Positions 1-64,000 of a stretch of 64,000 nt of DNA are shown one piece after another; within the stretch, counting starts at the first letter, position 1; each line of letters opens with the position of its first letter. Location of the stretch: NCBI GenBank assembly GCA_965140785.1, contig OZ223475.1:32001-96000 (forward strand). Reading direction: 5' to 3'. This DNA is from an uncultured Ruficoccus sp. Lineage in GTDB: Bacteria > Verrucomicrobiota > Verrucomicrobiia > Opitutales > Cerasicoccaceae. Position numbers and translations under genes: made by a program. A model generated the notes under the pieces. It had not been told where the DNA came from. It saw nothing but the letters and a program-made list of their open reading frames with translations, and made no database searches.

Positions 1-193
1 TCCCGGAGATCAGCGAAAGGTAGCGGATGAGTCCGGCATACTCTTTTTGCTGATCGAGGCTCAGCCGTTGAAAGTAGTTCAGCCTCTCCGAGGCCAGATG
101 GGTGATAATTTTATCTGTGTCCGGCTCCGCGCGTACGCTCAGGCAGGCACTCAATAAGACGAGGCTAAGCAGTCGGACAGCGAATTTTGGCAT
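1..193 (-). CDS. Exported hypothetical protein, partial (runs off window start)
   Basis: Hand translation from ATG at 193 gives MPKFAVRLLSLVLLSACLSVRAEPDTDKIITH..., open to base 1, with a signal-peptide-like N-terminus. Confidence 0.55.
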   Translation of the reverse strand, partial: MPKFAVRLLSLVLLSACLSVRAEPDTDKIITHLASERLNYFQRLSLDQQKEYAGLIRYLSLISG

Positions 194-377
194 GGGGGCG
201 TCAGATTGAGATCAGTGTGGAGGGGATAATAAATGCAATCAATATTAACGTCGGGTTCACAATGTTAATCTACCCACGCGGGGCTGACTGGTGGGTTTAT
301 TATCGAGGCTGTCCAGCCATATAAAGAGGAGCTGTTGGTCAGAATCCGGCTACGCCTCCGTGCCCAGGCTCCGGCGG

Positions 378-2522
378 CTACTCGCTGCGCTGATTAAAGA
401 GGCTGCGGTAATTAAAGCTGCGGCTGGCCTCCTGCCACCACGGACTGAGCTGGTGGTCGGGCTGGGACCAGACCTGCTTGTGCAGCCGCACGGTGGATTC
501 GTAGTCGAGCAGCAGGCGCATCTTTTCGGCATTACTGAGCGCCTCGGCCCCTTCGTGGAGGAGCTTATCTTCGAGCTTTTGCAGGGTCTGGCGCACATGC
601 GGATCGGGTTGAGACCTTTCGCGCATGAGCAGGCCGTGCAGGGCGTTGATGTAGGGATCGAGCACAACCCCGAGCAGCCCGATGTCCTCGAAGCGCTCTA
701 CCGAGGCCGGCAACGGCGCCCCCTCCCGCGTGCGCTCGCGCAGGTCGCGAACCTCCTGCGGGGGCTCCGTCTCCTCGGGGGTGAGCAGCAAGCCGCGCTG
801 GCGGAACCATTGGCCGGTGCTTTCGCGGCTGGTGTAGATGGACAGAGGGATGGCCAGGAGCCAGCCCAGCAGAACCGGGCTCATCCACCAGAACAGCATC
901 GGGCTGACCATCCAGGCCAGGATGCCCCACAGCAGGCCGACGGCGAAGTGTCCGCGGTGCGCGGCAAAAGCTTCCCGAAAGGTGGTCCCATCTCCCGAAT
1001 CACGGACCTGGGTGGACCATTTGACCTTTTGCCCGAGCAGGATGGTGATGACGAAGCCGCTGTGAAAGAGCATCATGGACGGGGCGATGACGGTGAAGAA
1101 GAGCACCTCGACGAGGATGGAGGCGGCCGCCTTGAACCAGCCGCCGGAGCCCTTCGCCTCCCGGGAGCGGAACGCCAGCCAAACCAGGGTCATGAGCTTC
1201 GGGCCGAAGATCATGACGGCTGTCAGCCCGAGCAGAATCAGCCCCTGGTCGGCCAGGGACTCGGGCATGAGGGGCAGGCTGCTGTCGCGGACGACCAGCG
1301 TGAGGTCGCTGCCGACCCACTGGTAGGTGGCCAGGGTGGTCAGGCCCAGAAAGAGCAGCCACAGCGGCGAGGCCAGGTAGCCCATGATGCCGTTGATCAT
1401 GTGGATGCGGCTCTGGTTGGGAATCTTGCCGAAGAGCACCAGCCAGATGTGCTGGAGGTTGCCCTGACACCAGCGCCGGTCACGCTTGGCCAGGTCGATC
1501 AGGGTGGGGGGCATTTCCTCGTAGCTGCCCGCCATGTCATAGGCGAGCCAGACCTCAAAGCCCGCCTTGTGCATAAGCACGGCCTCGACAAAGTCGTGGC
1601 TGAGCACACGCCCGCCCAGCGGCTCCACTCCCGGCAGCTCGGGCAGCGTGCAGTATTTCAGGAAGGGCTTGAGGCGGATAATGGCATTGTGGCCCCAGTA
1701 GTTGCCATAGTTCTGCTGCCAGGCATTGAGCCCGGCGCCGGAGAGGTGCCCGTGCACGCGGTTGGTGAACTGCTGTAAGCGTGCCAGCAGGGTGCGCCCG
1801 TTGAGCAGGCCGGGCATGGTTTGGATGATGCCGACCTGCGGGTTGCGCTCCATCATCTCGGTCATGCGCACGATGCACTCGCCGCTCATCAGGCTGTCGG
1901 CGTCAAAGCAGAGCATGGTGTCGTAGGAGCCGGCCCAGCGGCGGCAGAAGTCGGCCACATTACCGGACTTCTGGTTGATGTTATTGCGACGGCGGCGGTA
2001 GAAGAGCTTGCCGTGGGCACCGAGGCGCAGGGCGGTTTCGTTCCAGGCGATCTCCTCCGCGATCCAGTGGTCGGCGTCGGTCGAGTCGCTCAGGACGAAG
2101 ACGTCGTAGTGTTCGATCTGGCCGAGTTGCTGGAGGCGGTGATACACGGTTTCCACCCCGGCGAAGAACCGGTCGGGGTCCTCGTTATAGATCGGAAAGA
2201 TCAGGGCCGTGCGGGTAGAGAGTTCAATCGTGGCCGGGTCCTTGTCCAGGTCGATGGTCCGGCTGATGGCGTGCGGGTCCTGCTTGCGCAGCGAGATGAA
2301 CAGCCCGAAGAGCGGCTGGAGAAAACCGAAGGTGATGTGCGCGAAAAGGATGACGAACAGCACCAGCAGCAGAAACCCCGTGGCGGTGAAGCCGGCCCGA
2401 TTGAGCAGGTCCCAGTAAATGGCGCCGCCCATGATTGTCAGCAGGGTGTGCAGGCCGAAGAATAGCACGCGGGCCCAGGGAGTGGCCGGAGTGGTTGAGG
2501 GCGGTGTTTCGTCGGTGCTCAT
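378..2522 (-). CDS. opgH: Glucans biosynthesis glucosyltransferase OpgH/MdoH (GT2)
   Basis: Motifs FPIYNED, QKSGNVADFCRRW, FDADSLM, YWGHNAIIR, LSHDFVEA, RDRRWCQGNLQH plus multiple TM segments. Next to opgG. Start placed at MSTDE (ATG 2522) inside the 905-aa track ORF. Confidence 0.93.
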   Translation of the reverse strand: MSTDETPPSTTPATPWARVLFFGLHTLLTIMGGAIYWDLLNRAGFTATGFLLLVLFVILFAHITFGFLQPLFGLFISLRKQDPHAISRTIDLDKDPATIELSTRTALIFPIYNEDPDRFFAGVETVYHRLQQLGQIEHYDVFVLSDSTDADHWIAEEIAWNETALRLGAHGKLFYRRRRNNINQKSGNVADFCRRWAGSYDTMLCFDADSLMSGECIVRMTEMMERNPQVGIIQTMPGLLNGRTLLARLQQFTNRVHGHLSGAGLNAWQQNYGNYWGHNAIIRLKPFLKYCTLPELPGVEPLGGRVLSHDFVEAVLMHKAGFEVWLAYDMAGSYEEMPPTLIDLAKRDRRWCQGNLQHIWLVLFGKIPNQSRIHMINGIMGYLASPLWLLFLGLTTLATYQWVGSDLTLVVRDSSLPLMPESLADQGLILLGLTAVMIFGPKLMTLVWLAFRSREAKGSGGWFKAAASILVEVLFFTVIAPSMMLFHSGFVITILLGQKVKWSTQVRDSGDGTTFREAFAAHRGHFAVGLLWGILAWMVSPMLFWWMSPVLLGWLLAIPLSIYTSRESTGQWFRQRGLLLTPEETEPPQEVRDLRERTREGAPLPASVERFEDIGLLGVVLDPYINALHGLLMRERSQPDPHVRQTLQKLEDKLLHEGAEALSNAEKMRLLLDYESTVRLHKQVWSQPDHQLSPWWQEASRSFNYRSLFNQRSE

Positions 2523-3083
2523 CGGGCCAGGGTGATGATGATGGCAATTCCGCCCCACCAGGCAGGCGGAGAAGACGCAGATGCGCAGGATGGAGTTGCT
2601 AAAAATGCGACGCGTGCCTTCAGCCATGTCACTGACGGTTTCAAACTGGATCTGGGGCACCCCGATGGAGGCCCGGTGCATATTCGGCACCCCGATGATG
2701 CGGGCCTCCCTTACCGCCTGCAGCATGGCCGGGTCGAACTCCTGCCCGGAGAGAAAACACTGGGGCCAGCGCTGGATGATGCGGGAGGCCTGGACGATGG
2801 TCAGCATCCGCGCCTCGCTGTAGCCATTGCGGCCTTTCTCGTCTGTGGCATTGTTGAGGCGCCTCAGCCACGCCGACAGGCGACAACGCAAATTGTCCAC
2901 TGCGACGGCTTCCGGCTCCTGGCCGGGAGCAAGTAAAGGCATGGCTTCATGCACAATCTCGTGCGCCAGCTCGTGCCGTACGAAGGAGTTCTCCACCTCG
3001 TAGGCCCGCAGGAGAGAAGCGACTTTACGGTAGGCCCGATCCCAGGCCTGGAGATCCGTGGACGGGTCGTTTAGGGGCGCCAT
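2519..3083 (-). CDS. Hypothetical protein between opgG and opgH with a C-terminal TM helix; fused to opgH in this sequence by a +1 G
   Basis: Removing one base from the C4 run at 2553-2556 gives ...CLVGGIAIIITLAR-stop, with the stop overlapping the opgH start (ATGA). Confidence 0.6.
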
Positions 3084-4570
3084 TGATAGATCCACATTTC
3101 GCTGACCGGCTTGTCCCCGCGCATCAGTTGCAGCTTGAGGTCGGCCATCGGCGTGTCGGGCAGCGCGCGCAGGTCGAAGTGCACACGCAGCCCGGAGGTG
3201 ACGGAATTGTACAGGATTTGCGGCTGCTGGACGATCTCGGTGCCCTCGGCGCTGAGCTTGGCCGTGAGGTCGCGGATTTCCACCGGTTTGAATTTATCCG
3301 GCGCGGTGAAGTCCACCAAAAAGGAAGTGGCCCCGGCGAAGTGCAGGGAGGGGCCGATCCGGGTGGCCTCGACCCGCTCGACATCGCTGTCCGGTTCGAG
3401 GTACTGGAAGTTGAGCCAGTAGGACAGCTCGTACGGCTGGCCCGGCTGGGGCGGATCGGCGGGACGGAAAAAGGCCACGATGTTGTCCACGGTTTCCTGG
3501 TCCTGATGAAACTCGAAGAGCACGACATCGCCCTTGGGCCAGTCGCCCCGGGCCTGAACCCAGGCCGACGGGCGCTTGTCGTAGCGCTCGCCCAGGTCCT
3601 GGTAATTGTCGAAATTCCGGTCGCGCTGGAGCAGGCCGAAGCCGTAGAGCTTTTCCGTGGAGATAGCGGTGAAGTGGTTGCCGGGGTAATTGGTCAGGGG
3701 GCGCCATAGCCAGTTGGAGCCTTCATGGACGATCAGGCCGTCGGAGTCGTGGACCTCCGGTCGCCAGTCGCCGGTTAGCTTGTCGCGGGCCTCGCCGTAC
3801 CAGAACATGCTGGTCAGAGGCGCGAAGTAAATGTCGTCCCGGGCATCCTTGCGACGGAAGACGCGCGCGGTGACTTCTATCTGGGTGCTTTCGCCCGGGG
3901 TGAGAAAGAAGCGGTAAGCCCCGGTCACGCTCGGACCCTCCAACAGGGCCAGTATCTCCAGCGAACGGGCGTCAGGGGTCGGTTTTTTTAGCCAGAAGCG
4001 GCTGAAGCGGGGGAACTCCTCGTTGTCCCCGCCGGTGCCCACGGCGAGCCCGCGGGCCGAGAGCCCGTAGTACTGGTCCCGGCCGAGGGCGCGGAAGTAC
4101 GAGGCCCCCTGGAAAACCAGCACGTCGTCAAAAACATCCGGTTTGTTCAGCGGAGCGCGCACCCGCAGCCCCGCGTAGCCCTGCAAGTCCCAGTCGTCAG
4201 GATTGATGCCGTTGAGGTCGAAGTTGAAAAAGTCCTTCACATACGGAATCTGCTGCGAGTGGGTGTCGCTGTATTCGTAAATCTCTACAGTCTCGGGATA
4301 GATGTACCCGTTGTGGAAGAAATCGATCTGGAAGGGCAGGTTGGCGGTTTTCCAAAGGGCTTTGTCCTTGTTGAAGCGAATCTTGCGGTACTCGTCGAAA
4401 TCGAGCGCGGCCAGTTCCGGCGGCAGTTGGGCCTTCTGGCTCGCATAGGGTTGCGTAGCCAGGTCGCGGGCGATCCCGGTGACATAGTCCAGGTTAATCT
4501 CTCGGCGTTCGAAGGCATGCAGCGGCGCCAGCCCGGAAAGGGCCAACAGAATAATCAGGCTTAACCTCAT
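3071..4570 (-). CDS. opgG: Periplasmic glucan biosynthesis protein OpgG/MdoG
   Basis: Signal peptide; motifs FQGASYFRALG, YGLSARGLA, EEFPRF, RPEVHDSDGL, GFGLLQRDRNF, DNIVAF. Confidence 0.93.
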   Translation of the reverse strand: MRLSLIILLALSGLAPLHAFERREINLDYVTGIARDLATQPYASQKAQLPPELAALDFDEYRKIRFNKDKALWKTANLPFQIDFFHNGYIYPETVEIYEYSDTHSQQIPYVKDFFNFDLNGINPDDWDLQGYAGLRVRAPLNKPDVFDDVLVFQGASYFRALGRDQYYGLSARGLAVGTGGDNEEFPRFSRFWLKKPTPDARSLEILALLEGPSVTGAYRFFLTPGESTQIEVTARVFRRKDARDDIYFAPLTSMFWYGEARDKLTGDWRPEVHDSDGLIVHEGSNWLWRPLTNYPGNHFTAISTEKLYGFGLLQRDRNFDNYQDLGERYDKRPSAWVQARGDWPKGDVVLFEFHQDQETVDNIVAFFRPADPPQPGQPYELSYWLNFQYLEPDSDVERVEATRIGPSLHFAGATSFLVDFTAPDKFKPVEIRDLTAKLSAEGTEIVQQPQILYNSVTSGLRVHFDLRALPDTPMADLKLQLMRGDKPVSEMWIYQWRP

Positions 4571-4691
4571 AGTGGATGTCTGGCAGTTAATGCGCGTGCC
4601 CTGCCAAAGCAATTGATTCATACAAAAAAATCCCGCCCGTGAGGGACGGAAAATATGTTGAATGCAGGACTGATGCCAATCTGTGGGCGTG

Positions 4692-5573
4692 TCAACTCCC
4701 CGTATGGGCCAGAACGAGGTCTCCCAGACAAATCTTGGCCGCCGTTTTGTCGGTCAGGGCTTTGACCACCATTTCACATTTGACCATGAAGAGCAGAAAG
4801 AAGTCCGGCTCGCCGTCGAAGCATTCGGCGTTGGCCTGCCCCTTGGCCAGACGCACGTCGCAACGCTCGATCTGCTCCCAGACCGTCCAGCCGGGAGCCC
4901 CGGGGGCGGGTTTGCCGGGCCCCATCTGGACGACTTCGACCCGCTCCAGTTCCCGGATGCCGACCCCGCTCGGCGTCTTCGGCCAGCGCGTCATTGAGAA
5001 AAAACCTCCCCGCGCACGACGAAGAGAATCTTTTCCAGCTCGAAGCGTGTCAGCAGCTCGGTCAGCAGCAGCCGGTCAAAAACAATTTCTCCGGCGTTGT
5101 CTGCCAGGTAGGCCAGCGTGCGGGCGCCCCGGAGACGCTCGGTCAGCATGGGCAGGTGATTGATGGCGAGGGGCTGGCTCAGGCAACGCTCCAGGGTGGC
5201 CTCCAGATCGAAGGGAACCTGCGGGCCGTAGTCGATGACGTTGCCCGCCACCGCCAGCCGTACTGCGTGCTCGAAGGGGTCGATGATGGCCTTTCCCGGC
5301 TGCTGCCGGAGAGATTCCACCCAGGCGGCGGCCTGGGCGTTGCTCTGGCTCTTGATGTCCCCGTAGGGGTCGGCCTGGCCGGTGATTTCGCGGACGATCT
5401 GCTGCACGGTGCGGGCCAGCTCGACCGGAGACTCGTCCGGGTCGCCACCAAGCAGGTGCCCCCATAATGGCGCGTACGACGAGGTCCTGCTCCTTGTCGC
5501 TCGCCCCGGCCAGCCGGGCGGCCCGCAGGCCTTGCCGGATAAAGCAACTGAAGCAGTCGATCGTTGTTTTCAT
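4692..5573 (-). pseudogene. DUF89/ARMT1-like damage-control phosphatase, split by three +1 frameshifts (probably sequencing errors)
   Basis: Segments MKTTIDCFSCFIRQ, DPYGDIK, AVAGNVIDYG, LADNAGEIVFD, AKGQANAE and FMVKC lie in different frames; the shifts map to homopolymers near 5459-5463, 4999-5004 and 4964-4967. Confidence 0.8.
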
Positions 5574-5605
5574 AAGAGGGAGAAGGGGATCGGGCGTGGG
5601 GAGGC

Positions 5606-5989
5606 TCAGGCGTGATGCTCGTGGTGGCTGTGTTCGCCATGATGGCCGTGGCACAGACCGTCTTCGCTCATGGGGGCGAGGGTATGGGCCTTGTAGGCGG
5701 CGAGGGCTTCGTCCACCGTTTCGCAGTCGGTCCGGAAAACATCGATCCCCATGTCGCGCAGGCGGACAAACGCTCCCTGACCCAGTCCCTGGCAGACTAC
5801 CGCCAGCACGTCGAACCGCGCCAGCGTGTCCACCGGCGTGCAGGCGCCGTGCTCGCAGGCGGTCTTCTCCGCGTAGTGGACGACCTCGCCGCTGTCGGAG
5901 AGGATCAAATGAGCGGGAGCCTGCCCGAAGTGCGGCGAAACCGCGCTCAGCAGACCGTTGTTTTCAAGAACCGGGACGCAGATATTCAT
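5606..5989 (-). CDS. NifB/NifX-family (FeMo-cofactor-binding domain) protein with His-rich tail
   Basis: SPHFGQAP and VCQGLGQGAF motifs; C-terminus CHGHHGEHSHHEHHA. Confidence 0.85.
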   Translation of the reverse strand: MNICVPVLENNGLLSAVSPHFGQAPAHLILSDSGEVVHYAEKTACEHGACTPVDTLARFDVLAVVCQGLGQGAFVRLRDMGIDVFRTDCETVDEALAAYKAHTLAPMSEDGLCHGHHGEHSHHEHHA

Positions 5990-6102
5990 AGTTTTGTACT
6001 TGCTAGAAATGAGCATATACTCATAACTAGGTGATCACTGTTGGTCAAGCGACATTTTCTTATCGTGAGCAATTTCGTCATAAAAATCTCTAACGTCCTC
6101 GC

Positions 6103-6381
6103 ATGCGCCCGAAAAAACACCGCTGCATCCGCTGTGAACTGAAGGAAACGGTCTTCAAGCCGCGCGGTATCCCCACCTGCGAGCTGGAAGTCGTCGCGCT
6201 GGAAGCCGATGAGCTGGAGGCCCTGCGCCTGGCGGATGTGGAGCGGCTTCACCATGAGGAGGCGGGTAGCCGCATGGGGGTCTCCCGGGCGACCTTTGGG
6301 CGCATCCTCGAGTCCGCCCGCGGCAAAGTCGCCCGCGCCCTGCTCAACAACCACGCCATCGAGCTGCGCACGGGTGCGTGA
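6103..6381 (+). CDS. DUF134-family DNA-binding protein
   Basis: FKPRGIP, DELEALRLAD, AGSRMGVSRATFGRILESARGKVARAL. Confidence 0.88.
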   Translation: MRPKKHRCIRCELKETVFKPRGIPTCELEVVALEADELEALRLADVERLHHEEAGSRMGVSRATFGRILESARGKVARALLNNHAIELRTGA

Positions 6382-6450
6382 CCCTTCATACGGTGATAAA
6401 TAAATATAGCGAACCCATTGGGTGGTCTCCCTCTCTTCCTCACGACCCCG

Positions 6451-7065
6451 ATGAAAAAATGGCTAAAAGGCGGATTGTTGTTATTGGCCGTGCTATGTTT
6501 CGCATTTTCCCTGATTACTGGTAGTCACGGGTGCTGGGGGATCGTCGGACGAAGCCAGGCGAAGAGCCTGGCGAGTCTTGTCATGACTTACCGGCTGTCC
6601 AATAACGGGGACCTGCCGCGGTTCTGGCGGGAGCTTTATCTGTATGGCCATGTAAACACACGCCGACAAAAGCCGGAGGACGATCTGACGCGGCGCTACG
6701 CCTGGCTGCCGGAGCGGCCCTCCATCGAGGAGGGGAGGGTGCTTCTGGCTACCGCGCACCCTTTTGAGGAGAACGGATACTTAATGCCGGACGACACTTT
6801 ATGGTGCCATCTCCTTGTTATGGACGAGAAGGGGTTCGTCGACGTGTTGTCGTATCCCGTCGATGAGTACCGGGAGCTTTTAGAACGCAACAATCTGCGT
6901 ATTCCCCCGGCCACGCCTTACAATCCGGATTATTTCGAGCGCGGGGTGCTGAGCGGTTTGGGCCGGCATTGGGTTGAAAACGGCACCAGCCACTCTGGCA
7001 GCGGCGTTGATTTAAAAGCTTACATCGAGAAGCTGCGCCGCGAAAAGCAGGCTGAACCTCGGTAG
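6451..7065 (+). CDS. Hypothetical membrane-anchored protein
   Basis: ORF with an N-terminal hydrophobic segment; no family recognised. Confidence 0.6.
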   Translation: MKKWLKGGLLLLAVLCFAFSLITGSHGCWGIVGRSQAKSLASLVMTYRLSNNGDLPRFWRELYLYGHVNTRRQKPEDDLTRRYAWLPERPSIEEGRVLLATAHPFEENGYLMPDDTLWCHLLVMDEKGFVDVLSYPVDEYRELLERNNLRIPPATPYNPDYFERGVLSGLGRHWVENGTSHSGSGVDLKAYIEKLRREKQAEPR

Positions 7066-7128
7066 AGACCGGCTTTTCGCAAAACCGTCGAGGCAACACC
7101 TCGGCTCAAATAATCCGGATTGTAAGGC
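6915..7128. repeat. 21-bp perfect inverted repeat GCCTTACAATCCGGATTATTT (6915-6935 / 7108-7128)
   Basis: Direct comparison of the two arms; weaker similarity continues beyond them. Confidence 0.85.
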
Positions 7129-7187
7129 CTGCCCGGATGCACTTTCCCCTTGTCGAAGGGGGAGTGGGTGGATTTGGTGGAGGGCTT

Positions 7188-8551
7188 ATGCAATACGTCA
7201 GTACGCGCGGACAAGGCGAAGCGGTCTCCTTCACACCCAGGCGGTCGCCGCCGGGCTGGCCCCGGACGGCGGGCTGTACCTGCCGCGGGAGCTGCCCGAC
7301 CTCTCTGGCAAGCTGGCCGCGTGGGAGTCGCTGAGCTACCCGGAGCTGTGTTTCGAGTTTTTAAAGGCATTCGCGACCGACATGGACGAGGCAGTCCTGC
7401 GCGCCCGGGTCGAGGAGTCCTACCAGTGCTTTACCCACCCGAAAACCGCCCCGCTGGTCGGCCTGAGCGACGACCTCTACGTCCTGGAGCTTTTCCACGG
7501 CCCGACGCTGGCCTTCAAGGACTTCGCCCTCCAGTTGGTGGGCAACCTCTACGAGGAGCAGATTCGCGGCAGCGGGGAGCACATCAACGTGCTCGGGGCC
7601 ACCTCCGGCGATACCGGATCAGCCGCCATCCACGGCCTGCTGGGCAAGGACGGGGTCAACATTTTCATCCTCTACCCGGACGGGCGCGTCTCCCCCTTGC
7701 AGGAGCGGCAGATGACGACCACCGGCGCCGACAACGTCTTTCCGCTGGCGATCACGGGCAGCTTCGACGACGCCCAGCACATCGTGAAGGAGCTGTTCGG
7801 CGATCTCGACCTCAAGCGCCAGTACCGGCTCTCGGCCATCAACTCGATCAATCTGGCCCGCATCCTCGCCCAGTGCGTGTACTACTTCTACGCGTATTTC
7901 CAGCTCCCGCCGGAGCGGCGCGAGGCGGTCGAGTTTATTGTGCCCACTGGGAACTTCGGCAACATCCTGGCCGGCTGGCTGGCCAAGGGCATGGGCCTGC
8001 CCGCCTCCTCCTTCCGCGTGGCCACGAACCAGAACGACATACTCTACCGGCTTTTCACCAGCGGCCTCTACGAGGTGGACGAGGTCGTTCCGAGCCTGGC
8101 TCCGTCGATGGACATCCAGGTCGCCTCGAACTTCGAGCGCTTCCTCTACTACCTGGAGGGGCGCGACCCCGAAAAGGTCCGCGCCGTCATGAGCGCGTTC
8201 AAGGACACCGGGCGGCACCAGTTCGAGAATTTCAACGCCGACGTCTTTACCGCCTCGCGCACGACCGATGCCGGCATCCGCGAGGTCATCGCCGACGTTT
8301 ATAAAAAATACGGCTACGTCGTCGATCCGCACACCGCCTGCGGCTTCGTCGAACGCGACCCGGCCAAGACCGCGATCGTCCTCGCCACCGCGCACCCGGC
8401 CAAGTTCCCCGACACCATCACCGAGGCGATCGGGATCGAGCCGACCGCGCCCGCCCTGGAGGCGATCAAGCAGAAGCAGATCGTCAAACACCGGCTCCCC
8501 GCCGACGAGGACGCCGTGCGCGCCTTCATCGAGGAGCATGCGCAGGTCTGA
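7188..8551 (+). CDS. thrC: Threonine synthase, with an apparent frameshift near 7231-7240
   Basis: MQYVSTRG, then GLAPDGGLYLP in another frame; LELFHGPTLAFKDFA, ATSGDTGSAA, NSINLARI, VPTGNFGN, PSMDIQVASNFER, DPHTA, ATAHPAKF. Confidence 0.93.
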
Positions 8552-8683
8552 GGAATACAGCCACTCGGTTAAGGTCATGCAGTTCAAAGAACGAGGTTGT
8601 CAGTCTTTTTTGGAGGGAGAAGCCAAAAGCGGCACAGACGCGCGCCGTAAATCCGCGGGTTGAAATTACCCGGTGCTTACTCC

Positions 8684-10468
8684 ATGAATACCCGTATGAG
8701 TACAATCTCTCGGTACCGTCTGGTTTGGGTGGTGTTTCTGCTGCTGCTGGCAGGTTTTCTCGCCAACAGTATCAGCAGCTACTATGTCTCCCGGGCCGAG
8801 GTGCGCGAGACGATCACCGAGAGTTCCCTGCCGCTGACTTCCGACAACATCTACTCGGTCATCCAGCGGGATCTGCTGCATCCCATCTTCATTTCCTCCA
8901 TGATGGCTAACGACGCCTTCTTGCGCGACTGGACGCTAGCCGGGGAGAAAGATGTAACGCAGATGCAGCGCTACCTGCAGGAAATCCGGCGTGAATTCGA
9001 CACGGTCAGCAGCTTTTTCATTTCCGAAAAGTCCCGTAATTATTACTACAGTGATGGCATCCTCAAACAAGTCTCCGAGGACGAGCCGCGCGACCTGTGG
9101 TACTACCGCGTCCGCCAGATGGAGCAGCCCTTCGAGATCAACGTGGACCCCGACATGGCCAACCACGATGCGCTCACCGTTTTCGTCAACTACCGCGTTT
9201 TCGACTATGACAACAATTTCATCGGGGCGACCGGCACCGGGCTCACCGTCAAGCGCGTCAATGCACTGATCGAGCACTACGAAAAGCGGTTTAACCGAGA
9301 GATATTCTTCGTCAACGATGAAGGCCGTATCGTGCTCTGTCCCCGCGACAGCAGCCTTTCCTCCTATGAAGAGCTCGCCGAGGTACCCGGCCTGACGGGT
9401 AAGGTGGATGAACTGCTGCACGGCCAGGAGGAGATCAAACTGAGGTATGAGCGCGATGGTAAAACATACTTCCTGAACAGCCGCTGGGTGCCGGAGTTGC
9501 ATTGGTATCTTATGGTTGAGCAGTCGGAGGATGAACTGCTGTCGCCGCTGCGCCATACCCTGGCGCTGAACATTCTGCTGGCACTGGTCATTACCGCCAT
9601 CGTCTCGGGGATGTGTTTGTCGGTCATCAGCCTGCATCAGAAGCGCCTGAAGGCCCGCAACGCGGAACTCTCGGCCAAAAATGCGGAAATCCAGATGCAA
9701 AAGCAGGAACTGGAAAACTCGGCGCAGGCCTTGGCAGAGGCCAACGCCGCGCTTTCGGCCCTCAACCGCGAGAAGGACGAGTTTCTTGGGATTATCGCGC
9801 ATGACTTGCGGAGCCCTTTGGGCACGATCCTGGGCCTGTGCCTCCTGATTGAGGACGAGTTGGCGAATTCCCCGGGAGGGGCCCTCGAATTCCTCAAGGA
9901 TATCCAAAAAAGCAGCCTGCATATGCAGGAACTCATTGGAGACCTGTTGGACATCAGCTCGATCGAGAGTTTCCACGGCCAGGTTGATCTGGAACCGTGT
10001 GTCTGGAATCGCCTGGCTACGGACGTTCGGGATCGTTTCAGAGCACAGGCCGCGGCCAAGGAGATTCAACTGAAGACCCGTCTCGATGCCCCCGAAGGGG
10101 AGGAGGTGCTTACCCGTGTCAAGTGGATGACCATCTGCCTGAACAATCTCGTCAATAACGCGATCAAGTATTCCCCCCATGGCAGCCAGGTATGGATCGA
10201 GACCGCAGTGGCGGCCGACGGTGCCGCCGAAGTGCGTGTGCGCGACGAGGGGCCCGGTATTTCCGAGGAAGAGCACGACCGGTTGTTCCAAAAGTTCAGC
10301 CGGCTTTCATCTCGGCCAACAGGGGGCGAGCAATCCAGCGGCCTGGGCCTGTATATCGTGCACAAGATGTGCCAGCGCCTCGGGGCAACGGTCGAGCTAC
10401 AGGCGGATACGAAAAAAGGGTGCTGCTTCATTATCCGCCACCCCCGCCACAGCACGAAGCGGATCTAG
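8684..10468 (+). CDS. Membrane sensor histidine kinase with a Cache-like periplasmic domain
   Basis: Two TM helices, coiled coil, H-box AHDLRSPL, N-box NLVNNAIKYS, DEGPGI, SGLGL. Confidence 0.9.
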   Translation: MNTRMSTISRYRLVWVVFLLLLAGFLANSISSYYVSRAEVRETITESSLPLTSDNIYSVIQRDLLHPIFISSMMANDAFLRDWTLAGEKDVTQMQRYLQEIRREFDTVSSFFISEKSRNYYYSDGILKQVSEDEPRDLWYYRVRQMEQPFEINVDPDMANHDALTVFVNYRVFDYDNNFIGATGTGLTVKRVNALIEHYEKRFNREIFFVNDEGRIVLCPRDSSLSSYEELAEVPGLTGKVDELLHGQEEIKLRYERDGKTYFLNSRWVPELHWYLMVEQSEDELLSPLRHTLALNILLALVITAIVSGMCLSVISLHQKRLKARNAELSAKNAEIQMQKQELENSAQALAEANAALSALNREKDEFLGIIAHDLRSPLGTILGLCLLIEDELANSPGGALEFLKDIQKSSLHMQELIGDLLDISSIESFHGQVDLEPCVWNRLATDVRDRFRAQAAAKEIQLKTRLDAPEGEEVLTRVKWMTICLNNLVNNAIKYSPHGSQVWIETAVAADGAAEVRVRDEGPGISEEEHDRLFQKFSRLSSRPTGGEQSSGLGLYIVHKMCQRLGATVELQADTKKGCCFIIRHPRHSTKRI

Positions 10469-10581
10469 GCAGTGTTGGCACCATACGCAACGAACGTACG
10501 GCGACTGGTTTTTACAACCTCGGCCCCGGGCAAAAAAGCGTTGCGAAATCGGCGGCGGGCGTTTTGCTTTTACGCCTTCAC

Positions 10582-10626
10582 ATGCGTTTCATCGTCACCA
10601 CTCTCGCCATTGCGCGAATTCGGTAG
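10582..10626 (+). promoter_or_regulatory. Putative leader peptide MRFIVTTLAIARIR upstream of cimA
   Basis: 14-codon ORF with 3 Ile, 1 Val, 1 Leu and 2 Thr, ending 133 nt before cimA; GC hairpin GACGGC-ATTTT-GCCGTC at about 10705-10721. Confidence 0.55.
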
Positions 10627-10759
10627 CCCGGGATCCTTTCCGGGCCAAGGTTGGCATGTGACTTACGGAGGGGATTTCCGGGCCGGGCAAAAAGCTCACG
10701 GTGGGACGGCATTTTGCCGTCAGCAAACGCGTTTTTAATTTTCCAGTAAAAATTTCCCC

Positions 10760-12346
10760 ATGAACCCGAAATCCAACGTTTTTATCTATGACACCACCCT
10801 GCGCGATGGCACGCAGGGCGAAGGGGTTTCCTACTCCGTCTCGGCCAAACTCCGCGTGGCCGAAAAGCTCGACCAGTTCGGCGTGGACTACATCGAGGGC
10901 GGCTGGCCCGGCTCAAACCCGCGCGACGTGGACTTTTTCCAGCAGGCCAAAAGCCTGGAGCTGACGCACGCCAAGATCGCGGCCTTCGGCTCGACCCGCC
11001 GCGCCAACACGCCTGTCGATCAGGACCCGCAGGTCGCCCTCCTGCTGGAGGCTGAGACGCCGGTTGTGACCATTTTTGGCAAGACCTGGCTCATGCACGT
11101 GACGGAGGTCATCCGCACCACCGCCGAGGAGAACCTCGCCATGATCGAGGACACCGTGCGCCACCTCAAGTCCCATGGGCGCGAAGTCCACTACGACGCC
11201 GAGCACTTTTTCGACGGGTACAAGGATAACCCCGATTATGCGCTCAAGACGCTGGAGGCGGCCCGGCGGGGCGGGGCGGATTTCCTCACCCTCTGCGATA
11301 CCAACGGCGGCATCATGGTCCACGAGGTTTCCGAGATCGTCCAAACCGTAGTCAGCCGTTTCCCGGACGCGAAGATCGGCATGCACTGCCACAATGACTG
11401 CGGCCTCGGCGTGGCGGTCAGCCTGGCTGGGGTCCGAGAGGGCGCCTGCATCGTCCAGGGCACGATGAACGGCTTTGGCGAGCGCAACGGCAACGCCAAC
11501 CTCACCAGCATCATCGCCAACCTTTCCCTCAAGCTCGGCTACGACATCCATTGCGCGGCCAACTTGAACAAGCTGCGCGACATCTCGCTTTTCGTGGATG
11601 AGATGGCCAACCTGCGGCCCGACATCCGCGCGCCCTTCGTCGGGGCGGCCTCATTCGTCCACAAGGGCGGAGTCCACGCCGACGCGGTCAACAAGGTCAA
11701 ACACTCCTACGAGCACATCCGCCCCGAGGACGTGGGCAACCGCACACGCGTGCTCGTCTCCGACATGTCCGGGCGCTCCTCGGTCATGATGAAGGCCAAC
11801 GAGCTGGGCCTCAATGTCGATCCGAAGTCCCCGCAGATGAAGGAGTTTCTGGAGGAGCTCAAGTCGCTCGAATACCGCGGCTACGAGTATGAGGCCGCCG
11901 ACGCCTCCTTCCGGCTCATGCTGGCCCGCTTCCTCAAGAACAAGCCCGATCACTTCGAGGTCATCCACTACCGCGTCATCGACGTGCACGGCGAGTGGAA
12001 AGACGAGCTTACCTCCGAGGCCTCGGTCAAGCTCCGCATCAACGGCGAGCCCTACCACACGGTGGCTGAGGCGACCGGCCCGGTCGGCGCTCTCGACCTT
12101 GCCATCCGCAAGGCCCTGGAGCAGGTTTACCCGCAGATCAGCAGCGTCAAACTGACCGACTTCAAGGTCCGCATCCTCGACGGCAAGCAGGGCGCCGACT
12201 CCATCATCCGCGTCCAGATCGAATCCACTGACGGCGAGGAAATCTGGGGCACCGTCGGCGCCTCCGACGACATCATCGAGGCCTCCTGGGAAGCCCTCCT
12301 GGACTCCTACGAGTACAAGCTCCTCCTCGACGCCGGCCAGCCGTAG
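10760..12346 (+). CDS. cimA: Citramalate synthase
   Basis: YDTTLRDGTQGEG, IEGGWPGSNP, AFGSTRR, DAEHFFDG, LCDTNGG, HCHNDCG, GERNGNANL, HKGGVH; C-terminal regulatory domain WGTVGASDDIIEASWEAL. Confidence 0.9.
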   Translation: MNPKSNVFIYDTTLRDGTQGEGVSYSVSAKLRVAEKLDQFGVDYIEGGWPGSNPRDVDFFQQAKSLELTHAKIAAFGSTRRANTPVDQDPQVALLLEAETPVVTIFGKTWLMHVTEVIRTTAEENLAMIEDTVRHLKSHGREVHYDAEHFFDGYKDNPDYALKTLEAARRGGADFLTLCDTNGGIMVHEVSEIVQTVVSRFPDAKIGMHCHNDCGLGVAVSLAGVREGACIVQGTMNGFGERNGNANLTSIIANLSLKLGYDIHCAANLNKLRDISLFVDEMANLRPDIRAPFVGAASFVHKGGVHADAVNKVKHSYEHIRPEDVGNRTRVLVSDMSGRSSVMMKANELGLNVDPKSPQMKEFLEELKSLEYRGYEYEAADASFRLMLARFLKNKPDHFEVIHYRVIDVHGEWKDELTSEASVKLRINGEPYHTVAEATGPVGALDLAIRKALEQVYPQISSVKLTDFKVRILDGKQGADSIIRVQIESTDGEEIWGTVGASDDIIEASWEALLDSYEYKLLLDAGQP

Positions 12347-12373
12347 TTTCCGGGCTTACGCAGCCCAGCCCGG

Positions 12374-12533
12374 GTTGCACCCGGTGGCATTGAGGGGGAC
12401 AAGCCCCCCTACGCCGCCAAAAGGCGACTACTCCTGATTGTTTGGTCGGCCACTCTTAGATGAAATATTGGTGTCGGGGCAGGAGCCTTTCTGGCTCCGA
12501 TGGGGCAGCGCCCCATCCAGATGCGTAGCATCT
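12374..12533. repeat. Intergenic cluster of REP-like GC hairpins between convergent genes
   Basis: AGGGGG-ACAAGC-CCCCCT, GGAGCC-TTTCT-GGCTCC, GATGGGGC-AGC-GCCCCATC, AGATGC-GTA-GCATCT. Confidence 0.65.
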
Positions 12534-12544
12534 AAGGTGAAGGA

Positions 12545-13420
12545 CTATGTCCTTCCGCCGGTGAGGGCGAGGACTTCGTGGAAGGTCTTGCGGTCCTCGT
12601 CGGTGGTGCGCTCGTCGAGATCGAAGGAGCGGATCATCTCGTCGATATTGAGGCGGTCGCGCAGGCGGGCATCGACCAGGAGGCGGTAGGCGAGGTCGGG
12701 AGTCTGGTACCAGTGGGATTCGAGTTGCTTGGCGATGTCGCACAGCTCGTCCACCGTGATGTCCGAGAAGTGGCAGACGCCCTTCAGGTAGGCGCGCACG
12801 GCGGAGCCTTTTTTAAACTGCTGGGGCGAGAAAAAGTGGGAGAGGATGGCGCCGATGGTGACGAGGGCGCGGGTGAGCTTGTTCGCGCGGTCCTTGGGGG
12901 CGCGGTGCCAGTACTGCTCAAAGGCTTTCTCGAAGCCCGGCATGGCCAGGAATTGCGCGAAGTCCTCCTCGCGCTCGGATTCGGAGGGGAGGAACTCCCC
13001 CTCGGCCTGGTCTGACGGGGCTTTGGGGCGGCGCAGCAGGCGGAAAGGCAGTCCGCCCGGGGAGGGCGAGAGCCAGTCGCGGATGAGCGGGTGGCGTGCG
13101 GCGGCTTTTTCCAGGTCGTCCGGCAGGCAGCTGAGCATCCACGTGGCCAGCGTCTGCCGGGATTTGCTGGTGGGGACCAGCTTCTCGATCCGGTGGGTCA
13201 GGTAACGCTCTTCGTTGACGGTGGGGGCGCTCTCCTCGTACAGCTCGATCAGACGCCGGTCCTCGGCCTTGAGCATATCGAGCTGCTGCGTGACTGCGCG
13301 CAGCTTCGTCCAGTTTTCGCGCAACACCTTGCCGGCGATTTCCCAGCTCAGGCAATAGGCCAGGCAGACGGACAGTCGCAGGGTCTCGGAGGAAAACTGA
13401 GGCGGCGGCACCTTTATCAT
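12545..13420 (-). CDS. Hypothetical protein
   Basis: 291-aa ORF with genome-typical codon usage; no family recognised. Confidence 0.7.
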   Translation of the reverse strand: MIKVPPPQFSSETLRLSVCLAYCLSWEIAGKVLRENWTKLRAVTQQLDMLKAEDRRLIELYEESAPTVNEERYLTHRIEKLVPTSKSRQTLATWMLSCLPDDLEKAAARHPLIRDWLSPSPGGLPFRLLRRPKAPSDQAEGEFLPSESEREEDFAQFLAMPGFEKAFEQYWHRAPKDRANKLTRALVTIGAILSHFFSPQQFKKGSAVRAYLKGVCHFSDITVDELCDIAKQLESHWYQTPDLAYRLLVDARLRDRLNIDEMIRSFDLDERTTDEDRKTFHEVLALTGGRT

Positions 13421-13570
13421 GCGAGATCTATCAGCATCACCAAAAGCCTTCCCCCGTCAACGCAACTTGGCGGCTACGGCTAATATTTTGTCCGGCGGCA
13501 CTCGCGCCTTAATCAGTCACTCTCGGGTTAACATGGCTGGAAGCAGCGCAAGGCCGCCGGTTCGTCCGGT

Positions 13571-13825
13571 TCAGGCGTCGATCTCGACGTCTTCGGTCGG
13601 GACGCTGCAACAGAGCAGAATGTGGTCGTCGTCGGGCACGCCGTCGTGGCCTTCGGGGTAGTTCACCGCGCCGGCGACCAGGCGCTGCTGGCAGGCGGTG
13701 CAACTGCCCATCCGGCAGCCGAAGTCCAAGCTCAGCCCCTCGGCCTCGGCCAGCTCAAGCAGGCTCTCGTGTTCGCCGGTCCACTCGGCGCTGACGCCGG
13801 ATTGCAGGAAGGTCACCTTTGGCAT
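13571..13825 (-). CDS. 2Fe-2S ferredoxin
   Basis: GCRMGSCTAC...LLCC plant-type motif; start at MPKVTF. Confidence 0.9.
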   Translation of the reverse strand: MPKVTFLQSGVSAEWTGEHESLLELAEAEGLSLDFGCRMGSCTACQQRLVAGAVNYPEGHDGVPDDDHILLCCSVPTEDVEIDA

Positions 13826-13924
13826 GATAGGCCTACGATAAACCCGCCGGATCGGCTTTGCAAGGAGGGAAGGGCAACCTGGGAGCGGCTTTGCTGGGGG
13901 CACTCGACTGAGCAGGCGGCGGCC

Positions 13925-14686
13925 TCAATCCACCGTGGCGGTGGCGGCCAGAGGTTTTGCCCGCTCTACAATGCGGTTATGAGGGATGATGAGCACCGCC
14001 TGGCTCCCTTGGGGGTCGAGAAGACGCTCGATCCGCTTGAGTTCGGACCGGTTGGCTTTCAAATCTTTTTCGAGTCGTTTAAGGGGGGCCTGCTCGGCTG
14101 GCGTTAGAGGCGATGTCCGGGCTGCTTCGCGGTAGCGCGCGAGTTTCGCCCGTTGTTCCGTGATTGTGGCGCGGAGTTGTCGGGCCTTGTCCGGCATGGT
14201 TTTGGCTTCGGCCATGGAGGCTTCGACCCGTTCGCGGACTTCGTGCTTCACGAATTCGTCCGCGTAAAAATTGGCGGTCAGCGCGGCTATCTCCGTGTCG
14301 GGATGGGAAAAGCCGATCCGCACCCGGCGGGCGGACAGGTTCCGCTCGACCGAGCGGTATTTGAACACGACCTCGGCCACGGTCGGGGGCTTCTCCTGCG
14401 TACCGGTCGCGAGATACGGTGCCAGCAAGCGCGTCCGTTGCTCGTCCGAAAAGCGCCCGGCAACGGCTTCGGCCAAGGCAGGCTGGTCGAAAATAGCGGT
14501 GCGCGTGGCATACTCCTCCTCGCTTATAGGTGGCTGCTTCTGGGTATCGGTCTGAAGTACGGTAGGCGCGCCGCCCAGCAACTCGATAGTCGCTTCCGCG
14601 TAATAAAGCTCATCGGCCCGCAGTCCGGCGAAAGGCCCGCCCGCGAACAACAGTAGAAGTAAAAATCGGGGCTGGGGTCGTCTCAC
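13925..14686 (-). CDS. Exported protein resembling the Wzz/Wzc (GumC) periplasmic region
   Basis: Signal peptide, YYAEATIEL, VRIGFSHPDTEIAALTANFYADEF, coiled coil, RIVERAKP. Confidence 0.55.
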   Translation of the reverse strand: MRRPQPRFLLLLLFAGGPFAGLRADELYYAEATIELLGGAPTVLQTDTQKQPPISEEEYATRTAIFDQPALAEAVAGRFSDEQRTRLLAPYLATGTQEKPPTVAEVVFKYRSVERNLSARRVRIGFSHPDTEIAALTANFYADEFVKHEVRERVEASMAEAKTMPDKARQLRATITEQRAKLARYREAARTSPLTPAEQAPLKRLEKDLKANRSELKRIERLLDPQGSQAVLIIPHNRIVERAKPLAATATVD

Positions 14687-14725
14687 GGTGGGAAAGGCGG
14701 GGAGAAGGTCCAGAATCGGAATGGC

Positions 14726-15877
14726 TCAGCTTTTCGGTCGGGTTTTTTGGAAATATTGGTGCAGCAGCTCCTCGACGGAGGCGCCGACACTGATTTGGCC
14801 GGCCTTGATCTCGGCCTCCATCTGCGGCAGGCGCTCCTTGATCAGCGGGTCGCGGAAAAACCGCGTCTTGAGCCCCTCTTCGATCAGGGCGTGCATCCAC
14901 TCGATCTCCTGGCGCTGGCGGCGCTTTTCGAAGACGCCGCTCTCGCGGGTGCTGGTGTAGAAGCGCTCAATCGTGCCCCACACCTCGTCCACACCGAATC
15001 CGGTCTGGGCCGAGCAGACGCCCGCGGTCGGCTTCCAGCCCTCGGTGGTGGGGTGCAGGTAGCGCAACACGCTGTGCAACTCGGAGCGCTTGGCCTTGGC
15101 GCTGTCGAGGTTGGAGCCGTCTGCCTTGTTGACAAAAATCGCGTCGGAGAGCTCGATCACGCCCTTTTTAATCCCCTGAAGCTCGTCCCCCTGGCCCGAA
15201 AGCATGAGCAGGAGAAAAAAGTCCACCATGGAGCGGACCGTGACCTCGCTCTGGCCTACGCCGACTGTCTCGACCAGAATCACGTCAAAGCCCGCCGCCT
15301 CGCACAGAACCATCGTTTCGCGGCTCTTGCGGGCGACACCGCCGAGGGTGCCGCTGGAGGGGGAGGGGCGGATAAAGGCGTCCGGACGCCGTGAAAGCAA
15401 CTCCATGCGGGTCTTGTCCCCAAGCACGCTGCCTCCGCTGACGGTGCTGCTGGGGTCCACGGCGAGCACGGCCACCTTCTTGCCCATTTCGCACAGCATC
15501 ATGCCGAAGGCTTCGATAAAGGTGCTCTTGCCCACGCCCGGCACACCGGTGATGCCGATGCGGGCGGCATTGCCCGCCTCGGGCATGAGGGCGTTGAGGA
15601 CCGTCTGAGCCATCTCCTGGTGCGCGGGGGCGTTACTCTCAACCAGGGTGATGGCGCGGGCGAGGATGGTGCGGTTGTGCTGGCGGATGCCCTCGATGTA
15701 GTCCTCCGCGCTGAGCACGCGCCGCTTCTTCAGCTTGGTGCGAATGGCGGTGTTGTGAACGCTCTGTCCGGGCATGCCGTCATGCCCGCCCTGCACGCCC
15801 TTCATTACTTCGGTCGTAAATGCCTGTCCGTCGGCGCCCGTGGGCACCCATTCCGGTCGTTGCTTATCCTGAGCCAT
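14726..15877 (-). CDS. meaB: Methylmalonyl-CoA mutase-associated GTPase MeaB
   Basis: LARAITLVES, GITGVPGVGKST, AVDPSS, LGDKTRM, ETVGVGQSE, GDELQGIKKG, NKAD. Confidence 0.93.
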   Translation of the reverse strand: MAQDKQRPEWVPTGADGQAFTTEVMKGVQGGHDGMPGQSVHNTAIRTKLKKRRVLSAEDYIEGIRQHNRTILARAITLVESNAPAHQEMAQTVLNALMPEAGNAARIGITGVPGVGKSTFIEAFGMMLCEMGKKVAVLAVDPSSTVSGGSVLGDKTRMELLSRRPDAFIRPSPSSGTLGGVARKSRETMVLCEAAGFDVILVETVGVGQSEVTVRSMVDFFLLLMLSGQGDELQGIKKGVIELSDAIFVNKADGSNLDSAKAKRSELHSVLRYLHPTTEGWKPTAGVCSAQTGFGVDEVWGTIERFYTSTRESGVFEKRRQRQEIEWMHALIEEGLKTRFFRDPLIKERLPQMEAEIKAGQISVGASVEELLHQYFQKTRPKS

Positions 15878-15960
15878 GTAAATGGCATTGTCCGGGCGAG
15901 GCTGGATGCGTCAAATGCATTTCGCCACCCCGGCCGGATGAAGAGGTCCGCTTGCCGCGG

Positions 15961-18318
15961 CTATGGCGTCAGCTTATAGGCATGCCGGCCAGTGACGGTG
16001 ATCGGCTTGTGCCCGGGCAGGGTGAGGGTGGCCTTGACGCCGCGGGGCAGCTTGAGTTCGCCTTCGATCGTGTTGCCCTTGCGCTGCCAGCAGGAGACGA
16101 GGTCGCCCTTCGGGCTGGGGATGCGGATCGCGGCGTGATCCCCCTCGAAATGCGGGGCGCAGGTGATTGCCTCCCAGCCGGGCGCGCTCTGGCGGACACC
16201 GCCCAGGATCTGCATGAGGTGGAAAAGCGGATGGGCCGACCAGGCATGGGAAAAACTCTCTGCGGCCAGGACCGGATCAAAGTTTTCCCAGGTCGTGCCG
16301 TGGGCGACCATCGGCGTCCAGCGGCGACGGATGACCTCCAGCACCTCCGCCGCATGCCCCCGCTCGGCCAGGGCGCTGAATATATAAGTGATCCAGTAAG
16401 CCGAGGGCTGGATGTCGGTCTTGAGCGTGCCGCGCAGGGCGGGCAGGAGGCGTTTTTCGAGCATCGTCTGCTCGTGTTCGGGGCACAGACCGGTGATCAA
16501 CGCCAGCGTCTGGGCATGGACGGAGGTGGACGGGTCGATTTTTCCTTGCTCGGTATAACCGTCCCGCATCAGGCCGCTGCGTTTGTCGATCAGCTTGCTC
16601 AGGTTTCCCCTCAGGGATTTCGCCCACCGGCGGCAGGCGGCGGCTGACTTTTTATCCCCTGTCAGGGTGTACATCTGGCTCAGGCGGTCGAGCGCGTGCA
16701 GCAGCCACAGGTTGTAAACGCTCGAGCAGCCCTCGCGCCGAATCCCCGTCCAGTCGAGGAAAAGCCAGTAGCGCTTGTCATAGCGGAGCAGGCCGGTTTT
16801 TTCGTCCGTCCACTGGCGGAAGTACGCCAGCGCGCCGCGGATCGTCTCCTGATGAGCCTGGAAGGGCTCCAGCGAACCGGTCTGCCAGTAGTAGTCCCAG
16901 AGGGTCAGCATCCAGATCAGGGTGAAGTCCGGCAGGATGCAGTTGTGAGCGATGGTCGGGGCATGCCCGTAGGTGACGCCGTCCGGCGTGGTCTGGGCGG
17001 CGATCTGCCGGATGCCGCGCCGGAACAGCCGGGCGTCGCCGTCGAGGTGAAAAGTGTTCCAAGCCTGCACGCGGGCATCGCCCCACCACTGAGCCTGCTC
17101 CCGGTGCGGGGTATCGACATAGGCGTCGAGGCTGCACACCCGCTGCGTCCAGGCACAGGTTTCCCAGATGGCCTTCAGCTGCTCGTCCGAGCTGTCGAAG
17201 CAGCCGTTATGCCGGAGCGGGTAGAGTGCGGTTCTCAGGCTGGGGGTGACGGTGAGCGGGCCGGCATTACCCCGCACGGTCAGCACCAGATAGCGAAAGC
17301 CGAATACCTGGTAAAAAGCATGCCGGTTCTGTCCCGGACGGCAGGTCAGCCGCTGACTGAACGCCATCCGGCAGTGGGCCTCGGGCTTGTAATGCGGGCA
17401 CAGGGTCTCCCGGTCGATCGTCTCGAAGTGGCAGGTCTCCACCATCTCGCCGCCCCGGGCTCCCTCGATATCGAGGATAACGCTGCCCACGTGCAGCTTG
17501 CCCAGATCGATCAAGACGCTGCGCCAGCCGTTTTTCGGCGAGCGCTTGAAGGGAATGTTTTCGATGTCTTTCTCAAAAGGCTCATGGGCCAGCCCTTCCT
17601 CGAAACGCGTCACGCTGAGGTTGCGGGTAGTCAGGACATCGGGCGCGTTGCTCCCGCAGGCCTGGCCGATTACCCGGCCGGGCCGGATCTCGTTCTCCTC
17701 CAGCATGGGCACACCTCGCTCCTCCAGCCCATACCAGGGCATGCCGTTCCAGCAGGTCCCATCCAAGGGGTGAGTCCAGTTAGAATCGTCGAAATCGGGC
17801 GACATCCACTCCGTGTCATCCACGCGCAGATCGATGACTTCCTGGGGAAAAAGTTGGAGGCTCCCGGGAACCATCTCCTTGCGGATGCTGGTCTGCGAAC
17901 AGGCTTTCCAATCCTTTGTCGTGAAAATCTCCGTCTGGCCCCACTTGGCCGCGACGAGCAGCCCGGCTTTGCCCTGGTTCAGGTACTGAAAATTACTCAG
18001 GCCGGGATTGTGTGCGCGAACGGCGAGCAGGTTTTTCCCTTTTTTTAGCCACCGGCTGACATCGACGAGATCATACGGCCAGCTGTGCTGGAACCCCCGC
18101 GCCGGCCCCCGGCACACGTATTCGCCATTGATGTACAGCTGGTAGGACTGGTCGGCAGTGATCAGCAGCGGCGCTTTTGACGGAACGGCCTTCAGACTGA
18201 AATAGTGTCGGAAGACCGCATACCGGTTGACCCGGTCCCAGTCGGCCTTGGTCGGCCAGATCCAGTCGGCTTTATCTAAAACCTCGGGAAGAGGGGAGGG
18301 GGCAACGGTCTTTTTCAT
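15961..18318 (-). CDS. Alpha-L-rhamnosidase-like glycoside hydrolase (GH78)
   Basis: ITADQSYQLYING, YVDTPHREQAQWWGD, FLDW, TTWENF, SFSHAWSAHP. Confidence 0.85.
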   Translation of the reverse strand: MKKTVAPSPLPEVLDKADWIWPTKADWDRVNRYAVFRHYFSLKAVPSKAPLLITADQSYQLYINGEYVCRGPARGFQHSWPYDLVDVSRWLKKGKNLLAVRAHNPGLSNFQYLNQGKAGLLVAAKWGQTEIFTTKDWKACSQTSIRKEMVPGSLQLFPQEVIDLRVDDTEWMSPDFDDSNWTHPLDGTCWNGMPWYGLEERGVPMLEENEIRPGRVIGQACGSNAPDVLTTRNLSVTRFEEGLAHEPFEKDIENIPFKRSPKNGWRSVLIDLGKLHVGSVILDIEGARGGEMVETCHFETIDRETLCPHYKPEAHCRMAFSQRLTCRPGQNRHAFYQVFGFRYLVLTVRGNAGPLTVTPSLRTALYPLRHNGCFDSSDEQLKAIWETCAWTQRVCSLDAYVDTPHREQAQWWGDARVQAWNTFHLDGDARLFRRGIRQIAAQTTPDGVTYGHAPTIAHNCILPDFTLIWMLTLWDYYWQTGSLEPFQAHQETIRGALAYFRQWTDEKTGLLRYDKRYWLFLDWTGIRREGCSSVYNLWLLHALDRLSQMYTLTGDKKSAAACRRWAKSLRGNLSKLIDKRSGLMRDGYTEQGKIDPSTSVHAQTLALITGLCPEHEQTMLEKRLLPALRGTLKTDIQPSAYWITYIFSALAERGHAAEVLEVIRRRWTPMVAHGTTWENFDPVLAAESFSHAWSAHPLFHLMQILGGVRQSAPGWEAITCAPHFEGDHAAIRIPSPKGDLVSCWQRKGNTIEGELKLPRGVKATLTLPGHKPITVTGRHAYKLTP

Positions 18319-18400
18319 GCTTCTATTTTAGAATAAATTAAAAAAAGGTGTTACCGAATTTTGAGTTTAAAAGTTCTCAAAAATTGACATCCTGTTATCT

Positions 18401-19294
18401 ATGCCCGTGCTGATTCATCAGGATGGCGAAGACCTGCGCCACCTGCAAGTCTCCCCTGATACCTGGTTTTACATGAACCACATTCACCGTCACAAAACGG
18501 AGGCGGCGCATGATCATAACTATGCCGAACTGGCATTCGTGCTGGGAGGAAGCGCCCGCCATACGACGATCCGGGGCGAGTCGGTCTGCTCACGTGGAGA
18601 TGTTCTCCTGATCCCACGCGGTGCCTGGCATGGCTACAGTGCCTGCCGACGCTTCGAGGTGGTCAATTGCCTGCTCTCGCCCGCTTTGCTGGAAAACGAA
18701 TTAGCCTGCGTGCGTTCGGAGTATCCTTTCGCTGACTGGCCGGAGTGGACGGAGAGCCTGGGCGGGGTGGAAATCCGCACGCTGCACTTGCCGGAGCGAA
18801 GGTTGGCTGTGGCTCGGCAGCGGCTGGAGGCGTTGGAGGCCGCTTACTGCCGTTGGGGCTCGCGGCTGGAGTTGATCGGGCACCTCTTGTTGACACTCGA
18901 TGTCCTCAAGTCGGCAAGAGGCCCATCCCAATCCCCGTCCTTGCACGTCCATCAGGAGCACCCCTCCATCCGAGCCTCGCTGGCTCTGTTGCATCGGGAC
19001 TACGCCCACGACTGGACACTGGGAAAATTGGCCGGCCATCTGAGGCTCAACAGCAGTTACCTCGTCCGGCTGTTTAACATCCACGTCGGTCAGCCTCCGA
19101 TGAAATACTTGTCCAAAATCCGCGCTCACCGCGCAGCCACCTTGCTCTTGACCACTCGCCTGCGTATCGCCGAGGTGGGCGAACGCGTCGGCTGGCCTGA
19201 GCCCAAGCTCTTTGCCCGCCAGTTTCGGCAGCATTTCTCGATGAGCGCGAGCGATTACCGACACAAACAACTCCAGCCTTTTCAGGCCCGGTGA
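18401..19294 (+). CDS. AraC-family regulator (cupin plus HTH), divergent from the GH78 gene
   Basis: HDHNYAEL cupin; C-terminal IAEVGERVGW...FARQFRQHFSMSASDYR. Confidence 0.88.
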   Translation: MPVLIHQDGEDLRHLQVSPDTWFYMNHIHRHKTEAAHDHNYAELAFVLGGSARHTTIRGESVCSRGDVLLIPRGAWHGYSACRRFEVVNCLLSPALLENELACVRSEYPFADWPEWTESLGGVEIRTLHLPERRLAVARQRLEALEAAYCRWGSRLELIGHLLLTLDVLKSARGPSQSPSLHVHQEHPSIRASLALLHRDYAHDWTLGKLAGHLRLNSSYLVRLFNIHVGQPPMKYLSKIRAHRAATLLLTTRLRIAEVGERVGWPEPKLFARQFRQHFSMSASDYRHKQLQPFQAR

Positions 19295-19524
19295 GCAGCT
19301 ATTTTCCCCGATGCGGCCCACAAAGCCGGTAAAAGCCCCGAGACTATGAGCGATAGATATCCGTGCTGTTAGTGGGCGTGCGGGTATGTTAGAGTCCTTT
19401 TCAGAAAATAAACTTTCTGGGTTTTTACCGCTTGACGCCTTTCCGATGACCCCTACCATTTGCCGTTTTCCTCAATGCGGCATACGCCCAAACGCATTCC
19501 GCAGAGGAGATTGACATTGGTTAC

Positions 19525-19600
<76 letters not shown>

Positions 19601-19603
19601 ATG

Positions 19604-19639
19604 AAAAATCCCGCAAGACCAACGACTTGCGGGATTTTT
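19604..19639 (+). terminator. Intrinsic terminator after tRNA-Lys
   Basis: AAAAATCCCGCAAG-loop-CTTGCGGGATTTTT. Confidence 0.8.
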
Positions 19640-19822
19640 CGTGTCTGGAGTTGGCGGTCATCGGTAAATCACTGTGCCAATCCTGTGCCATTTTTGAGGT
19701 CCTCAAGCTGGGCCATTTGTGGCCATTCTAGGTCAGTCCGAGCCGAGCCGAACCTTCCGCTGCCCCTGGCTCACCATCCTGAGAGCCCAGCCTTTTGCTT
19801 CCGATGGAGCGAATCTTTCCCC

Positions 19823-20205
19823 TGACCTGCCTACGCAAACTGTACCGCGTTGAGAGTTCGTCTGAGCGGGTTAATGATGTGATTAAGGGTTAGGTTGTAG
19901 AGGGAGTCAAGGCTTGGGCGGAAGGAGGGCGTAGCCCGAGTGTCGCCCATGCCTTGGAGGTTGGTTTCGAAGAGTTCTGGTGCGGTTTCTTTTGCCGCAA
20001 ACTCCAGTGGCGTGAGCAGTCCGAGTGAACGGTGAGGTCGGATGTTGTTATACTGGGCGCTACGCTAGTGTCGTCGCTACGCTCCTCGGTACCAGCGCCA
20101 ATCTTCGATGACAACGCGTGCCTCGGTGAGCGTGTAAAACCACTCGCGGTTGAGACACTCGTCGCGTAGTCGTCCGTTGAAGGACTCGATGTAGCCGTTC
20201 TGCCA
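19823..20205 (-). mobile_element. IS3-family remnant: right end plus orfB 3' part
   Basis: TGACCTGCCTACGCAAACTGTACCGC is identical to 59495 onward; similarity to 59495-59840 continues to the WQNGYIESFNGRLRDEC-coding region. Confidence 0.9.
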
Positions 20206-20470
20206 TCTTGGGGATCAGGATAATGGAGAATGCTTTGCTGACAAATATTCTTAAATAACTGGTAAATTCGCTTGCCGACATACCGGGGTAGAGCCCTTGG
20301 GCAATCAAGCCTGCGCTGTATTCGGGTACATAAAAACGAGAGTCGGGTATGGATTGCCTGGTCCCTCCTTCATCGGGATTTGCCGTTTGAGCCGTGGCAA
20401 CAGGCACAAGATTTAACAGGCCGAAAAGCAGGGTGAGCGGGATGCGCCTTGGTAAGAAGGACCGATTCAT
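20206..20470 (-). pseudogene. Exported-protein gene truncated at the IS3 remnant
   Basis: MNRSFLPRRIPLTLLFGLLNLVPVATAQ signal peptide; the frame runs into IS sequence. Confidence 0.45.
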
Positions 20471-20589
20471 CCGGTCTGCCAAACGGCTACTTGAAACCAC
20501 ATGGCTTAATGACCGGATTGACGCCTGTGATGTAGCGATGAACTTTGAAAAGCTATTTGCGTGTTGGGGCGCGCTCTACCTATGACAAA

Positions 20590-21687
20590 TTAAGGGAGGA
20601 GTTTGTTCACGGATTGCCTGTCCACGACCTTGCCTTGGAAAAGCATAATGCCGGGTTTGGCATGGGGTGGGGTGCCGGCAAGGGTCGAGGATATCCAGTG
20701 AACGGCTTCATGCGCCATCTCCACGTAGGGGACGGTGTGGGTGGTGAGTGACGGTTTTAGAAAATCACAAATGCCGGGATCATTATCGCATCCAATCACA
20801 CTGAGATCATCTGGGATGCGAATGGCGTTGCGGTTAGCGTATTGATAGATCGCGGCGGCGATCCAGTCGTTGGCGGCGAAAAGCGCGGTGGGGCGTCGGC
20901 TCTCGGGAAGACTGAGTAATTTTGCTAGCTCCGGATCGATGTCACTGGTGGGAAGGGCCGTTTCCACGGGTGAACCCTGTGGTTGGCGCAGGCGTATGGT
21001 CCAGTCAGGCTCCGTGCTTAGCTCGGCCTCGTCAAGCGCCTGCAGATAACCCATGTAGCGCAGGCTGAAGCTACGGTGAAAGCGTGTATTGCTGACAAAG
21101 CCGATGCGCTGGTGTCCGTGCGAAATCAGGTGTTGCGTGATGCTGTAGCCGGTCCGCATCGAGTCGATGTCGATAAAGGAGTTATCGTTGTCAAAGGGGC
21201 GGCACACGATGCCGAGTTTCGGCATCTGTTTGGGTAATTGTCGTGTGAACTCGTTACTGGGAGAACCGGCGATGAAAATCGCGTCTGCTCCAGAAAGATC
21301 GGGGAAGGGTTCACCGTTGTCTTCATTATAAAAGATCGTCCATAGCCGCCCTCCTTGCTTTTCCAAGCCCACACTAATGGTATGGATGAGGATGTTGGCC
21401 AAGTGCGTGTGTCGCCAGCCCTCGGTGGTATTGACCCATATGAGTGCGACATTCGCGGACGGCGGTGACCCCTTGCCATTGGTGGCAGGAAGTATCTTAC
21501 GCTGTGGGCGGCGACGCTTGCGTTGGGCGCTAAGGTAGCCCAGGTCCTTCGCTGCGGCCAGTACGCGGGCACGTGTTTCTTCGCCGACAGAGCCTGTTTC
21601 GTTAAGGACAAACGAGACAGTTGTGGTCGAAGTGCCAGTTCGTTCAGCTATCTGGGCGAGCGTTACACGTGGGGGCGAAGATCTCAT
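20590..21687 (-). CDS. LacI-family transcriptional regulator
   Basis: VTLAQIAERTGTSTTTVSFVLN HTH; PTALFAANDWIA, IPDDLSVIGCDN, PSLTT. Confidence 0.92.
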   Translation of the reverse strand: MRSSPPRVTLAQIAERTGTSTTTVSFVLNETGSVGEETRARVLAAAKDLGYLSAQRKRRRPQRKILPATNGKGSPPSANVALIWVNTTEGWRHTHLANILIHTISVGLEKQGGRLWTIFYNEDNGEPFPDLSGADAIFIAGSPSNEFTRQLPKQMPKLGIVCRPFDNDNSFIDIDSMRTGYSITQHLISHGHQRIGFVSNTRFHRSFSLRYMGYLQALDEAELSTEPDWTIRLRQPQGSPVETALPTSDIDPELAKLLSLPESRRPTALFAANDWIAAAIYQYANRNAIRIPDDLSVIGCDNDPGICDFLKPSLTTHTVPYVEMAHEAVHWISSTLAGTPPHAKPGIMLFQGKVVDRQSVNKLLP

Positions 21688-21718
21688 ATTGGGTTCGTTA
21701 TGGCTATCTTATGAGCAG

Positions 21719-21906
21719 TTTTTAATTTTAGTAAAATTAAAAATATCCAAAATTTACTAAATATTATGGGTGCCTATCGTGCATAAACTAGTCTTTTTAC
21801 CTTAATTATTCTAGATTTTTAGAGTGTTCGATGAAAATTAACGGATAGCGATAAATTTACTTGCAAAGATTATTATTTAGTAAAATATAAATCCAATTAC
21901 TAAAAG
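21719..21906. promoter_or_regulatory. AT-rich divergent promoter region with repeated TTTAGTAAA/TTTACTAAA operator-like sites
   Basis: Palindrome TTTTTAATTTTA-G-TAAAATTAAAAA at 21719-21743; related copies near 21753, 21876 and 21897. Confidence 0.6.
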
Positions 21907-21939
21907 TTTATTCGTTTACCCCTCTAGCGAATCTTCTCA

Positions 21940-22587
21940 ATGCGTCATCCTATACATACCCCTGGAAAGTCAGCTGCAGCCTTTACGCTTATTGAACTCT
22001 TGGCGGTGATTGTTGTGATTGGCATTCTTGCCGCGATCATCATACCGGTTGTTTCTGATGTGCGCGATAGGGCTCAACTCACCCAGTGTGTGTCCAACCT
22101 GCGACAAATCCATGCTGGATTTGAGCTGTACGCTCCCGAACATCAAAACACCTATCCGAGATTTTATAGTGATGGGGAGGGCGGGGATCAGACCTGGATG
22201 GCGAAGCTGGCTCCCTATGTGGGCATGGTCGATGGCTACATCGGGTCGGACTTTAAAACACAGCAGCGATCGGCAGGGATCTTTATATGCCCCAGTTATG
22301 ACCCGGAAAAAGTTGCGGCTCGGCGCGTCTCATACGCTTGTAATGGCTACCTGAAAAGGGATCCCTGGAACTACCGCCGAGCTGTGATTCCTGAGCCGGC
22401 GAAAACAATCATTGTGGGCGAGATCGACCGTAACTCCGAGACGATCAAGACCATGGATTATGACATTGTGGCGCGGCATCCAGACAAGAGCGCCAACTTT
22501 CTTTTTGCTGACGGACATGTCAGTAATATCCCCAACGCCGAGGAACTTGATTACAGCGAAAATCGGATGGTATGGCGCTGGTGGTAA
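21940..22587 (+). CDS. Prepilin-type N-methylation protein with C-terminal H-X9-DG motif
   Basis: AFTLIELLAVIVVIGILAAIIIP, CVSNLRQI, FICPS, RHPDKSANFLFADGHV. Confidence 0.92.
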   Translation: MRHPIHTPGKSAAAFTLIELLAVIVVIGILAAIIIPVVSDVRDRAQLTQCVSNLRQIHAGFELYAPEHQNTYPRFYSDGEGGDQTWMAKLAPYVGMVDGYIGSDFKTQQRSAGIFICPSYDPEKVAARRVSYACNGYLKRDPWNYRRAVIPEPAKTIIVGEIDRNSETIKTMDYDIVARHPDKSANFLFADGHVSNIPNAEELDYSENRMVWRWW

Positions 22588-22653
22588 GGACGTTAAGCCA
22601 TTTTTACACTTACTTTCACTGATCAATATGAAACACAGTAACCCCCGATAACC

Positions 22654-23460
22654 ATGATTGCACTCCGTACCCAAACTCTCGTCTTCACGCTTTGTCGCAT
22701 CGCATCGCTGACGGCGCTCGCTACGCTTCCGGCCGTCGCTGTTCAGGCGCAGACCGTGATCCTACAGGAAGACTTTTCCAACCCGCCGTGGTCCTCACTG
22801 CCAACGTCGCTGACGTCGTCCAGCCAGAACGGATGGATCGGTAATGATGGCGACACTGGAATCACCTCTGAGGTCATGGATTATGACGGTGGGCAATCGC
22901 TCTATATCAGCGACAATAGCACGTCAGCATCAGCTAAAGCCCGTTATGACCTCGGAGAAAACTATGACAATGGCTACATCGAGTTTTCGGTGAAGGATAC
23001 GGGGTCTTCGGGAGTGCTCTATTTTTACGGCTATGATACCGGCTCGACCAGCTCGAGTGCGCGTAATTTTATATTGACGATCAACCGCTCGAGCGAAGAA
23101 ATCTCTCTCATCTCCGTCGTCGACGGCTCGAGTTCGACGCGCAGCGATAACGTCAGTTTTGCGGATGCTGACTACACGGATGGGGACTGGAACTCTGTTC
23201 GCATCTATTTCGACGATGAGAGCAAGAGCGCTTACGTCTCCATAAACGGATCCAACATTTCAGGACTCTCTGTGGAGAATGAAAATACGAACTGGCGGCT
23301 TGGAAACTTCGAGTTGGTGGCCGGGTATAGCTCGGGCACTGGGCCTTCCGGGCATTTTGACGACATCCAGGTCGCTGTCGTTCCCGAGCCTTCAGGAGCT
23401 GCTCTGATCGGCGGAGCGCTGCTGGTCGTAGCGATTGGCATCCGCCGCATTCGTCGCTGA
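22654..23460 (+). CDS. PEP-CTERM sorting domain protein
   Basis: Signal peptide; C-terminal VPEPSGAALIGGALLVVAIGIRRIRR. Confidence 0.92.
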   Translation: MIALRTQTLVFTLCRIASLTALATLPAVAVQAQTVILQEDFSNPPWSSLPTSLTSSSQNGWIGNDGDTGITSEVMDYDGGQSLYISDNSTSASAKARYDLGENYDNGYIEFSVKDTGSSGVLYFYGYDTGSTSSSARNFILTINRSSEEISLISVVDGSSSTRSDNVSFADADYTDGDWNSVRIYFDDESKSAYVSINGSNISGLSVENENTNWRLGNFELVAGYSSGTGPSGHFDDIQVAVVPEPSGAALIGGALLVVAIGIRRIRR

Positions 23461-23626
23461 GCTTGGTCAGTGCCTCCTTCAACGTCCGTAACTGCGCGGG
23501 CGTTGAAGGAGATTGCGTTGTCAAAAGTCAGAGTCACAGGTAGTACCGGTGCTCACCGCTCTTATCAAGCAGATGAGTGTGCCGCGTCTATCGAGTTCCT
23601 CCATTGCTTAATCCCAAATACTCCAA

Positions 23627-26128
23627 ATGAAAATACTCGCTAGAACGATGACGTTTCTCGGCCTGTCAGTGGCAACCCTGGCGGCTCAGGATATTCCGAT
23701 CGAGAATCCCGGTTTTGAAGCGGTCATGAGCGGGTGGCGTATCCCCAGTCAGGATGGAGGAATGAGTCGCATCACCAGCGATGCGGCCAAAACCGGGAGC
23801 TACGGTGCCCAGGTTATTGATTCGTCCGGCGCAGCTGGAAGCAGTCTGGAATCTCAGAAAATAGCGATTAGGGGTGGGGAAGGCTACCGCTTGTCCTATG
23901 ACGCCAAGGTGGTCAGTGGTGGCGGTATTGGCGTGTATCTGCTGTTTTTTGACAGTACTGGTGCGAAGATACAACAGGACGAACCAACGGTGAAATCCAT
24001 GCGCGAAATGTGGGGCTGGCAGCGCCATGAACTCGTCTGTGTGGCTCCTGCGCAAGCGGTTGAGCTTGCTGTATGGGTCCATTCCTACCGTGTATCGGAG
24101 GTCGAGGCGTTTTTTGATAACTTCGCGGTTGAGCAAATCCCGGCAAGTGAGGCCGAGAAGATTCTCAAAAGCCAAGCCGGGCCGGAAGCGCCGATGTTTC
24201 CGAAGGAGGATCCGGAGCATGAGTTTTCCGCTTATAAAGTTTATCAACCCGACGGAAGCGTTTTGCGCACACCGGTAGAAGATTGGGAGGGCGCCCGGCA
24301 GCGGGTTGCCAATGATCCCGGTTGGGCTCAATGGTTGGCCGATCGGGAGGCGGAGGTTACCGCCTGGATGGACTCTCATCAGGACCGTGCAGAGTGGCAG
24401 GGTGGTTGGTGGCACAATTTTGTCAGCCCGGTTGACGGGGCATTTTTGGTCTGGACGGATGAGGTGCCCGGTGAAGACGTGGAGTATCTCATGAGCAGGA
24501 GCGGGGATCAGGTTGCCGTGACCACGGATATTTTTGAAGGCTGGGTCTTCGGCTTTCGTAAGCGCAACTTTGCCAACATGGTGGAAGCTGCCCGGCTCTA
24601 CCACCTCACGGGCGAGACCCGCTATGCGGACTGGGTGGTGGAGCAACTGGATTTTTACGCCGACAACTACGAGGGTTGGGGTAACAACCCGCGACAACGG
24701 AAGGGGTCGCACCTGGGTTGGCAAGCGCTGGAAGACGCGACCTGGTTGGCAAAAATGGTCGAGAGCGCGCGTCTGGTTTTTGATTACGTGAGCGAGCCCG
24801 AAAGGCAGTATTGGTATGATCACTTGTTCAAGCCGCAGGCTGACCTGCTGACCGGCCAGGGACAGTACGTGCACAACATACCCATGTGGTTCCGGTCAGC
24901 CGCCGCCCAAGTCGCCTTGCTTTATGACGATGAGGACTTGTGGGACACGACAATAAACGGTCCCTTTGGCCTGCGCGATCAGTTTGAGAAAGGTGTGACG
25001 AGCGACTATTTCTGGTACGAGCAGTCGATGGGCTACAACAGCTACATCATGATGGCGACCTATCCGCTGTTTGTCTTCGCCGGATTATTAGACGAAGGGG
25101 AACGCCTTGAGCCAGAAGCAGCGATTTTGCAAAATCTGATGCTTGCTCCCTATACGCTGGCTTTCCCCGATGGCCGCATTCCGAATCCCGCGGATGCGAG
25201 CGGTCCGGCCAAGCTCACCGCTGGCTCTCTGGGAAGAATCTATCGCGTGCTGCCGACTTGGGCTGGCTTGGATGTTGCCGCCGGTCAGCGTTCCTGGGAC
25301 ACCTTAATTGATCCTCCGGAGGCGGTTCAGGGCGATGCGTCACTCCCTGACGTGGAGCCCCGTCTGATGGAAAGTTCACGTTTTGCGGTGATCAAGGACG
25401 GTCCCTGGCAGGTGTTTTTACATGCTGGTCAGCTCTGCCGGTCTCACTCGCAGGCCGAGGCATTGAATTGGTCCGCTTACTTTGGGGAGACGCTTGTTTC
25501 ACAGGATGCAGGCACGGTTGGCTATGGCTCGCCGCTGGCGAAAGGCTACTACTCGCGAGGCTTGGCACATAATGTTCCGTTGATTGGCGGTTACGGCCAG
25601 CAGGGCTGGAATCCCGGTGAGTTCTTGGACTACAGTATGCAACCTGCCCGGATTCAGGCGGTACAGGAACAGTATCGCGATGGTATCTGTGCGGAGCGAA
25701 CGATTGCCGTCGTGGGAAATGCACTGGTCGATGAGGTAAGTGTTACTGTTGCGGAGAGTGGGGCAGCGAAACCCATTGGGCTGGCTTTGCATCTGGAGGG
25801 CACGCCAAGCGTCGGAGGATCGTTTGTATCGGTGCCTGCGGCTGCGTTCGCTGAGGGACGGTCGTCTGCTTTTGGCTACTGGCAAGATGTTGTGTCTGCC
25901 GATTTTGTCGGGACGGCTGTTGTGCCAGTTGCTTTCGACGGTGGTTTGGTCCTCGATGTTACCTTCAGCTACCCCGGATCATTCACACTCTATATCGGAG
26001 ATGCTCCGGGGCAACCACCTGCCAGGCACGCGGCTTTTTATCTTGAGACGGAAGCTTATGGGCAAGCGACGATAAGAACAACCCTCGTGCCCGCTCAAGT
26101 GCCTGAAACAGCTTCACTGGGCGAATGA
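23627..26128 (+). CDS. Secreted polysaccharide lyase-like protein (CBM-like N-terminus, alginate-lyase/heparinase II/III-like domains)
   Basis: Signal peptide, IENPGFE CBM4/9-like start, QALEDATW, HNIPMW, WYEQSMGYNSY, HSQAEALN, DAGTVGYGSP, AHNVPLI. Confidence 0.75.
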   Translation: MKILARTMTFLGLSVATLAAQDIPIENPGFEAVMSGWRIPSQDGGMSRITSDAAKTGSYGAQVIDSSGAAGSSLESQKIAIRGGEGYRLSYDAKVVSGGGIGVYLLFFDSTGAKIQQDEPTVKSMREMWGWQRHELVCVAPAQAVELAVWVHSYRVSEVEAFFDNFAVEQIPASEAEKILKSQAGPEAPMFPKEDPEHEFSAYKVYQPDGSVLRTPVEDWEGARQRVANDPGWAQWLADREAEVTAWMDSHQDRAEWQGGWWHNFVSPVDGAFLVWTDEVPGEDVEYLMSRSGDQVAVTTDIFEGWVFGFRKRNFANMVEAARLYHLTGETRYADWVVEQLDFYADNYEGWGNNPRQRKGSHLGWQALEDATWLAKMVESARLVFDYVSEPERQYWYDHLFKPQADLLTGQGQYVHNIPMWFRSAAAQVALLYDDEDLWDTTINGPFGLRDQFEKGVTSDYFWYEQSMGYNSYIMMATYPLFVFAGLLDEGERLEPEAAILQNLMLAPYTLAFPDGRIPNPADASGPAKLTAGSLGRIYRVLPTWAGLDVAAGQRSWDTLIDPPEAVQGDASLPDVEPRLMESSRFAVIKDGPWQVFLHAGQLCRSHSQAEALNWSAYFGETLVSQDAGTVGYGSPLAKGYYSRGLAHNVPLIGGYGQQGWNPGEFLDYSMQPARIQAVQEQYRDGICAERTIAVVGNALVDEVSVTVAESGAAKPIGLALHLEGTPSVGGSFVSVPAAAFAEGRSSAFGYWQDVVSADFVGTAVVPVAFDGGLVLDVTFSYPGSFTLYIGDAPGQPPARHAAFYLETEAYGQATIRTTLVPAQVPETASLGE

Positions 26129-26257
26129 TAATAGGCTCAAGCTGGTCGGGGCTCAGCGGTCATGAGCGCGGACGCGATCCTTGGCGTACTGCTGAGAAAC
26201 CTGATTCTGCCATGATCATTACAACCATGAAAAGCTGACTGCGCTTTCGCTACTGAA

Positions 26258-28063
26258 ATGACATTAGAATACATAACCTTGGTCGTTTACCTTGTTGTCC
26301 TGCTTGCCTTGGGGGCGTACTTCAAGAAGTTTACGCGTGACCTCAGTGACTTTGTCCGCGGGGGCGCTCAGGGGAGTTGGTGGCTTGTCGGGATGAGTAT
26401 TCTGATGTCCTCGATCAGCGCTTTTACCTTTACGGGTAATGCATCGGCTGCCTATGAGGCGGGCCCGTCGTTACTGGTTATCTACGCCGCGAATTGCCTG
26501 GGGTTGATGTGTGGCGCATTATTCCTGGGGCCTTGGCTGAGGCAGACGCGTGCCTACACCAGTGCTGATGTCGTGCGCGCGCGCTATGGTGTGCCGGTGG
26601 AGCAGTTTGGAGCCTGCTTTGGCGTGCTGATTGGTCCACTCGGTGCGGCGATTCAACTCTATGCTTTGTCGTTTTTCACCAGCACGGTTATGGGGCTTCC
26701 GCTGCTGCCCACAATGGTGACCATCGCCGTCATTGTGACATTCTACTCCACCAGCGGTGGCAAGTGGGCGGTGATGGCAACGGACTTTGTGCAGGCCATG
26801 GTTATGCTCTCGATTACGTTTCTTGTCTGTTACCTATCGCTCCGGGAGGTGGGAGGGCTTTCCGGGTTTTTCTCGTTGTTCAGCGATCCTAAGTTCGCGA
26901 CGGACTTTCAGTTCATCAAGGAGCCCGGTTCTTTCCCCGGTGATCGATACACGCTGATGTGGGCGGTGATGGTGTTCATCATGCAGGTGAACTCACAACT
27001 CAGCCTCTCCGCTTCAGGCCGATACATTGCTGCCAAGGACGGGCGTGAGGCATCACGGGCCTCCTGGCTGGCGTTTGTGTTGATGGCTTTGGGGAGCGCG
27101 GTGTGGTTTATCCCGCCGATGGTTGCGCGGTTTGTATATGCCGATGAGATCATGGCCTCGACAATGGAAAACCCCGCCGACAGTGCCTACGCGTTCATTG
27201 CGATGAAGCTACTTCCCAACGGGTTGGTAGGCCTGTTGATCGCCGCCATGTTTGCTGCGACTATGAGTAGTATGGACACCGGACTCAATGCGCAGGTGGG
27301 CGTGCTGGTGCGCAACATCATCCCGCGCTTTCGTGGTGCGATTGGTAAGACCGAGCCGTTGACGACGAAGGTGGAAATGAAGATCTGCCACGTGGCTACG
27401 GTGTGTCTAGGCTGCCTGATTGTGACCTACGGGTTTCTCTTTGCGACACAGGACAAGATCGTCCTCTTCGATGCGAGTCTGATGATTGCCTCGGTTATCG
27501 GTGTCCCTATGGCTTTCCCGATGTTCGTAGGGTTGTGGCTGAAGCGCTTGCCCAAGTGGTCGTATTTTCCAATTTTCACGGCATGCCTGGCGCCGTCCAT
27601 CTGGTCTTTTATCGACAGCAAAGTGTATGGTGTCAGCTGGACGATCCAGGACCGTGCATTGTGGATTGTTATCTGTGGCACGAGCGCATCGGTCCTGTGC
27701 CTTTTGCTTTCGAAGCTGAATACGCAAAAGGCGCGCGAAGACGTGCATGAGTTTTTTACACTGATGCATACCCCGATCGACTATGATAAGGAGATCGGGC
27801 GATCGAGCGTGGACTACGAGCAGTACTTTGCCTTGTCCAAGGCTGTCTTTGTCGTCGGCGGGTTAATCCTGCTGATCCTTGTTGTGCCCAACTCGGTCTT
27901 TGCACGTATGAGTATCCTTGCTGTTGCGCTGAGTGTCCTCGCGGTCGGTGCTTTGCTGTGGGTGGGAGGTCTGCGCGTGAAGAAGCGTCTGGTGCTTGAG
28001 ACGGCAAAGCCGGAAGCCGTTGGGAGTTATGAAGCGGCAAAGTCAACGGCTGGTGAATCCTGA
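26258..28063 (+). CDS. Sodium:solute symporter family transporter
   Basis: Many TM helices; SSISAFTFTG, GGKWAVMATDFVQ, GLLIAAMFAATMSSMD. Confidence 0.9.
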   Translation: MTLEYITLVVYLVVLLALGAYFKKFTRDLSDFVRGGAQGSWWLVGMSILMSSISAFTFTGNASAAYEAGPSLLVIYAANCLGLMCGALFLGPWLRQTRAYTSADVVRARYGVPVEQFGACFGVLIGPLGAAIQLYALSFFTSTVMGLPLLPTMVTIAVIVTFYSTSGGKWAVMATDFVQAMVMLSITFLVCYLSLREVGGLSGFFSLFSDPKFATDFQFIKEPGSFPGDRYTLMWAVMVFIMQVNSQLSLSASGRYIAAKDGREASRASWLAFVLMALGSAVWFIPPMVARFVYADEIMASTMENPADSAYAFIAMKLLPNGLVGLLIAAMFAATMSSMDTGLNAQVGVLVRNIIPRFRGAIGKTEPLTTKVEMKICHVATVCLGCLIVTYGFLFATQDKIVLFDASLMIASVIGVPMAFPMFVGLWLKRLPKWSYFPIFTACLAPSIWSFIDSKVYGVSWTIQDRALWIVICGTSASVLCLLLSKLNTQKAREDVHEFFTLMHTPIDYDKEIGRSSVDYEQYFALSKAVFVVGGLILLILVVPNSVFARMSILAVALSVLAVGALLWVGGLRVKKRLVLETAKPEAVGSYEAAKSTAGES

Positions 28064-28099
28064 AGCAAACAGAGCTGCTAATATTTTTGAAGATTTGAA

Positions 28100-29554
28100 A
28101 TGATTAATATGAAGACGGATTTATCGCTTAAAGAACGTGTGTACGGCTGCTGGCTTGGGAAATCCATCGGCGGGACAATCGGGTTACCGGCCGAGGGCGA
28201 TGTCGGTCCGCTTAACTTTACGTATTACGATCCGGTCCCGACTTCGGCACCGCCTAATGACGACCTGGAACTGCAACTGGTTTGGCTCCATCTGCTAGAG
28301 CAGAAGGGCTTGGCACTGACGCAGGAGGACCTCGCACAGGCCTGGCTTGAGCACATCCACTACATGTGGGATGAGTACGGTCGCTGCCGTTGGAATCTAC
28401 GCCGTGGCGTGCCCGCTGCTGCCGTTGGTTCGTTTGAGAACTGGTTTGGGGCCGGGATGGGCTCGCCGATCCGTTCTGAGATCTGGGCCTGTGTGTGTGC
28501 GGGCAAGCCCGATGCTGCGGCCGCCTATGCGCGCTTGGATGCCTCACTGGATCACAGCCTGGAGGGGATTGAGGGCGAGGTGTACCTGGCCGTTATGCAG
28601 AGTCTGGTCTTGGCTGGTGTGCCGCTCAGGCAGGCGATGGAGGAGGCTATGTCCTTTATCGATTCGACTTCCGAAACTGCGCAAGGGCTCGCCCAGGCTT
28701 TACGCCTGTACGGGGATTGTGTTCCGGCTTGGGATGCCTACGCTCAGATCACACAGCTGCACAAGCATGATAATTTTACCCACGCGCCCCTGAACCTGTC
28801 GCTTATTGGTTGGGCGCTCGCCTACGGTGAGGGCGACTTTGATTCTTCTCTGCTCTTGGGCACAAACTGTGGTTATGACACCGACTGCACGGCGGCTACG
28901 GTGGGGGCCACGATGGGGATGCTACTGGGGGCTGAGGCTATTGACGAACGCTGGACGTCGCCAATCGGCGATGGTGTGTATGTCGGGCAGGGGATACAGG
29001 GGATTCGTGCGCCAGATACGCTGGGGGAATTGACGGAGCGCACCATGCGGATGCACGAGAGCTTTGTGCAGAGATCCCATCATGCGCTGCCCGTTGTGAA
29101 ACAAGCGCCCAAGGTGGACCTCGGGTCATTGCCGGGAACTGTGTCGTTGTTGCCTTTCGGTGCAACAGAGCCCGTGCGTTGGGCCAACGGTGAACTGCCC
29201 CGCGAGGTTCTCGGGGCGGGAGGCGCTGAGTGGGTATGGACAGTCGGGGCTGAGGTTGCTGCAGGGTGTCACCTCATTGCTTTGGCGCGTGAGGGGTGCC
29301 GCTTATACGTGGATGACAAGTTGGTGGTCGATTGTCCTTCGGGGGTTGAATTTGTGCCCGCGGTGCACCGCCCGGCCACAGCAGCAAAGGTTAAGTTTCA
29401 GCCTGAGCGTGGCAGCTACAAGGTGCGGTTGGAGTTGAACTGTAAGTCGGAGGAGCAGGATGCATCGGTACTGCTTGGTATGTTGAATAGACACCTGACT
29501 GCCTGGGATGGCAGCGTGATGCCGAATGGGGCACGGTTGGCAAACCCCAGCTAG
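28100..29554 (+). CDS. ADP-ribosylglycohydrolase-family protein with C-terminal extension
   Basis: YGCWLGKSIGGTIG, PNDDLELQ, GMGSPIRSEIWA, CGYDTDCTAATVGA. Confidence 0.85.
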   Translation: MINMKTDLSLKERVYGCWLGKSIGGTIGLPAEGDVGPLNFTYYDPVPTSAPPNDDLELQLVWLHLLEQKGLALTQEDLAQAWLEHIHYMWDEYGRCRWNLRRGVPAAAVGSFENWFGAGMGSPIRSEIWACVCAGKPDAAAAYARLDASLDHSLEGIEGEVYLAVMQSLVLAGVPLRQAMEEAMSFIDSTSETAQGLAQALRLYGDCVPAWDAYAQITQLHKHDNFTHAPLNLSLIGWALAYGEGDFDSSLLLGTNCGYDTDCTAATVGATMGMLLGAEAIDERWTSPIGDGVYVGQGIQGIRAPDTLGELTERTMRMHESFVQRSHHALPVVKQAPKVDLGSLPGTVSLLPFGATEPVRWANGELPREVLGAGGAEWVWTVGAEVAAGCHLIALAREGCRLYVDDKLVVDCPSGVEFVPAVHRPATAAKVKFQPERGSYKVRLELNCKSEEQDASVLLGMLNRHLTAWDGSVMPNGARLANPS

Positions 29555-29577
29555 GGCAAAGCAAGATTTGTATTTAT

Positions 29578-30990
29578 ATGTTGGATACACAAATGAACGG
29601 TCATGATTTTTCTTTTCCCGACGGATTCGTCTGGGGTGTGGCGGCTGCATCCGCCCAAATCGAGGGTGGCGCTCACGCGGGAGGCAAAGGGCCGTCTGTG
29701 TGGGATCACTATGCAAAGCAGGTCGGGGCGATTCGCAACGGGGACAATCTCGATGTCGCCTGCGATCATTACAATCGCTTCGCGGAGGATTTTAAGATTA
29801 TGCGCGAGCTTGGGATTCGGCACTACCGCCTGTCGATTGCCTGGCCCAGAATCTATCCCGACGGTGAGGGTGAGGTGAATGCCGAAGGACTCCGTTTTTA
29901 CCATCGTCTGTTCGACGAAATGGAGGCGAACGGGATTACTCCCTGGGTGACATTATTCCATTGGGATCTTCCGCAGGCGTTAGAGAGCCGGCTGGGAGGA
30001 TGGCGCTCACGTAAAGTGGTTGATGCTTTTGCGCAATATGCTGACACCGTTTTGCAATCGTTCGGGGAACGCGTGCGTCACTGGTTTACTATCAACGAAA
30101 TGGTGGCTTTTACGGCCAATGCTTATGGTCGTGGACGTAACGCACCGGGCTTGAGCCTCGATGAGAAAACGGTGACGCGGACCTATCATCACGCGCTACT
30201 GTGCCACGGGCATGCGGTGCGTGCGGTGCGCGAGTATGGGCAGCCCGGAAGCATTGTTGGCCTCGTTGACAATCCGATGGTCGCGATGCCACTGGATGAA
30301 AGTAAACCGGAGGACCTGGAGGCAGCGCGGACTTGCTTCAAGCAAGATAGTATGCGCGTGCTCAACCCCATCTATCATGGCGCTTACACCGACGAATACA
30401 TCGAAATGTTTGGTGAAGATGTTTTGCCAGATGTGCAGGCGGGTGACTTCAGTTTGATTTCATCACCCTGCGACTTTCTTGGGCTGAACCTTTACTGGGG
30501 TTACTACGTGAGGGCAGGGGAGAATGCTGAGCCGCAGAAAGTCGATTTTCCCGAAAGCTATCCGAGTGCTTCGAGTTGGTGGCAGAAGTTGACTCCGCGG
30601 TGCATGTATTGGGGAGTCCGGCATGTTCATGATCTCTATGGCCCTAAGACTATCTATATTACCGAGAACGGTTGTGGATATACGGATGAGGTGGTTGTTG
30701 ATGGCGAATGCCTGGATCTACACCGAAGAGATTTTGTGAGGAGTTGCCTGATGGAACTTCATGCTGCGATTGCTGAGGGCATCGATGTGAAAGGCTATTT
30801 CCTCTGGTCACTGCTGGATAATTTCGAGTGGTCGCAGGGCTACTCAATTCGCTTCGGGATCATCCACATTGACTATGAGACCCTTAAACGAACTCCCAAG
30901 CTGAGTGCCCGTTGGTATGCGCAAGTCATTGCCACCAACACGCTATCGTCCGGATCTTGCCTGTTATCGAACACGTGCGATGCGCTGTGA
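29578..30990 (+). CDS. GH1 beta-glucosidase
   Basis: FVWGVAAASAQIEG, DHYNRFAED, TLFHWDLP, TINE, YITENG, WSLLDNFEW. Confidence 0.93.
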   Translation: MLDTQMNGHDFSFPDGFVWGVAAASAQIEGGAHAGGKGPSVWDHYAKQVGAIRNGDNLDVACDHYNRFAEDFKIMRELGIRHYRLSIAWPRIYPDGEGEVNAEGLRFYHRLFDEMEANGITPWVTLFHWDLPQALESRLGGWRSRKVVDAFAQYADTVLQSFGERVRHWFTINEMVAFTANAYGRGRNAPGLSLDEKTVTRTYHHALLCHGHAVRAVREYGQPGSIVGLVDNPMVAMPLDESKPEDLEAARTCFKQDSMRVLNPIYHGAYTDEYIEMFGEDVLPDVQAGDFSLISSPCDFLGLNLYWGYYVRAGENAEPQKVDFPESYPSASSWWQKLTPRCMYWGVRHVHDLYGPKTIYITENGCGYTDEVVVDGECLDLHRRDFVRSCLMELHAAIAEGIDVKGYFLWSLLDNFEWSQGYSIRFGIIHIDYETLKRTPKLSARWYAQVIATNTLSSGSCLLSNTCDAL

Positions 30991-31049
30991 GTGACCCGTT
31001 AACCATTTAGAAATAGGTGTTCATCAACAGAGACTTGTAGGCGGGCAGG

Positions 31050-31190
31050 CATCTTCTACGTTTAGACCTTCGCTTGCGCGAAGGATACGGATGATCTCTT
31101 CGGTGCTTCGTCTTCCTCGTTTCATACTCGATTATCTGTCATTTGACAGAAAATCATCTCACTAGCAATGGACCGGTTTCGGCAGGCTCA
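31050..31190 (-). mobile_element. IS3-family remnant: left end plus orfA 5' part
   Basis: Minus strand starts TGAGCCTGCCGAAACCGGTCC, has a hairpin before ATG 31125, then encodes MKRGRRSTEEIIRILRASEGLNVEDAC, similar to orfA at 60742 (MKGKRYSTEQKIRILRAADAGRAIVDVC). Not in the ORF track. Confidence 0.8.
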
Positions 31191-31280
31191 GGCATCTACG
31201 CCAGAACCTCAAAAACCAAACCAACCAACACAATCACACGACCGGAAAGCGATCATAGCGACTGGGCCAAATCGTGGGAC

Positions 31281-31433
31281 TCAGCCAGGATGCAGGCGGT
31301 AGACCCGCTCCGACTCCTCGGAGACCTGGTTGAGGTCGCTCAGCTCCGCCCGCACCGTCACCCCGTACTGGTGCGACGAGTAGCCGGGCAGCCCGAGTTT
31401 TTTGGAATAATTGGCCTCCAGCACGATTGCCAT
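31281..31433 (-). pseudogene. Short, probably truncated mobile-element gene
   Basis: GAAAGGAG RBS, then MAIVLEANYSKKLGLPGYSSHQYGVTVRAELSDLNQVSEESERVYRLHPG-stop. Resembles a small protein I associate with verrucomicrobial prophages/ICEs (recollection, unverified). Confidence 0.5.
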
Positions 31434-31700
31434 GGAGGGCCTCCTTTCTCTTGCGTGACCGCCGCAGATACAACAAGACCCGGACTGCGGTCGCCCGACC
31501 GGGTCTCGGATAACGGAGCCCCCGCTATCAACTCTATATAACGCAGAAACGGGGCCTTTTGCGGAGGAGAGCGAGGATGCTACAAACGTCGGGATATATC
31601 GCAGTCGCTCGGCGATATATTCTTATTTCAATTCTTACTTAGGTCTATGTTGATCGATGGCTATCTCGTAAGGCGTTGCTGGTTAGCAACAATAAAAAAA

Positions 31701-31718
31701 TGGTCGGGCTGAGAGGAT
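31701..31718 (-). repeat. att-like partial copy of a tRNA-Pro 3' end
   Basis: TGGTCGGGCTGAGAGGAT versus TGGTCGGGCTGCAGGGAT at 31867. Confidence 0.65.
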
Positions 31719-31866
31719 AAATTTACGAACCGGTTCGTACCCCGCGTATCCCGGCAGCAAACCAGCGGTGATCAATTTCAGAAATGGGAAAAAATGTCTG
31801 TCGCACAACAGACTCCTCGTGAAAAAGGGAGATGCGCAGCATCTCGTTTCCAAAGCTCTGCTTTGG

Positions 31867-31943
<77 letters not shown>

Positions 31944-32226
31944 TCAAGAAATCGGGAAAGAGTCGAAGATGGCAAAGCTACCGATACAGGCAAGTTTTTT
32001 TATCACTTTGGGTAAAACTTTGGCGAATCAGGTAATAGAGGGGTCTGGCTGGCGTTCCGGGCTCTCGGCACTGTACGCAAACCTGTTCAGGTCACATCCT
32101 TGTGTCTGTTTGGGTCTGAATTTCGTGTCCTCACCTCGACAAATCTTAGTTTGCCTCGGCGCGAAGCCTGAATTTTGGCTTCAAAAATCGGCTTTTCCTG
32201 TTCGTTCCGTAATTTGAGGACAAAGC

Positions 32227-32640
32227 CTAGGGAGAGCGGGGTGGAGGGCCGCCGGACACAGACAGGAGCCACTCCAGGGCGTTGGGAGGGGGTGGGGAAC
32301 CCCCTCGACGCCAGACGAGCTGTCCCTTGCCATCGCCGGTATAGGTGCCGTCTTTGAGGGCGGGCGTGGAGGCCGAGGTTGCCTGGGTCTTTTTATTGAT
32401 CCAATAACCCACCCACCAGGTCGTGCGCCCGTCGGGGTTTCCCCAGGCGGCTTGGGGGCTCTTGGGCACGGGCAGGATATAGTACCAGCCGTCGGCGCGG
32501 ATTTGCAGGGCCAGCCGGACGGTGGCGGCGTCGGTTTTGATTCCGTCGCGCAACTCCGGCGGAATGACGATTTCCTCTGCCCTGCCATGTGTCTGAAAGA
32601 GCAGCAGGGCCAGGAGAGTTAAAAGGAATGTCCGGTTCAT
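32227..32640 (-). CDS. Small exported hypothetical protein
   Basis: Signal peptide MNRTFLLTLLALLLFQTHGRA; Trp/Pro-rich mature part. Confidence 0.65.
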   Translation of the reverse strand: MNRTFLLTLLALLLFQTHGRAEEIVIPPELRDGIKTDAATVRLALQIRADGWYYILPVPKSPQAAWGNPDGRTTWWVGYWINKKTQATSASTPALKDGTYTGDGKGQLVWRRGGSPPPPNALEWLLSVSGGPPPRSP

Positions 32641-32680
32641 GGCCGGGGAGGGCGGAAAGGGCTGTCTCATGCCCTGGCAG

Positions 32681-35161
32681 TTACCAGTGCAGGCGGCAGT
32701 TGAAGCGCTGCCGCTGGGCGGGAGTAAGTTCGGGCAGGTCGGCGACCTGGGTGACGGAGAAATAGCTGGCGAGGAAGACACGGGCCAGCTCCTTGAGCTC
32801 GCGCCAGCGGTCCCAGTTATAGTCGGGGGCGAAGCTGAGGTGGTTCAAAATACTGCGCCACTCCAGCAGGGCGCGTTCGATGTCGCCGTGGCGGAGATTA
32901 TCCGAGACCAGTTCGGCGCGGGCGCCGGGGGTGGTGCGGATTTTGGTCAAGACTTCGGCGGCGCCGTTGCCGTATTCGGGTGGCACTCCCTGCTCCAGGT
33001 AGCCAGGGCAGGTGAGGCCGTGGTAGCGCAGACGGCAGATGTTGCCCAGGCGCGAGCTGGCGTCCTCGTACTCCTCGAAGCGGTGCCCGGCGCGGAGGTT
33101 GGCGAGGTCGTAGAGGAGATCCTCCAGGGCGTAGCTCTCGTCTTCGAGCGCGGCGGCGATGGCCAGGCCCTCGCCGTGGTTGAAAAAGCTGAAAATAACG
33201 CCCCGGCGGGTGGGGTGCTTGTTCTCGTCAATGAGGCCGAGCTGATGCCACCACTCGGCGGGGGTGGAGCGAGGCTGGTTTTCGCCGGTGGGCGGTCCGG
33301 CCAGTTCGGCAAATGTGGGGAAAGGCGGGGGCTCGACGATGCGGAAGGGCGGATTGATGAGGGCGCGTCCGTGCGAGTCGATCCGGGCGAAGACCTGCGC
33401 ACCGGAGTAGTCCAGCCGGGCGCTGATGAGGCCGTTGTGCTCAATGAGATCCCGGACTTTGCCGCCTTGGGTGAAGTAGGGCAACAGCGGCACCAGATCG
33501 CGCTCGAAGTGCTCCAGCTTCCATTGGCGGCCAGGGAGTCGTGCCTGCGGGTCGCTCTGCTGATAGTAGGATCGCACGTGCTGGTACATCCATTTGACCA
33601 GGGTGACCGAGCCGGAGCCGGACTTTTGCGGCATCATGGCCAGGGCGACCTGACGCCCATAGGTGTTGCCGTCCCCGCCGCCAAGTTTACAGAGGTTGCC
33701 GACCTGGATGCGGGCCAGGGACTCGGGCAGGCGAAGGGCTTTGCGCCAGCGGCCCTTGCCGTAGATAAGGGTCTCGCCCAGCCGGGCCTTGGTGCGGGGG
33801 CGCTGGCGCTCCCATTCCCCGGCGGAGTTGAGCATCTCCTTGATCTTGGGGCGGGTGGCGCTCTCCTCGCGTTGGGCTTCGACCTGCTTTTGCAGGCTGT
33901 GGCGGGAGCGGGAAATATTCAGCTGCCGCAGACCGAGCGAAATCGGGCGCTCGCTGAAGAGGCGTTCGGCCAGCTTTTCGGCGGCGGCCACGGGGGAGTC
34001 GCCCTGCTGGCGGGCGGTGTGCATGACCGAGAGGAAGCTGCCCCAATCCACGTGCGGCGAGCGGCGCAGTTGCAGGGGGCGGGCCTCGTTGAGCCGGGGC
34101 TTGCCGGGGGCGACGAGGACGTAGCCCTTTTCGTCGAGGCCCCGCCGTCCGGCGCGTCCGAACATTTGCAAAAGCTCGTCCGCGCGCACGAGTTGGCTGC
34201 GGTTACCGGCCTGGTACTCGCGGTCGGTCACGAGAACGGACTTCATGCAGAAGTTGATCCCGGCGGCCAAGCCGGTGGTGGCTACGATGACGCGAAGCTG
34301 GCCCTTTTTGGCCAAGGGCTCGATCAGTCCGGCGCGCTGCTGGTAGCTCAAGCCGCTGTGGTGGAAGGCGATGCGATTTCTTAAAAGCTTGGCCAGGGGG
34401 TCACCGGCGAGCTGCCGCTGCTCGGGGGTGAGCTCCAACCACTCGGGCAGGGGGAGGGCGGCGCTGAGCTGGCGGGCGAGGTCCTCGGCGGCGTGGCGGC
34501 GGGGGGCGAAGACCAGGATCGGCCCGAAGTCGGCCACCAGCGCGCGGGCGATAAACTGCGGCCAGAAGCCCCGGATGTTACCCGGCAGGCGGCTCGGAAG
34601 GGCCTCCAGCATGATTTCGTCCTGGGGGACGGGGCGCTCGTGCCGGTACACCATCTCGGCGTCGCGCCCGATGCGTTTGAGCCAGCCGAGGACGCGCTGG
34701 GGGTTGCCGACGCTGCCGCTGAGGAGCAAAAGCTGGGTGCCGGGCGGAGCCGAGGCGACGGCGAGCTCGTAGTTCACGCCGCGGGTGGCGTCGCCGAGCA
34801 TCTGGTACTCGTCGATGACGAGGAGGCCAGGCCCCTCACCCTTGAGGAAGCGGCCTTTCTGCGTCTCCAGGGTGGCGACCACGACGGGGGCGTCGGTCTT
34901 TTCGGAGACGTCGCCGGTGGCGATGCCGACGTTCCAACCCTGCCGCCGCCACTCGTAGAGCTTGTCATTGGCCAGGGCGCGAGTGGGCACGGTGTAGATG
35001 GCCTGGTGCTTGAAGCCGCTCTTCATCAGCAGCTCGAAGATGTAGGTCTTACCAGCGCCGGTGGGGGCGTGGACAACGACGTCTTTGCCGTCCTTGAGAA
35101 AATTAACCGCCTCCTGCTGCCACAGGTCGGGGATTTTCAGATTGGTAGCAAGCCCTTCCAC
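32681..35161 (-). CDS. Ski2-like DEAD/DEAH-box helicase
   Basis: APTGAGKT, PTRALAN, DEYQ, LLSGS, HHSGL, ATTGLAAGIN, QMFGRAGRRG. Confidence 0.9.
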   Translation of the reverse strand: MEGLATNLKIPDLWQQEAVNFLKDGKDVVVHAPTGAGKTYIFELLMKSGFKHQAIYTVPTRALANDKLYEWRRQGWNVGIATGDVSEKTDAPVVVATLETQKGRFLKGEGPGLLVIDEYQMLGDATRGVNYELAVASAPPGTQLLLLSGSVGNPQRVLGWLKRIGRDAEMVYRHERPVPQDEIMLEALPSRLPGNIRGFWPQFIARALVADFGPILVFAPRRHAAEDLARQLSAALPLPEWLELTPEQRQLAGDPLAKLLRNRIAFHHSGLSYQQRAGLIEPLAKKGQLRVIVATTGLAAGINFCMKSVLVTDREYQAGNRSQLVRADELLQMFGRAGRRGLDEKGYVLVAPGKPRLNEARPLQLRRSPHVDWGSFLSVMHTARQQGDSPVAAAEKLAERLFSERPISLGLRQLNISRSRHSLQKQVEAQREESATRPKIKEMLNSAGEWERQRPRTKARLGETLIYGKGRWRKALRLPESLARIQVGNLCKLGGGDGNTYGRQVALAMMPQKSGSGSVTLVKWMYQHVRSYYQQSDPQARLPGRQWKLEHFERDLVPLLPYFTQGGKVRDLIEHNGLISARLDYSGAQVFARIDSHGRALINPPFRIVEPPPFPTFAELAGPPTGENQPRSTPAEWWHQLGLIDENKHPTRRGVIFSFFNHGEGLAIAAALEDESYALEDLLYDLANLRAGHRFEEYEDASSRLGNICRLRYHGLTCPGYLEQGVPPEYGNGAAEVLTKIRTTPGARAELVSDNLRHGDIERALLEWRSILNHLSFAPDYNWDRWRELKELARVFLASYFSVTQVADLPELTPAQRQRFNCRLHW

Positions 35162-35413
35162 TTACGGGACCACATATTAAGCACATACCGGGCCGGTTGG
35201 CAATGTTTCTTCGTGGGCAATCGTGTGACATTTCGGCTGCGGTATGTGCCTACTGGCCGGTTTCTGGCTACGGGGTTAACGCTTGATAGGGACCGGTCGC
35301 CGGGAGCGTAGGCGATTCCCCCAATAACCAAGCACCAATGACTATTAACAAGTAACTAATGACCCCTAACAAATCCTTGTCGTCGCTCAGAGGGGCTCTA
35401 GTCTGGAGTACAG

Positions 35414-36130
35414 ATGAAAGCCAGCGACCTGTTTGATTTTCCCGAAAGCATGCCCTTCGCCCGCTATTTCAGCCCGGACGAGCCGCCCTGGGTCTGGGTG
35501 ATGAAGGTTGGGATGGCGGCGCAGGAGTTCGACTTCCTGAGGGCCGAGGGTATGCACGGCAACATCCCTGCGGGGGTCAAGCTCTCCGGCAAGGTCTACA
35601 TCCACCACTCGGTCAAGCTGCCGCCCTACGCGGTCATCGAGGGGCCGGCCTGGATCGGGGAAGGAGCGGAAATCCGTCCCGGCGCCTACATCCGGGGAAA
35701 GGTCATCGTCGGCCCCGGTTCGGTCGTGGGTAACTCCACCGAGTTGAAAAACTGCCTCTTGATGGAAAACGTGCAGGCCCCGCACTTCAACTACGTGGGC
35801 GACTCGATCCTGGGGAACAAGGCCCACCTCGGTGCGGGCGTCATCTGTGCCAACCTGCGGCTCGATCAGTCGCCGGTCATCGTGCAGACCCCGGACGGGC
35901 GCGTCGATACCGGCATGCGCAAACTCGGCGCGTTGATGGGGGACTGCTCCGAAGCCGGTTGCAACGCCGTACTCCAGCCCGGCACGATCCTGGGGAAGGC
36001 GGCGGCGGTCATGCCCACGCTGGCCTTCGGCGGCTACCTGGAGGGTGGGACCCTGGCCTTTAACCGGCCCGTCATCGGGCGGGTGCCCCGCCGGGATTAT
36101 CCCAAAAGCACGCCCAACGCGGCCCGGTGA
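35414..36130 (+). CDS. Left-handed beta-helix acyltransferase (GlmU C-terminal-like)
   Basis: Hexapeptide repeats; IRPGAYIRG, HFNYVGDSILG, GAGVICAN, RKLGA. Confidence 0.85.
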   Translation: MKASDLFDFPESMPFARYFSPDEPPWVWVMKVGMAAQEFDFLRAEGMHGNIPAGVKLSGKVYIHHSVKLPPYAVIEGPAWIGEGAEIRPGAYIRGKVIVGPGSVVGNSTELKNCLLMENVQAPHFNYVGDSILGNKAHLGAGVICANLRLDQSPVIVQTPDGRVDTGMRKLGALMGDCSEAGCNAVLQPGTILGKAAAVMPTLAFGGYLEGGTLAFNRPVIGRVPRRDYPKSTPNAAR

Positions 36131-36873
36131 ACATCCGGGCTTCCGGCCAAGGCGGAGCGGCCCTGGGCGGCGTCCCCGCCTTGCCAGTCCGTGATGAGCC
36201 CTCCGGCCCCCCGGATGACGGGGATCAGCGCCATCAGATCCCAAGTCTCCAGCACGGGGTCGAGCATCAGGTCGGCCCGGCCCGTGGCGACAAGGAAGTA
36301 CCCATAGCAGTCGCCCCAGGCACGCGTCAGCCAGGCCGCTTCGGCCAGCTTGTCGAGGCCGGGGACATGGTGCTTCCCCTGGGCTAAGAGGGCCGGGTCG
36401 GTGGTTGAAATAACGGCCTGGTCGAGACTCGGACAGGGGCGGACGCTGACGGGGCGGCCGTTGAGGGTGGTGGTGGCGTTGTCGCCGATTAACAATTCGC
36501 CGAGGACGGGCTGGTGGATGCAGCCCAGGACGGGCTCGCCCCGGTGCAGGAGCGCAATCAGCGTGCCGAAGAGCGGGACGTGGCTGATGAAGGACTTGGT
36601 GCCGTCGATCGGATCGAGCACCCAGACAAATTCCGCGTCTTCGCGCTCATTGCCGAACTCCTCCGCAATGATGCCGTGGGTCGGGTAGTTTTTGGCGATC
36701 ATTGCGCGCATGAGCTGCTCGGCCCCGCGGTCGGCGTCGGTCACCGGGGTCGAGTCGGCCTTGCGCTCGACATGCAGGTCGTCCTCACGCCAGTAGCGCA
36801 GGATGAGTTCGCCGCTGGCCTGGGCCAGCTCGGTCATGAAGGCTTTGAGTTCGTCGCGTAGGGAGGCGTCCAT
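36097..36873 (-). CDS. hisN: Histidinol-phosphatase (inositol monophosphatase family)
   Basis: KADSTPVTDADR, AEEFG, WVLDPIDGTKSF, WGDCYGY, WDLMALIP. Confidence 0.85.
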   Translation of the reverse strand: MDASLRDELKAFMTELAQASGELILRYWREDDLHVERKADSTPVTDADRGAEQLMRAMIAKNYPTHGIIAEEFGNEREDAEFVWVLDPIDGTKSFISHVPLFGTLIALLHRGEPVLGCIHQPVLGELLIGDNATTTLNGRPVSVRPCPSLDQAVISTTDPALLAQGKHHVPGLDKLAEAAWLTRAWGDCYGYFLVATGRADLMLDPVLETWDLMALIPVIRGAGGLITDWQGGDAAQGRSALAGSPDVHRAALGVLLG

Positions 36874-37011
36874 GGAAAGGAGTTTTTAACCTAATGCCGT
36901 CCCACGCAAGCTCCGGCTGTTGGTCAGAGAATCATCCCCGGCCAGGTTAGAGGGTTTACAAAGCAAGCCTTGTTTTTTTTCCGCAATCGCGTGTAAGCTG
37001 AGGCCAGAGAC

Positions 37012-37680
37012 ATGCATTGGAAAGATTGCCCCATCCATGTGGTGGATTTTGAAGGGAGCCGCGGCAGTGGCGTGGTCGAGTTCGGCCTGGTTACTCTCTG
37101 GGACGGTGACATCGCCAGTTGCGCGACGCGCCTGTGCCGCCCTTCCGGCCTGATTTCCGCGCAAGAGCGCGCCCAGCACGGCATTTCCCAGGACGAGGCC
37201 CGACTGAGCGAACCCTTTTCGGCGGAGTGGGAACGCTTCACCGGCCTGCGCAAGAGTGGGCCCATGGCGGCGCACCACGCCATGGTCGAGAACGGCTTTC
37301 TCAAAGCCCAGTGGGCCTATCCGCCGTCCTCGCCGGATTTTCTGCATGAGGGGCAGATGATCGCCGATTGGGGGCCGTGGATCGATACCCGGCAGCTCTA
37401 CGCGAGCGTTTACCCCGACCTGAGCGGCTATGGGCTCTCGGAGTTGATCGGGACGCTCGGGCTTCAGGACGAGTTAAACAGCCGGGCCGAGCGGCACTGC
37501 CCCGAGCGGCGCGGCAAGTACCATTGCGCGCTCTACGACGCGCTCGCCTCCGCGCTGCTTCTGCTCAAGATGGGCGAGCAGGAGGGCTTCGAAAACATGA
37601 GCGTTCCCTGGCTGATCACGCAGAGCCAGTCCTCCGCCGACAAGCGCGAAGCGGCCCGCCAGGGCGGGCTGTTCGAGTAG
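37012..37680 (+). CDS. DEDDh 3'-5' exonuclease
   Basis: VDFEGS, HGI, WIDT, HCALYDA. Confidence 0.8.
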   Translation: MHWKDCPIHVVDFEGSRGSGVVEFGLVTLWDGDIASCATRLCRPSGLISAQERAQHGISQDEARLSEPFSAEWERFTGLRKSGPMAAHHAMVENGFLKAQWAYPPSSPDFLHEGQMIADWGPWIDTRQLYASVYPDLSGYGLSELIGTLGLQDELNSRAERHCPERRGKYHCALYDALASALLLLKMGEQEGFENMSVPWLITQSQSSADKREAARQGGLFE

Positions 37681-37815
37681 AAGGGCTTCGCCGCGCAGGG
37701 CGCAGGCAGGGAGCGGAGGAAAGTTTCTCCGGTTTGCTTTGAACGGTGGAGCCTTTTCGCCGTCTATCCCTGTTAACCAAGCTTCTTACCCTCTTTTTCT
37801 CAGCTTATTCGCGGC

Positions 37816-38454
37816 ATGCAGAGGGAGGCGGCCATTCATTCAATGAGAATCGCATTCTTCGCCCAGCACCGCATCACCTTGACGCGGACCGCCCTTGTTT
37901 TACTCGTTTTGCCGCTGTTTTTTTGCTCCAGCGCCTGGGAGCCGTTTTCGCATTTGCTGTCGGAATCGCTCTTTGCGGTAGGGATTGCGTTGGCCGGGGT
38001 CGGCGTCATCGGGCGGATATGGTGCTTCAGCTACATATCCGGGCGCAAGCAGACCGAGTTGGTGACGCAGGGCCCTTATTCTCTGACGCGGAATCCGCTT
38101 TACCTCTTTTCCATGGTGGCAGTGGTGGGGGTCGCCTTTACCAGTGAAACGCTGCTGCTGCCGTTGTTGGTGTTCATCGTATTTCTCCTGAGCTACCCGG
38201 CCGTGATCCGGCGCGAGGAAGGCGACCTGCTGAGGGTGCACGGAGCGGCATTCACCCGCTATTGCGAGACGACCCGGCGTTTCTGGCCGCGTTTTTCGCA
38301 CTACCGGGAGCCTGTCGAACTCCTGCTCAACCCCCGGGCCTTCCGCCGCGGCCTGCAGGATGTTATCTGGTTCATCGTGGCCTGCGGGATTTTTGAGATC
38401 ATTGAGGGCTTACAGGAGTCCGGGCTGATACCCGTCTATGTCCACCTGGTCTGA
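37816..38454 (+). CDS. Isoprenylcysteine carboxylmethyltransferase/PEMT-family membrane protein
   Basis: LVTQGPYSLTRNPLY, REEGDL...FTRYC...RFWP. Confidence 0.85.
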   Translation: MQREAAIHSMRIAFFAQHRITLTRTALVLLVLPLFFCSSAWEPFSHLLSESLFAVGIALAGVGVIGRIWCFSYISGRKQTELVTQGPYSLTRNPLYLFSMVAVVGVAFTSETLLLPLLVFIVFLLSYPAVIRREEGDLLRVHGAAFTRYCETTRRFWPRFSHYREPVELLLNPRAFRRGLQDVIWFIVACGIFEIIEGLQESGLIPVYVHLV

Positions 38455-38488
38455 GTGCCAGCGTGACTCCCTGTTGCCCTCCGGATAC

Positions 38489-38513
38489 AAAAAAGCCCGC
38501 TTGATTGCGGGCT
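38489..38513 (-). terminator. Terminator, probably the original tRNA-Leu terminator displaced by the integrated element
   Basis: Minus strand AGCCCGC-AATCAA-GCGGGCT followed by a T run, immediately beyond the att copy. Confidence 0.7.
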
Positions 38514-38650
38514 AAAAAGTGGTGCTCAGGGAGGGAAGGAGACTAGGCGCTCAATCCCGCTTCAAGCCTGTGTTTATGCGGGTTCCGGGTTTTGGCTAGT
38601 TTGGGCTTGCGTGCTTTAATTAGGGTATGTTTGTATGAATCTGTATTGAA

Positions 38651-39901
38651 ATGCCAAGCCCGAAATCCACAAAACGCCCGAGCTACCCCAAGTCCATCAA
38701 GCGCGGGAATGTCTGTGTGAAGGTTTACCGGGTGAAGCACCCCCGCGTAAAGGCGGGCGTGGTCTATTCCGTCGCCTGGTACGATGAGACCGGGAGCCGA
38801 AGGCAAAAGCAGTACACGGACCCGGCAGAGGCCGACAAAGAAGCCGTCATCAAAGCCGATAAACTTGCCGCCGGAGAGTTACGGGCGGCAGATGCCACGA
38901 TGGCCGACCTACGGGAGCTTGAGCGGGCGCGGCAACTGGCACACCCCGAACCCGTCCTTGCTGCCTTGGATGAATGGCGGCAGGCACGGGAAGCCTGTCA
39001 GGGGCCGATCCTGCCCGCCGCTAAGGCATGGGCAGAGCGAAACCGCCCCTCCTTTAAGGTCAAGACCGTCAAAGAGGTCTCAGAGCTATTTATGGCCGCT
39101 AAGAAGGCGGCTGGCATCAAGACCAGCGAGAGCTACGAGCGGACTCTCCCTGCCTTTCTGGAGGCCGTAGGAGGGCAGCAGATGCACACGGTAGGGGCAA
39201 GACGCCTTCAAAAGTATCTGGAACGCTACGGAAACCCCGTTTCACGCAACACGCACCGTAAACGGATTGTTACCCTGTGGAGGTGGGCACGCCGGGCGGG
39301 CTACCTGCCTAGAGACGTGCAGACCGAAGCGGAGTTGACCGACCGGGCGCAAGAGACGGCAACCGACATCGGAATCATAGAACCGGATACCTTCTTTGCG
39401 CTCTTGCGACTTATCGAGGCCAAGCACAAGCACTATATAGCCCCGCTTGCTCTTGCTGGGTTCTGTGGATTGCGACGCATTGAGATTCACGGGCAGCGAT
39501 GGGAAGACATTCACCTTGAGCGCGGCTTTGTGCGAGTCACCACCGCCAAAGCCCGCACCCCGGCCAAGCGGCTTGTCCCCCTGGTGGGAGAGGCGGGCGC
39601 GTGGCTCTCAAAGGTTGCGCAGCCTGCCGGGGAGGTTTCGCCGGGCAATACCTGGGTACTGGACAGAATTCGCGACATCGGGCGCACAGCGGGCTTTACG
39701 CTGCCGGAGAATTGCTTTCGGCATTCCTTTATCTCTGCCCGCGTGGCAGCAACCGGGAACCTTGAGCGGACCAGCCTGGAGGCCGGGAACAGCCCGAGAA
39801 TCATTCACCAGCATTACCGCGAGCTTATGACCGCAGATGAGGGCCGGGCATGGTTTGGAATCAAAGAGACCGAAGAGAGCAGCAAGGAGGGGGCGCTATG
39901 A
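38651..39901 (+). CDS. int: Tyrosine integrase
   Basis: GFCGLRRIEI, AK, FRHSF, AGNSPRIIHQHY catalytic motifs; next to the att site. Confidence 0.93.
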   Translation: MPSPKSTKRPSYPKSIKRGNVCVKVYRVKHPRVKAGVVYSVAWYDETGSRRQKQYTDPAEADKEAVIKADKLAAGELRAADATMADLRELERARQLAHPEPVLAALDEWRQAREACQGPILPAAKAWAERNRPSFKVKTVKEVSELFMAAKKAAGIKTSESYERTLPAFLEAVGGQQMHTVGARRLQKYLERYGNPVSRNTHRKRIVTLWRWARRAGYLPRDVQTEAELTDRAQETATDIGIIEPDTFFALLRLIEAKHKHYIAPLALAGFCGLRRIEIHGQRWEDIHLERGFVRVTTAKARTPAKRLVPLVGEAGAWLSKVAQPAGEVSPGNTWVLDRIRDIGRTAGFTLPENCFRHSFISARVAATGNLERTSLEAGNSPRIIHQHYRELMTADEGRAWFGIKETEESSKEGAL

Positions 39902-40728
39902 GTAGCGAATGGGGCAGCATGTCGGGTGAATGTCCGATTTTGGATGTTGATGGGATGAAAGTCCTTGGCCTTCCTGGGGCCAGTAATGAAAACACTGAGG
40001 CGATAACCTATGTTTATAAACATGCTCCTGACTCATTTAATGATTGGCGAGATGTTGGCGATTTCACCGGACAAGGAGCCATCGGTTGTTTATTAAGCTG
40101 TACTCACTGCTATGCGGATTTCTCAGTTCGATTTGACATTTATACACCCCCATCAGCAGAGAAAAAAGGGCGTATTGAAAGCATAATGCTGCCGTTTAAT
40201 TACGGATGTGGTATGGGGAATGGCACCTTTCAAGATGTTCGTCCTGAGACCAAAAGAGCCCGTGAGGACTGGCTTCAAAAAAACTTGTTTCTTAGCATGC
40301 GCAACAAATCATGCATGGAAGCTATTGAAGCTTTCAAAGTCGAATACAGTGCCCTTATTGGGACAACGATTTGGGCCGGCCTAAGCACTAAGGCAATTTA
40401 CAACGCGTGGAGAGCATTTGATAAAAGAAAAGAGAATTGGAATGATTCTATGGTTTTTCGCCCCTTATTGGCGGCTGGATGGGATGGTTTCTTTTCTCAT
40501 ATAAAGCCGCATCGTGAAATTCTAAATTATTTCCCGAAAAAGTATTTCCCACACCTTACCGAAGGTACTCTTTCAACCGCCATTTCTGGAATGAAACTTC
40601 CAAACGAGCCGGGGCCTATAAAAATTGATATCGACCCTGAATCATATTTCAAATTCGTGCTTATCAATCAGAGCTTACTTCAGCATGAAAACCCACGCAT
40701 ATTAAAATCCGTGTACACGGATACTTAG
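39898..40728 (+). CDS. Hypothetical protein (AT-rich cargo)
   Basis: ATG overlaps the integrase stop (ATGA) with AAGGAGG upstream; no family recognised. Confidence 0.7.
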   Translation: MSSEWGSMSGECPILDVDGMKVLGLPGASNENTEAITYVYKHAPDSFNDWRDVGDFTGQGAIGCLLSCTHCYADFSVRFDIYTPPSAEKKGRIESIMLPFNYGCGMGNGTFQDVRPETKRAREDWLQKNLFLSMRNKSCMEAIEAFKVEYSALIGTTIWAGLSTKAIYNAWRAFDKRKENWNDSMVFRPLLAAGWDGFFSHIKPHREILNYFPKKYFPHLTEGTLSTAISGMKLPNEPGPIKIDIDPESYFKFVLINQSLLQHENPRILKSVYTDT

Positions 40729-40765
40729 CAAGATATTTCCCCATGCTTCCCCTATTGTTAGGGGC

Positions 40766-40984
40766 ATGGAAAACAGCATATCCGAACTAAAGCCGTCATC
40801 CTGGGCCATGCAGCGCCTGGGGTTCAGTGACCGGGTTTCCTTCCTTCAATTCGTGAAGAGGGAAGGTGTCCCGTTTTACCGCGTATCCGCACGCAACTTT
40901 AAGTTTTCCCCGCAAGAGGTGGAGGCTTGGCTTGAGGCCCGCCGCGTGGGAGGCCCAAGGGGAAAGGCGAGCTATGCGGGGTAA
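40766..40984 (+). CDS. AlpA/excisionase-like HTH protein
   Basis: 72 aa, VKREGVPFYRVSARNFKFSPQEVEAWLE (HTH_17-like). Confidence 0.75.
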   Translation: MENSISELKPSSWAMQRLGFSDRVSFLQFVKREGVPFYRVSARNFKFSPQEVEAWLEARRVGGPRGKASYAG

Positions 40985-41102
40985 GAAGCGCAAGAAGCTT
41001 ATCCGATGGGTGGACCGTTGCCTTGCCAATGGATATGTCCCGTATGGCTGGCCAAAGCGCCGTTGCCTATCCGCAAGGGGGGCGGGGCGTCATGAGGGCT
41101 GA
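40974..41102 (+). CDS. Small basic hypothetical protein
   Basis: MRGKKRKKLIRWVDRCLANG...; overlaps both neighbours in operon fashion. Confidence 0.4.
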   Translation: MRGKKRKKLIRWVDRCLANGYVPYGWPKRRCLSARGAGRHEG

Positions 41103-41277
41103 CCGTTTCAAACAAACCGCCCGCCGCCTGGGCTGTGTTTCCGGGCGTGATCTGCTGGCTAGGTTGCCCATAGACGCCAGCGACACCGTAAAGGGCTTCA
41201 CCATAGTTGACACAGTTACGACTGAGCAGCAGGCCCGTGAGCTTGCGAAGGCGGTATCGGATAGGAGCGCCCGATAA
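41092..41277 (+). CDS. Small hypothetical protein
   Basis: MRADRFKQTARR...; its TAA overlaps the rep ATG (TAATG). Confidence 0.55.
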   Translation: MRADRFKQTARRLGCVSGRDLLARLPIDASDTVKGFTIVDTVTTEQQARELAKAVSDRSAR

Positions 41278-42212
41278 TGAGCAGTGGGGCAGACTGGCAA
41301 TACACGATTCACAGCTCGTTAGACGACGCTGGGCTAGCCGCTAAGCCGTTTCGGGTGCTCTGCCATGTCTTGAGGCGCGGCAACTGCACTGAGAGCGTTG
41401 AAAACATGGCGAAGCATGTTGGGTTCAGTGCGAAATGCGTTCGAGAGGCGTTGCGTGAATTGATAGCCGAGCGCGGCATGATCGAGCGCCAGACGCGGAA
41501 AGGGCGTACATCCATTTATCGAGGGTTGCCCCCTGAGAGGTGGAAAACGAACCCCTCCCCAAAATCGCAAGGGGTACCCAAAACCGTAAGGGGTGGGGTA
41601 TCCAAAATCGACAGGGGGGACTCTCCGAAAACGACAGGGGACCCCTCCCCAAAACCGACAGACGAAGGAAATCCTATTAAGGAAATAAAGAAGGAAGGAG
41701 GGGAGGAAGGAAGCCCACCCCCCGCCATGCTTTCTTTTGATGGATATGAGGCAGCAGATGTTTTCCCGTCGAAATGGCCCGAGATCCTGCAAGCTCTCTC
41801 ATCCATCGAAAATCCCGACGAGCATACCCGCAGACGTATTGCTGTGGCTCGTCTTTGTCACAGTCGTCGAGATAGCTACAACCCGACCCCGGAAGAGATC
41901 GACGGGGAGTTGGCACGCATGATAACCGGCGCTGGAAACTTCGGTACAGTGGGCAGCAAAAGCAGCGGGCGAAACACTGGAACAGCAAACGAAGGAACGC
42001 GCTACGGACGAACTGACCGTGGAGCCGAAATTTTAGACAGACTCACCGAAGCCGAACTGAGGGCTCTTGAGTCACTTCCCGAGCCTGAACAATGGGAAGA
42101 ATTTATGAGCGAGGTATACAAACAGCAAAGGAAGTGGGAAACCGTATCGGAATACCTCAGGCCGCAACTGACAGCCGAGTGTAACGCTTGGGTGCAGGAC
42201 CGTACTTTCTGA
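41277..42212 (+). CDS. Phage-type replication initiator with N-terminal winged HTH and internal iterons
   Basis: SVENMAKHVGFSAKCVREALRELIAERGMIERQTRKGRTSIY HTH, followed by a repeat-encoded Pro/Lys/Gly linker. Confidence 0.7.
   Translation: MSSGADWQYTIHSSLDDAGLAAKPFRVLCHVLRRGNCTESVENMAKHVGFSAKCVREALRELIAERGMIERQTRKGRTSIYRGLPPERWKTNPSPKSQGVPKTVRGGVSKIDRGDSPKTTGDPSPKPTDEGNPIKEIKKEGGEEGSPPPAMLSFDGYEAADVFPSKWPEILQALSSIENPDEHTRRRIAVARLCHSRRDSYNPTPEEIDGELARMITGAGNFGTVGSKSSGRNTGTANEGTRYGRTDRGAEILDRLTEAELRALESLPEPEQWEEFMSEVYKQQRKWETVSEYLRPQLTAECNAWVQDRTF
41551..41661. repeat. Five iteron-like repeats, consensus CC(A/G)AAANCGN(C/A)AG(GGG)
   Basis: CCAAAATCGCAAGGGG, CCAAAACCGTAAGGGG, CCAAAATCGACAGGGG, CCGAAAACGACAGGGG, CCAAAACCGACAG; ACCCCTCCCCAAAA is exact at 41551 and 41641. 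Confidence 0.75.
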
Positions 42213-42264
42213 TGCCCCATTTACACCCTTGACAAATATACGCATTATGAGGATATTTAAAGAC

Positions 42265-42564
42265 GTGATTTTCATTGAGACCCCGATCTTTACCGATGAC
42301 TGGAATGATGAGGGCTTGGAAGATGAACAGCTACGAGCTTTGCAGAACGAAATCCTGCAAGGCAAAGGCGACATTATGCCGGGCACGGGTGGTTTCAGGA
42401 AAATCCGTATGGCCCGGAAGGGAGGCGGCAAGAGCGGCGGCTATCGAGTGATTTACTATCTCCAGACAGCCGACTTTTGCTTCTTGGTGTATTTCTACGC
42501 GAAAAACAAACAGGTCAACCTTACTCCCAAGCAGGCCAAGGAACTAAAGAAACTGATCGAATGA
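42265..42564 (+). CDS. RelE/HigB-family toxin
   Basis: MIFIETPIF...GDIMPGTGGFRKIR...GGKSGGYRVIYY...YAKN; start placed at GTG 42265. Confidence 0.88.
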   Translation: MIFIETPIFTDDWNDEGLEDEQLRALQNEILQGKGDIMPGTGGFRKIRMARKGGGKSGGYRVIYYLQTADFCFLVYFYAKNKQVNLTPKQAKELKKLIE

Positions 42565-42575
42565 AAGGGACGGTT

Positions 42576-42857
42576 ATGGATAACAAAGACTTTAAGCGCC
42601 TGAAAGATTCCGTACGCCAGATGAAGGCCATCCAAAACGGCGAAATGCCCGCCGGGCGCGTTACCATGCGCCGGGGCCGCGCTCCCGCCGTGGAAACGGA
42701 AATCGCCCGTATCCGGCTGGAGACAGGCTTATCCCAAGCCGCCTTTGCCAAGAAGCTGAAAACGCCCCTCAAGACCTATCAGGGGTGGGAGCAGGGACGC
42801 GCAACGCCCCCCGTTGCCCTGGTAGCTGCCAGGCTCTTGAAAGAGACCGTCTCCTAA
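42576..42857 (+). CDS. HigA-like XRE antitoxin
   Basis: IRLETGLSQAAFAKKLKTPLKTYQGWEQGR; downstream of the toxin. Confidence 0.88.
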   Translation: MDNKDFKRLKDSVRQMKAIQNGEMPAGRVTMRRGRAPAVETEIARIRLETGLSQAAFAKKLKTPLKTYQGWEQGRATPPVALVAARLLKETVS

Positions 42858-42861
42858 CCCG

Positions 42862-42889
42862 AAGCCCTGCCATGCGCGGGGCTTTTTTG
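42862..42889 (+). terminator. Intrinsic terminator after the TA operon
   Basis: AAGCCCTGC-CAT-GCGCGGGGCTTTTTT. Confidence 0.7.
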
Positions 42890-42928
42890 TGGCTGGACCT
42901 AATAGGTGACTGTGATAGTTCTAAACTC

Positions 42929-43819
42929 ATGGCTAAGAAGCTGTCCCCGATCCAAGCAGCCTTACTCCGCTTCAACGGCATTGATCCAGACGGGTTAGAT
43001 ACCCTCGACTATGAAATTGAACTGGATAATCTCAGTAAGCACGGTGACCGTCGCCTGATAGACATCTGGCAAGACTACCGAGGCGAGCATGAAGAAGAGA
43101 TTTTGAAAGAAGGGCCGGAAGTCGTGCCATTTGGGATTGGAGAGCGTTTACTTAAAGAGAAGTTGAGTAAGCCCAAAGTACCTACACCAAAGAAAGCGCC
43201 AACTAAGATTGTTCTGTCAAAAACACAGGCAGAAAGCCGAGAAGGCAAAGAATTGGTTCAACTGATTTGTCGTACATGCAGTTCTACCGAGCTATCAAAA
43301 GACGACCTTAAGAAATTGCGATCTGAAGTCACGAAATACGAAAAGACATGGGATGGCCACGGGGGTGTCATATTCTTGATCGGGCAAATAAACATGCACA
43401 TTGCCGACATGCAGGGCAATGCCCTCTCCTTGGAGCAAAGGATTGCGCTAGAGAACGCCATGCTTCGGCTTCTACCAAAATCCATGAGGGACAATACATC
43501 TATTGCCATCTCTAAACGCCTGGAGAGTGAGCCGATTTCAAAAGGGCAAATTAGTATGCTTCAGTTTTATGGGGTGACGGATAGTCTTGAGGGCATGTTT
43601 TTTGCTGAGGCTAAACGCAGAATTGATGAACTCGGAGTAGCTGACCTAAAGCAGCATATGGCCCGACAAAAAGCAGGCCGGAAAAAAAGAATGAAAGAGG
43701 TGAAGCGGGAAATAGGGCTTCGGGACGCACAAAAGTCTGGATGTGCCCTCATTATCGGCTTGGCTGTGCTCTTGCTCGTTTTGGGAACTGGAGTTGTTGT
43801 TGCATCACAACTGCCATAG
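42929..43819 (+). CDS. Hypothetical protein with C-terminal TM anchor (AT-rich cargo)
   Basis: Starts MAKKLSPIQ, ends CALIIGLAVLLLVLGTGVVVASQLP. Confidence 0.72.
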   Translation: MAKKLSPIQAALLRFNGIDPDGLDTLDYEIELDNLSKHGDRRLIDIWQDYRGEHEEEILKEGPEVVPFGIGERLLKEKLSKPKVPTPKKAPTKIVLSKTQAESREGKELVQLICRTCSSTELSKDDLKKLRSEVTKYEKTWDGHGGVIFLIGQINMHIADMQGNALSLEQRIALENAMLRLLPKSMRDNTSIAISKRLESEPISKGQISMLQFYGVTDSLEGMFFAEAKRRIDELGVADLKQHMARQKAGRKKRMKEVKREIGLRDAQKSGCALIIGLAVLLLVLGTGVVVASQLP

Positions 43820-43996
43820 GGGGGGCAAATCTCTGGAGGGAACGGCCCTGACACCGACCGTGAAGCTTAGAAAAAAATTCGCCCAAATTTTAAGAGGGGG
43901 GGGGTAAGGGGGGTACCCCTAAAAACTTCATGTGTTTTTTTTCGCACTTACAGCACGGTGTCAGAGCTATAGGGTCTAGGTATTTTCACACCCCAT
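43816..43996. repeat. Two ~85-bp cos-like modules in inverted orientation
   Basis: 43816 onward aligns without gaps to the reverse complement of 43996 backward: G run, AAAT, CTGACACCG core, AAG, A7-8, TTTT. Confidence 0.65.
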
Positions 43997-44053
43997 GCCT
44001 ATAGGCACACGCTATTGAATGCCTTGAAGGCAGACACATTTCTTTTCAGGCGT

Positions 44054-44368
44054 TCATGCCTCAGCTTCTACGCTCTCAAGAAGCTGCTGTGCTAGGCGAC
44101 GTGCCACCGCAGGAGGGAGGTATGCGCATGCCGACTCTTGACCCCAGCCCATAATCAAGCAAGGGCATCCGGTACCATCGGCATTAGGTTCTACATTGAT
44201 TGTGCATTCCTGACCGCCGTTTCCCCCGTAAACGGTTGGCGTGGAGAGCTGTCCGAATTCTTCGGTAATGAGGCCCTTTATTCGTTCGATAACTGAAACG
44301 CTACGTTGGGCAGGCAGTATCCCGATGGCGTTGCCGATCGAATACATCTCGTCATCTATCTTTTTCAC
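44054..44368 (-). CDS. Small hypothetical protein
   Basis: GTG start preceded by AAAGGAAAG; 104 aa. Confidence 0.55.
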   Translation of the reverse strand: MKKIDDEMYSIGNAIGILPAQRSVSVIERIKGLITEEFGQLSTPTVYGGNGGQECTINVEPNADGTGCPCLIMGWGQESACAYLPPAVARRLAQQLLESVEAEA

Positions 44369-44463
44369 AGTGCTTTCCTTTGATTTAGGTTTGTATGGGA
44401 TTTGTATGTAACAAAACAGGCAAATCCATAACTAGCCTATAACAAGGAACTTACAAAAAACAT

Positions 44464-44548
44464 TGGTGCTCAGGGAGGGATTCGAACCCTCACACCTTGC
44501 GGCACTGCCGCCTGAAGACAGCGTGTCTGCCAATTCCACCACCTGAGC
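44464..44548 (-). tRNA. tRNA-Leu(CAG)
   Basis: GCTCAGGTGGTGGAATTGGCAGACACG; anticodon arm CTGTC-TTCAGGC-GGCAG; long variable arm; CCA. Confidence 0.97.
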
Positions 44549-44631
44549 AGCTGTGAAAAGGTGGACAAAATCGTGCGCGGGGGAAACTGTCAAGCGACTT
44601 TCCGCACTTCGTCAGGAAAAAACGTGAGGGG

Positions 44632-45366
44632 TCAGGATTTGGGCAGGTAGTCACGGATGGCGGGCAGGGCGATTTCGCGGTGACCGGAGGGCAGGCGGGC
44701 CAGGTAGACGTCGGCCTTTGGGGTGAGGTCGATGACCTCATCGGGCAGTTCGTCCTCGTCCAGCTCCAGCTCGTCGATGGGGTCGAGATTGTCAAAAACA
44801 TGGCTGAGCCGCCGCGGTTCGGGGTGGAGCAGGCGCGGTGGATTGGCGACCTTGCCCTTTTTTACCAGCTCGAAGAGGCAGGGAAAGTGGCGCTTTTTAA
44901 AGCTCAGCTCAAAGTCCCGCATCCATTTATTGCTGGCGTCCTCGCGGCGGTTGAGCAGCACGCAGTCGCAGAAGTGGATCAGCGCCTCGAACCAGGGGCC
45001 GAGCGCCGGTTCCTTTTCTGCCAGGGCGCAGTCGATGACAGCGATCACACGCTGGAGTTCGGCCCCGGTTGCGCCGAGCCAGCGTTTGAAGACCTCGATC
45101 TCATCACGAAAGTCTCCGCTGCCGTTGGCGAGGTAGAAAACGGTCGCTCCGGCGTCCGGAGCGGGGGCGAGCCCGTCGTCCTCGCGCTCGATGATCTCGA
45201 CCTGGGGCAGGGCCGCCAGTTGCTCGTCAAAGGACGAATCGGCCTCCGTGGCCGAGAGGATAATATTGACGGGCTGGTTGGGCTCCAGACCGCCCTCGAT
45301 GAGGTCGAGGACGACTTCGCGTCGACCGGCGCCGGGCGTGCCGAGGATGAGATAGGCTTCGGTCAT
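44632..45366 (-). CDS. Degenerate CobW/P-loop-like protein
   Basis: LILGTPGAGRR, VIAVIDC, DCVLLNR. Confidence 0.6.
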   Translation of the reverse strand: MTEAYLILGTPGAGRREVVLDLIEGGLEPNQPVNIILSATEADSSFDEQLAALPQVEIIEREDDGLAPAPDAGATVFYLANGSGDFRDEIEVFKRWLGATGAELQRVIAVIDCALAEKEPALGPWFEALIHFCDCVLLNRREDASNKWMRDFELSFKKRHFPCLFELVKKGKVANPPRLLHPEPRRLSHVFDNLDPIDELELDEDELPDEVIDLTPKADVYLARLPSGHREIALPAIRDYLPKS

Positions 45367-45436
45367 GAAAAGGGAAATATAATGCGGTTATCGGTCGGGC
45401 TCAATCAAGCGCCCCAAATAAGTGGCACGCGAAGGG

Positions 45437-46543
45437 TCACGGCTGACGGCCCTGATGGGCCATCCACAGGTCGGTCAGGACCAGCCAGGTCATGGCTTCG
45501 ACGATGGGGACGGCACGGGGCACCACGCAGGGGTCGTGCCGTCCGCGTCCGATCAACTCGGTCTCGGCCCCGGAGGTGTCCACTGTGGACTGTGGTTTCA
45601 TGATCGTCGCGGTGGGCTTGAAGCCGACCCGGAAGTACAGCTCCTCGCCGTTGCTGATCCCGCCCTGGACGCCGCCGGAGCGGTTCGAGCGGGTGCGTAT
45701 TTGGCCGCCCTTGTTTTCGAAAAGGTCGTTGTGGTCGGAGCCCTTCATTTGGGTGCCGGTAAAACCGCTGCCGATCTCGAAGGCCTTGGTCGCCGGGAGC
45801 GAGAGCATGGCCTTGCCCAGTTCGGCTTCCAGCCGGTCGAAGACCGGTTCACCCAGGCCGACGGGCAGCCCGCGCACGCGGCAGACAATGACCCCGCCGA
45901 CCGAATCACCCGCCGAGCGGGCCTCCTTGATGCGGGCGATCATCTTTTCGGCCATGGCCGGGTCCGGGCAGCGCACGGCGGAGGCTTCGACCTGCTCCAG
46001 GGTGGGGAAGGAAAGCTGGGGCGCTTCGCCACTGCCGAAGTCGTCCAGCCCGAGCGTGTGGATACGCTCGACATAGGCACGCACCTCGACGGCTCCCGCC
46101 TGCGCCAGGAGTGCCTTTTGAGCGACGGCCCCGGCGGCGACCCGGCCAATGGTCTCGCGGGCCGAGGAGCGCCCGCCGCCCTCGTGGTTGCGGATGCCGT
46201 ACTTGCTCTGGTAGGTATAGTCGGCATGCGAGGGGCGGAATTTGTCCTTCATCTCCGAGTAGGCCTCGGGCCGGTGGTCGGAGTTGGGCACGGTGATGGC
46301 GATGGGGGTGCCCAGGGTGCGGCCTTCGTACACACCGGAAACGATGGTGGCAGTGTCGGTTTCCTTGCGGGGGGTGGTGATGTCGCTCTGGCCGGGGCGG
46401 CGGCGGTCCAGCGCGGGCTGGATATCGTCCTGCGCGCTCAGGGGCAGATTGGGCGGGCAGCCGTCGATGACGACGCCGATGCCGCCCCCGTGGCTTTCGC
46501 CCCAGGTGCTGATACGGAAGAACTTGCCGAAGCTATTACCCAT
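45437..46543 (-). CDS. aroC: Chorismate synthase
   Basis: [50 protein letters not shown]. Confidence 0.96.
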
Positions 46544-46580
46544 GCCGCCACAATGACGGTGCCCCGGCTTCGGTAAAAGT

Positions 46581-46922
46581 CTAAAATTGCCGGGCGATGA
46601 GCCGGGTCAGTTCTCCCTGCAGTTTCTCCAACTCCGGGCGGGAGCGGTGGCGCAGGATCCCGGCCACGCGCTGGAGAAAGTCCTCGGGCGCATAGTTGGC
46701 GGTTTCCATCAAGAAAAGTAACAGCCCGTCGCGGTGAATCTGGTAGGTACGGCGGCGAATCTGGGACGAACGGGCGTTGGAAGCGTGGCCCAGGATGCGC
46801 TGGTTGTCGAAGGCGTCCCGCACGTACTGGTCGGACTTACCGATGATGGCGGCGACTTCCTTGGGTGAAAACCACTCCTGGTCTTCGGGTAGCAAAAAGG
46901 CGAAATGGTCGTTGGCTCTCAT
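46581..46922 (-). CDS. Small HTH_17/excisionase-like DNA-binding protein
   Basis: [22 protein letters not shown]. Confidence 0.65.
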
Positions 46923-46938
46923 GGCGGAAGCGGGTCAC

Positions 46939-47190
46939 TCAATGCAGGCCGGCCGGGCGGCGAGGGGCGGAAAAGCGCATAGCCAGCTTGATCGCATGCG
47001 AGCGTTTCTCCACGTCCCGGAGGGTTTGGGCCTGCTCCCGCAGTTGACCGGCGATGGCTTCACTCGGGAGAAACTCGGCAAGATCTTCGTAGAGGTCGGC
47101 CCGGCTGGCGACGGGTTCGGTTTCGAGTTTACTGAGGATGTAGTCGACGAGGCGATTCGCAGCAGTGCGGTTCGTTGCAGGCGTATTCAT
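46939..47190 (-). CDS. Small hypothetical protein
   Basis: MNTPATNRTAANRLVDYILSK...; the plausible coding part of the 301-aa track ORF. Confidence 0.6.
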   Translation of the reverse strand: MNTPATNRTAANRLVDYILSKLETEPVASRADLYEDLAEFLPSEAIAGQLREQAQTLRDVEKRSHAIKLAMRFSAPRRPAGLH

Positions 47191-47364
47191 GACGGGCTCA
47201 GGGCAACCAGACCCTGGGAGGGCGGTGACATGATTAATTAATGTTAAATGATATAAATGCGTTTTTGGTTGTCTTGGAGTGATAAAAGACAATACTGGAA
47301 TAATTAGTGTTGTAAATGAAAAAAGTGGAAAAATTCTACTTTGTGATAGAAAAAATCCATAGTT

Positions 47365-47889
47365 ATGCGACGGACATCCTCCACTCCCAAGATTGACGCG
47401 CAACAGTTCAGCCTGCGCTTTCGGCTCCTGATGAGCTACCATGACCTTACCCTGAGGGATATTGCAAATAGTACTAATAATGCTATTTCTACGGTTGGAA
47501 CCTGGAAAAACGGCCGCGTGCCCGCTTCCCCCGACACACACGAGAGACTGGCCTCCCTTTTTGGGGTCAGTGTGGAATTTCTCCTGTATGGCAATGATGA
47601 GAGTGGAAATATTCCACGGTCGGATCCTGTCAGTCATGTCCTGCGAGATATCGAGGGTGTGCTGGGCGAAATTGACGAGGCATCGGGGGCCTATGAGCCA
47701 GCCGGGAGCTTCCAGGGGCTCTCTCGTTCGGGCCTCGACGAGGAGGGAGTGCCGTATCGGCGTTCCCGCATTGAGGGCTACCTTCGCCAGTTTCTGGACC
47801 GGGCTGAGGCGCAGCCGGGAGGGTTGGCCCACACCTGGTACCACCTTAAGCGGGAGTTCCCGCTGGACCTTTTTTCACGATTGGGATGA
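47365..47889 (+). CDS. XRE-family repressor-like protein
   Basis: LTLRDIANSTNNAISTVGTWKNGRVP...LASLFGVSVEFLLYG. Confidence 0.85.
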   Translation: MRRTSSTPKIDAQQFSLRFRLLMSYHDLTLRDIANSTNNAISTVGTWKNGRVPASPDTHERLASLFGVSVEFLLYGNDESGNIPRSDPVSHVLRDIEGVLGEIDEASGAYEPAGSFQGLSRSGLDEEGVPYRRSRIEGYLRQFLDRAEAQPGGLAHTWYHLKREFPLDLFSRLG

Positions 47890-47970
47890 TCTCCATGTTC
47901 TGGGAGCCGCCTATTCTCGGCGGTGACTTCCCGCTTGTTTTTTTGGGTACGGGTGCAGTAGGGTAAGTTG

Positions 47971-49815
47971 ATGCCACGAGAAGGAATAGAAACGCCCCTG
48001 AGCATGATCCGCCAGAGTATGTCCGGCGGGGCCAAAGGGGCGCTCTATAAAGTGGCAGGACCGGCCTTTGAGCATTTTTTCAAGCTTCACGGGCTGGACG
48101 ATGCCTACCTGCGGGTGGTCGATGACCCCACCACCCCGAATTTCTTCCAGCGCGCAATGCGTTCCATGGAGATTTCCTATGAAATTTCTGACCAGGATTT
48201 AGAGCGTATCCCCCGAGAGGGCCCTCTGCTGGTCGTTAGTAACCACCCCTACGGGGGGATGGACGGTGTGGTTCTGGGCGCCCTGCTGACCTCGGTGCGC
48301 GAAGACAGCAAGCTGCTTGCGAACTACCTACTGGAGGTGATGAAGGAGATTAGGCCCTGGCTGATCCCCGTAGACCCCTTCGAGCGGGCCGATTCCGCCC
48401 GTTTCAACTTCAGGGCGATCAAGGAGACGATCCGATACCTGTGCGACGGCGGTTGTGTGGGGACGTTTCCCTCCGGCACGGTTTCCCATTTTCGCTGGAA
48501 AGAACGGCAGATCACCGACCCGGCCTGGTCGCCCAATACCGCGCGCTTGATCCGCAAATCCCGGGCCACCGTTGTTCCGTGCTATTTCGAGGGGGGCAAC
48601 GGCATGCTCTTTCACCTGAGCGGCATGGTCCATGAGCGGTTGCGAACCCTGATGCTGCCGCGCGAGATGTTAAAGCTGATGGGCAGCACCCTGCGCGTGC
48701 GCATCGGCCATCCAATTCCTTACCGGAAGTTGGCCGAGTTTTCCAGCAACGAGGAACTCGTGCAATACCTGCGTCTGAACACTTATATCCTGGCCAAGCG
48801 GGCGCAGGACGAGACCCCGCGCCGCAAGTTCCACTTCCCGCGTGTTCCTCGCAAACCGGGGGTGGAGAAGCCCCTGGCGTCCGCCGTGCCCTCCGAGGTT
48901 TTACAGGCGGAAATTTCCCGTATGCCGGAGGAGCAACTGCTGCTCGAACACGGGGCTTTTCAGGTTTACTACGGCTTTGCTTCCCAGATCCCGAACATCC
49001 TCGACGAACTGGGCCGGCTGCGGGAGAAGACCTTTCGCGAGGTCGGGGAGGGGACCGGCGAGCCTTCTGATACGGACCGTTTCGACCTGTACTACCGGCA
49101 TCTCTTCATGTGGGACGTCAAGGAGCAGAAAATCGTCGGCGCGTACCGTGTCGGTCTGACCGATGAAATCCTGCTCACCCACGGCAAGGCCGGGCTGTAC
49201 TCCTCCACGCTCTTCAAGTTTAAGCCGGGCTTTCTGGAAAAGCTCGATCCGGCGCTTGAGCTGGGGCGCTCGTTCATCGTCTCGGAGTACCAGAAAAAAC
49301 ACGCCTCACTTTCGCTTATCTGGCGGGGGATCGGACGCTTCGTCTGCCGCCACCCCCAGTACAAGACTCTTTTCGGCCCGGTCAGCATCAGCCAGGAGTA
49401 CAATTCCATCTCCAAGGACCTGATGGTGAAGTTCCTGCGTAAGAACAAGCTCGACACCTCCCTGGCCCAGTTCGTCAAGGCGAAGAATCCGCCGCGTGGC
49501 GGGCCGAGAATTCGCGGCACCGAAAAGCAGGCCCTCTTGGAGGCGGTCAAGGATATCGAAGACGTCTCGGCCCTCATCTCGGAGATCGAAACCGATCACA
49601 AGGGCGTGCCCGTGCTCTTGCGCCACTACCTGAAGATGAACGGAAACCTGCTTTCGTTCAACGTGGACACCGACTTCGGCCACTGCGTGGACGGGCTTAT
49701 TGTGGTCGATCTGACCCAGGCGGAGCCGCGCCTCCTGCGCTCCTACATGGGCGAAGAGCCTTACCAGCAGTTCATGGACTTCCACCAGGCCAAGGTTGAG
49801 GCGGGCGGTAGCTGA
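47971..49815 (+). CDS. PlsC acyltransferase plus GNAT N-acyltransferase fusion (OlsF-like aminolipid synthase architecture)
   Basis: NHPYGGMDG and FPSG in the N-terminal domain; LGRLREKTFREVGEG, DRFD, VGAYR, LELGRSF in the C-terminal domain. Confidence 0.82.
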   Translation: MPREGIETPLSMIRQSMSGGAKGALYKVAGPAFEHFFKLHGLDDAYLRVVDDPTTPNFFQRAMRSMEISYEISDQDLERIPREGPLLVVSNHPYGGMDGVVLGALLTSVREDSKLLANYLLEVMKEIRPWLIPVDPFERADSARFNFRAIKETIRYLCDGGCVGTFPSGTVSHFRWKERQITDPAWSPNTARLIRKSRATVVPCYFEGGNGMLFHLSGMVHERLRTLMLPREMLKLMGSTLRVRIGHPIPYRKLAEFSSNEELVQYLRLNTYILAKRAQDETPRRKFHFPRVPRKPGVEKPLASAVPSEVLQAEISRMPEEQLLLEHGAFQVYYGFASQIPNILDELGRLREKTFREVGEGTGEPSDTDRFDLYYRHLFMWDVKEQKIVGAYRVGLTDEILLTHGKAGLYSSTLFKFKPGFLEKLDPALELGRSFIVSEYQKKHASLSLIWRGIGRFVCRHPQYKTLFGPVSISQEYNSISKDLMVKFLRKNKLDTSLAQFVKAKNPPRGGPRIRGTEKQALLEAVKDIEDVSALISEIETDHKGVPVLLRHYLKMNGNLLSFNVDTDFGHCVDGLIVVDLTQAEPRLLRSYMGEEPYQQFMDFHQAKVEAGGS

Positions 49816-49861
49816 GCACAGGCTCAGATTCATAGATTCAAGGATTCTGAAATGGGTAAAT

Positions 49862-52800
49862 TTAAGAATCTTTCTCTGCTTCCTCCTCGTCGCGGACGAT
49901 GTGCAGCGTACGCTGCGGGAAGGGAATTTCGATCCCTTCCTTTCCGAATCGCTTGACGATGGCGTGGTTGAGCGCGCTCTGGGTCTCAAGCCGATGGTCC
50001 ATGCTCTCCAAGTAGGCGAAGCAGAGAAAGTTCAGGGACGAGTCGGCCATTTCGATGAAGAACACGCGTGGCTCCGGGTCCTTGAGTACATGCGGGTTTG
50101 CGTCGAGGATTTCCAGGAGGATACGGGTGACCCTCTCGGTGTCGGTCCCATAGGCCACGCCGACGGGCAATTTCAGGCGCGTCATGTTGTCGGTCAGCGT
50201 CCAGTTGATGAGCTTGCCGGTGATGATGGTCTTGTTCGGGACGATGACCTCGCGCCGGTCAAACTCCCGGATCGTGGTGCCGCGGATGCGGATGCGGGCG
50301 ATGCTGCCCGTTGTGTCGTCAATGGTGACGATATCGCCCACGCGGATGGGCCGCTCAAACAGTAGGATGATGCCTGCCACGAGGTTACCGAATATCTCCT
50401 GCAAGCCGAAGCCCAGACCGACCGAGATAGCGGCGATCAGCCACTGGATTTTCGACCACTCGACTTGGGCGATCAGGCTGGCCCAGATGACGCCGCAGAT
50501 GACGATAAAGTACGCCACAAGCGTGGAGAAGGCATGCCGGTTGCCCGAGGTGATACTCTTGATCCGCCGGAAAATGACGATCTCGATCACACTGGGCAGG
50601 TTGCCCGCGAGTACGATGGTCGAGATCAGGCAGATAATGAGCATGACGACCTGACCCAGTGTCAGGATGGGCGAGTCACTCGGGCCAAACAGGGGATAAT
50701 CCGAGACCGTGCGGAACGCCGGGAGCGCATCGTGCCAGACGAAGGCTGTGCCGATGATAAACAGGACCACGCGCAGGAGGTTGAGGATGTGGCGGACCTG
50801 CGGGTCGATTTCGCGCCAGTTCGGGTTTTCTTTTTCCTCTTCCAGGGGAGAGTCGCCATCCTGGGCTTTTTCCGCTTTTTCCGCCGCCTCCTGCGCGCGC
50901 TGCTGGATGATAGCCTGATAGCGGTGGATGCGCAGATAGCGGGAAAACAGCCCGTCGAGAACGGCGATGCCCGCCAGCAGCCACAGGGTCTGCACGGTCG
51001 TGCGAACCATGGCCATGACACCGGCCATGTAGCCGAGGCTGATCATGACCGCCAGCATGGTGACCCAGCCCACGAGCAGGATATAGACACTCCAGCGCAG
51101 GGACCCATGTCGGAACAGCCCGAAGCGCATCCCGCTGTCGGCGAAGATACCCGTCTCCGGGTGAAAGACGCGTCGGAAGGCCACAATGAGCAGCACCAGC
51201 GCGATCAGATAGAGTACGCGGGAGCCGCTGTTCTGGTCGCTGAGCACACCGTAAAAGAGCAGGGAACTGGCGACGAACGAGACTGCGTAGGCCGGCAGCA
51301 TGATGGCCTGGACCGTGCTGTTGATCACGCGGCACGACTGTTCGCTCCAGCGGAAGTGGAGGGCTCCCAGACCCGCGGGCAGTGAAAGTCGGTACAGCAG
51401 CGTCAGGGAAACCGTGGCCGGGATCATCCCCATGCAGGTCATGGCGATGGCGTCGGAAAAATCATTGTCGATGCTGGGAGTGTCCACCGTCCAGGCGATG
51501 CCGAGCAAGACCAGTACCGGGAGGAAAGCGATAGCTATCTCAAAGCCGAGCAGGATAAGCGTGTCGGCGAATTGCGCCTCGCTCAGCGGACGTTGGCGCA
51601 GCGGGTTAAGCTGCCGACCGATACGTCGGGCCACCAGCACGAAAAAGAGCGTTCCCAGAATGGTAACAATCAGGCGCTGCAGACCCCGGCTGAATATGTC
51701 GCTGATTGTCGTTCCGGTCCGTTGAGTGATGTCGCTTAAAATGCCCGGCAACAGGAGGAAGTCCTCGCCCGAGAGGCGGTCCCGGTCCGGGATCCATAGA
51801 GCGTTTTCCGCGGTAAATTCCTCAAAGGATTGCACCGAGGCGATGGCGGTATCCACGGCGGAGGCGGTGGACACCAGCGACTCGAAATAGTCGTCGGTGT
51901 CGGAAATGAGGCCGTGGAGAATATCCACCCGCTGGGCCAGTAATTCCTGCAAGAGGCGCTCACGGATCGCTTTTTCCTCTGGCGAGTCCAATGGGGGCAG
52001 CTGCTTGCGGTAGGACTCCAGGGTCTCCTTCGTGTTGGCCGCCTTGTCCAGGTCCTGCTCCAGGTCGATGAGTTCAAGCTGGGTGTCCCGCACACGCTCG
52101 TTGATCTCTTCCTGGTCGTTCTCGAGCTTTTCCACGCTGGGCAGGGCGCGTTGCTCGCGGTGGAGCAGGGCGCCGACAGACTGGGAGTGCCCGGCAATGG
52201 CGAGGCGTTGCTCGATCTTTTGCAGTCGGGCCAGGGTTTCTTCGGTTATGAGTGTGTAGTGGTCAGCCTGCGCGTTTTGCTCTTCGATTTGTTGGGTTAA
52301 CTGCTTGCGGGTGGCGATCCAGCTTTGATTCTGCTGGGCTAATTCCCTGACTACCGGGTCCTGCATGGCAGCTTGGCGCATGGCTTGGCGCGCTTCGGCT
52401 TCCTGCTTGCTGAGCGCGTCCTTGCGCTGCTGTTCGACGTATTGGCTGAGCGCCTCGATCTGGGTGGCCTGGGCGGCGGCCTGGGCCTCGGCCAGTTCAC
52501 GCTGGGCGTTGCGGTAGCTGCGGCGCAGGTCCGAGGTCGCGGTCTGCCGCTCCAGCAGGGCGAGCTGCCCCTGGAGCTGCTGGATGCGCGCCTGTCGGGT
52601 GGCTTGTTCGGTCGCGCTGCCTCCCTGCGTCTTTTTCAGGTCGTTGAGCCGGGCCTGGAGCTCGGTAATCTGTGTGGTGGCGGCGAGCTTTTCTTCGGGG
52701 AACTTACCGATGCGGTTTTTCAGGTCCTGTATCTGGCTGTTCAGGCTGTCCTGCTTGCTCCTGAGTTGTTCGAGCAGAACCTCGGCGTCAGAAAGGTTTT

Positions 52801-53236
52801 GGGGGATATCGGGCGTTTGCTGACCGTCCTTGATCAGGGCGGTTTGCTCCTTGATTGTTTGGGTGTCGGCTTGGGCGGCGGCGATGACCGTTTCGAGCGC
52901 GTCCAACTCGGTATTGAACTGCTGGGCCTGATTCAGCAGGCCTTTGGCCTCCTGAATGAGCCGGTAGTCGCTGCTGGCCGGCTGGTCATCCTTGGGGGCC
53001 GGGAATTTCTTTTCCAGCTCGTCGAGGTCGGCGGGAGTAAGGCTGGTCGGTGTACCGTTTGTCTGGGGGCTCTCAGCGGTGGTCGGCGCTGGATTGGCCG
53101 TTGGGGCCTCCTGCGCCTGAGCAGCGGGGGCAGCGCAGGCCAGTATCCACCCGAGCAAAAACAGGGTCCGCAGAAAGAGTGGGCCAAGGCAGCCCTTGCG
53201 GGGCGTCGTGAGAGGGGCCGGATCGGCTAAACGCAT
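49862..53236 (-). CDS. MscK/KefA-type mechanosensitive channel
   Basis: Long periplasmic coiled coil, many TM helices, SVGLGFGLQEIFGN, LFERPIRVGD, NWTL, IEIPFPQR. Confidence 0.9.
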   Translation of the reverse strand: MRLADPAPLTTPRKGCLGPLFLRTLFLLGWILACAAPAAQAQEAPTANPAPTTAESPQTNGTPTSLTPADLDELEKKFPAPKDDQPASSDYRLIQEAKGLLNQAQQFNTELDALETVIAAAQADTQTIKEQTALIKDGQQTPDIPQNLSDAEVLLEQLRSKQDSLNSQIQDLKNRIGKFPEEKLAATTQITELQARLNDLKKTQGGSATEQATRQARIQQLQGQLALLERQTATSDLRRSYRNAQRELAEAQAAAQATQIEALSQYVEQQRKDALSKQEAEARQAMRQAAMQDPVVRELAQQNQSWIATRKQLTQQIEEQNAQADHYTLITEETLARLQKIEQRLAIAGHSQSVGALLHREQRALPSVEKLENDQEEINERVRDTQLELIDLEQDLDKAANTKETLESYRKQLPPLDSPEEKAIRERLLQELLAQRVDILHGLISDTDDYFESLVSTASAVDTAIASVQSFEEFTAENALWIPDRDRLSGEDFLLLPGILSDITQRTGTTISDIFSRGLQRLIVTILGTLFFVLVARRIGRQLNPLRQRPLSEAQFADTLILLGFEIAIAFLPVLVLLGIAWTVDTPSIDNDFSDAIAMTCMGMIPATVSLTLLYRLSLPAGLGALHFRWSEQSCRVINSTVQAIMLPAYAVSFVASSLLFYGVLSDQNSGSRVLYLIALVLLIVAFRRVFHPETGIFADSGMRFGLFRHGSLRWSVYILLVGWVTMLAVMISLGYMAGVMAMVRTTVQTLWLLAGIAVLDGLFSRYLRIHRYQAIIQQRAQEAAEKAEKAQDGDSPLEEEKENPNWREIDPQVRHILNLLRVVLFIIGTAFVWHDALPAFRTVSDYPLFGPSDSPILTLGQVVMLIICLISTIVLAGNLPSVIEIVIFRRIKSITSGNRHAFSTLVAYFIVICGVIWASLIAQVEWSKIQWLIAAISVGLGFGLQEIFGNLVAGIILLFERPIRVGDIVTIDDTTGSIARIRIRGTTIREFDRREVIVPNKTIITGKLINWTLTDNMTRLKLPVGVAYGTDTERVTRILLEILDANPHVLKDPEPRVFFIEMADSSLNFLCFAYLESMDHRLETQSALNHAIVKRFGKEGIEIPFPQRTLHIVRDEEEAEKDS

Positions 53237-53336
53237 GACAGGCAGTCTCTGGTAGCGGCGGGATTTCGTCAAGCCCACGCTCGCTTTGTGCGGCTGACAT
53301 TAGCCTTTGCCGATCAACGACATGAAGCGGGCAAAG

Positions 53337-53410
53337 TGGCAGGCCCGCAGGGATTCGAACCCCGACAAACAGAACCAGAATCTGTCGTGCTACCGTTACA
53401 CCACGGGCCT
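53337..53410 (-). tRNA. tRNA-Gln(CTG)
   Basis: AGGCCCGTGGTGTAACGGTAGCACG; anticodon arm ACAGA-TTCTGGT-TCTGT; GGTTCGAATCC; CCA. Confidence 0.96.
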
Positions 53411-53524
53411 AACTCGAAGCAAAGACAGCCCATGCGTGCTCGTCAAGGCGTATAATCCCAAAAATTTTCAGAAATTTAAACCAAGGGGCTTTGGTTGTGT
53501 ATTCAGGTTGCACTACCGCCGTTC

Positions 53525-54367
53525 TCAGGGGTATTGGGGGATACCGTACTTGAGGCGGTACTTGCGGGGCGTGGTCTGGGTGGCAGCGCGAAACTGCTTA
53601 TAAAAGTGGCCGAGGTTTTCGAAACCGCATTCGCTGGCGATTTCGATGATCTGCTTGGGGGTGGTTTCCAACTGCATGGTCGCCCATTTCAGCCGGGCCT
53701 GGTTGACCAGGTCGCGCGGTGTTGTTCCCAGGTAGCGCCGGCAGTCCCGGCAGACGTGCTCGTGACTGCGCCCGGCGATACGAACGAACCCCGGCACCCC
53801 CTCGACGAAGTTCGGCCAGGACTCGATCGCGCGGGCTGCTTGGGTCAGCCAGTCAGGCGCCGGGGAGGGCGTGGCTTGCGCACGCTGGCGGTTGCTCAGC
53901 AGGGCCAGGACACCCAGCAGAAAGGCCGAAGCGTTGGTCGAGTTCCAGTGTCCGGCGGCCAGATCGAACCCCATCTGCCGGAAGCGTTCCCGGTCATCGA
54001 CACCGAGGTGAAACTCCCGGTCCTCGATCTGCTTACGGTCGAAGAAACGCGCTGCGCCCGGGAAGAAATTGTCGCGGATCTGATGCCACAACCGGGTGGG
54101 GAAGGCGAAGTTGATCAAACTCATGCGCCCGCCTTCTTCCCAGGCGGAAAATCCGTGCTGGTCATCTTCTCGGATCAAGGCCAGATAACCAGTTTCCATA
54201 AACCGACGCTCTCCGTTCAGGTGATGGCAGCCCTGCCCGCTCTCGATCCAGAACAGCTCACAATAATCTTGAGCATGGGCATTAGCGGGTGGGTCATAGG
54301 CGTAGTTCCAGACCTCATAGGTACAGGCATAGGTCTTGGGCCAGTCCCGAGTGGAGAGGAATCGCAT
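53525..54367 (-). CDS. AraC-family regulator (ChbR-like), divergent from the GH38 gene
   Basis: HAQDYCELFW cupin; IASECGFENLGHFYKQF...TPRKYR. Confidence 0.88.
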   Translation of the reverse strand: MRFLSTRDWPKTYACTYEVWNYAYDPPANAHAQDYCELFWIESGQGCHHLNGERRFMETGYLALIREDDQHGFSAWEEGGRMSLINFAFPTRLWHQIRDNFFPGAARFFDRKQIEDREFHLGVDDRERFRQMGFDLAAGHWNSTNASAFLLGVLALLSNRQRAQATPSPAPDWLTQAARAIESWPNFVEGVPGFVRIAGRSHEHVCRDCRRYLGTTPRDLVNQARLKWATMQLETTPKQIIEIASECGFENLGHFYKQFRAATQTTPRKYRLKYGIPQYP

Positions 54368-54443
54368 CAATTAAGCGTAAAAAATAGTCAGGCTAACGCA
54401 AGACTCGTTTTCTCCGAATCTGCTATAGTTCAGCCTTACACTT

Positions 54444-57400
54444 ATGCTTCCCAAAGACCACCTTCCCCAACTCATTCCCAACCGTCTGGATGCCTGCCTG
54501 CGCCGCCTGCGTGACAGCCTCTGGGCCGACGAGCGCCCGGTGACGGTCGAGGCTTCTACGCCCTCGCCGAAGCAGGTTTCACTGGCCGAGGGCAAGCGCC
54601 TCAAACTCAAGCCGGTCAAGCCCGACACTTACTGGGGGAAAATGTTCGACCAGCGCTGGTGCAAAGTCACGCTGCCCGCCCCCTCTGACGCCAATACGTG
54701 GCTGCACTGGATCGATCAGGGGGAGGCCACGCTCTACGTGGAAGACCAGCCGTACTTTGGCTTCAACGTGGCCCACCGCCACTGCCGCCTGCCCGAGGGC
54801 GTGCGGGAGCTTTGGGTTCAGTCGAGTTGCATCCAGAGCGCCATCTGGCATCCCGAGGCTCGGGGCATGCAGCCCGGCGGCAGTTTCTTTCAAAAGGCCT
54901 TCGTCGCCAGCCGTGACGATGCCGCCTGGAAGGCTTACCACGACCTCAAGTGCCTCTTCGACTTGGCTATCGACCAGCGCCACCGCGAGAACCCGCAGGT
55001 GCCGACCGAACTCAATGGGGCAGGCTTGCAGGCCCCGCTGGACAAGTTCAGCCCCTCGCTGCGGATCATGCTTGATGGCATGAACGAGGCGGTGGACGCC
55101 TTCGACCGGTCCGGTCCCGCCGCTCTGAGCAAGGCATTGGCCGGGCTTTATAAACAGCTCCGCCTCGACAAGACCTTCTCGCGCTGCGTCCTGACGGGGC
55201 ACGCCCACCTCGACCTGGTCTGGATCTGGCCCGAACGCATGGGCGAGCTCAAGGCGGTCAACATCTTCGCCACCGTCAACCGCCTGATGGAGGAGTACCC
55301 CGAGTACCGCTTCGCCTACAGCCAGCCCGCCAGCTACGAGGCTGTCGAGCGGCGCGAACCGGAGTTTTACCAGCAGGTGAGTAAGCGCATTGGCTCGGGG
55401 CGTTGGGAAGCCACCGGCGCCATGTACGTCGAGTCCGACACTACCATCGCCTGCGGCGAAGCCCTGGCCCGCAGCTTCATGCTGGGCCAGCAGGGCTTTT
55501 GCGCCATCAACGGCCAGCCCTCCCGCCTGACCTGGTTGCCCGATGTCTTCGGCTACGCCGCCTGCCTGCCTCAGATCATGGCCCAGACCGGGGTAGACTA
55601 CTTCTTTACCACCAAGATGACGTGGAACGCCATCAACCGCTTCCCTTACAGCAGCTTTATCTGGCGCGGCAACGACGGCTCGGAAATTCTCGCCCACGTC
55701 ACCCAGGAGTCCGGCTACGTCACCCACATGACGATCGACAACCTCAAGGCCCCCATGCACGCCAACCAGCAAGCCGCCGTCCACGAGGAGTACCTCCTGC
55801 CCACCGGCTACGGCGACGGTGGCGGCGGCCCCACCGACGAGATGATCGAGCGCGCCCGCCGCCTCGACAGCCTGCCCGGCATGCCCGCCATCGGCTGGGA
55901 CCAGCCCGAGGCTTTCTTCGAGCGCCTGGAGTCGGTCAAAGAAAATTTACCCGTCCACCAGGGCGAATGCTACTTGGAGTACCACCGCGGCACCTACACC
56001 ACCCACGGCAATCTCAAGGCCATCTTCCGCAAGCTCGAGCGCGCCCTCCAGCTCGCCGAAGCCGTCTCCGCCGCCACCGGTAAAACCTGGGACATGGAGC
56101 ACGCCTGGAAGCGCCTCGTCTTCGCCCAGTTCCATGACTACATCCCGGGCAGCTCCGTCTGGGACGTGTACATGGAGGGCCTGCCTGAGCTCGACAGCCT
56201 GGCTGAGGACCAGTGCGAACAGGCGCAAAAGGCGCTCGAAGCCAAGAACGGCGAACCCTGCCTGTTCAACCCGCACGCCGTCGCCGTGAATACTTGGGTC
56301 AAGCCCGCCGGGGCCAAGCAGCCCGTCTATGTCAGCCTGCCGCCGTTGAGTGGAACGTGTATTGAAAAATCCACGACAACCTCGCCCGAAGCCGTCGCTG
56401 TCAAAGGCAAGACGGTCTCCAACGGCCTGGCCAGCTTCCGCGTCAACGCCTCCGGCTGGATCGACCGGCTGGAGTGGGAGGGCGTTTCCGTGCCTCTTAA
56501 TGGTCCGCTCGGGCAGCTCCTGCTCTACCCGGATCACGCCGCCAACTTCGAGGCCTGGGACATCGACCGCCATGTGCTCGCCCTCGGTGAGGTCTGCAAA
56601 GCCAAGGCCGAGATCGCGACCTTCGAGGATGGGCCGTACCGTGCCGGTGTCCGCGTCACCCGGCAGGTCGGCGAAAAATCCACCGCCACGGTGACTTTCG
56701 CACTGGAAGCCGGCAGCCCGCTCGTCCACCTCACGGTCGAACTGGACTGGCAGGAGCCCGAGCACCTGCTCAAGCTATTCTTTCCCACGCAGTACGCCGC
56801 CACCCAGGCCCGCTTCGGCATCCCCTACGGCAGCGTCCTGCGCACACAGGTTCCCAACTCCATGGGCGCAGAAGCTATGTGGGAGGTGCCCTTCAGCCGC
56901 TACCTGGCTGTCTTCGACGAGGGCGAGCGCGAGGGCTTGTTCGTCGTCAGTGAGTCTAAGTACGGTGCCGCCGTCCGCGAGGGTAAGGTGGGCGTCAGCC
57001 TCGTACGCAGCCCTCGCGTGACCGGCTACGAGGCCCACAACTTTGCCTGGCCACCCCACCTGACGCGCCTGGAAACGCCCGGACCCTTCAGCGACATCGG
57101 CAGCCATACCATCCGCCTCGCGATCGGCCGCTACGACTGCGCCCTTCGGCGTGAACGCCACCCCGCCAGTCTGGCCGACACGCTTTTCACCGCGCCGCTG
57201 CCCTATACCGGTCAGCCCGTGGCCCCGGTGATCGAAGAACTCCACGGCGGCGAATCGCTCATCCCGTGTTGGGTCAAACCCACCGACGCGGGAGGATGGA
57301 TCCTGCGGCTGCATGAGGTAGCAGGCCGCCGCGGTACCCTCACCATCCGCGCCGCCGAGGGCTGGCGGATCGAGCAGACCACGCTCAGTGAGTCTGGATT

Positions 57401-57470
57401 CAACTCGGTCAAGGATACACTCGCCTTTAAGCCCTACGAAGTTCTCAGTCTGCGCTTCACGCGGGCATAG
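54444..57470 (+). CDS. GH38 alpha-mannosidase
   Basis: GHAHLDLVWIW, WLPDVFGY, GYGDGGGGPT, YLEYHRGTYT, QFHDYIPGSS. Confidence 0.92.
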   Translation: MLPKDHLPQLIPNRLDACLRRLRDSLWADERPVTVEASTPSPKQVSLAEGKRLKLKPVKPDTYWGKMFDQRWCKVTLPAPSDANTWLHWIDQGEATLYVEDQPYFGFNVAHRHCRLPEGVRELWVQSSCIQSAIWHPEARGMQPGGSFFQKAFVASRDDAAWKAYHDLKCLFDLAIDQRHRENPQVPTELNGAGLQAPLDKFSPSLRIMLDGMNEAVDAFDRSGPAALSKALAGLYKQLRLDKTFSRCVLTGHAHLDLVWIWPERMGELKAVNIFATVNRLMEEYPEYRFAYSQPASYEAVERREPEFYQQVSKRIGSGRWEATGAMYVESDTTIACGEALARSFMLGQQGFCAINGQPSRLTWLPDVFGYAACLPQIMAQTGVDYFFTTKMTWNAINRFPYSSFIWRGNDGSEILAHVTQESGYVTHMTIDNLKAPMHANQQAAVHEEYLLPTGYGDGGGGPTDEMIERARRLDSLPGMPAIGWDQPEAFFERLESVKENLPVHQGECYLEYHRGTYTTHGNLKAIFRKLERALQLAEAVSAATGKTWDMEHAWKRLVFAQFHDYIPGSSVWDVYMEGLPELDSLAEDQCEQAQKALEAKNGEPCLFNPHAVAVNTWVKPAGAKQPVYVSLPPLSGTCIEKSTTTSPEAVAVKGKTVSNGLASFRVNASGWIDRLEWEGVSVPLNGPLGQLLLYPDHAANFEAWDIDRHVLALGEVCKAKAEIATFEDGPYRAGVRVTRQVGEKSTATVTFALEAGSPLVHLTVELDWQEPEHLLKLFFPTQYAATQARFGIPYGSVLRTQVPNSMGAEAMWEVPFSRYLAVFDEGEREGLFVVSESKYGAAVREGKVGVSLVRSPRVTGYEAHNFAWPPHLTRLETPGPFSDIGSHTIRLAIGRYDCALRRERHPASLADTLFTAPLPYTGQPVAPVIEELHGGESLIPCWVKPTDAGGWILRLHEVAGRRGTLTIRAAEGWRIEQTTLSESGFNSVKDTLAFKPYEVLSLRFTRA

Positions 57471-57784
57471 GTGTGTTTGTCATCGCTGGTTTTTGTGAAC
57501 GCCCCGCTCGCAGTTGCGTTTGATTTGCCCACAGCAAACTTATCGACCGTCGGTCCCGTCTCCACAGCAGGGGAGGGGGCCGTCGGTCATTTTTACACCC
57601 TTTGCCCCTCTCCCAGAGTTTGAAGCCGCCCGTTAGCTGCCCACCGCCGAGATCGTATGCTTTTGGCACTTGAGTTTTCCGCCAACCCATACGAGAATAA
57701 CTCCTTGTTCTTTGAGACTGCCCTGGGAAAGTCCCGCTTACGCCGGACCATTTCCCGCCCGCATTTCTCATTGATTTAGAATGT

Positions 57785-58137
57785 GGGGGTGTTCCGGATT
57801 CGACCCGGAGCCGTAGGGCCTGGCTGCATGCCGGAGATGATGGTTGGCTCCGTTATCAAATCCATCACACCTATAAATGGCGAAAATGAATACGCCATGG
57901 CTGCCTAATTAACGCAGTCACGCAGAAGGGCTGATACCTGTTAAGCCTGGACGCGATCACCTAGCAGGCATAGTCCGCTTCGGGTATCCGGAAGCGGGCC
58001 GTACTCAAACAGGATTCTCGCGGTACGACAGCGCGCTTCATCGCGGTCGCACCGTTAAACCAAAGATGATGCTAAGTATGTAGACGCCTTGCTTGAAACC
58101 TCCGGACACGCGGGTTCGACTCCCGCCACCTCCACCA
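57785..58137 (+). ncRNA. ssrA: tmRNA; tag (A)GENEYAMAA at 57879-57908
   Basis: 5' GGGGGTG...GGATTCGAC; 3' GGGTTCGACTCCCGCCACCTCCACCA; ATAAAT before the resume codon; tag ends AA-stop. Confidence 0.96.
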
Positions 58138-58148
58138 AATTTTTGTCT

Positions 58149-58174
58149 AGCCCTTCTTCGGAAGGGCTTTTTTA
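58149..58174 (+). terminator. Terminator after ssrA
   Basis: AGCCCTTC-TTCG-GAAGGGCT followed by a T run. Confidence 0.85.
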
Positions 58175-58286
58175 TGAGCAACTTGCGGAATTGGAACGCC
58201 TTGCTACGCGACAGAATCTCGAAACAAACTTCAATTGCATTCTACTCAAATCGACTCAAATCAAGGTGGATTACCTTAATTGTGCC

Positions 58287-59494
58287 TTAGTTGGATTCTT
58301 CGAATCGAGACTCTGCCAATTGTCGATAAACGCCTCCCGATTGTTTGATTGCGTTTCCTACGAGCTTGTGGAGTGAGTGTAAAAAAGCCCGGGCGTCATG
58401 GCTCATTGCTGACGAAAACATCGGAGCTGCGTTGGTGTAGATACCTTCAATCTCGTTTGCTCGTTCGATACTCGATCCACGTCCTACATAGTCGTAGGCC
58501 TTGCTCCAATCGGTTCGATGTAAGTCTGCAAGTCGTTCCTCGGCTAAATCGTGGACGGCGGTAAATACTGTCTGCCGAATCAAGCTCAGAGCCTTTCCTC
58601 GTTCCTCATCATCCTTTGGTGGTCGATTCCACTCAGTCGGATTTTCGAGCCATTGGGAAATATTCTCTTGAAGCCTTGCGACAAGGTCCGCCACTGGACG
58701 CATGTCATCATATTCGTTTGACCAAGCCATCGCAAATCTACGTGTAAGAGCCTTCACTCGCGTCCAGTGCTCCTTGGCAATACCGTCATGATAAGAGATC
58801 CCGAGACGGGCACGCCATGGCTGCTGAAATCCAGTAATTGCGTCTCGTAATGCGATTTCTAGCCCTTCGCCACTATATGCTGGTATGAGGTCAACTGGTT
58901 CAATGGGAGCTCCAGAATCTTGCATTAATCGCATTAACTGTTGTAGCTGGTCACGAAACCCTTTGGGTATTTGATATATTTCTCGATCCAGACCTCCGAG
59001 GAAAAACGCAGACAGTTCAATGCGGTTTTCAAGCATGGTGGTTACGGTAGCACCTATCACTTGTTTCAGGCTCCCTAAGCCGTTTCGAACAGAGCTGAGA
59101 ACATGGTCACATTTTAGGGCATGGCTCCCCAAATTCGATCCTCTGACTAAATCAAAGTGAGTAAATGCTACGGCTAATTTGCTTGAATTTCCACTGCTCC
59201 CAATTGATCGGATAAGTTCAAGGGGGGCCGCCTGCATGGGTTGCTCGGCGTTATCAACAAGAAGTATAAGGTCTACGTTCGCGAAACGTCTGGTAACTCG
59301 GGTTGACACACTGGTTGCAGACTTGGCTGCGTGTCCAATGCCTTCGCCGTCGAGCAAAACAAGACGTGGGGCAATTTTGAGTTCTTCTAGGGCAGGAAAA
59401 AATGCCCCTTTCACTCGCACCCCATCGACTAAGGGAGTTAATAGGCGTCCAAATTGTTGATGATGATTGCTTGAGAACCAACGGATTTGCCTAA
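58287..59494 (-). pseudogene. C-terminal part of a large GTPase/dynamin-like protein, 5'-truncated at IS3
   Basis: G3-like LLDGEGIGH and G4-like FTHFD, but no Walker A; the frame runs into the IS end; lower GC than the backbone. Confidence 0.65.
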
Positions 59495-59502
59495 TGACCT
59501 GC

Positions 59503-60482
59503 CTACGCAAACTGTACCGCATTGAGAGTTAGTCTGAGCGGGTTAATGATGTGATTTAGGGTTAGGTTGTAGAGGGTGTCAAGGCTTGGGCGGAAGGAGG
59601 GCGTAGCCCGAGTGTAGCCCATGCCTTGGAAGTTGATGTCGAAGGGGGTTGGTGCGGTTTCTTTGGCTGCAAACTCCAGTGGTGTGAGCAGTCCGAGTGA
59701 ACGGTGGGGTCGGATGTTGTTGTACTTCCATCGCCAGTCCTCGATGACGACGCGTGCCTCGGTGAGCGTATAAAACCACTCGCGGTGAGGCACTCATCGC
59801 GGAGTCTGCCGTTGAAGGATTCTATGTAGCCGTTCTGCCAGGGACTGCCCGGCTCAATGTAGAGCGTCTTGATCTCCTCGTCCGCGTACCATTTACGCAG
59901 GCTCTTCTCGATAAACTCGCTGCCGTTGTCGCTACGGATGTGCTCGGGGCTGCCGTAGGCACTGATCAACTCGCTCATGACGGCTCGCACCTTGGCGGCG
60001 TTGAGGTGGCGATCGACGTGGATGCACAGGCACTCACGGGTGTACTCATCGAGTACCGTGAGCATGCGGATTGATCCGCCCTTAGCCGTACGGTCGGCCA
60101 CGAAGTCGCAGGTCCACACGTGGTTGCGATGAGTAGCCTTTGTCGGTAAGCCCGTCGAGGGGCCGCGCCGACGCTGACGAGGCTTCTTAGTCGGACACTT
60201 CAGCCCCATCTCCTGGCGCAGGCGCTGCACCAGCCGCTTACCTACGTCCCAACCATCGCGCTTGAGTAGATGAGTGATTTTCGGGTAACCCAGCTCGGGA
60301 TGCGCTTCGCTCTTGCGACGCAAAGCCCCACGTAACTTTGCCAACCAGGGCGTAGTCTCCTTCGCCTGATAGCCGAAGGTACTGCGATGCAACCCAAAGT
60401 GACGGCAGGCCGCCCGCGCTGAACATCTGCCCTGCGACACCAGAGTTTGCGCCATCTCGCGCTTGTGTGCAGGGCTTACCAT
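59503..60482 (-). CDS. IS3 transposase OrfB (DDE), with a 1-nt frameshift near 59787
   Basis: WTCDF, VLDEYTRE, IRSDNGSEF, PWQNGYIESFNGRLRDEC; continues as REWFYTL...RPHRSLG in another frame. Confidence 0.9.
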
Positions 60483-60742
60483 TTTTTTTCGAGCGCCTCC
60501 TTCAGCAGCTCCTTACCAAGTATCTCGTCCGCCAGCATACGCTTCAGCCGAGCGTTCTCCTTTTGCAGTTCCTTCAGTTGCTTGGCCTGATCGACTTCCA
60601 GCATCCCAAGCTCCCGCTTCCAGCGGTGGAACGTCTGCTCGCTGATCCCTGCCTCGCGGCAGACATCCACGATCGCTCTGCCAGCATCAGCGGCGCGTAA
60701 AATGCGGATTTTTTGCTCTGTACTGTATCGCTTGCCTTTCAT
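60476..60742 (-). CDS. IS3 transposase OrfA
   Basis: HTH VCREAGISEQTFHRWK and zipper LKELQKENARLKRML. Confidence 0.92.
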   Translation of the reverse strand: MKGKRYSTEQKIRILRAADAGRAIVDVCREAGISEQTFHRWKRELGMLEVDQAKQLKELQKENARLKRMLADEILGKELLKEALEKKW

Positions 60743-60808
60743 CGTCTGAGTCCTTTCTAAGCACTCAGACTAACTTTGCAAGCGGCTCAGTTTAAGTGGA
60801 CACGGTCA

Positions 60809-61036
60809 GGTTTGAGTGGCCTGACAAAGCTGCGCCACTTGCGGGCGCACAATAACCAGCTCACTGCCGAGGCCATCGACGCCGTGCTCATCCAACTGGC
60901 CGGTTCGACCACCGCCACCAATGGCCAGCTCAATTACTCCGGCAATCCCGGCTCGGCCAACAACCTGCGCTCCACCGAAGCCGCCGCCGCGAAAACGACC
61001 CTCACCAGCACCAAGAAGTGGACCATCACCGTTTAA
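60809..61036 (+). pseudogene. C-terminal fragment of an LRR-containing phage-associated protein, truncated at IS3
   Basis: LSGLTKLRHLRAHNNQLT LRR-like repeat; the frame begins at the IS boundary. Confidence 0.5.
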
Positions 61037-61040
61037 CAGT

Positions 61041-61307
61041 ATGAGCACTCCCGACGAATCGCAACCGGTCCATGTGGCCGAAGCTCCCGCCGCCGATCAG
61101 CCCATCTGGCGCTGCGTCCACGACGGCACTGACCTGATCGCGGCCTTCGAGACTACCGGCCAGACCGAATCGGTTTACGAGATCGTGGACTTTGACACGC
61201 AGGAGGAGATGGAGGCGGCCATCGACGCACTCGGCCTTACGGTCGATCCCGACATCTACATCCGTCCCGACACCAACAACCAAACGCCCCATCGCCATGC
61301 CCGATAA
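61041..61307 (+). CDS. Small acidic phage hypothetical protein
   Basis: ATG 4 nt after the previous stop; co-oriented with the tail genes. Confidence 0.6.
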   Translation: MSTPDESQPVHVAEAPAADQPIWRCVHDGTDLIAAFETTGQTESVYEIVDFDTQEEMEAAIDALGLTVDPDIYIRPDTNNQTPHRHAR

Positions 61308-61674
61308 CACCATCACCGCCGAGCAAGCCGTCCTGAGCGGCGGCATCCAAGTCAACGTCAACCACATGGACGGCGCTTGCGAGGTCGTCACCGTTCGGCT
61401 GTTGAAGATCCGGGAGTTCCCCGATTACCTGCGCCTGGTCGATCAGGAGGAACGCTTGGCCGAGTTCCTCTGCAATCAGCCCGAGGGCTGGGCCGACACG
61501 CTCACGGTGGATTCGCTCTTGGATATCTGCGAACAGGGCCACGGGATAAATTTCAGGAATGCCTGCCGCTGGGGCGAGCGGCGGGCGCAGGTCAACGAGG
61601 CGCTGCTTCCCATCGCCGCCAGCGGCAAAGCGGTGGCGCAACAGTTCCCGCAAGTGTCGGGGCAGCGAACGTAG
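61297..61674 (+). CDS. Putative tail assembly chaperone
   Basis: 125 aa, two genes upstream of the tape measure gene; positional inference. Confidence 0.55.
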   Translation: MPDNTITAEQAVLSGGIQVNVNHMDGACEVVTVRLLKIREFPDYLRLVDQEERLAEFLCNQPEGWADTLTVDSLLDICEQGHGINFRNACRWGERRAQVNEALLPIAASGKAVAQQFPQVSGQRT

Positions 61675-62036
61675 TGAGCGATGGGGCAGCGCCCCATTAC
61701 GGTGCGTCAGCACCGAGAGTGCAGAGCCTCGCTCTGCTTTGTGCTGAGTGCGCCTGCATGCTCGGAAAAGGCGTAGCCGAAATCGCCGCCACGCTGTCCC
61801 TGCCGGAGGTGCTCTTATTAATCCGCAAGGATCAAGAACGACGAATGGAATCCCTGCGTTGGCATACCCAGTCCCGTACCTTGGCCGCATCCGCCATCTG
61901 GAGCAAACCCGCCGCGCAGGCCCTCGGGCGCTTCGAGCGATCGCTGCGTATTGACAAATCAACGACGGAAACCAAACCCGCCAACCTGCACCGTCTCTAT
62001 GGCGGCGCGGGTGTGCCCGTTCAACCTTTGCCGTAA
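61674..62036 (+). CDS. Putative second tail assembly chaperone ORF (-1 frame relative to the first)
   Basis: Frame open from 61377; GTG overlaps the upstream TAG; lies directly before the tape measure gene. Confidence 0.5.
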   Translation: MSDGAAPHYGASAPRVQSLALLCAECACMLGKGVAEIAATLSLPEVLLLIRKDQERRMESLRWHTQSRTLAASAIWSKPAAQALGRFERSLRIDKSTTETKPANLHRLYGGAGVPVQPLP

Positions 62037-62042
62037 ATTTTT

Positions 62043-64000
62043 ATGGATTCCCGCGTCAGTGTCCTGATTGATATCCGCTCCAAGCTTGCTGGCTTGGAAC
62101 AGGCCACGGCAGGCTTTGGGCGGCTGATCAAAGGAGTGGCCGGTTTTGCCGCCGCCTACCTCTCGGCCCGCACGGTTATCAACGGTGCCCGCGACATCAT
62201 CAAGCTGGGCGCAGACATGGACCACCTCCACAGCCAGACGGGAGTGGCGGTCAAAGACCTGATCATTCTGCGCCAGGCCTTCGAAGACAACGGCATCAGC
62301 GCCGACAACTCCCGGCTCGCGATCAACAAGATGCAGAAGTCCCTCGTGGAGGCGTCCGAGGGCTTGCAGGAACCGGTCAAGGCGTTCGATGCGCTCGGGC
62401 TCTCCTACGAGGAACTTTTAGAGAAGAGCCCGACCGAACAGTTCAGCGAGATCGGTAATGCCATCCGGGCCATCGAAGACCCGGCGGAACGCTCGGCAGC
62501 GGCGATGCGGATTTTCGGACGGGCCGGGGCTGAACTGCAAAGTCTGTTTGTCTCCGGCGACATCGACGACGTGGCCCGTTCGCTCGGATCCATGCCGGAG
62601 GTGATGGAGCGTAACGCCCGGCAGTTTGAGCGGATCGACACGCTGATGGGCCGCATCCCCAACAAGTCGCGGCAACTCTTCGCCGGGATCGGGGATATGT
62701 TGGCGGACGAATTGCTGGGGCCGCTGGAAACGCTCAACTCGATTGACCTGACAGCGGCGGGCCAGCGCATCGGGGCCTTTCTCGACCTGACCCTGGAATC
62801 CTTCCGCGGCGGCACCTTTGCGCAGTTCATCGGACTTTCCATCGAAGCGGGCTTCGAGATGGGGACGGAAGCAGCCCAACGCATGATTGACGATGCGCTC
62901 TCGTGGCTGGGCGAAGATGGCGACGGTTGGAAAGTCGTCCTGAACGGCGTCATGACCTTCGGCACCAAAGCGGCCACCAGTTTGGTCGACTTGCTGGAAA
63001 CGCCGGTGGTCTGGCTCTCGGCTGGGTTTCGGAAGATCGGCTCCGAGGCTCGGGTGATCTTTGAAGAGGCCGTCAATCTCTTGGGCCGAGCCTTTTCCGC
63101 TGTCCTCAATGCGATCACCGCCGGTTTCGAGAACCTGCTCAACGGCGTGATCGAACGGGTCAACGCCATCACCGCCGCGCTGCCGTTTACGGACGGTACG
63201 CAGATTGGAACGGTCAGTTTTGGCCGTGTAGATTGGGGCAACAGCGTTGTCGAACCGGCGCGGGAGTTTAACGACCTCTTGGCCGAACAGCGCGAGGGGG
63301 TGGCGGAACTCTCCGACCTCATCCGCGACCAGTTGAATGCCAACCTCGACGCCAGCCGGGAAATACTCGGGCTGTCCGCCGATGAGTCCGAGCGCGACCT
63401 GAGCGCCGCCGAGCGCCTGAACGCGCTCATTGAGGAGCGCATCGCCTTGCGCGAGCAACGTGCCGTTGCATCCGATGAGGGGCAGAGCCCCTACGCGACT
63501 GCGTCGCTACCCCAGGATGATTTACCCTTCACCAGCCAGATGGAGGCGCTCGAATCCACCGCGACCAGTACCTTCAGCAATATCAACAGCGCCCTGCAAT
63601 CGGGTCTGTCCAGCAGCATGGAAGGGCTGATCACGCGCACCCAGACCTGGCAGGGCGCGCTCACCAATGTCACCACCACCATTCGCGGATCATTGATTCA
63701 GTCTTTTACTCAGATGGCGACAAGCTGGATTGCCGAGCGTCTGCGCATGTTCGTCATGGGCGAATCCTTGAAGCAGGCCGACACGACGAGCACAGTAGCC
63801 CAAGAGGCGGTCAAGCAGACCGCGATGGGGCCGACTGCCATGCTCGCCTCCATCGGCTCATGGGGGTCCGCCGCCATCATCGGAGCTGCTGTGCTGACCG
63901 CTGTGATGGCCTCGGTCGGCGGCTTTGCTGAAGGGGGCTACACGGGCTTGGGCGGTGAATATGAACCGGCGGGCATCGTCCACCGTGGCGAGTTCGTGGT
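62043..64000 (+). CDS. Phage tail tape measure protein, partial (runs off window end)
   Basis: MDSRVSVLIDIRSKLAG..., Ala/Gly-rich helical sequence, AAAMRIFGRAGAEL, C-terminal GGFAEGGYTG...EPAGIVHRGEFV. Absent from the ORF track because it has no stop in the window. Confidence 0.88.
   Translation, partial: MDSRVSVLIDIRSKLAGLEQATAGFGRLIKGVAGFAAAYLSARTVINGARDIIKLGADMDHLHSQTGVAVKDLIILRQAFEDNGISADNSRLAINKMQKSLVEASEGLQEPVKAFDALGLSYEELLEKSPTEQFSEIGNAIRAIEDPAERSAAAMRIFGRAGAELQSLFVSGDIDDVARSLGSMPEVMERNARQFERIDTLMGRIPNKSRQLFAGIGDMLADELLGPLETLNSIDLTAAGQRIGAFLDLTLESFRGGTFAQFIGLSIEAGFEMGTEAAQRMIDDALSWLGEDGDGWKVVLNGVMTFGTKAATSLVDLLETPVVWLSAGFRKIGSEARVIFEEAVNLLGRAFSAVLNAITAGFENLLNGVIERVNAITAALPFTDGTQIGTVSFGRVDWGNSVVEPAREFNDLLAEQREGVAELSDLIRDQLNANLDASREILGLSADESERDLSAAERLNALIEERIALREQRAVASDEGQSPYATASLPQDDLPFTSQMEALESTATSTFSNINSALQSGLSSSMEGLITRTQTWQGALTNVTTTIRGSLIQSFTQMATSWIAERLRMFVMGESLKQADTTSTVAQEAVKQTAMGPTAMLASIGSWGSAAIIGAAVLTAVMASVGGFAEGGYTGLGGEYEPAGIVHRGEFV

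Follow-up and report, generated by a model that had tools for sequence, protein, structure and literature searches.

The island in the tRNA-Leu(CAG) gene of this Verrucomicrobiota bacterium is a real, discrete and intact-looking integrative element. Judging from its sequence, it is most likely a capsid-less phage satellite (a "hitcher") in the style of the PICMI and VEIME elements, a reading to which we assign a probability of roughly 0.45, and it represents a variant of a published kind of satellite rather than a new type. We regard "minimal satellite" as the best reading because relatives of its genes lie in islands that bear TerS and capsid genes, its integrase clade occurs in prophages, and its gene order is that of PICMI.

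An intact element at the 3' end of tRNA-Leu

The analysed stretch of DNA (the window, 64 kb in full) contains two perfect copies of the repeat TGGTGCTCAGGGAGGGA, at 38520-38536 and 44464-44480, offset from each other by 5,944 bp, and the perfect 17-bp att repeats in tRNA-Leu proposed in an earlier sequence-only reading are thus confirmed. The island measures 5,944 bp (5,961 bp with both repeats included), and the repeat match stretches to 23 nt if two mismatches are allowed. In three of four other species of the genus (L015, L016 and L017) the site is empty: the left flank directly adjoins tRNA-Leu, and the two flank matches share exactly the 17-23 nt repeat. This junction comparison covers these three congeners, the fourth species being G004. 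The island is present once in the 4.36-Mb assembly and has a GC content of 0.53 (window, 0.59); its genes have GC3 values of 0.41-0.72, compared with 0.77-0.86 in three flanking host genes. None of its nine ORFs is interrupted. Variants that are about 1-10% diverged and encode the same genes are present in another study, on contigs from two algae-metagenome runs, and contigs in one of these runs span both junctions. The features are as follows.

38520..38536, no strand: attL, left copy of the 17-bp direct repeat, perfect repeat of 44464-44480
38630..38637, +: TTTGTATG motif, candidate integrase arm-type site, 94 nt inside attL
38651..39901, +: tyrosine integrase, 416 aa (phrog_1 integrase, 1.8e-14)
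39898..40728, +: orf2, orphan, 276 aa; ATG overlaps the integrase TGA (ATGA), AAGGAGG 8 nt upstream
40766..40984, +: Xis-like HTH_17 protein, 72 aa; its own PF12728 match reaches only E 0.11
41023..41277, +: orf4, small ORF, 82-84 aa; TAA overlaps the rep ATG (TAATG), read from the sequence
41277..42212, +: Rep, winged-HTH lambda-O-like replication initiator, 311 aa (PHROGs 391, 428, 270, 678)
41559..41664, +: five iterons CCAAAAYCGNMAGGGG inside rep, putative origin; starts at 41559, 41578, 41602, 41625 and 41649
42229..42564, +: RelE-family toxin in HigB-like position, likely start ATG 42247 (PF06296, 4.1e-14)
42561..42857, +: HTH_3 antitoxin, 98 aa; ATG overlaps the toxin TGA (ATGA)
42860..42890, +: terminator-like hairpin 3' of the toxin-antitoxin (TA) pair, kept in the relic island of genome G003
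42929..43819, +: orf8, orphan, 296 aa, with a hydrophobic C-terminal end
43820..44053, -: conserved non-coding block, core 43822-43985
44054..44368, -: orf9, orphan, 104 aa, sole gene on the opposite strand
44390..44408, +: two TTTGTATG motifs, candidate arm-type sites, 56-74 nt inside attR
44464..44480, no strand: attR, right repeat copy and 3' end of tRNA-Leu (repeat and tRNA calls)
44464..44548, -: tRNA-Leu(CAG), target gene, intact (ARAGORN; Rfam tRNA 50.9 bits)

The sequence-only reading had recognised the integrase, the Xis-like gene, the HTH initiator with iterons and the RelE/HTH pair correctly, but not the number of unknown genes: instead of two cargo genes the island has three functionally unassigned orphans (orf2, orf8 and orf9) and one small coupled ORF (orf4). 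Searches of all nine ORFs (Pfam, PHROGs, NCBIfam and PADLOC) gave no match to capsid, terminase, primase or relaxase families, in agreement with the absence of these genes reported earlier.

Integration, replication and accessory modules

The integrase scores 24.3 bits against PF00589, under the 27.1 cut-off. Full-length orthologues with 36-60% identity occur in other families of the same order, and R275, K300, R357 and Y389, which we take to be the catalytic residues, are invariant in their alignment (A1). Of the four TTTGTATG occurrences in the window, three are no more than about 110 nt from an island end, and shuffles give 0.83 occurrences on average, with 1 of 100 reaching four; this enrichment is weak, because the motif was picked after inspection of the island ends. 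Orthologues of the Xis-like protein (57-58% identity) adjoin related integrases, accompanying them in 8 of 20 loci retrieved. Seven of ten relatives tested match PF12728 at E<=0.01, one of them exceeding the cut-off, and the orthologue in L034 matches the excisionase family phrog_66. The gene had been called AlpA/Xis-like; it is Xis-like and of the HTH_17 type, with no Phage_AlpA match listed at E up to 10.

Residues 26-139 of Rep match PHROGs 391, 428, 270 and 678 (O-like replication initiation, 2e-5 to 2e-4), and its PHROGs matches are to phage replication-initiator families only; there is also a weak match to PF13730 (HTH_36). Members of the family are found rarely, in 4 of 400 other genomes in a sample of the phylum, and the six known homologues, all weak, resemble one another in having the N-terminal domain, a linker of tandem repeats and the motif EGNPIK. 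With up to two mismatches allowed, all five matches to CCAAAAYCGNMAGGGG in the window fall inside rep, compared with a mean of 0.79 in shuffles, of which 1 in 100 reached five. At the position of the iteron-bearing linker all six homologues carry differing tandem peptide repeats, as expected if selection acts on the DNA repeat. As in lambda O and ori-lambda, an N-terminal DNA-binding domain (here matching O-like PHROGs) is combined with an iteron array within the initiator gene, followed by an A-rich stretch, which in the island is purine/A-rich and extends to about 41715. Rep resembles lambda O only weakly (E about 1e-5), its C-terminal half is without a match and, unlike lambda, the island has no P/DnaC-like loader gene. 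Judging from the TAATG overlap, orf4 is translationally coupled to rep; it has no credible family match in Pfam or PHROGs.

The toxin is well above the PF06296 cut-off (53.3 versus 27 bits) and matches phrog_5869 (1.2e-22), and the antitoxin matches PF01381 (26.5 bits, cut-off 23), phrog_2104 (2.7e-12) and, weakly, NadS/MqsA-type NCBIfam families. A 77%-identical toxin lies inside another island, in genome G002. Downstream of the pair, 42854-42888 is 97% identical to positions 9781-9816 of L013, the G003 relic island.

Among 5.8 billion clusters orf2 (GC 0.43) matches itself alone, and it has no family match in Pfam, PHROGs, NCBIfam or further profile searches; an ORF overlapping int downstream occurs in 10 of 18 loci checked. 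Pfam, PHROGs and NCBIfam gave no family for orf8 and a word-index search returned only itself; an exhaustive search found two weak relatives (28-30% identity) with the same hydrophobic C-terminal tail, which by eye looks like a membrane anchor. The AF2 models of orf2 (pLDDT 33) and orf8 (pLDDT 52, all-helical) are unusable. orf9 has neither a family match (Pfam, PHROGs, NCBIfam) nor a PDB match, and a variant piece of it is present in an algae metagenome. With four orphan or near-orphan genes among the nine ORFs, a non-satellite function is not readable from the genes.

The core of the non-coding block contains a long imperfect inverted repeat (about 43842-43877 versus 43934-43968), and the block is 86% identical over 208 nt to one in the G003 relic island, which lies at tRNA-Gly. 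Its minus strand folds with z = -3.58 (0 of 200 shuffles as good), versus -1.71 for the plus strand; the stem has four G-U/U-G pairs and no compensatory changes between the two sequences. No other copy was found in 151 genomes of the order and 31 sources, and viral, phage, genome and metagenome collections returned nothing for the core except one 38-nt match on an unrelated contig. The block was earlier described as a pair of cos-like modules. The block itself is real and conserved, but a cos site is unsupported as its identity: it has no viral or phage match and no similarity to the genome's only terminase-bearing cluster, and it looks more like a structured minus-strand RNA.

Relatives and published satellites

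Two loci share the layout in which the integrase is far from the tRNA and reads inward; these are 9,055-bp and 7,947-bp islands in tRNA-Arg. Both (L032 and L034) encode a small terminase together with a major capsid protein, with no TerL, portal or tail match. A third locus, L047, encodes a DUF3987 primase-helicase alongside an HK97 capsid gene, and L069, an island with a Rep-family protein, encodes an integrase, a 4-nt-overlapping ORF, RNase H, Rep and a small terminase. In L032, L034 and L069 the TerS/capsid genes sit downstream of the replication gene. The integrase clade is also present in complete prophages, and all eight IMG/VR contigs with a 41-46% identical integrase encode phage-type proteins, five of them head, packaging or tail genes (portal, protease, capsid, tape measure, TerL).

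Several observations count against a satellite. The island and the TerS/capsid islands have only int and xis in common, and the replication protein of L032 shows no alignment to Rep. In the island we identified nothing, neither gene nor site, that would serve packaging, capsid redirection or the sensing of a helper; no helper phage is known, and the single TerL seen in its own genome lies inside a vertically inherited cluster that is not an obvious prophage. The whole element matches none of 50,697 phage records, and single-protein scans of IMG/VR with the whole element, Rep and orf8 found nothing. Seven of 15 related integrase loci in genomes have no structural gene and no primase/helicase or Rep-type replication gene, and hold apparent defence or other cargo instead; the integrase clade is therefore not satellite-specific.

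A close published counterpart is PICMI, a 6.1-kb satellite of Vibrionaceae described with an integrase, an int-overlapping gene, alpA and a replication gene, without terS and capsid-remodelling genes, whose satellite status was shown by experiment (PMC10803314). By that description, both elements are about 6 kb, have 17-bp direct repeats, carry the integrase at the end distant from the target gene and have neither terS nor a capsid-remodelling gene (PMC10803314). The order is likewise the same: int, ATGA-overlapping ORF (orf2, the positional analogue of PICMI iolg, which overlaps the int stop), regulator, replication gene, accessory genes, large non-coding region and att (PMC10803314; preprint 10.1101/2023.07.18.549517). 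The two differ in replication gene (a primase in PICMI, a lambda-O-like winged-HTH initiator with in-gene iterons here), regulator (AlpA versus HTH_17 type) and target (fis versus tRNA-Leu), and the island's host belongs to Verrucomicrobiota. The likeness is one of layout as described, and the helper dependence of the island is putative.

VEIMEs, marine virion-encapsidated integrative mobile elements, are defined by their presence as concatemers in virions, and some are integrated in Verrucomicrobia genomes (PMC9618062); the present island is known from sequence alone. Like it they are described as small, integrase-bearing and without capsid genes, and some of them carry replication initiators of plasmid or phage type and toxin-antitoxin genes, whereas the Verrucomicrobia-associated module 3 has mostly serine recombinases (91%) and the island a tyrosine integrase (PMC9618062). 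PICIs and capsid-forming PICIs, as defined for SatelliteFinder, share the integrase-regulator-replication backbone and add TerS and/or a capsid gene, as do L032, L034 and L047; of the five core components, three (primase-replicase, capsid morphogenesis and TerS; PMC10085698) are missing from the island, which is about 3.5 kb smaller than the reported PICI mean of 9.5 kb (PMC10803314).

The satellite interpretation of the sequence-only reading thus holds for an intact-looking element with its own putative origin and initiator and no packaging genes detected, whose int/xis and rep modules have relatives in small TerS/capsid islands. The supposed new minimal type had already been published with a matching layout in PICMI (PMC10803314), and the phylum thought to have no characterised satellites has VEIMEs mapped to it (PMC9618062).

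Alternative explanations and a predicted life cycle

An integrative mobilisable element, with an oriT served by a conjugative element's relaxase and mating pore, is very improbable. Many small int/xis islands that lack transfer genes can be mobilised, and the structured conserved block could in principle be an oriT, but relaxase, coupling-protein and mobilisation families are unmatched in all nine ORFs, the recognisable affinities are all with phages, and the only other copy of the block also lies within an int/TA relic (G003). A stand-alone islet, that is, an integrated mini-replicon that excises, replicates and is kept by its TA pair with no dedicated phage helper, moving rarely by transformation, vesicles or generalised transduction, is unlikely, if a good deal less so. 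Every identifiable function is indeed integration, replication or addiction, no packaging or interference gene or virome match was found, and some related integrase loci hold defence-type or other non-phage cargo. Against this, Rep matches phage and not plasmid initiators, the island has no plasmid DNA match, the closest int/xis and Rep relatives have TerS and/or capsid genes, and the layout is that of the experimentally proven PICMI (PMC10803314).

We consider it distinctly unlikely that the island descends from a TerS/capsid mini-satellite that lost its packaging module to the TA pair, orf8 and orf9 and is now essentially immobile and held by addiction. Where L032, L034 and L069 have TerS/capsid genes the island has modules that can be exchanged: an unrelated G002 island has the TA pair as well, with 75% nucleotide identity, and in G003 the terminator is followed by the non-coding block with no orf8 in between. 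What is left in G003 is a decayed relic and, from ORF translation by eye, appears to keep only the N-terminal part of an integrase. However, in the present island the backbone genes and both att copies are intact, and other samples contain copies that have the same gene set and are near-identical or a little diverged. Absence of TerS does not imply decay, since PICMI and VEIMEs are reported to function without capsid genes (PMC10803314, PMC9618062).

Under the preferred satellite reading, Int and Xis, perhaps with the int-overlapping ORF, would produce an excised circle with an attP core flanked by the TTTGTATG arm sites. Rep would bind the in-gene iterons and then recruit host replication proteins, and the TA pair would penalise loss of the element. 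The conserved structured block near attR may be a cis-acting or RNA regulatory module, and orf8, apparently membrane-anchored, and orf9 would be accessory genes at the place where PICMIs carry anti-phage cargo. Because packaging and capsid genes are missing from the island itself, transfer to new cells would be wholly by helper-made particles.

The integrated island and its genes

The island is real and intact. The genus has four other species, and in three of them (G001, G002 and G003; loci L015, L016 and L017) the flank found immediately to the left of the island abuts tRNA-Leu(CAG), which marks the island as a discrete insertion whose empty site is precise. The flank alignments at these sites overlap by exactly 17-23 nt, which corresponds to the repeat; the junction in the fourth species (G004) was left out. 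These precise empty sites rule out a chance repeat or an annotation artefact. The features are listed below, beginning with one of the perfect 17-bp att repeats in tRNA-Leu that the sequence-only reading had correctly described.

38520-38536: left repeat, TGGTGCTCAGGGAGGGA, 17 bp, a perfect match to the right copy
38651-39901: integrase (phrog_1, 1.8e-14; PF00589 at 24.3 bits, under the 27.1 cut-off)
39898-40728: orf2, an orphan of 276 aa, GC 0.43
40766-40984: Xis-like protein, 72 aa, with its own HTH_17 match at E 0.11
41023/41029-41277: orf4, its TAA overlapping the rep ATG (TAATG)
41277-42212: Rep, a predicted lambda-O-like initiator
42229-42564: RelE-family toxin (PF06296, 53.3 bits; cut-off 27)
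42561-42857: HTH_3 antitoxin (PF01381, 26.5 bits; cut-off 23)
42860-42890: terminator-like hairpin 3' of the toxin-antitoxin pair
42929-43819: orf8, with a hydrophobic C-terminus
43820-44053: non-coding block, 234 bp
44054-44368: orf9, on the strand opposite to the other genes
44464-44480: right repeat, TGGTGCTCAGGGAGGGA, the 3' end of tRNA-Leu(CAG), 5,944 bp from the left copy
44464-44548, minus strand: tRNA-Leu(CAG), the intact target, also an Rfam tRNA match

The GC content of the island interval is 0.53, against 0.59 for the window, and GC3 is 0.41-0.72 in its genes, against 0.77-0.86 in three flanking host genes. The assembly (4.36 Mb, 50 contigs) holds a single copy. The window has four TTTGTATG motifs, three of which (38630, 44390 and 44401) lie to either side of the att core; these three are weak candidates for integrase arm sites, weak because the motif was chosen after the island ends had been inspected. 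The window also contains a tmRNA gene (57785-58137; tag peptide GENEYAMAA) and genes for tRNA-Lys, tRNA-Pro and tRNA-Gln.

Residues R275, K300, R357 and Y389 of the integrase are invariant in an alignment of 15 orthologues and form what we take to be the R..K..R..Y catalytic set of tyrosine recombinases; together with the domain match, they indicate an enzyme of this family. The orf2 ATG at 39898 overlaps the integrase TGA at 39899-39901 (ATGA) and is preceded, 8 nt upstream, by AAGGAGG. For the Xis-like protein, the AlpA family does not appear among the matches listed up to E 10. Seven of ten related or analogous proteins match PF12728 at E<=0.01, and the relative in locus L034 (57% identity) matches the excisionase family phrog_66. 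The RelE-fold toxin gene lies upstream of the antitoxin gene, and the two overlap by 4 nt. With both domain matches above cut-off, the genes are predicted to encode a type II toxin-antitoxin system of RelE/HigB type with an HTH antitoxin, in agreement with the HigBA-like pair proposed earlier. A RelE/HTH pair whose proteins are 77-80% identical to these was observed in G002 (L014, G002:C73, 8500-9160), in a low-GC stretch without a related integrase and beside a 403-aa ORF in which a Fic-like HPFxDGNGR motif is visible by eye; this second copy in an unrelated setting makes the pair look like an exchangeable module.

None of the nine island ORFs matches a capsid, terminase, portal, primase, helicase or relaxase family in Pfam, PHROGs or other family searches, which bears out the claimed absence of capsid, terminase, primase and relaxase genes. 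Mobilisation families likewise gave no match in these ORFs, leaving the island without a recognisable relaxase such as would mark an integrative mobilisable element, and PADLOC returned no credible defence match in any of the nine. In a word-index search orf2 and orf8 matched only themselves, and an exhaustive search recovered two orf8 relatives (28-30% identity) with the same hydrophobic tail. The ESM Atlas held no match of at least 0.9 for orf8 or orf2, a PDB sequence search found nothing for orf8 or orf9, and AF2 models were unusable (pLDDT 33 for orf2 and 52 for orf8). The orphan ORFs may be unrecognised analogues of capsid or packaging genes.

Replication gene and non-coding block

Rep matches only the phage replication-initiator ("O-like") PHROGs 391, 428, 270 and 678, over residues 26-139 and with values from 2e-5 (391) to 2e-4 (678). 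Five copies of CCAAAAYCGNMAGGGG, spaced 19-24 nt apart, lie inside rep at 41559-41664, followed downstream by a purine/A-rich stretch; the motif has no match elsewhere in the 64 kb, and shuffled sequences gave a mean of 0.79 copies, reaching five in 1 of 100. Only six homologues, all weak, were found among 5.8 billion clusters, and all six share the N-terminal domain, a linker of tandem peptide repeats and an EGNPIK motif. The linker repeats vary between homologues. Retention of the repeats despite changes in their sequence would be expected of an origin lying within the gene, as in lambda O. A PDB search with Rep returned only winged-HTH regulators at E>0.1. The O-like domain and the in-gene iterons make a lambda-O-type initiator with a putative internal origin well supported, and the initiator with iterons noted previously stands, with binding and origin function as predictions.

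The core of the non-coding block (43822-43985) is about 93% identical to a stretch in G003, and a wider stretch is 86% identical over 208 nt. We observed there a decayed island at tRNA-Gly(TCC) (L013, G003:C52, approximately 7900-10490); its ORF translations, read by eye, suggest a remnant of an integrase N-terminus and another toxin-antitoxin-like pair. After these come the terminator and non-coding block known from the window, with the block directly behind the hairpin; orf8 and orf9 are both missing.

A long, imperfect inverted repeat lies within the block. Its predicted RNA fold is favoured on the minus strand (z = -3.58, with none of 200 shuffles as good) vs the plus strand (z = -1.71), and four G-U/U-G pairs of the minus-strand stem would be mismatches on the opposite strand; no compensatory changes were seen between the two sequences available. 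We did not find a second copy in the source genome, and a covariance model run on 151 genomes of the order and 31 further sequence sources added none. In Rfam only the tRNA exceeded the threshold. A search of the phage collection with the block gave nothing, and no similarity was detected to contig C32, which carries the only large terminase (TerL) gene of the genome. Block cores of 27 and 23 nt had no matches in viral and genome contig collections; a 19-nt core matched one metagenome contig (L060; 38 nt at 89%), which we judged uninformative, as it has an unrelated chromosomal context without integrase or tRNA. The "cos-like" label of the sequence-only reading is therefore not upheld, given these searches and the minus-strand fold. 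The block may encode a structured RNA on the minus strand or act in cis as a DNA site.

Relatives and known satellites

About 20 full-length integrase orthologues (36-60% identity) were found among 400 other genomes of the order, all in other families, and 20 integrase loci were fetched for comparison. A Xis orthologue accompanies the integrase in 8 of these 20. Of the 18 loci checked for an ORF that runs across the integrase stop, 10 have one downstream, with an overlap of 1-25 nt. The 20 loci contain nothing that matches Rep, orf2, orf4, the toxin, orf8 or orf9.

In two loci the layout is that of the island, the integrase lying far from the tRNA and pointing into the element. The first, L032, spans 9,055 bp (6301-15355) between 28-bp repeats at tRNA-Arg(CCT). 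It encodes an integrase (60% identity), an integrase-overlapping ORF, Xis (58%), a DnaD/O-like replication protein, a P27-type small terminase (PF05119, 85.7 bits) and a major head protein (phrog_267, 1e-10). In pairwise comparisons, orf2 showed no similarity to its integrase-overlapping ORF, nor Rep to its replication protein. L034 is a 7,947-bp island (2865-10811) between 14-bp repeats, also at tRNA-Arg(CCT), with an integrase (49%), an adjoining ORF, the Xis relative, a DnaG-type primase, a small terminase (phrog_57) and an HK97 capsid protein (PF05065, 146 bits). Neither locus has a match to TerL, portal or tail families. In a survey of 12 other genome loci, L047 encodes a DUF3987 primase-helicase and an HK97 capsid protein, four (L036, L037, L039 and L040) have primase/helicase genes only, and the remainder carry methyltransferase, helicase, antirestriction, transposase or unannotated genes. 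L032 and L034 (8-9 kb) and L047 occur in the order but outside the host's family, and have the appearance of Verrucomicrobiota satellites that encode a capsid. One genome (G099:C3) has an integrase of 38% identity in four places (L041-L044), with near-identical tblastn coordinates, which suggests a multi-copy element; in L041, the only one annotated, most ORFs lack a PHROG match.

The Rep family occurs in 4 of 400 other genomes in a sample of the phylum. One of its loci, L069, combines an integrase, a 4-nt-overlapping ORF, RNase H, Rep and a small terminase (phrog_51, 5e-9); another, L070, adjoins tRNA-Leu(GAG) and encodes an integrase, an HTH_17 protein and Rep. The integrase alone retrieved nothing from genome or viral contig collections, and the 15-integrase alignment retrieved eight IMG/VR contigs (41-46% identity). 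All eight encode phage-type proteins, five of them a portal, protease, capsid, tape measure or TerL. Searches of IMG/VR with Rep, orf8 and the non-coding core gave no relative, a result that has no bearing on packaging. Whole-element DNA matched no phages or plasmids, and the Rep protein no phages. Taken together, these relatives place the backbone of the island in a phage-associated pool, where small islands often have a small terminase (TerS) and/or capsid gene; this island has neither.

Among known satellites, PICMI is 6,110 bp long with 17-bp repeats (PMC10803314; 10.1101/2023.07.18.549517). As described in PMC10803314, it encodes an integrase, iolg (needed for excision and overlapping the int stop, most commonly as ATGA), alpA, a primase and accessory genes, has a large non-coding region beside its target gene, lacks terS, sid and ppi, and is packaged as 8-mers by a virulent phage. 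The same account defines the family by the trio int, alpA and primase, integration beside fis and a Vibrionaceae host. The island shares this architecture, including an ORF that overlaps the int stop by ATGA, but differs in replication gene, regulator family, target (tRNA-Leu(CAG), not fis) and phylum. It is not a PICMI, because the core trio is incomplete: an integrase is present and the regulator is HTH_17-like, with no primase found. Judged from its genes, it may nevertheless work like one.

From the PICIs, as characterised in PMC10085698, the island differs in lacking three of five core components. The integrase is present; for the regulation module, an alpA, merR or stl homologue in that source, there is only the 72-aa protein with its marginal HTH_17 match and HTH_17 relatives. 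No primase-replicase was found (the replication gene being O-like), and no capsid morphogenesis gene or small terminase, with head or packaging matches in none of the nine ORFs. The main text of PMC10085698 makes no mention of Verrucomicrobia. PMC9618062 describes VEIMEs, which are capsid-less, some with a plasmid-type Rep and some mapped to Verrucomicrobia, and which are defined by recovery as concatemeric repeats from virion DNA.

Helper candidates and lifestyle

HK97 capsid, portal and TerL_ATPase families have no match in the source genome (G000). Its single TerL, on C32, lies in a head-like cluster of about 9 kb with host-like GC (approximately 38.7-47.8 kb; L062, 4762-13757) that comprises a 196-aa ORF and TerL, protease-like, major-head-like and tail-fibre-like genes. 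Of 15 other genomes of the family, 13 have the cluster, with 55-89% identity that tracks kinship; it is thus vertically inherited rather than an ordinary prophage. It is a candidate domesticated, gene-transfer-agent-like system, for which a limited literature search revealed no obvious paper. Contigs C9, C20, C28, C41, C44 and C15 of the same assembly have a GC content of 0.28-0.49, against about 0.6 otherwise; they could be foreign replicons or contamination, and the TerL family has no match on them.

Four public runs were examined as assembled contigs; no RNA dataset was listed among those that contain the island. One looks like the source and a second has identical pieces. Island variants diverged by about 1-10% occur in two algae-metagenome runs of another study, and contigs of one bridge both junctions. 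No joints appear in the contigs of the four runs, which are silent on a circle or an in-population empty site.

The integration, replication and addiction modules of the island are well supported. A satellite lifestyle is the best reading of them, if an unproven one, with a probability of roughly 0.45. There are two main alternatives. One, a helper-independent integrative replicon, we think rather unlikely; the other, an immobile, stripped descendant of a satellite with TerS and capsid genes, we regard as improbable.

A further scheme, which we offer as a long shot, is that one chassis (integrase, integrase-overlapping ORF, HTH_17 Xis and phage-type initiator) circulates in the order and alternates between forms with their own capsid and small terminase and a stripped form such as this island. 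The stripped form would rely on its conserved, structured non-coding module for packaging or helper sensing, and its helper might even be the C32 head/terminase cluster, itself a possible gene transfer agent, instead of a phage that infects the cell.

For the present the island is a candidate satellite with well-defined limits rather than a proven one. Its host lineage seems to be in culture and associated with algae, and an element of this size lends itself to direct tests. If the satellite reading is true, PICMI-style minimal satellites would extend from Vibrio to Verrucomicrobiota, the replication of such elements could depend on a lambda-O-type initiator whose gene contains the origin, and the capsid- and terminase-bearing relatives would form a natural series in which to ask which genes satellites can lose.
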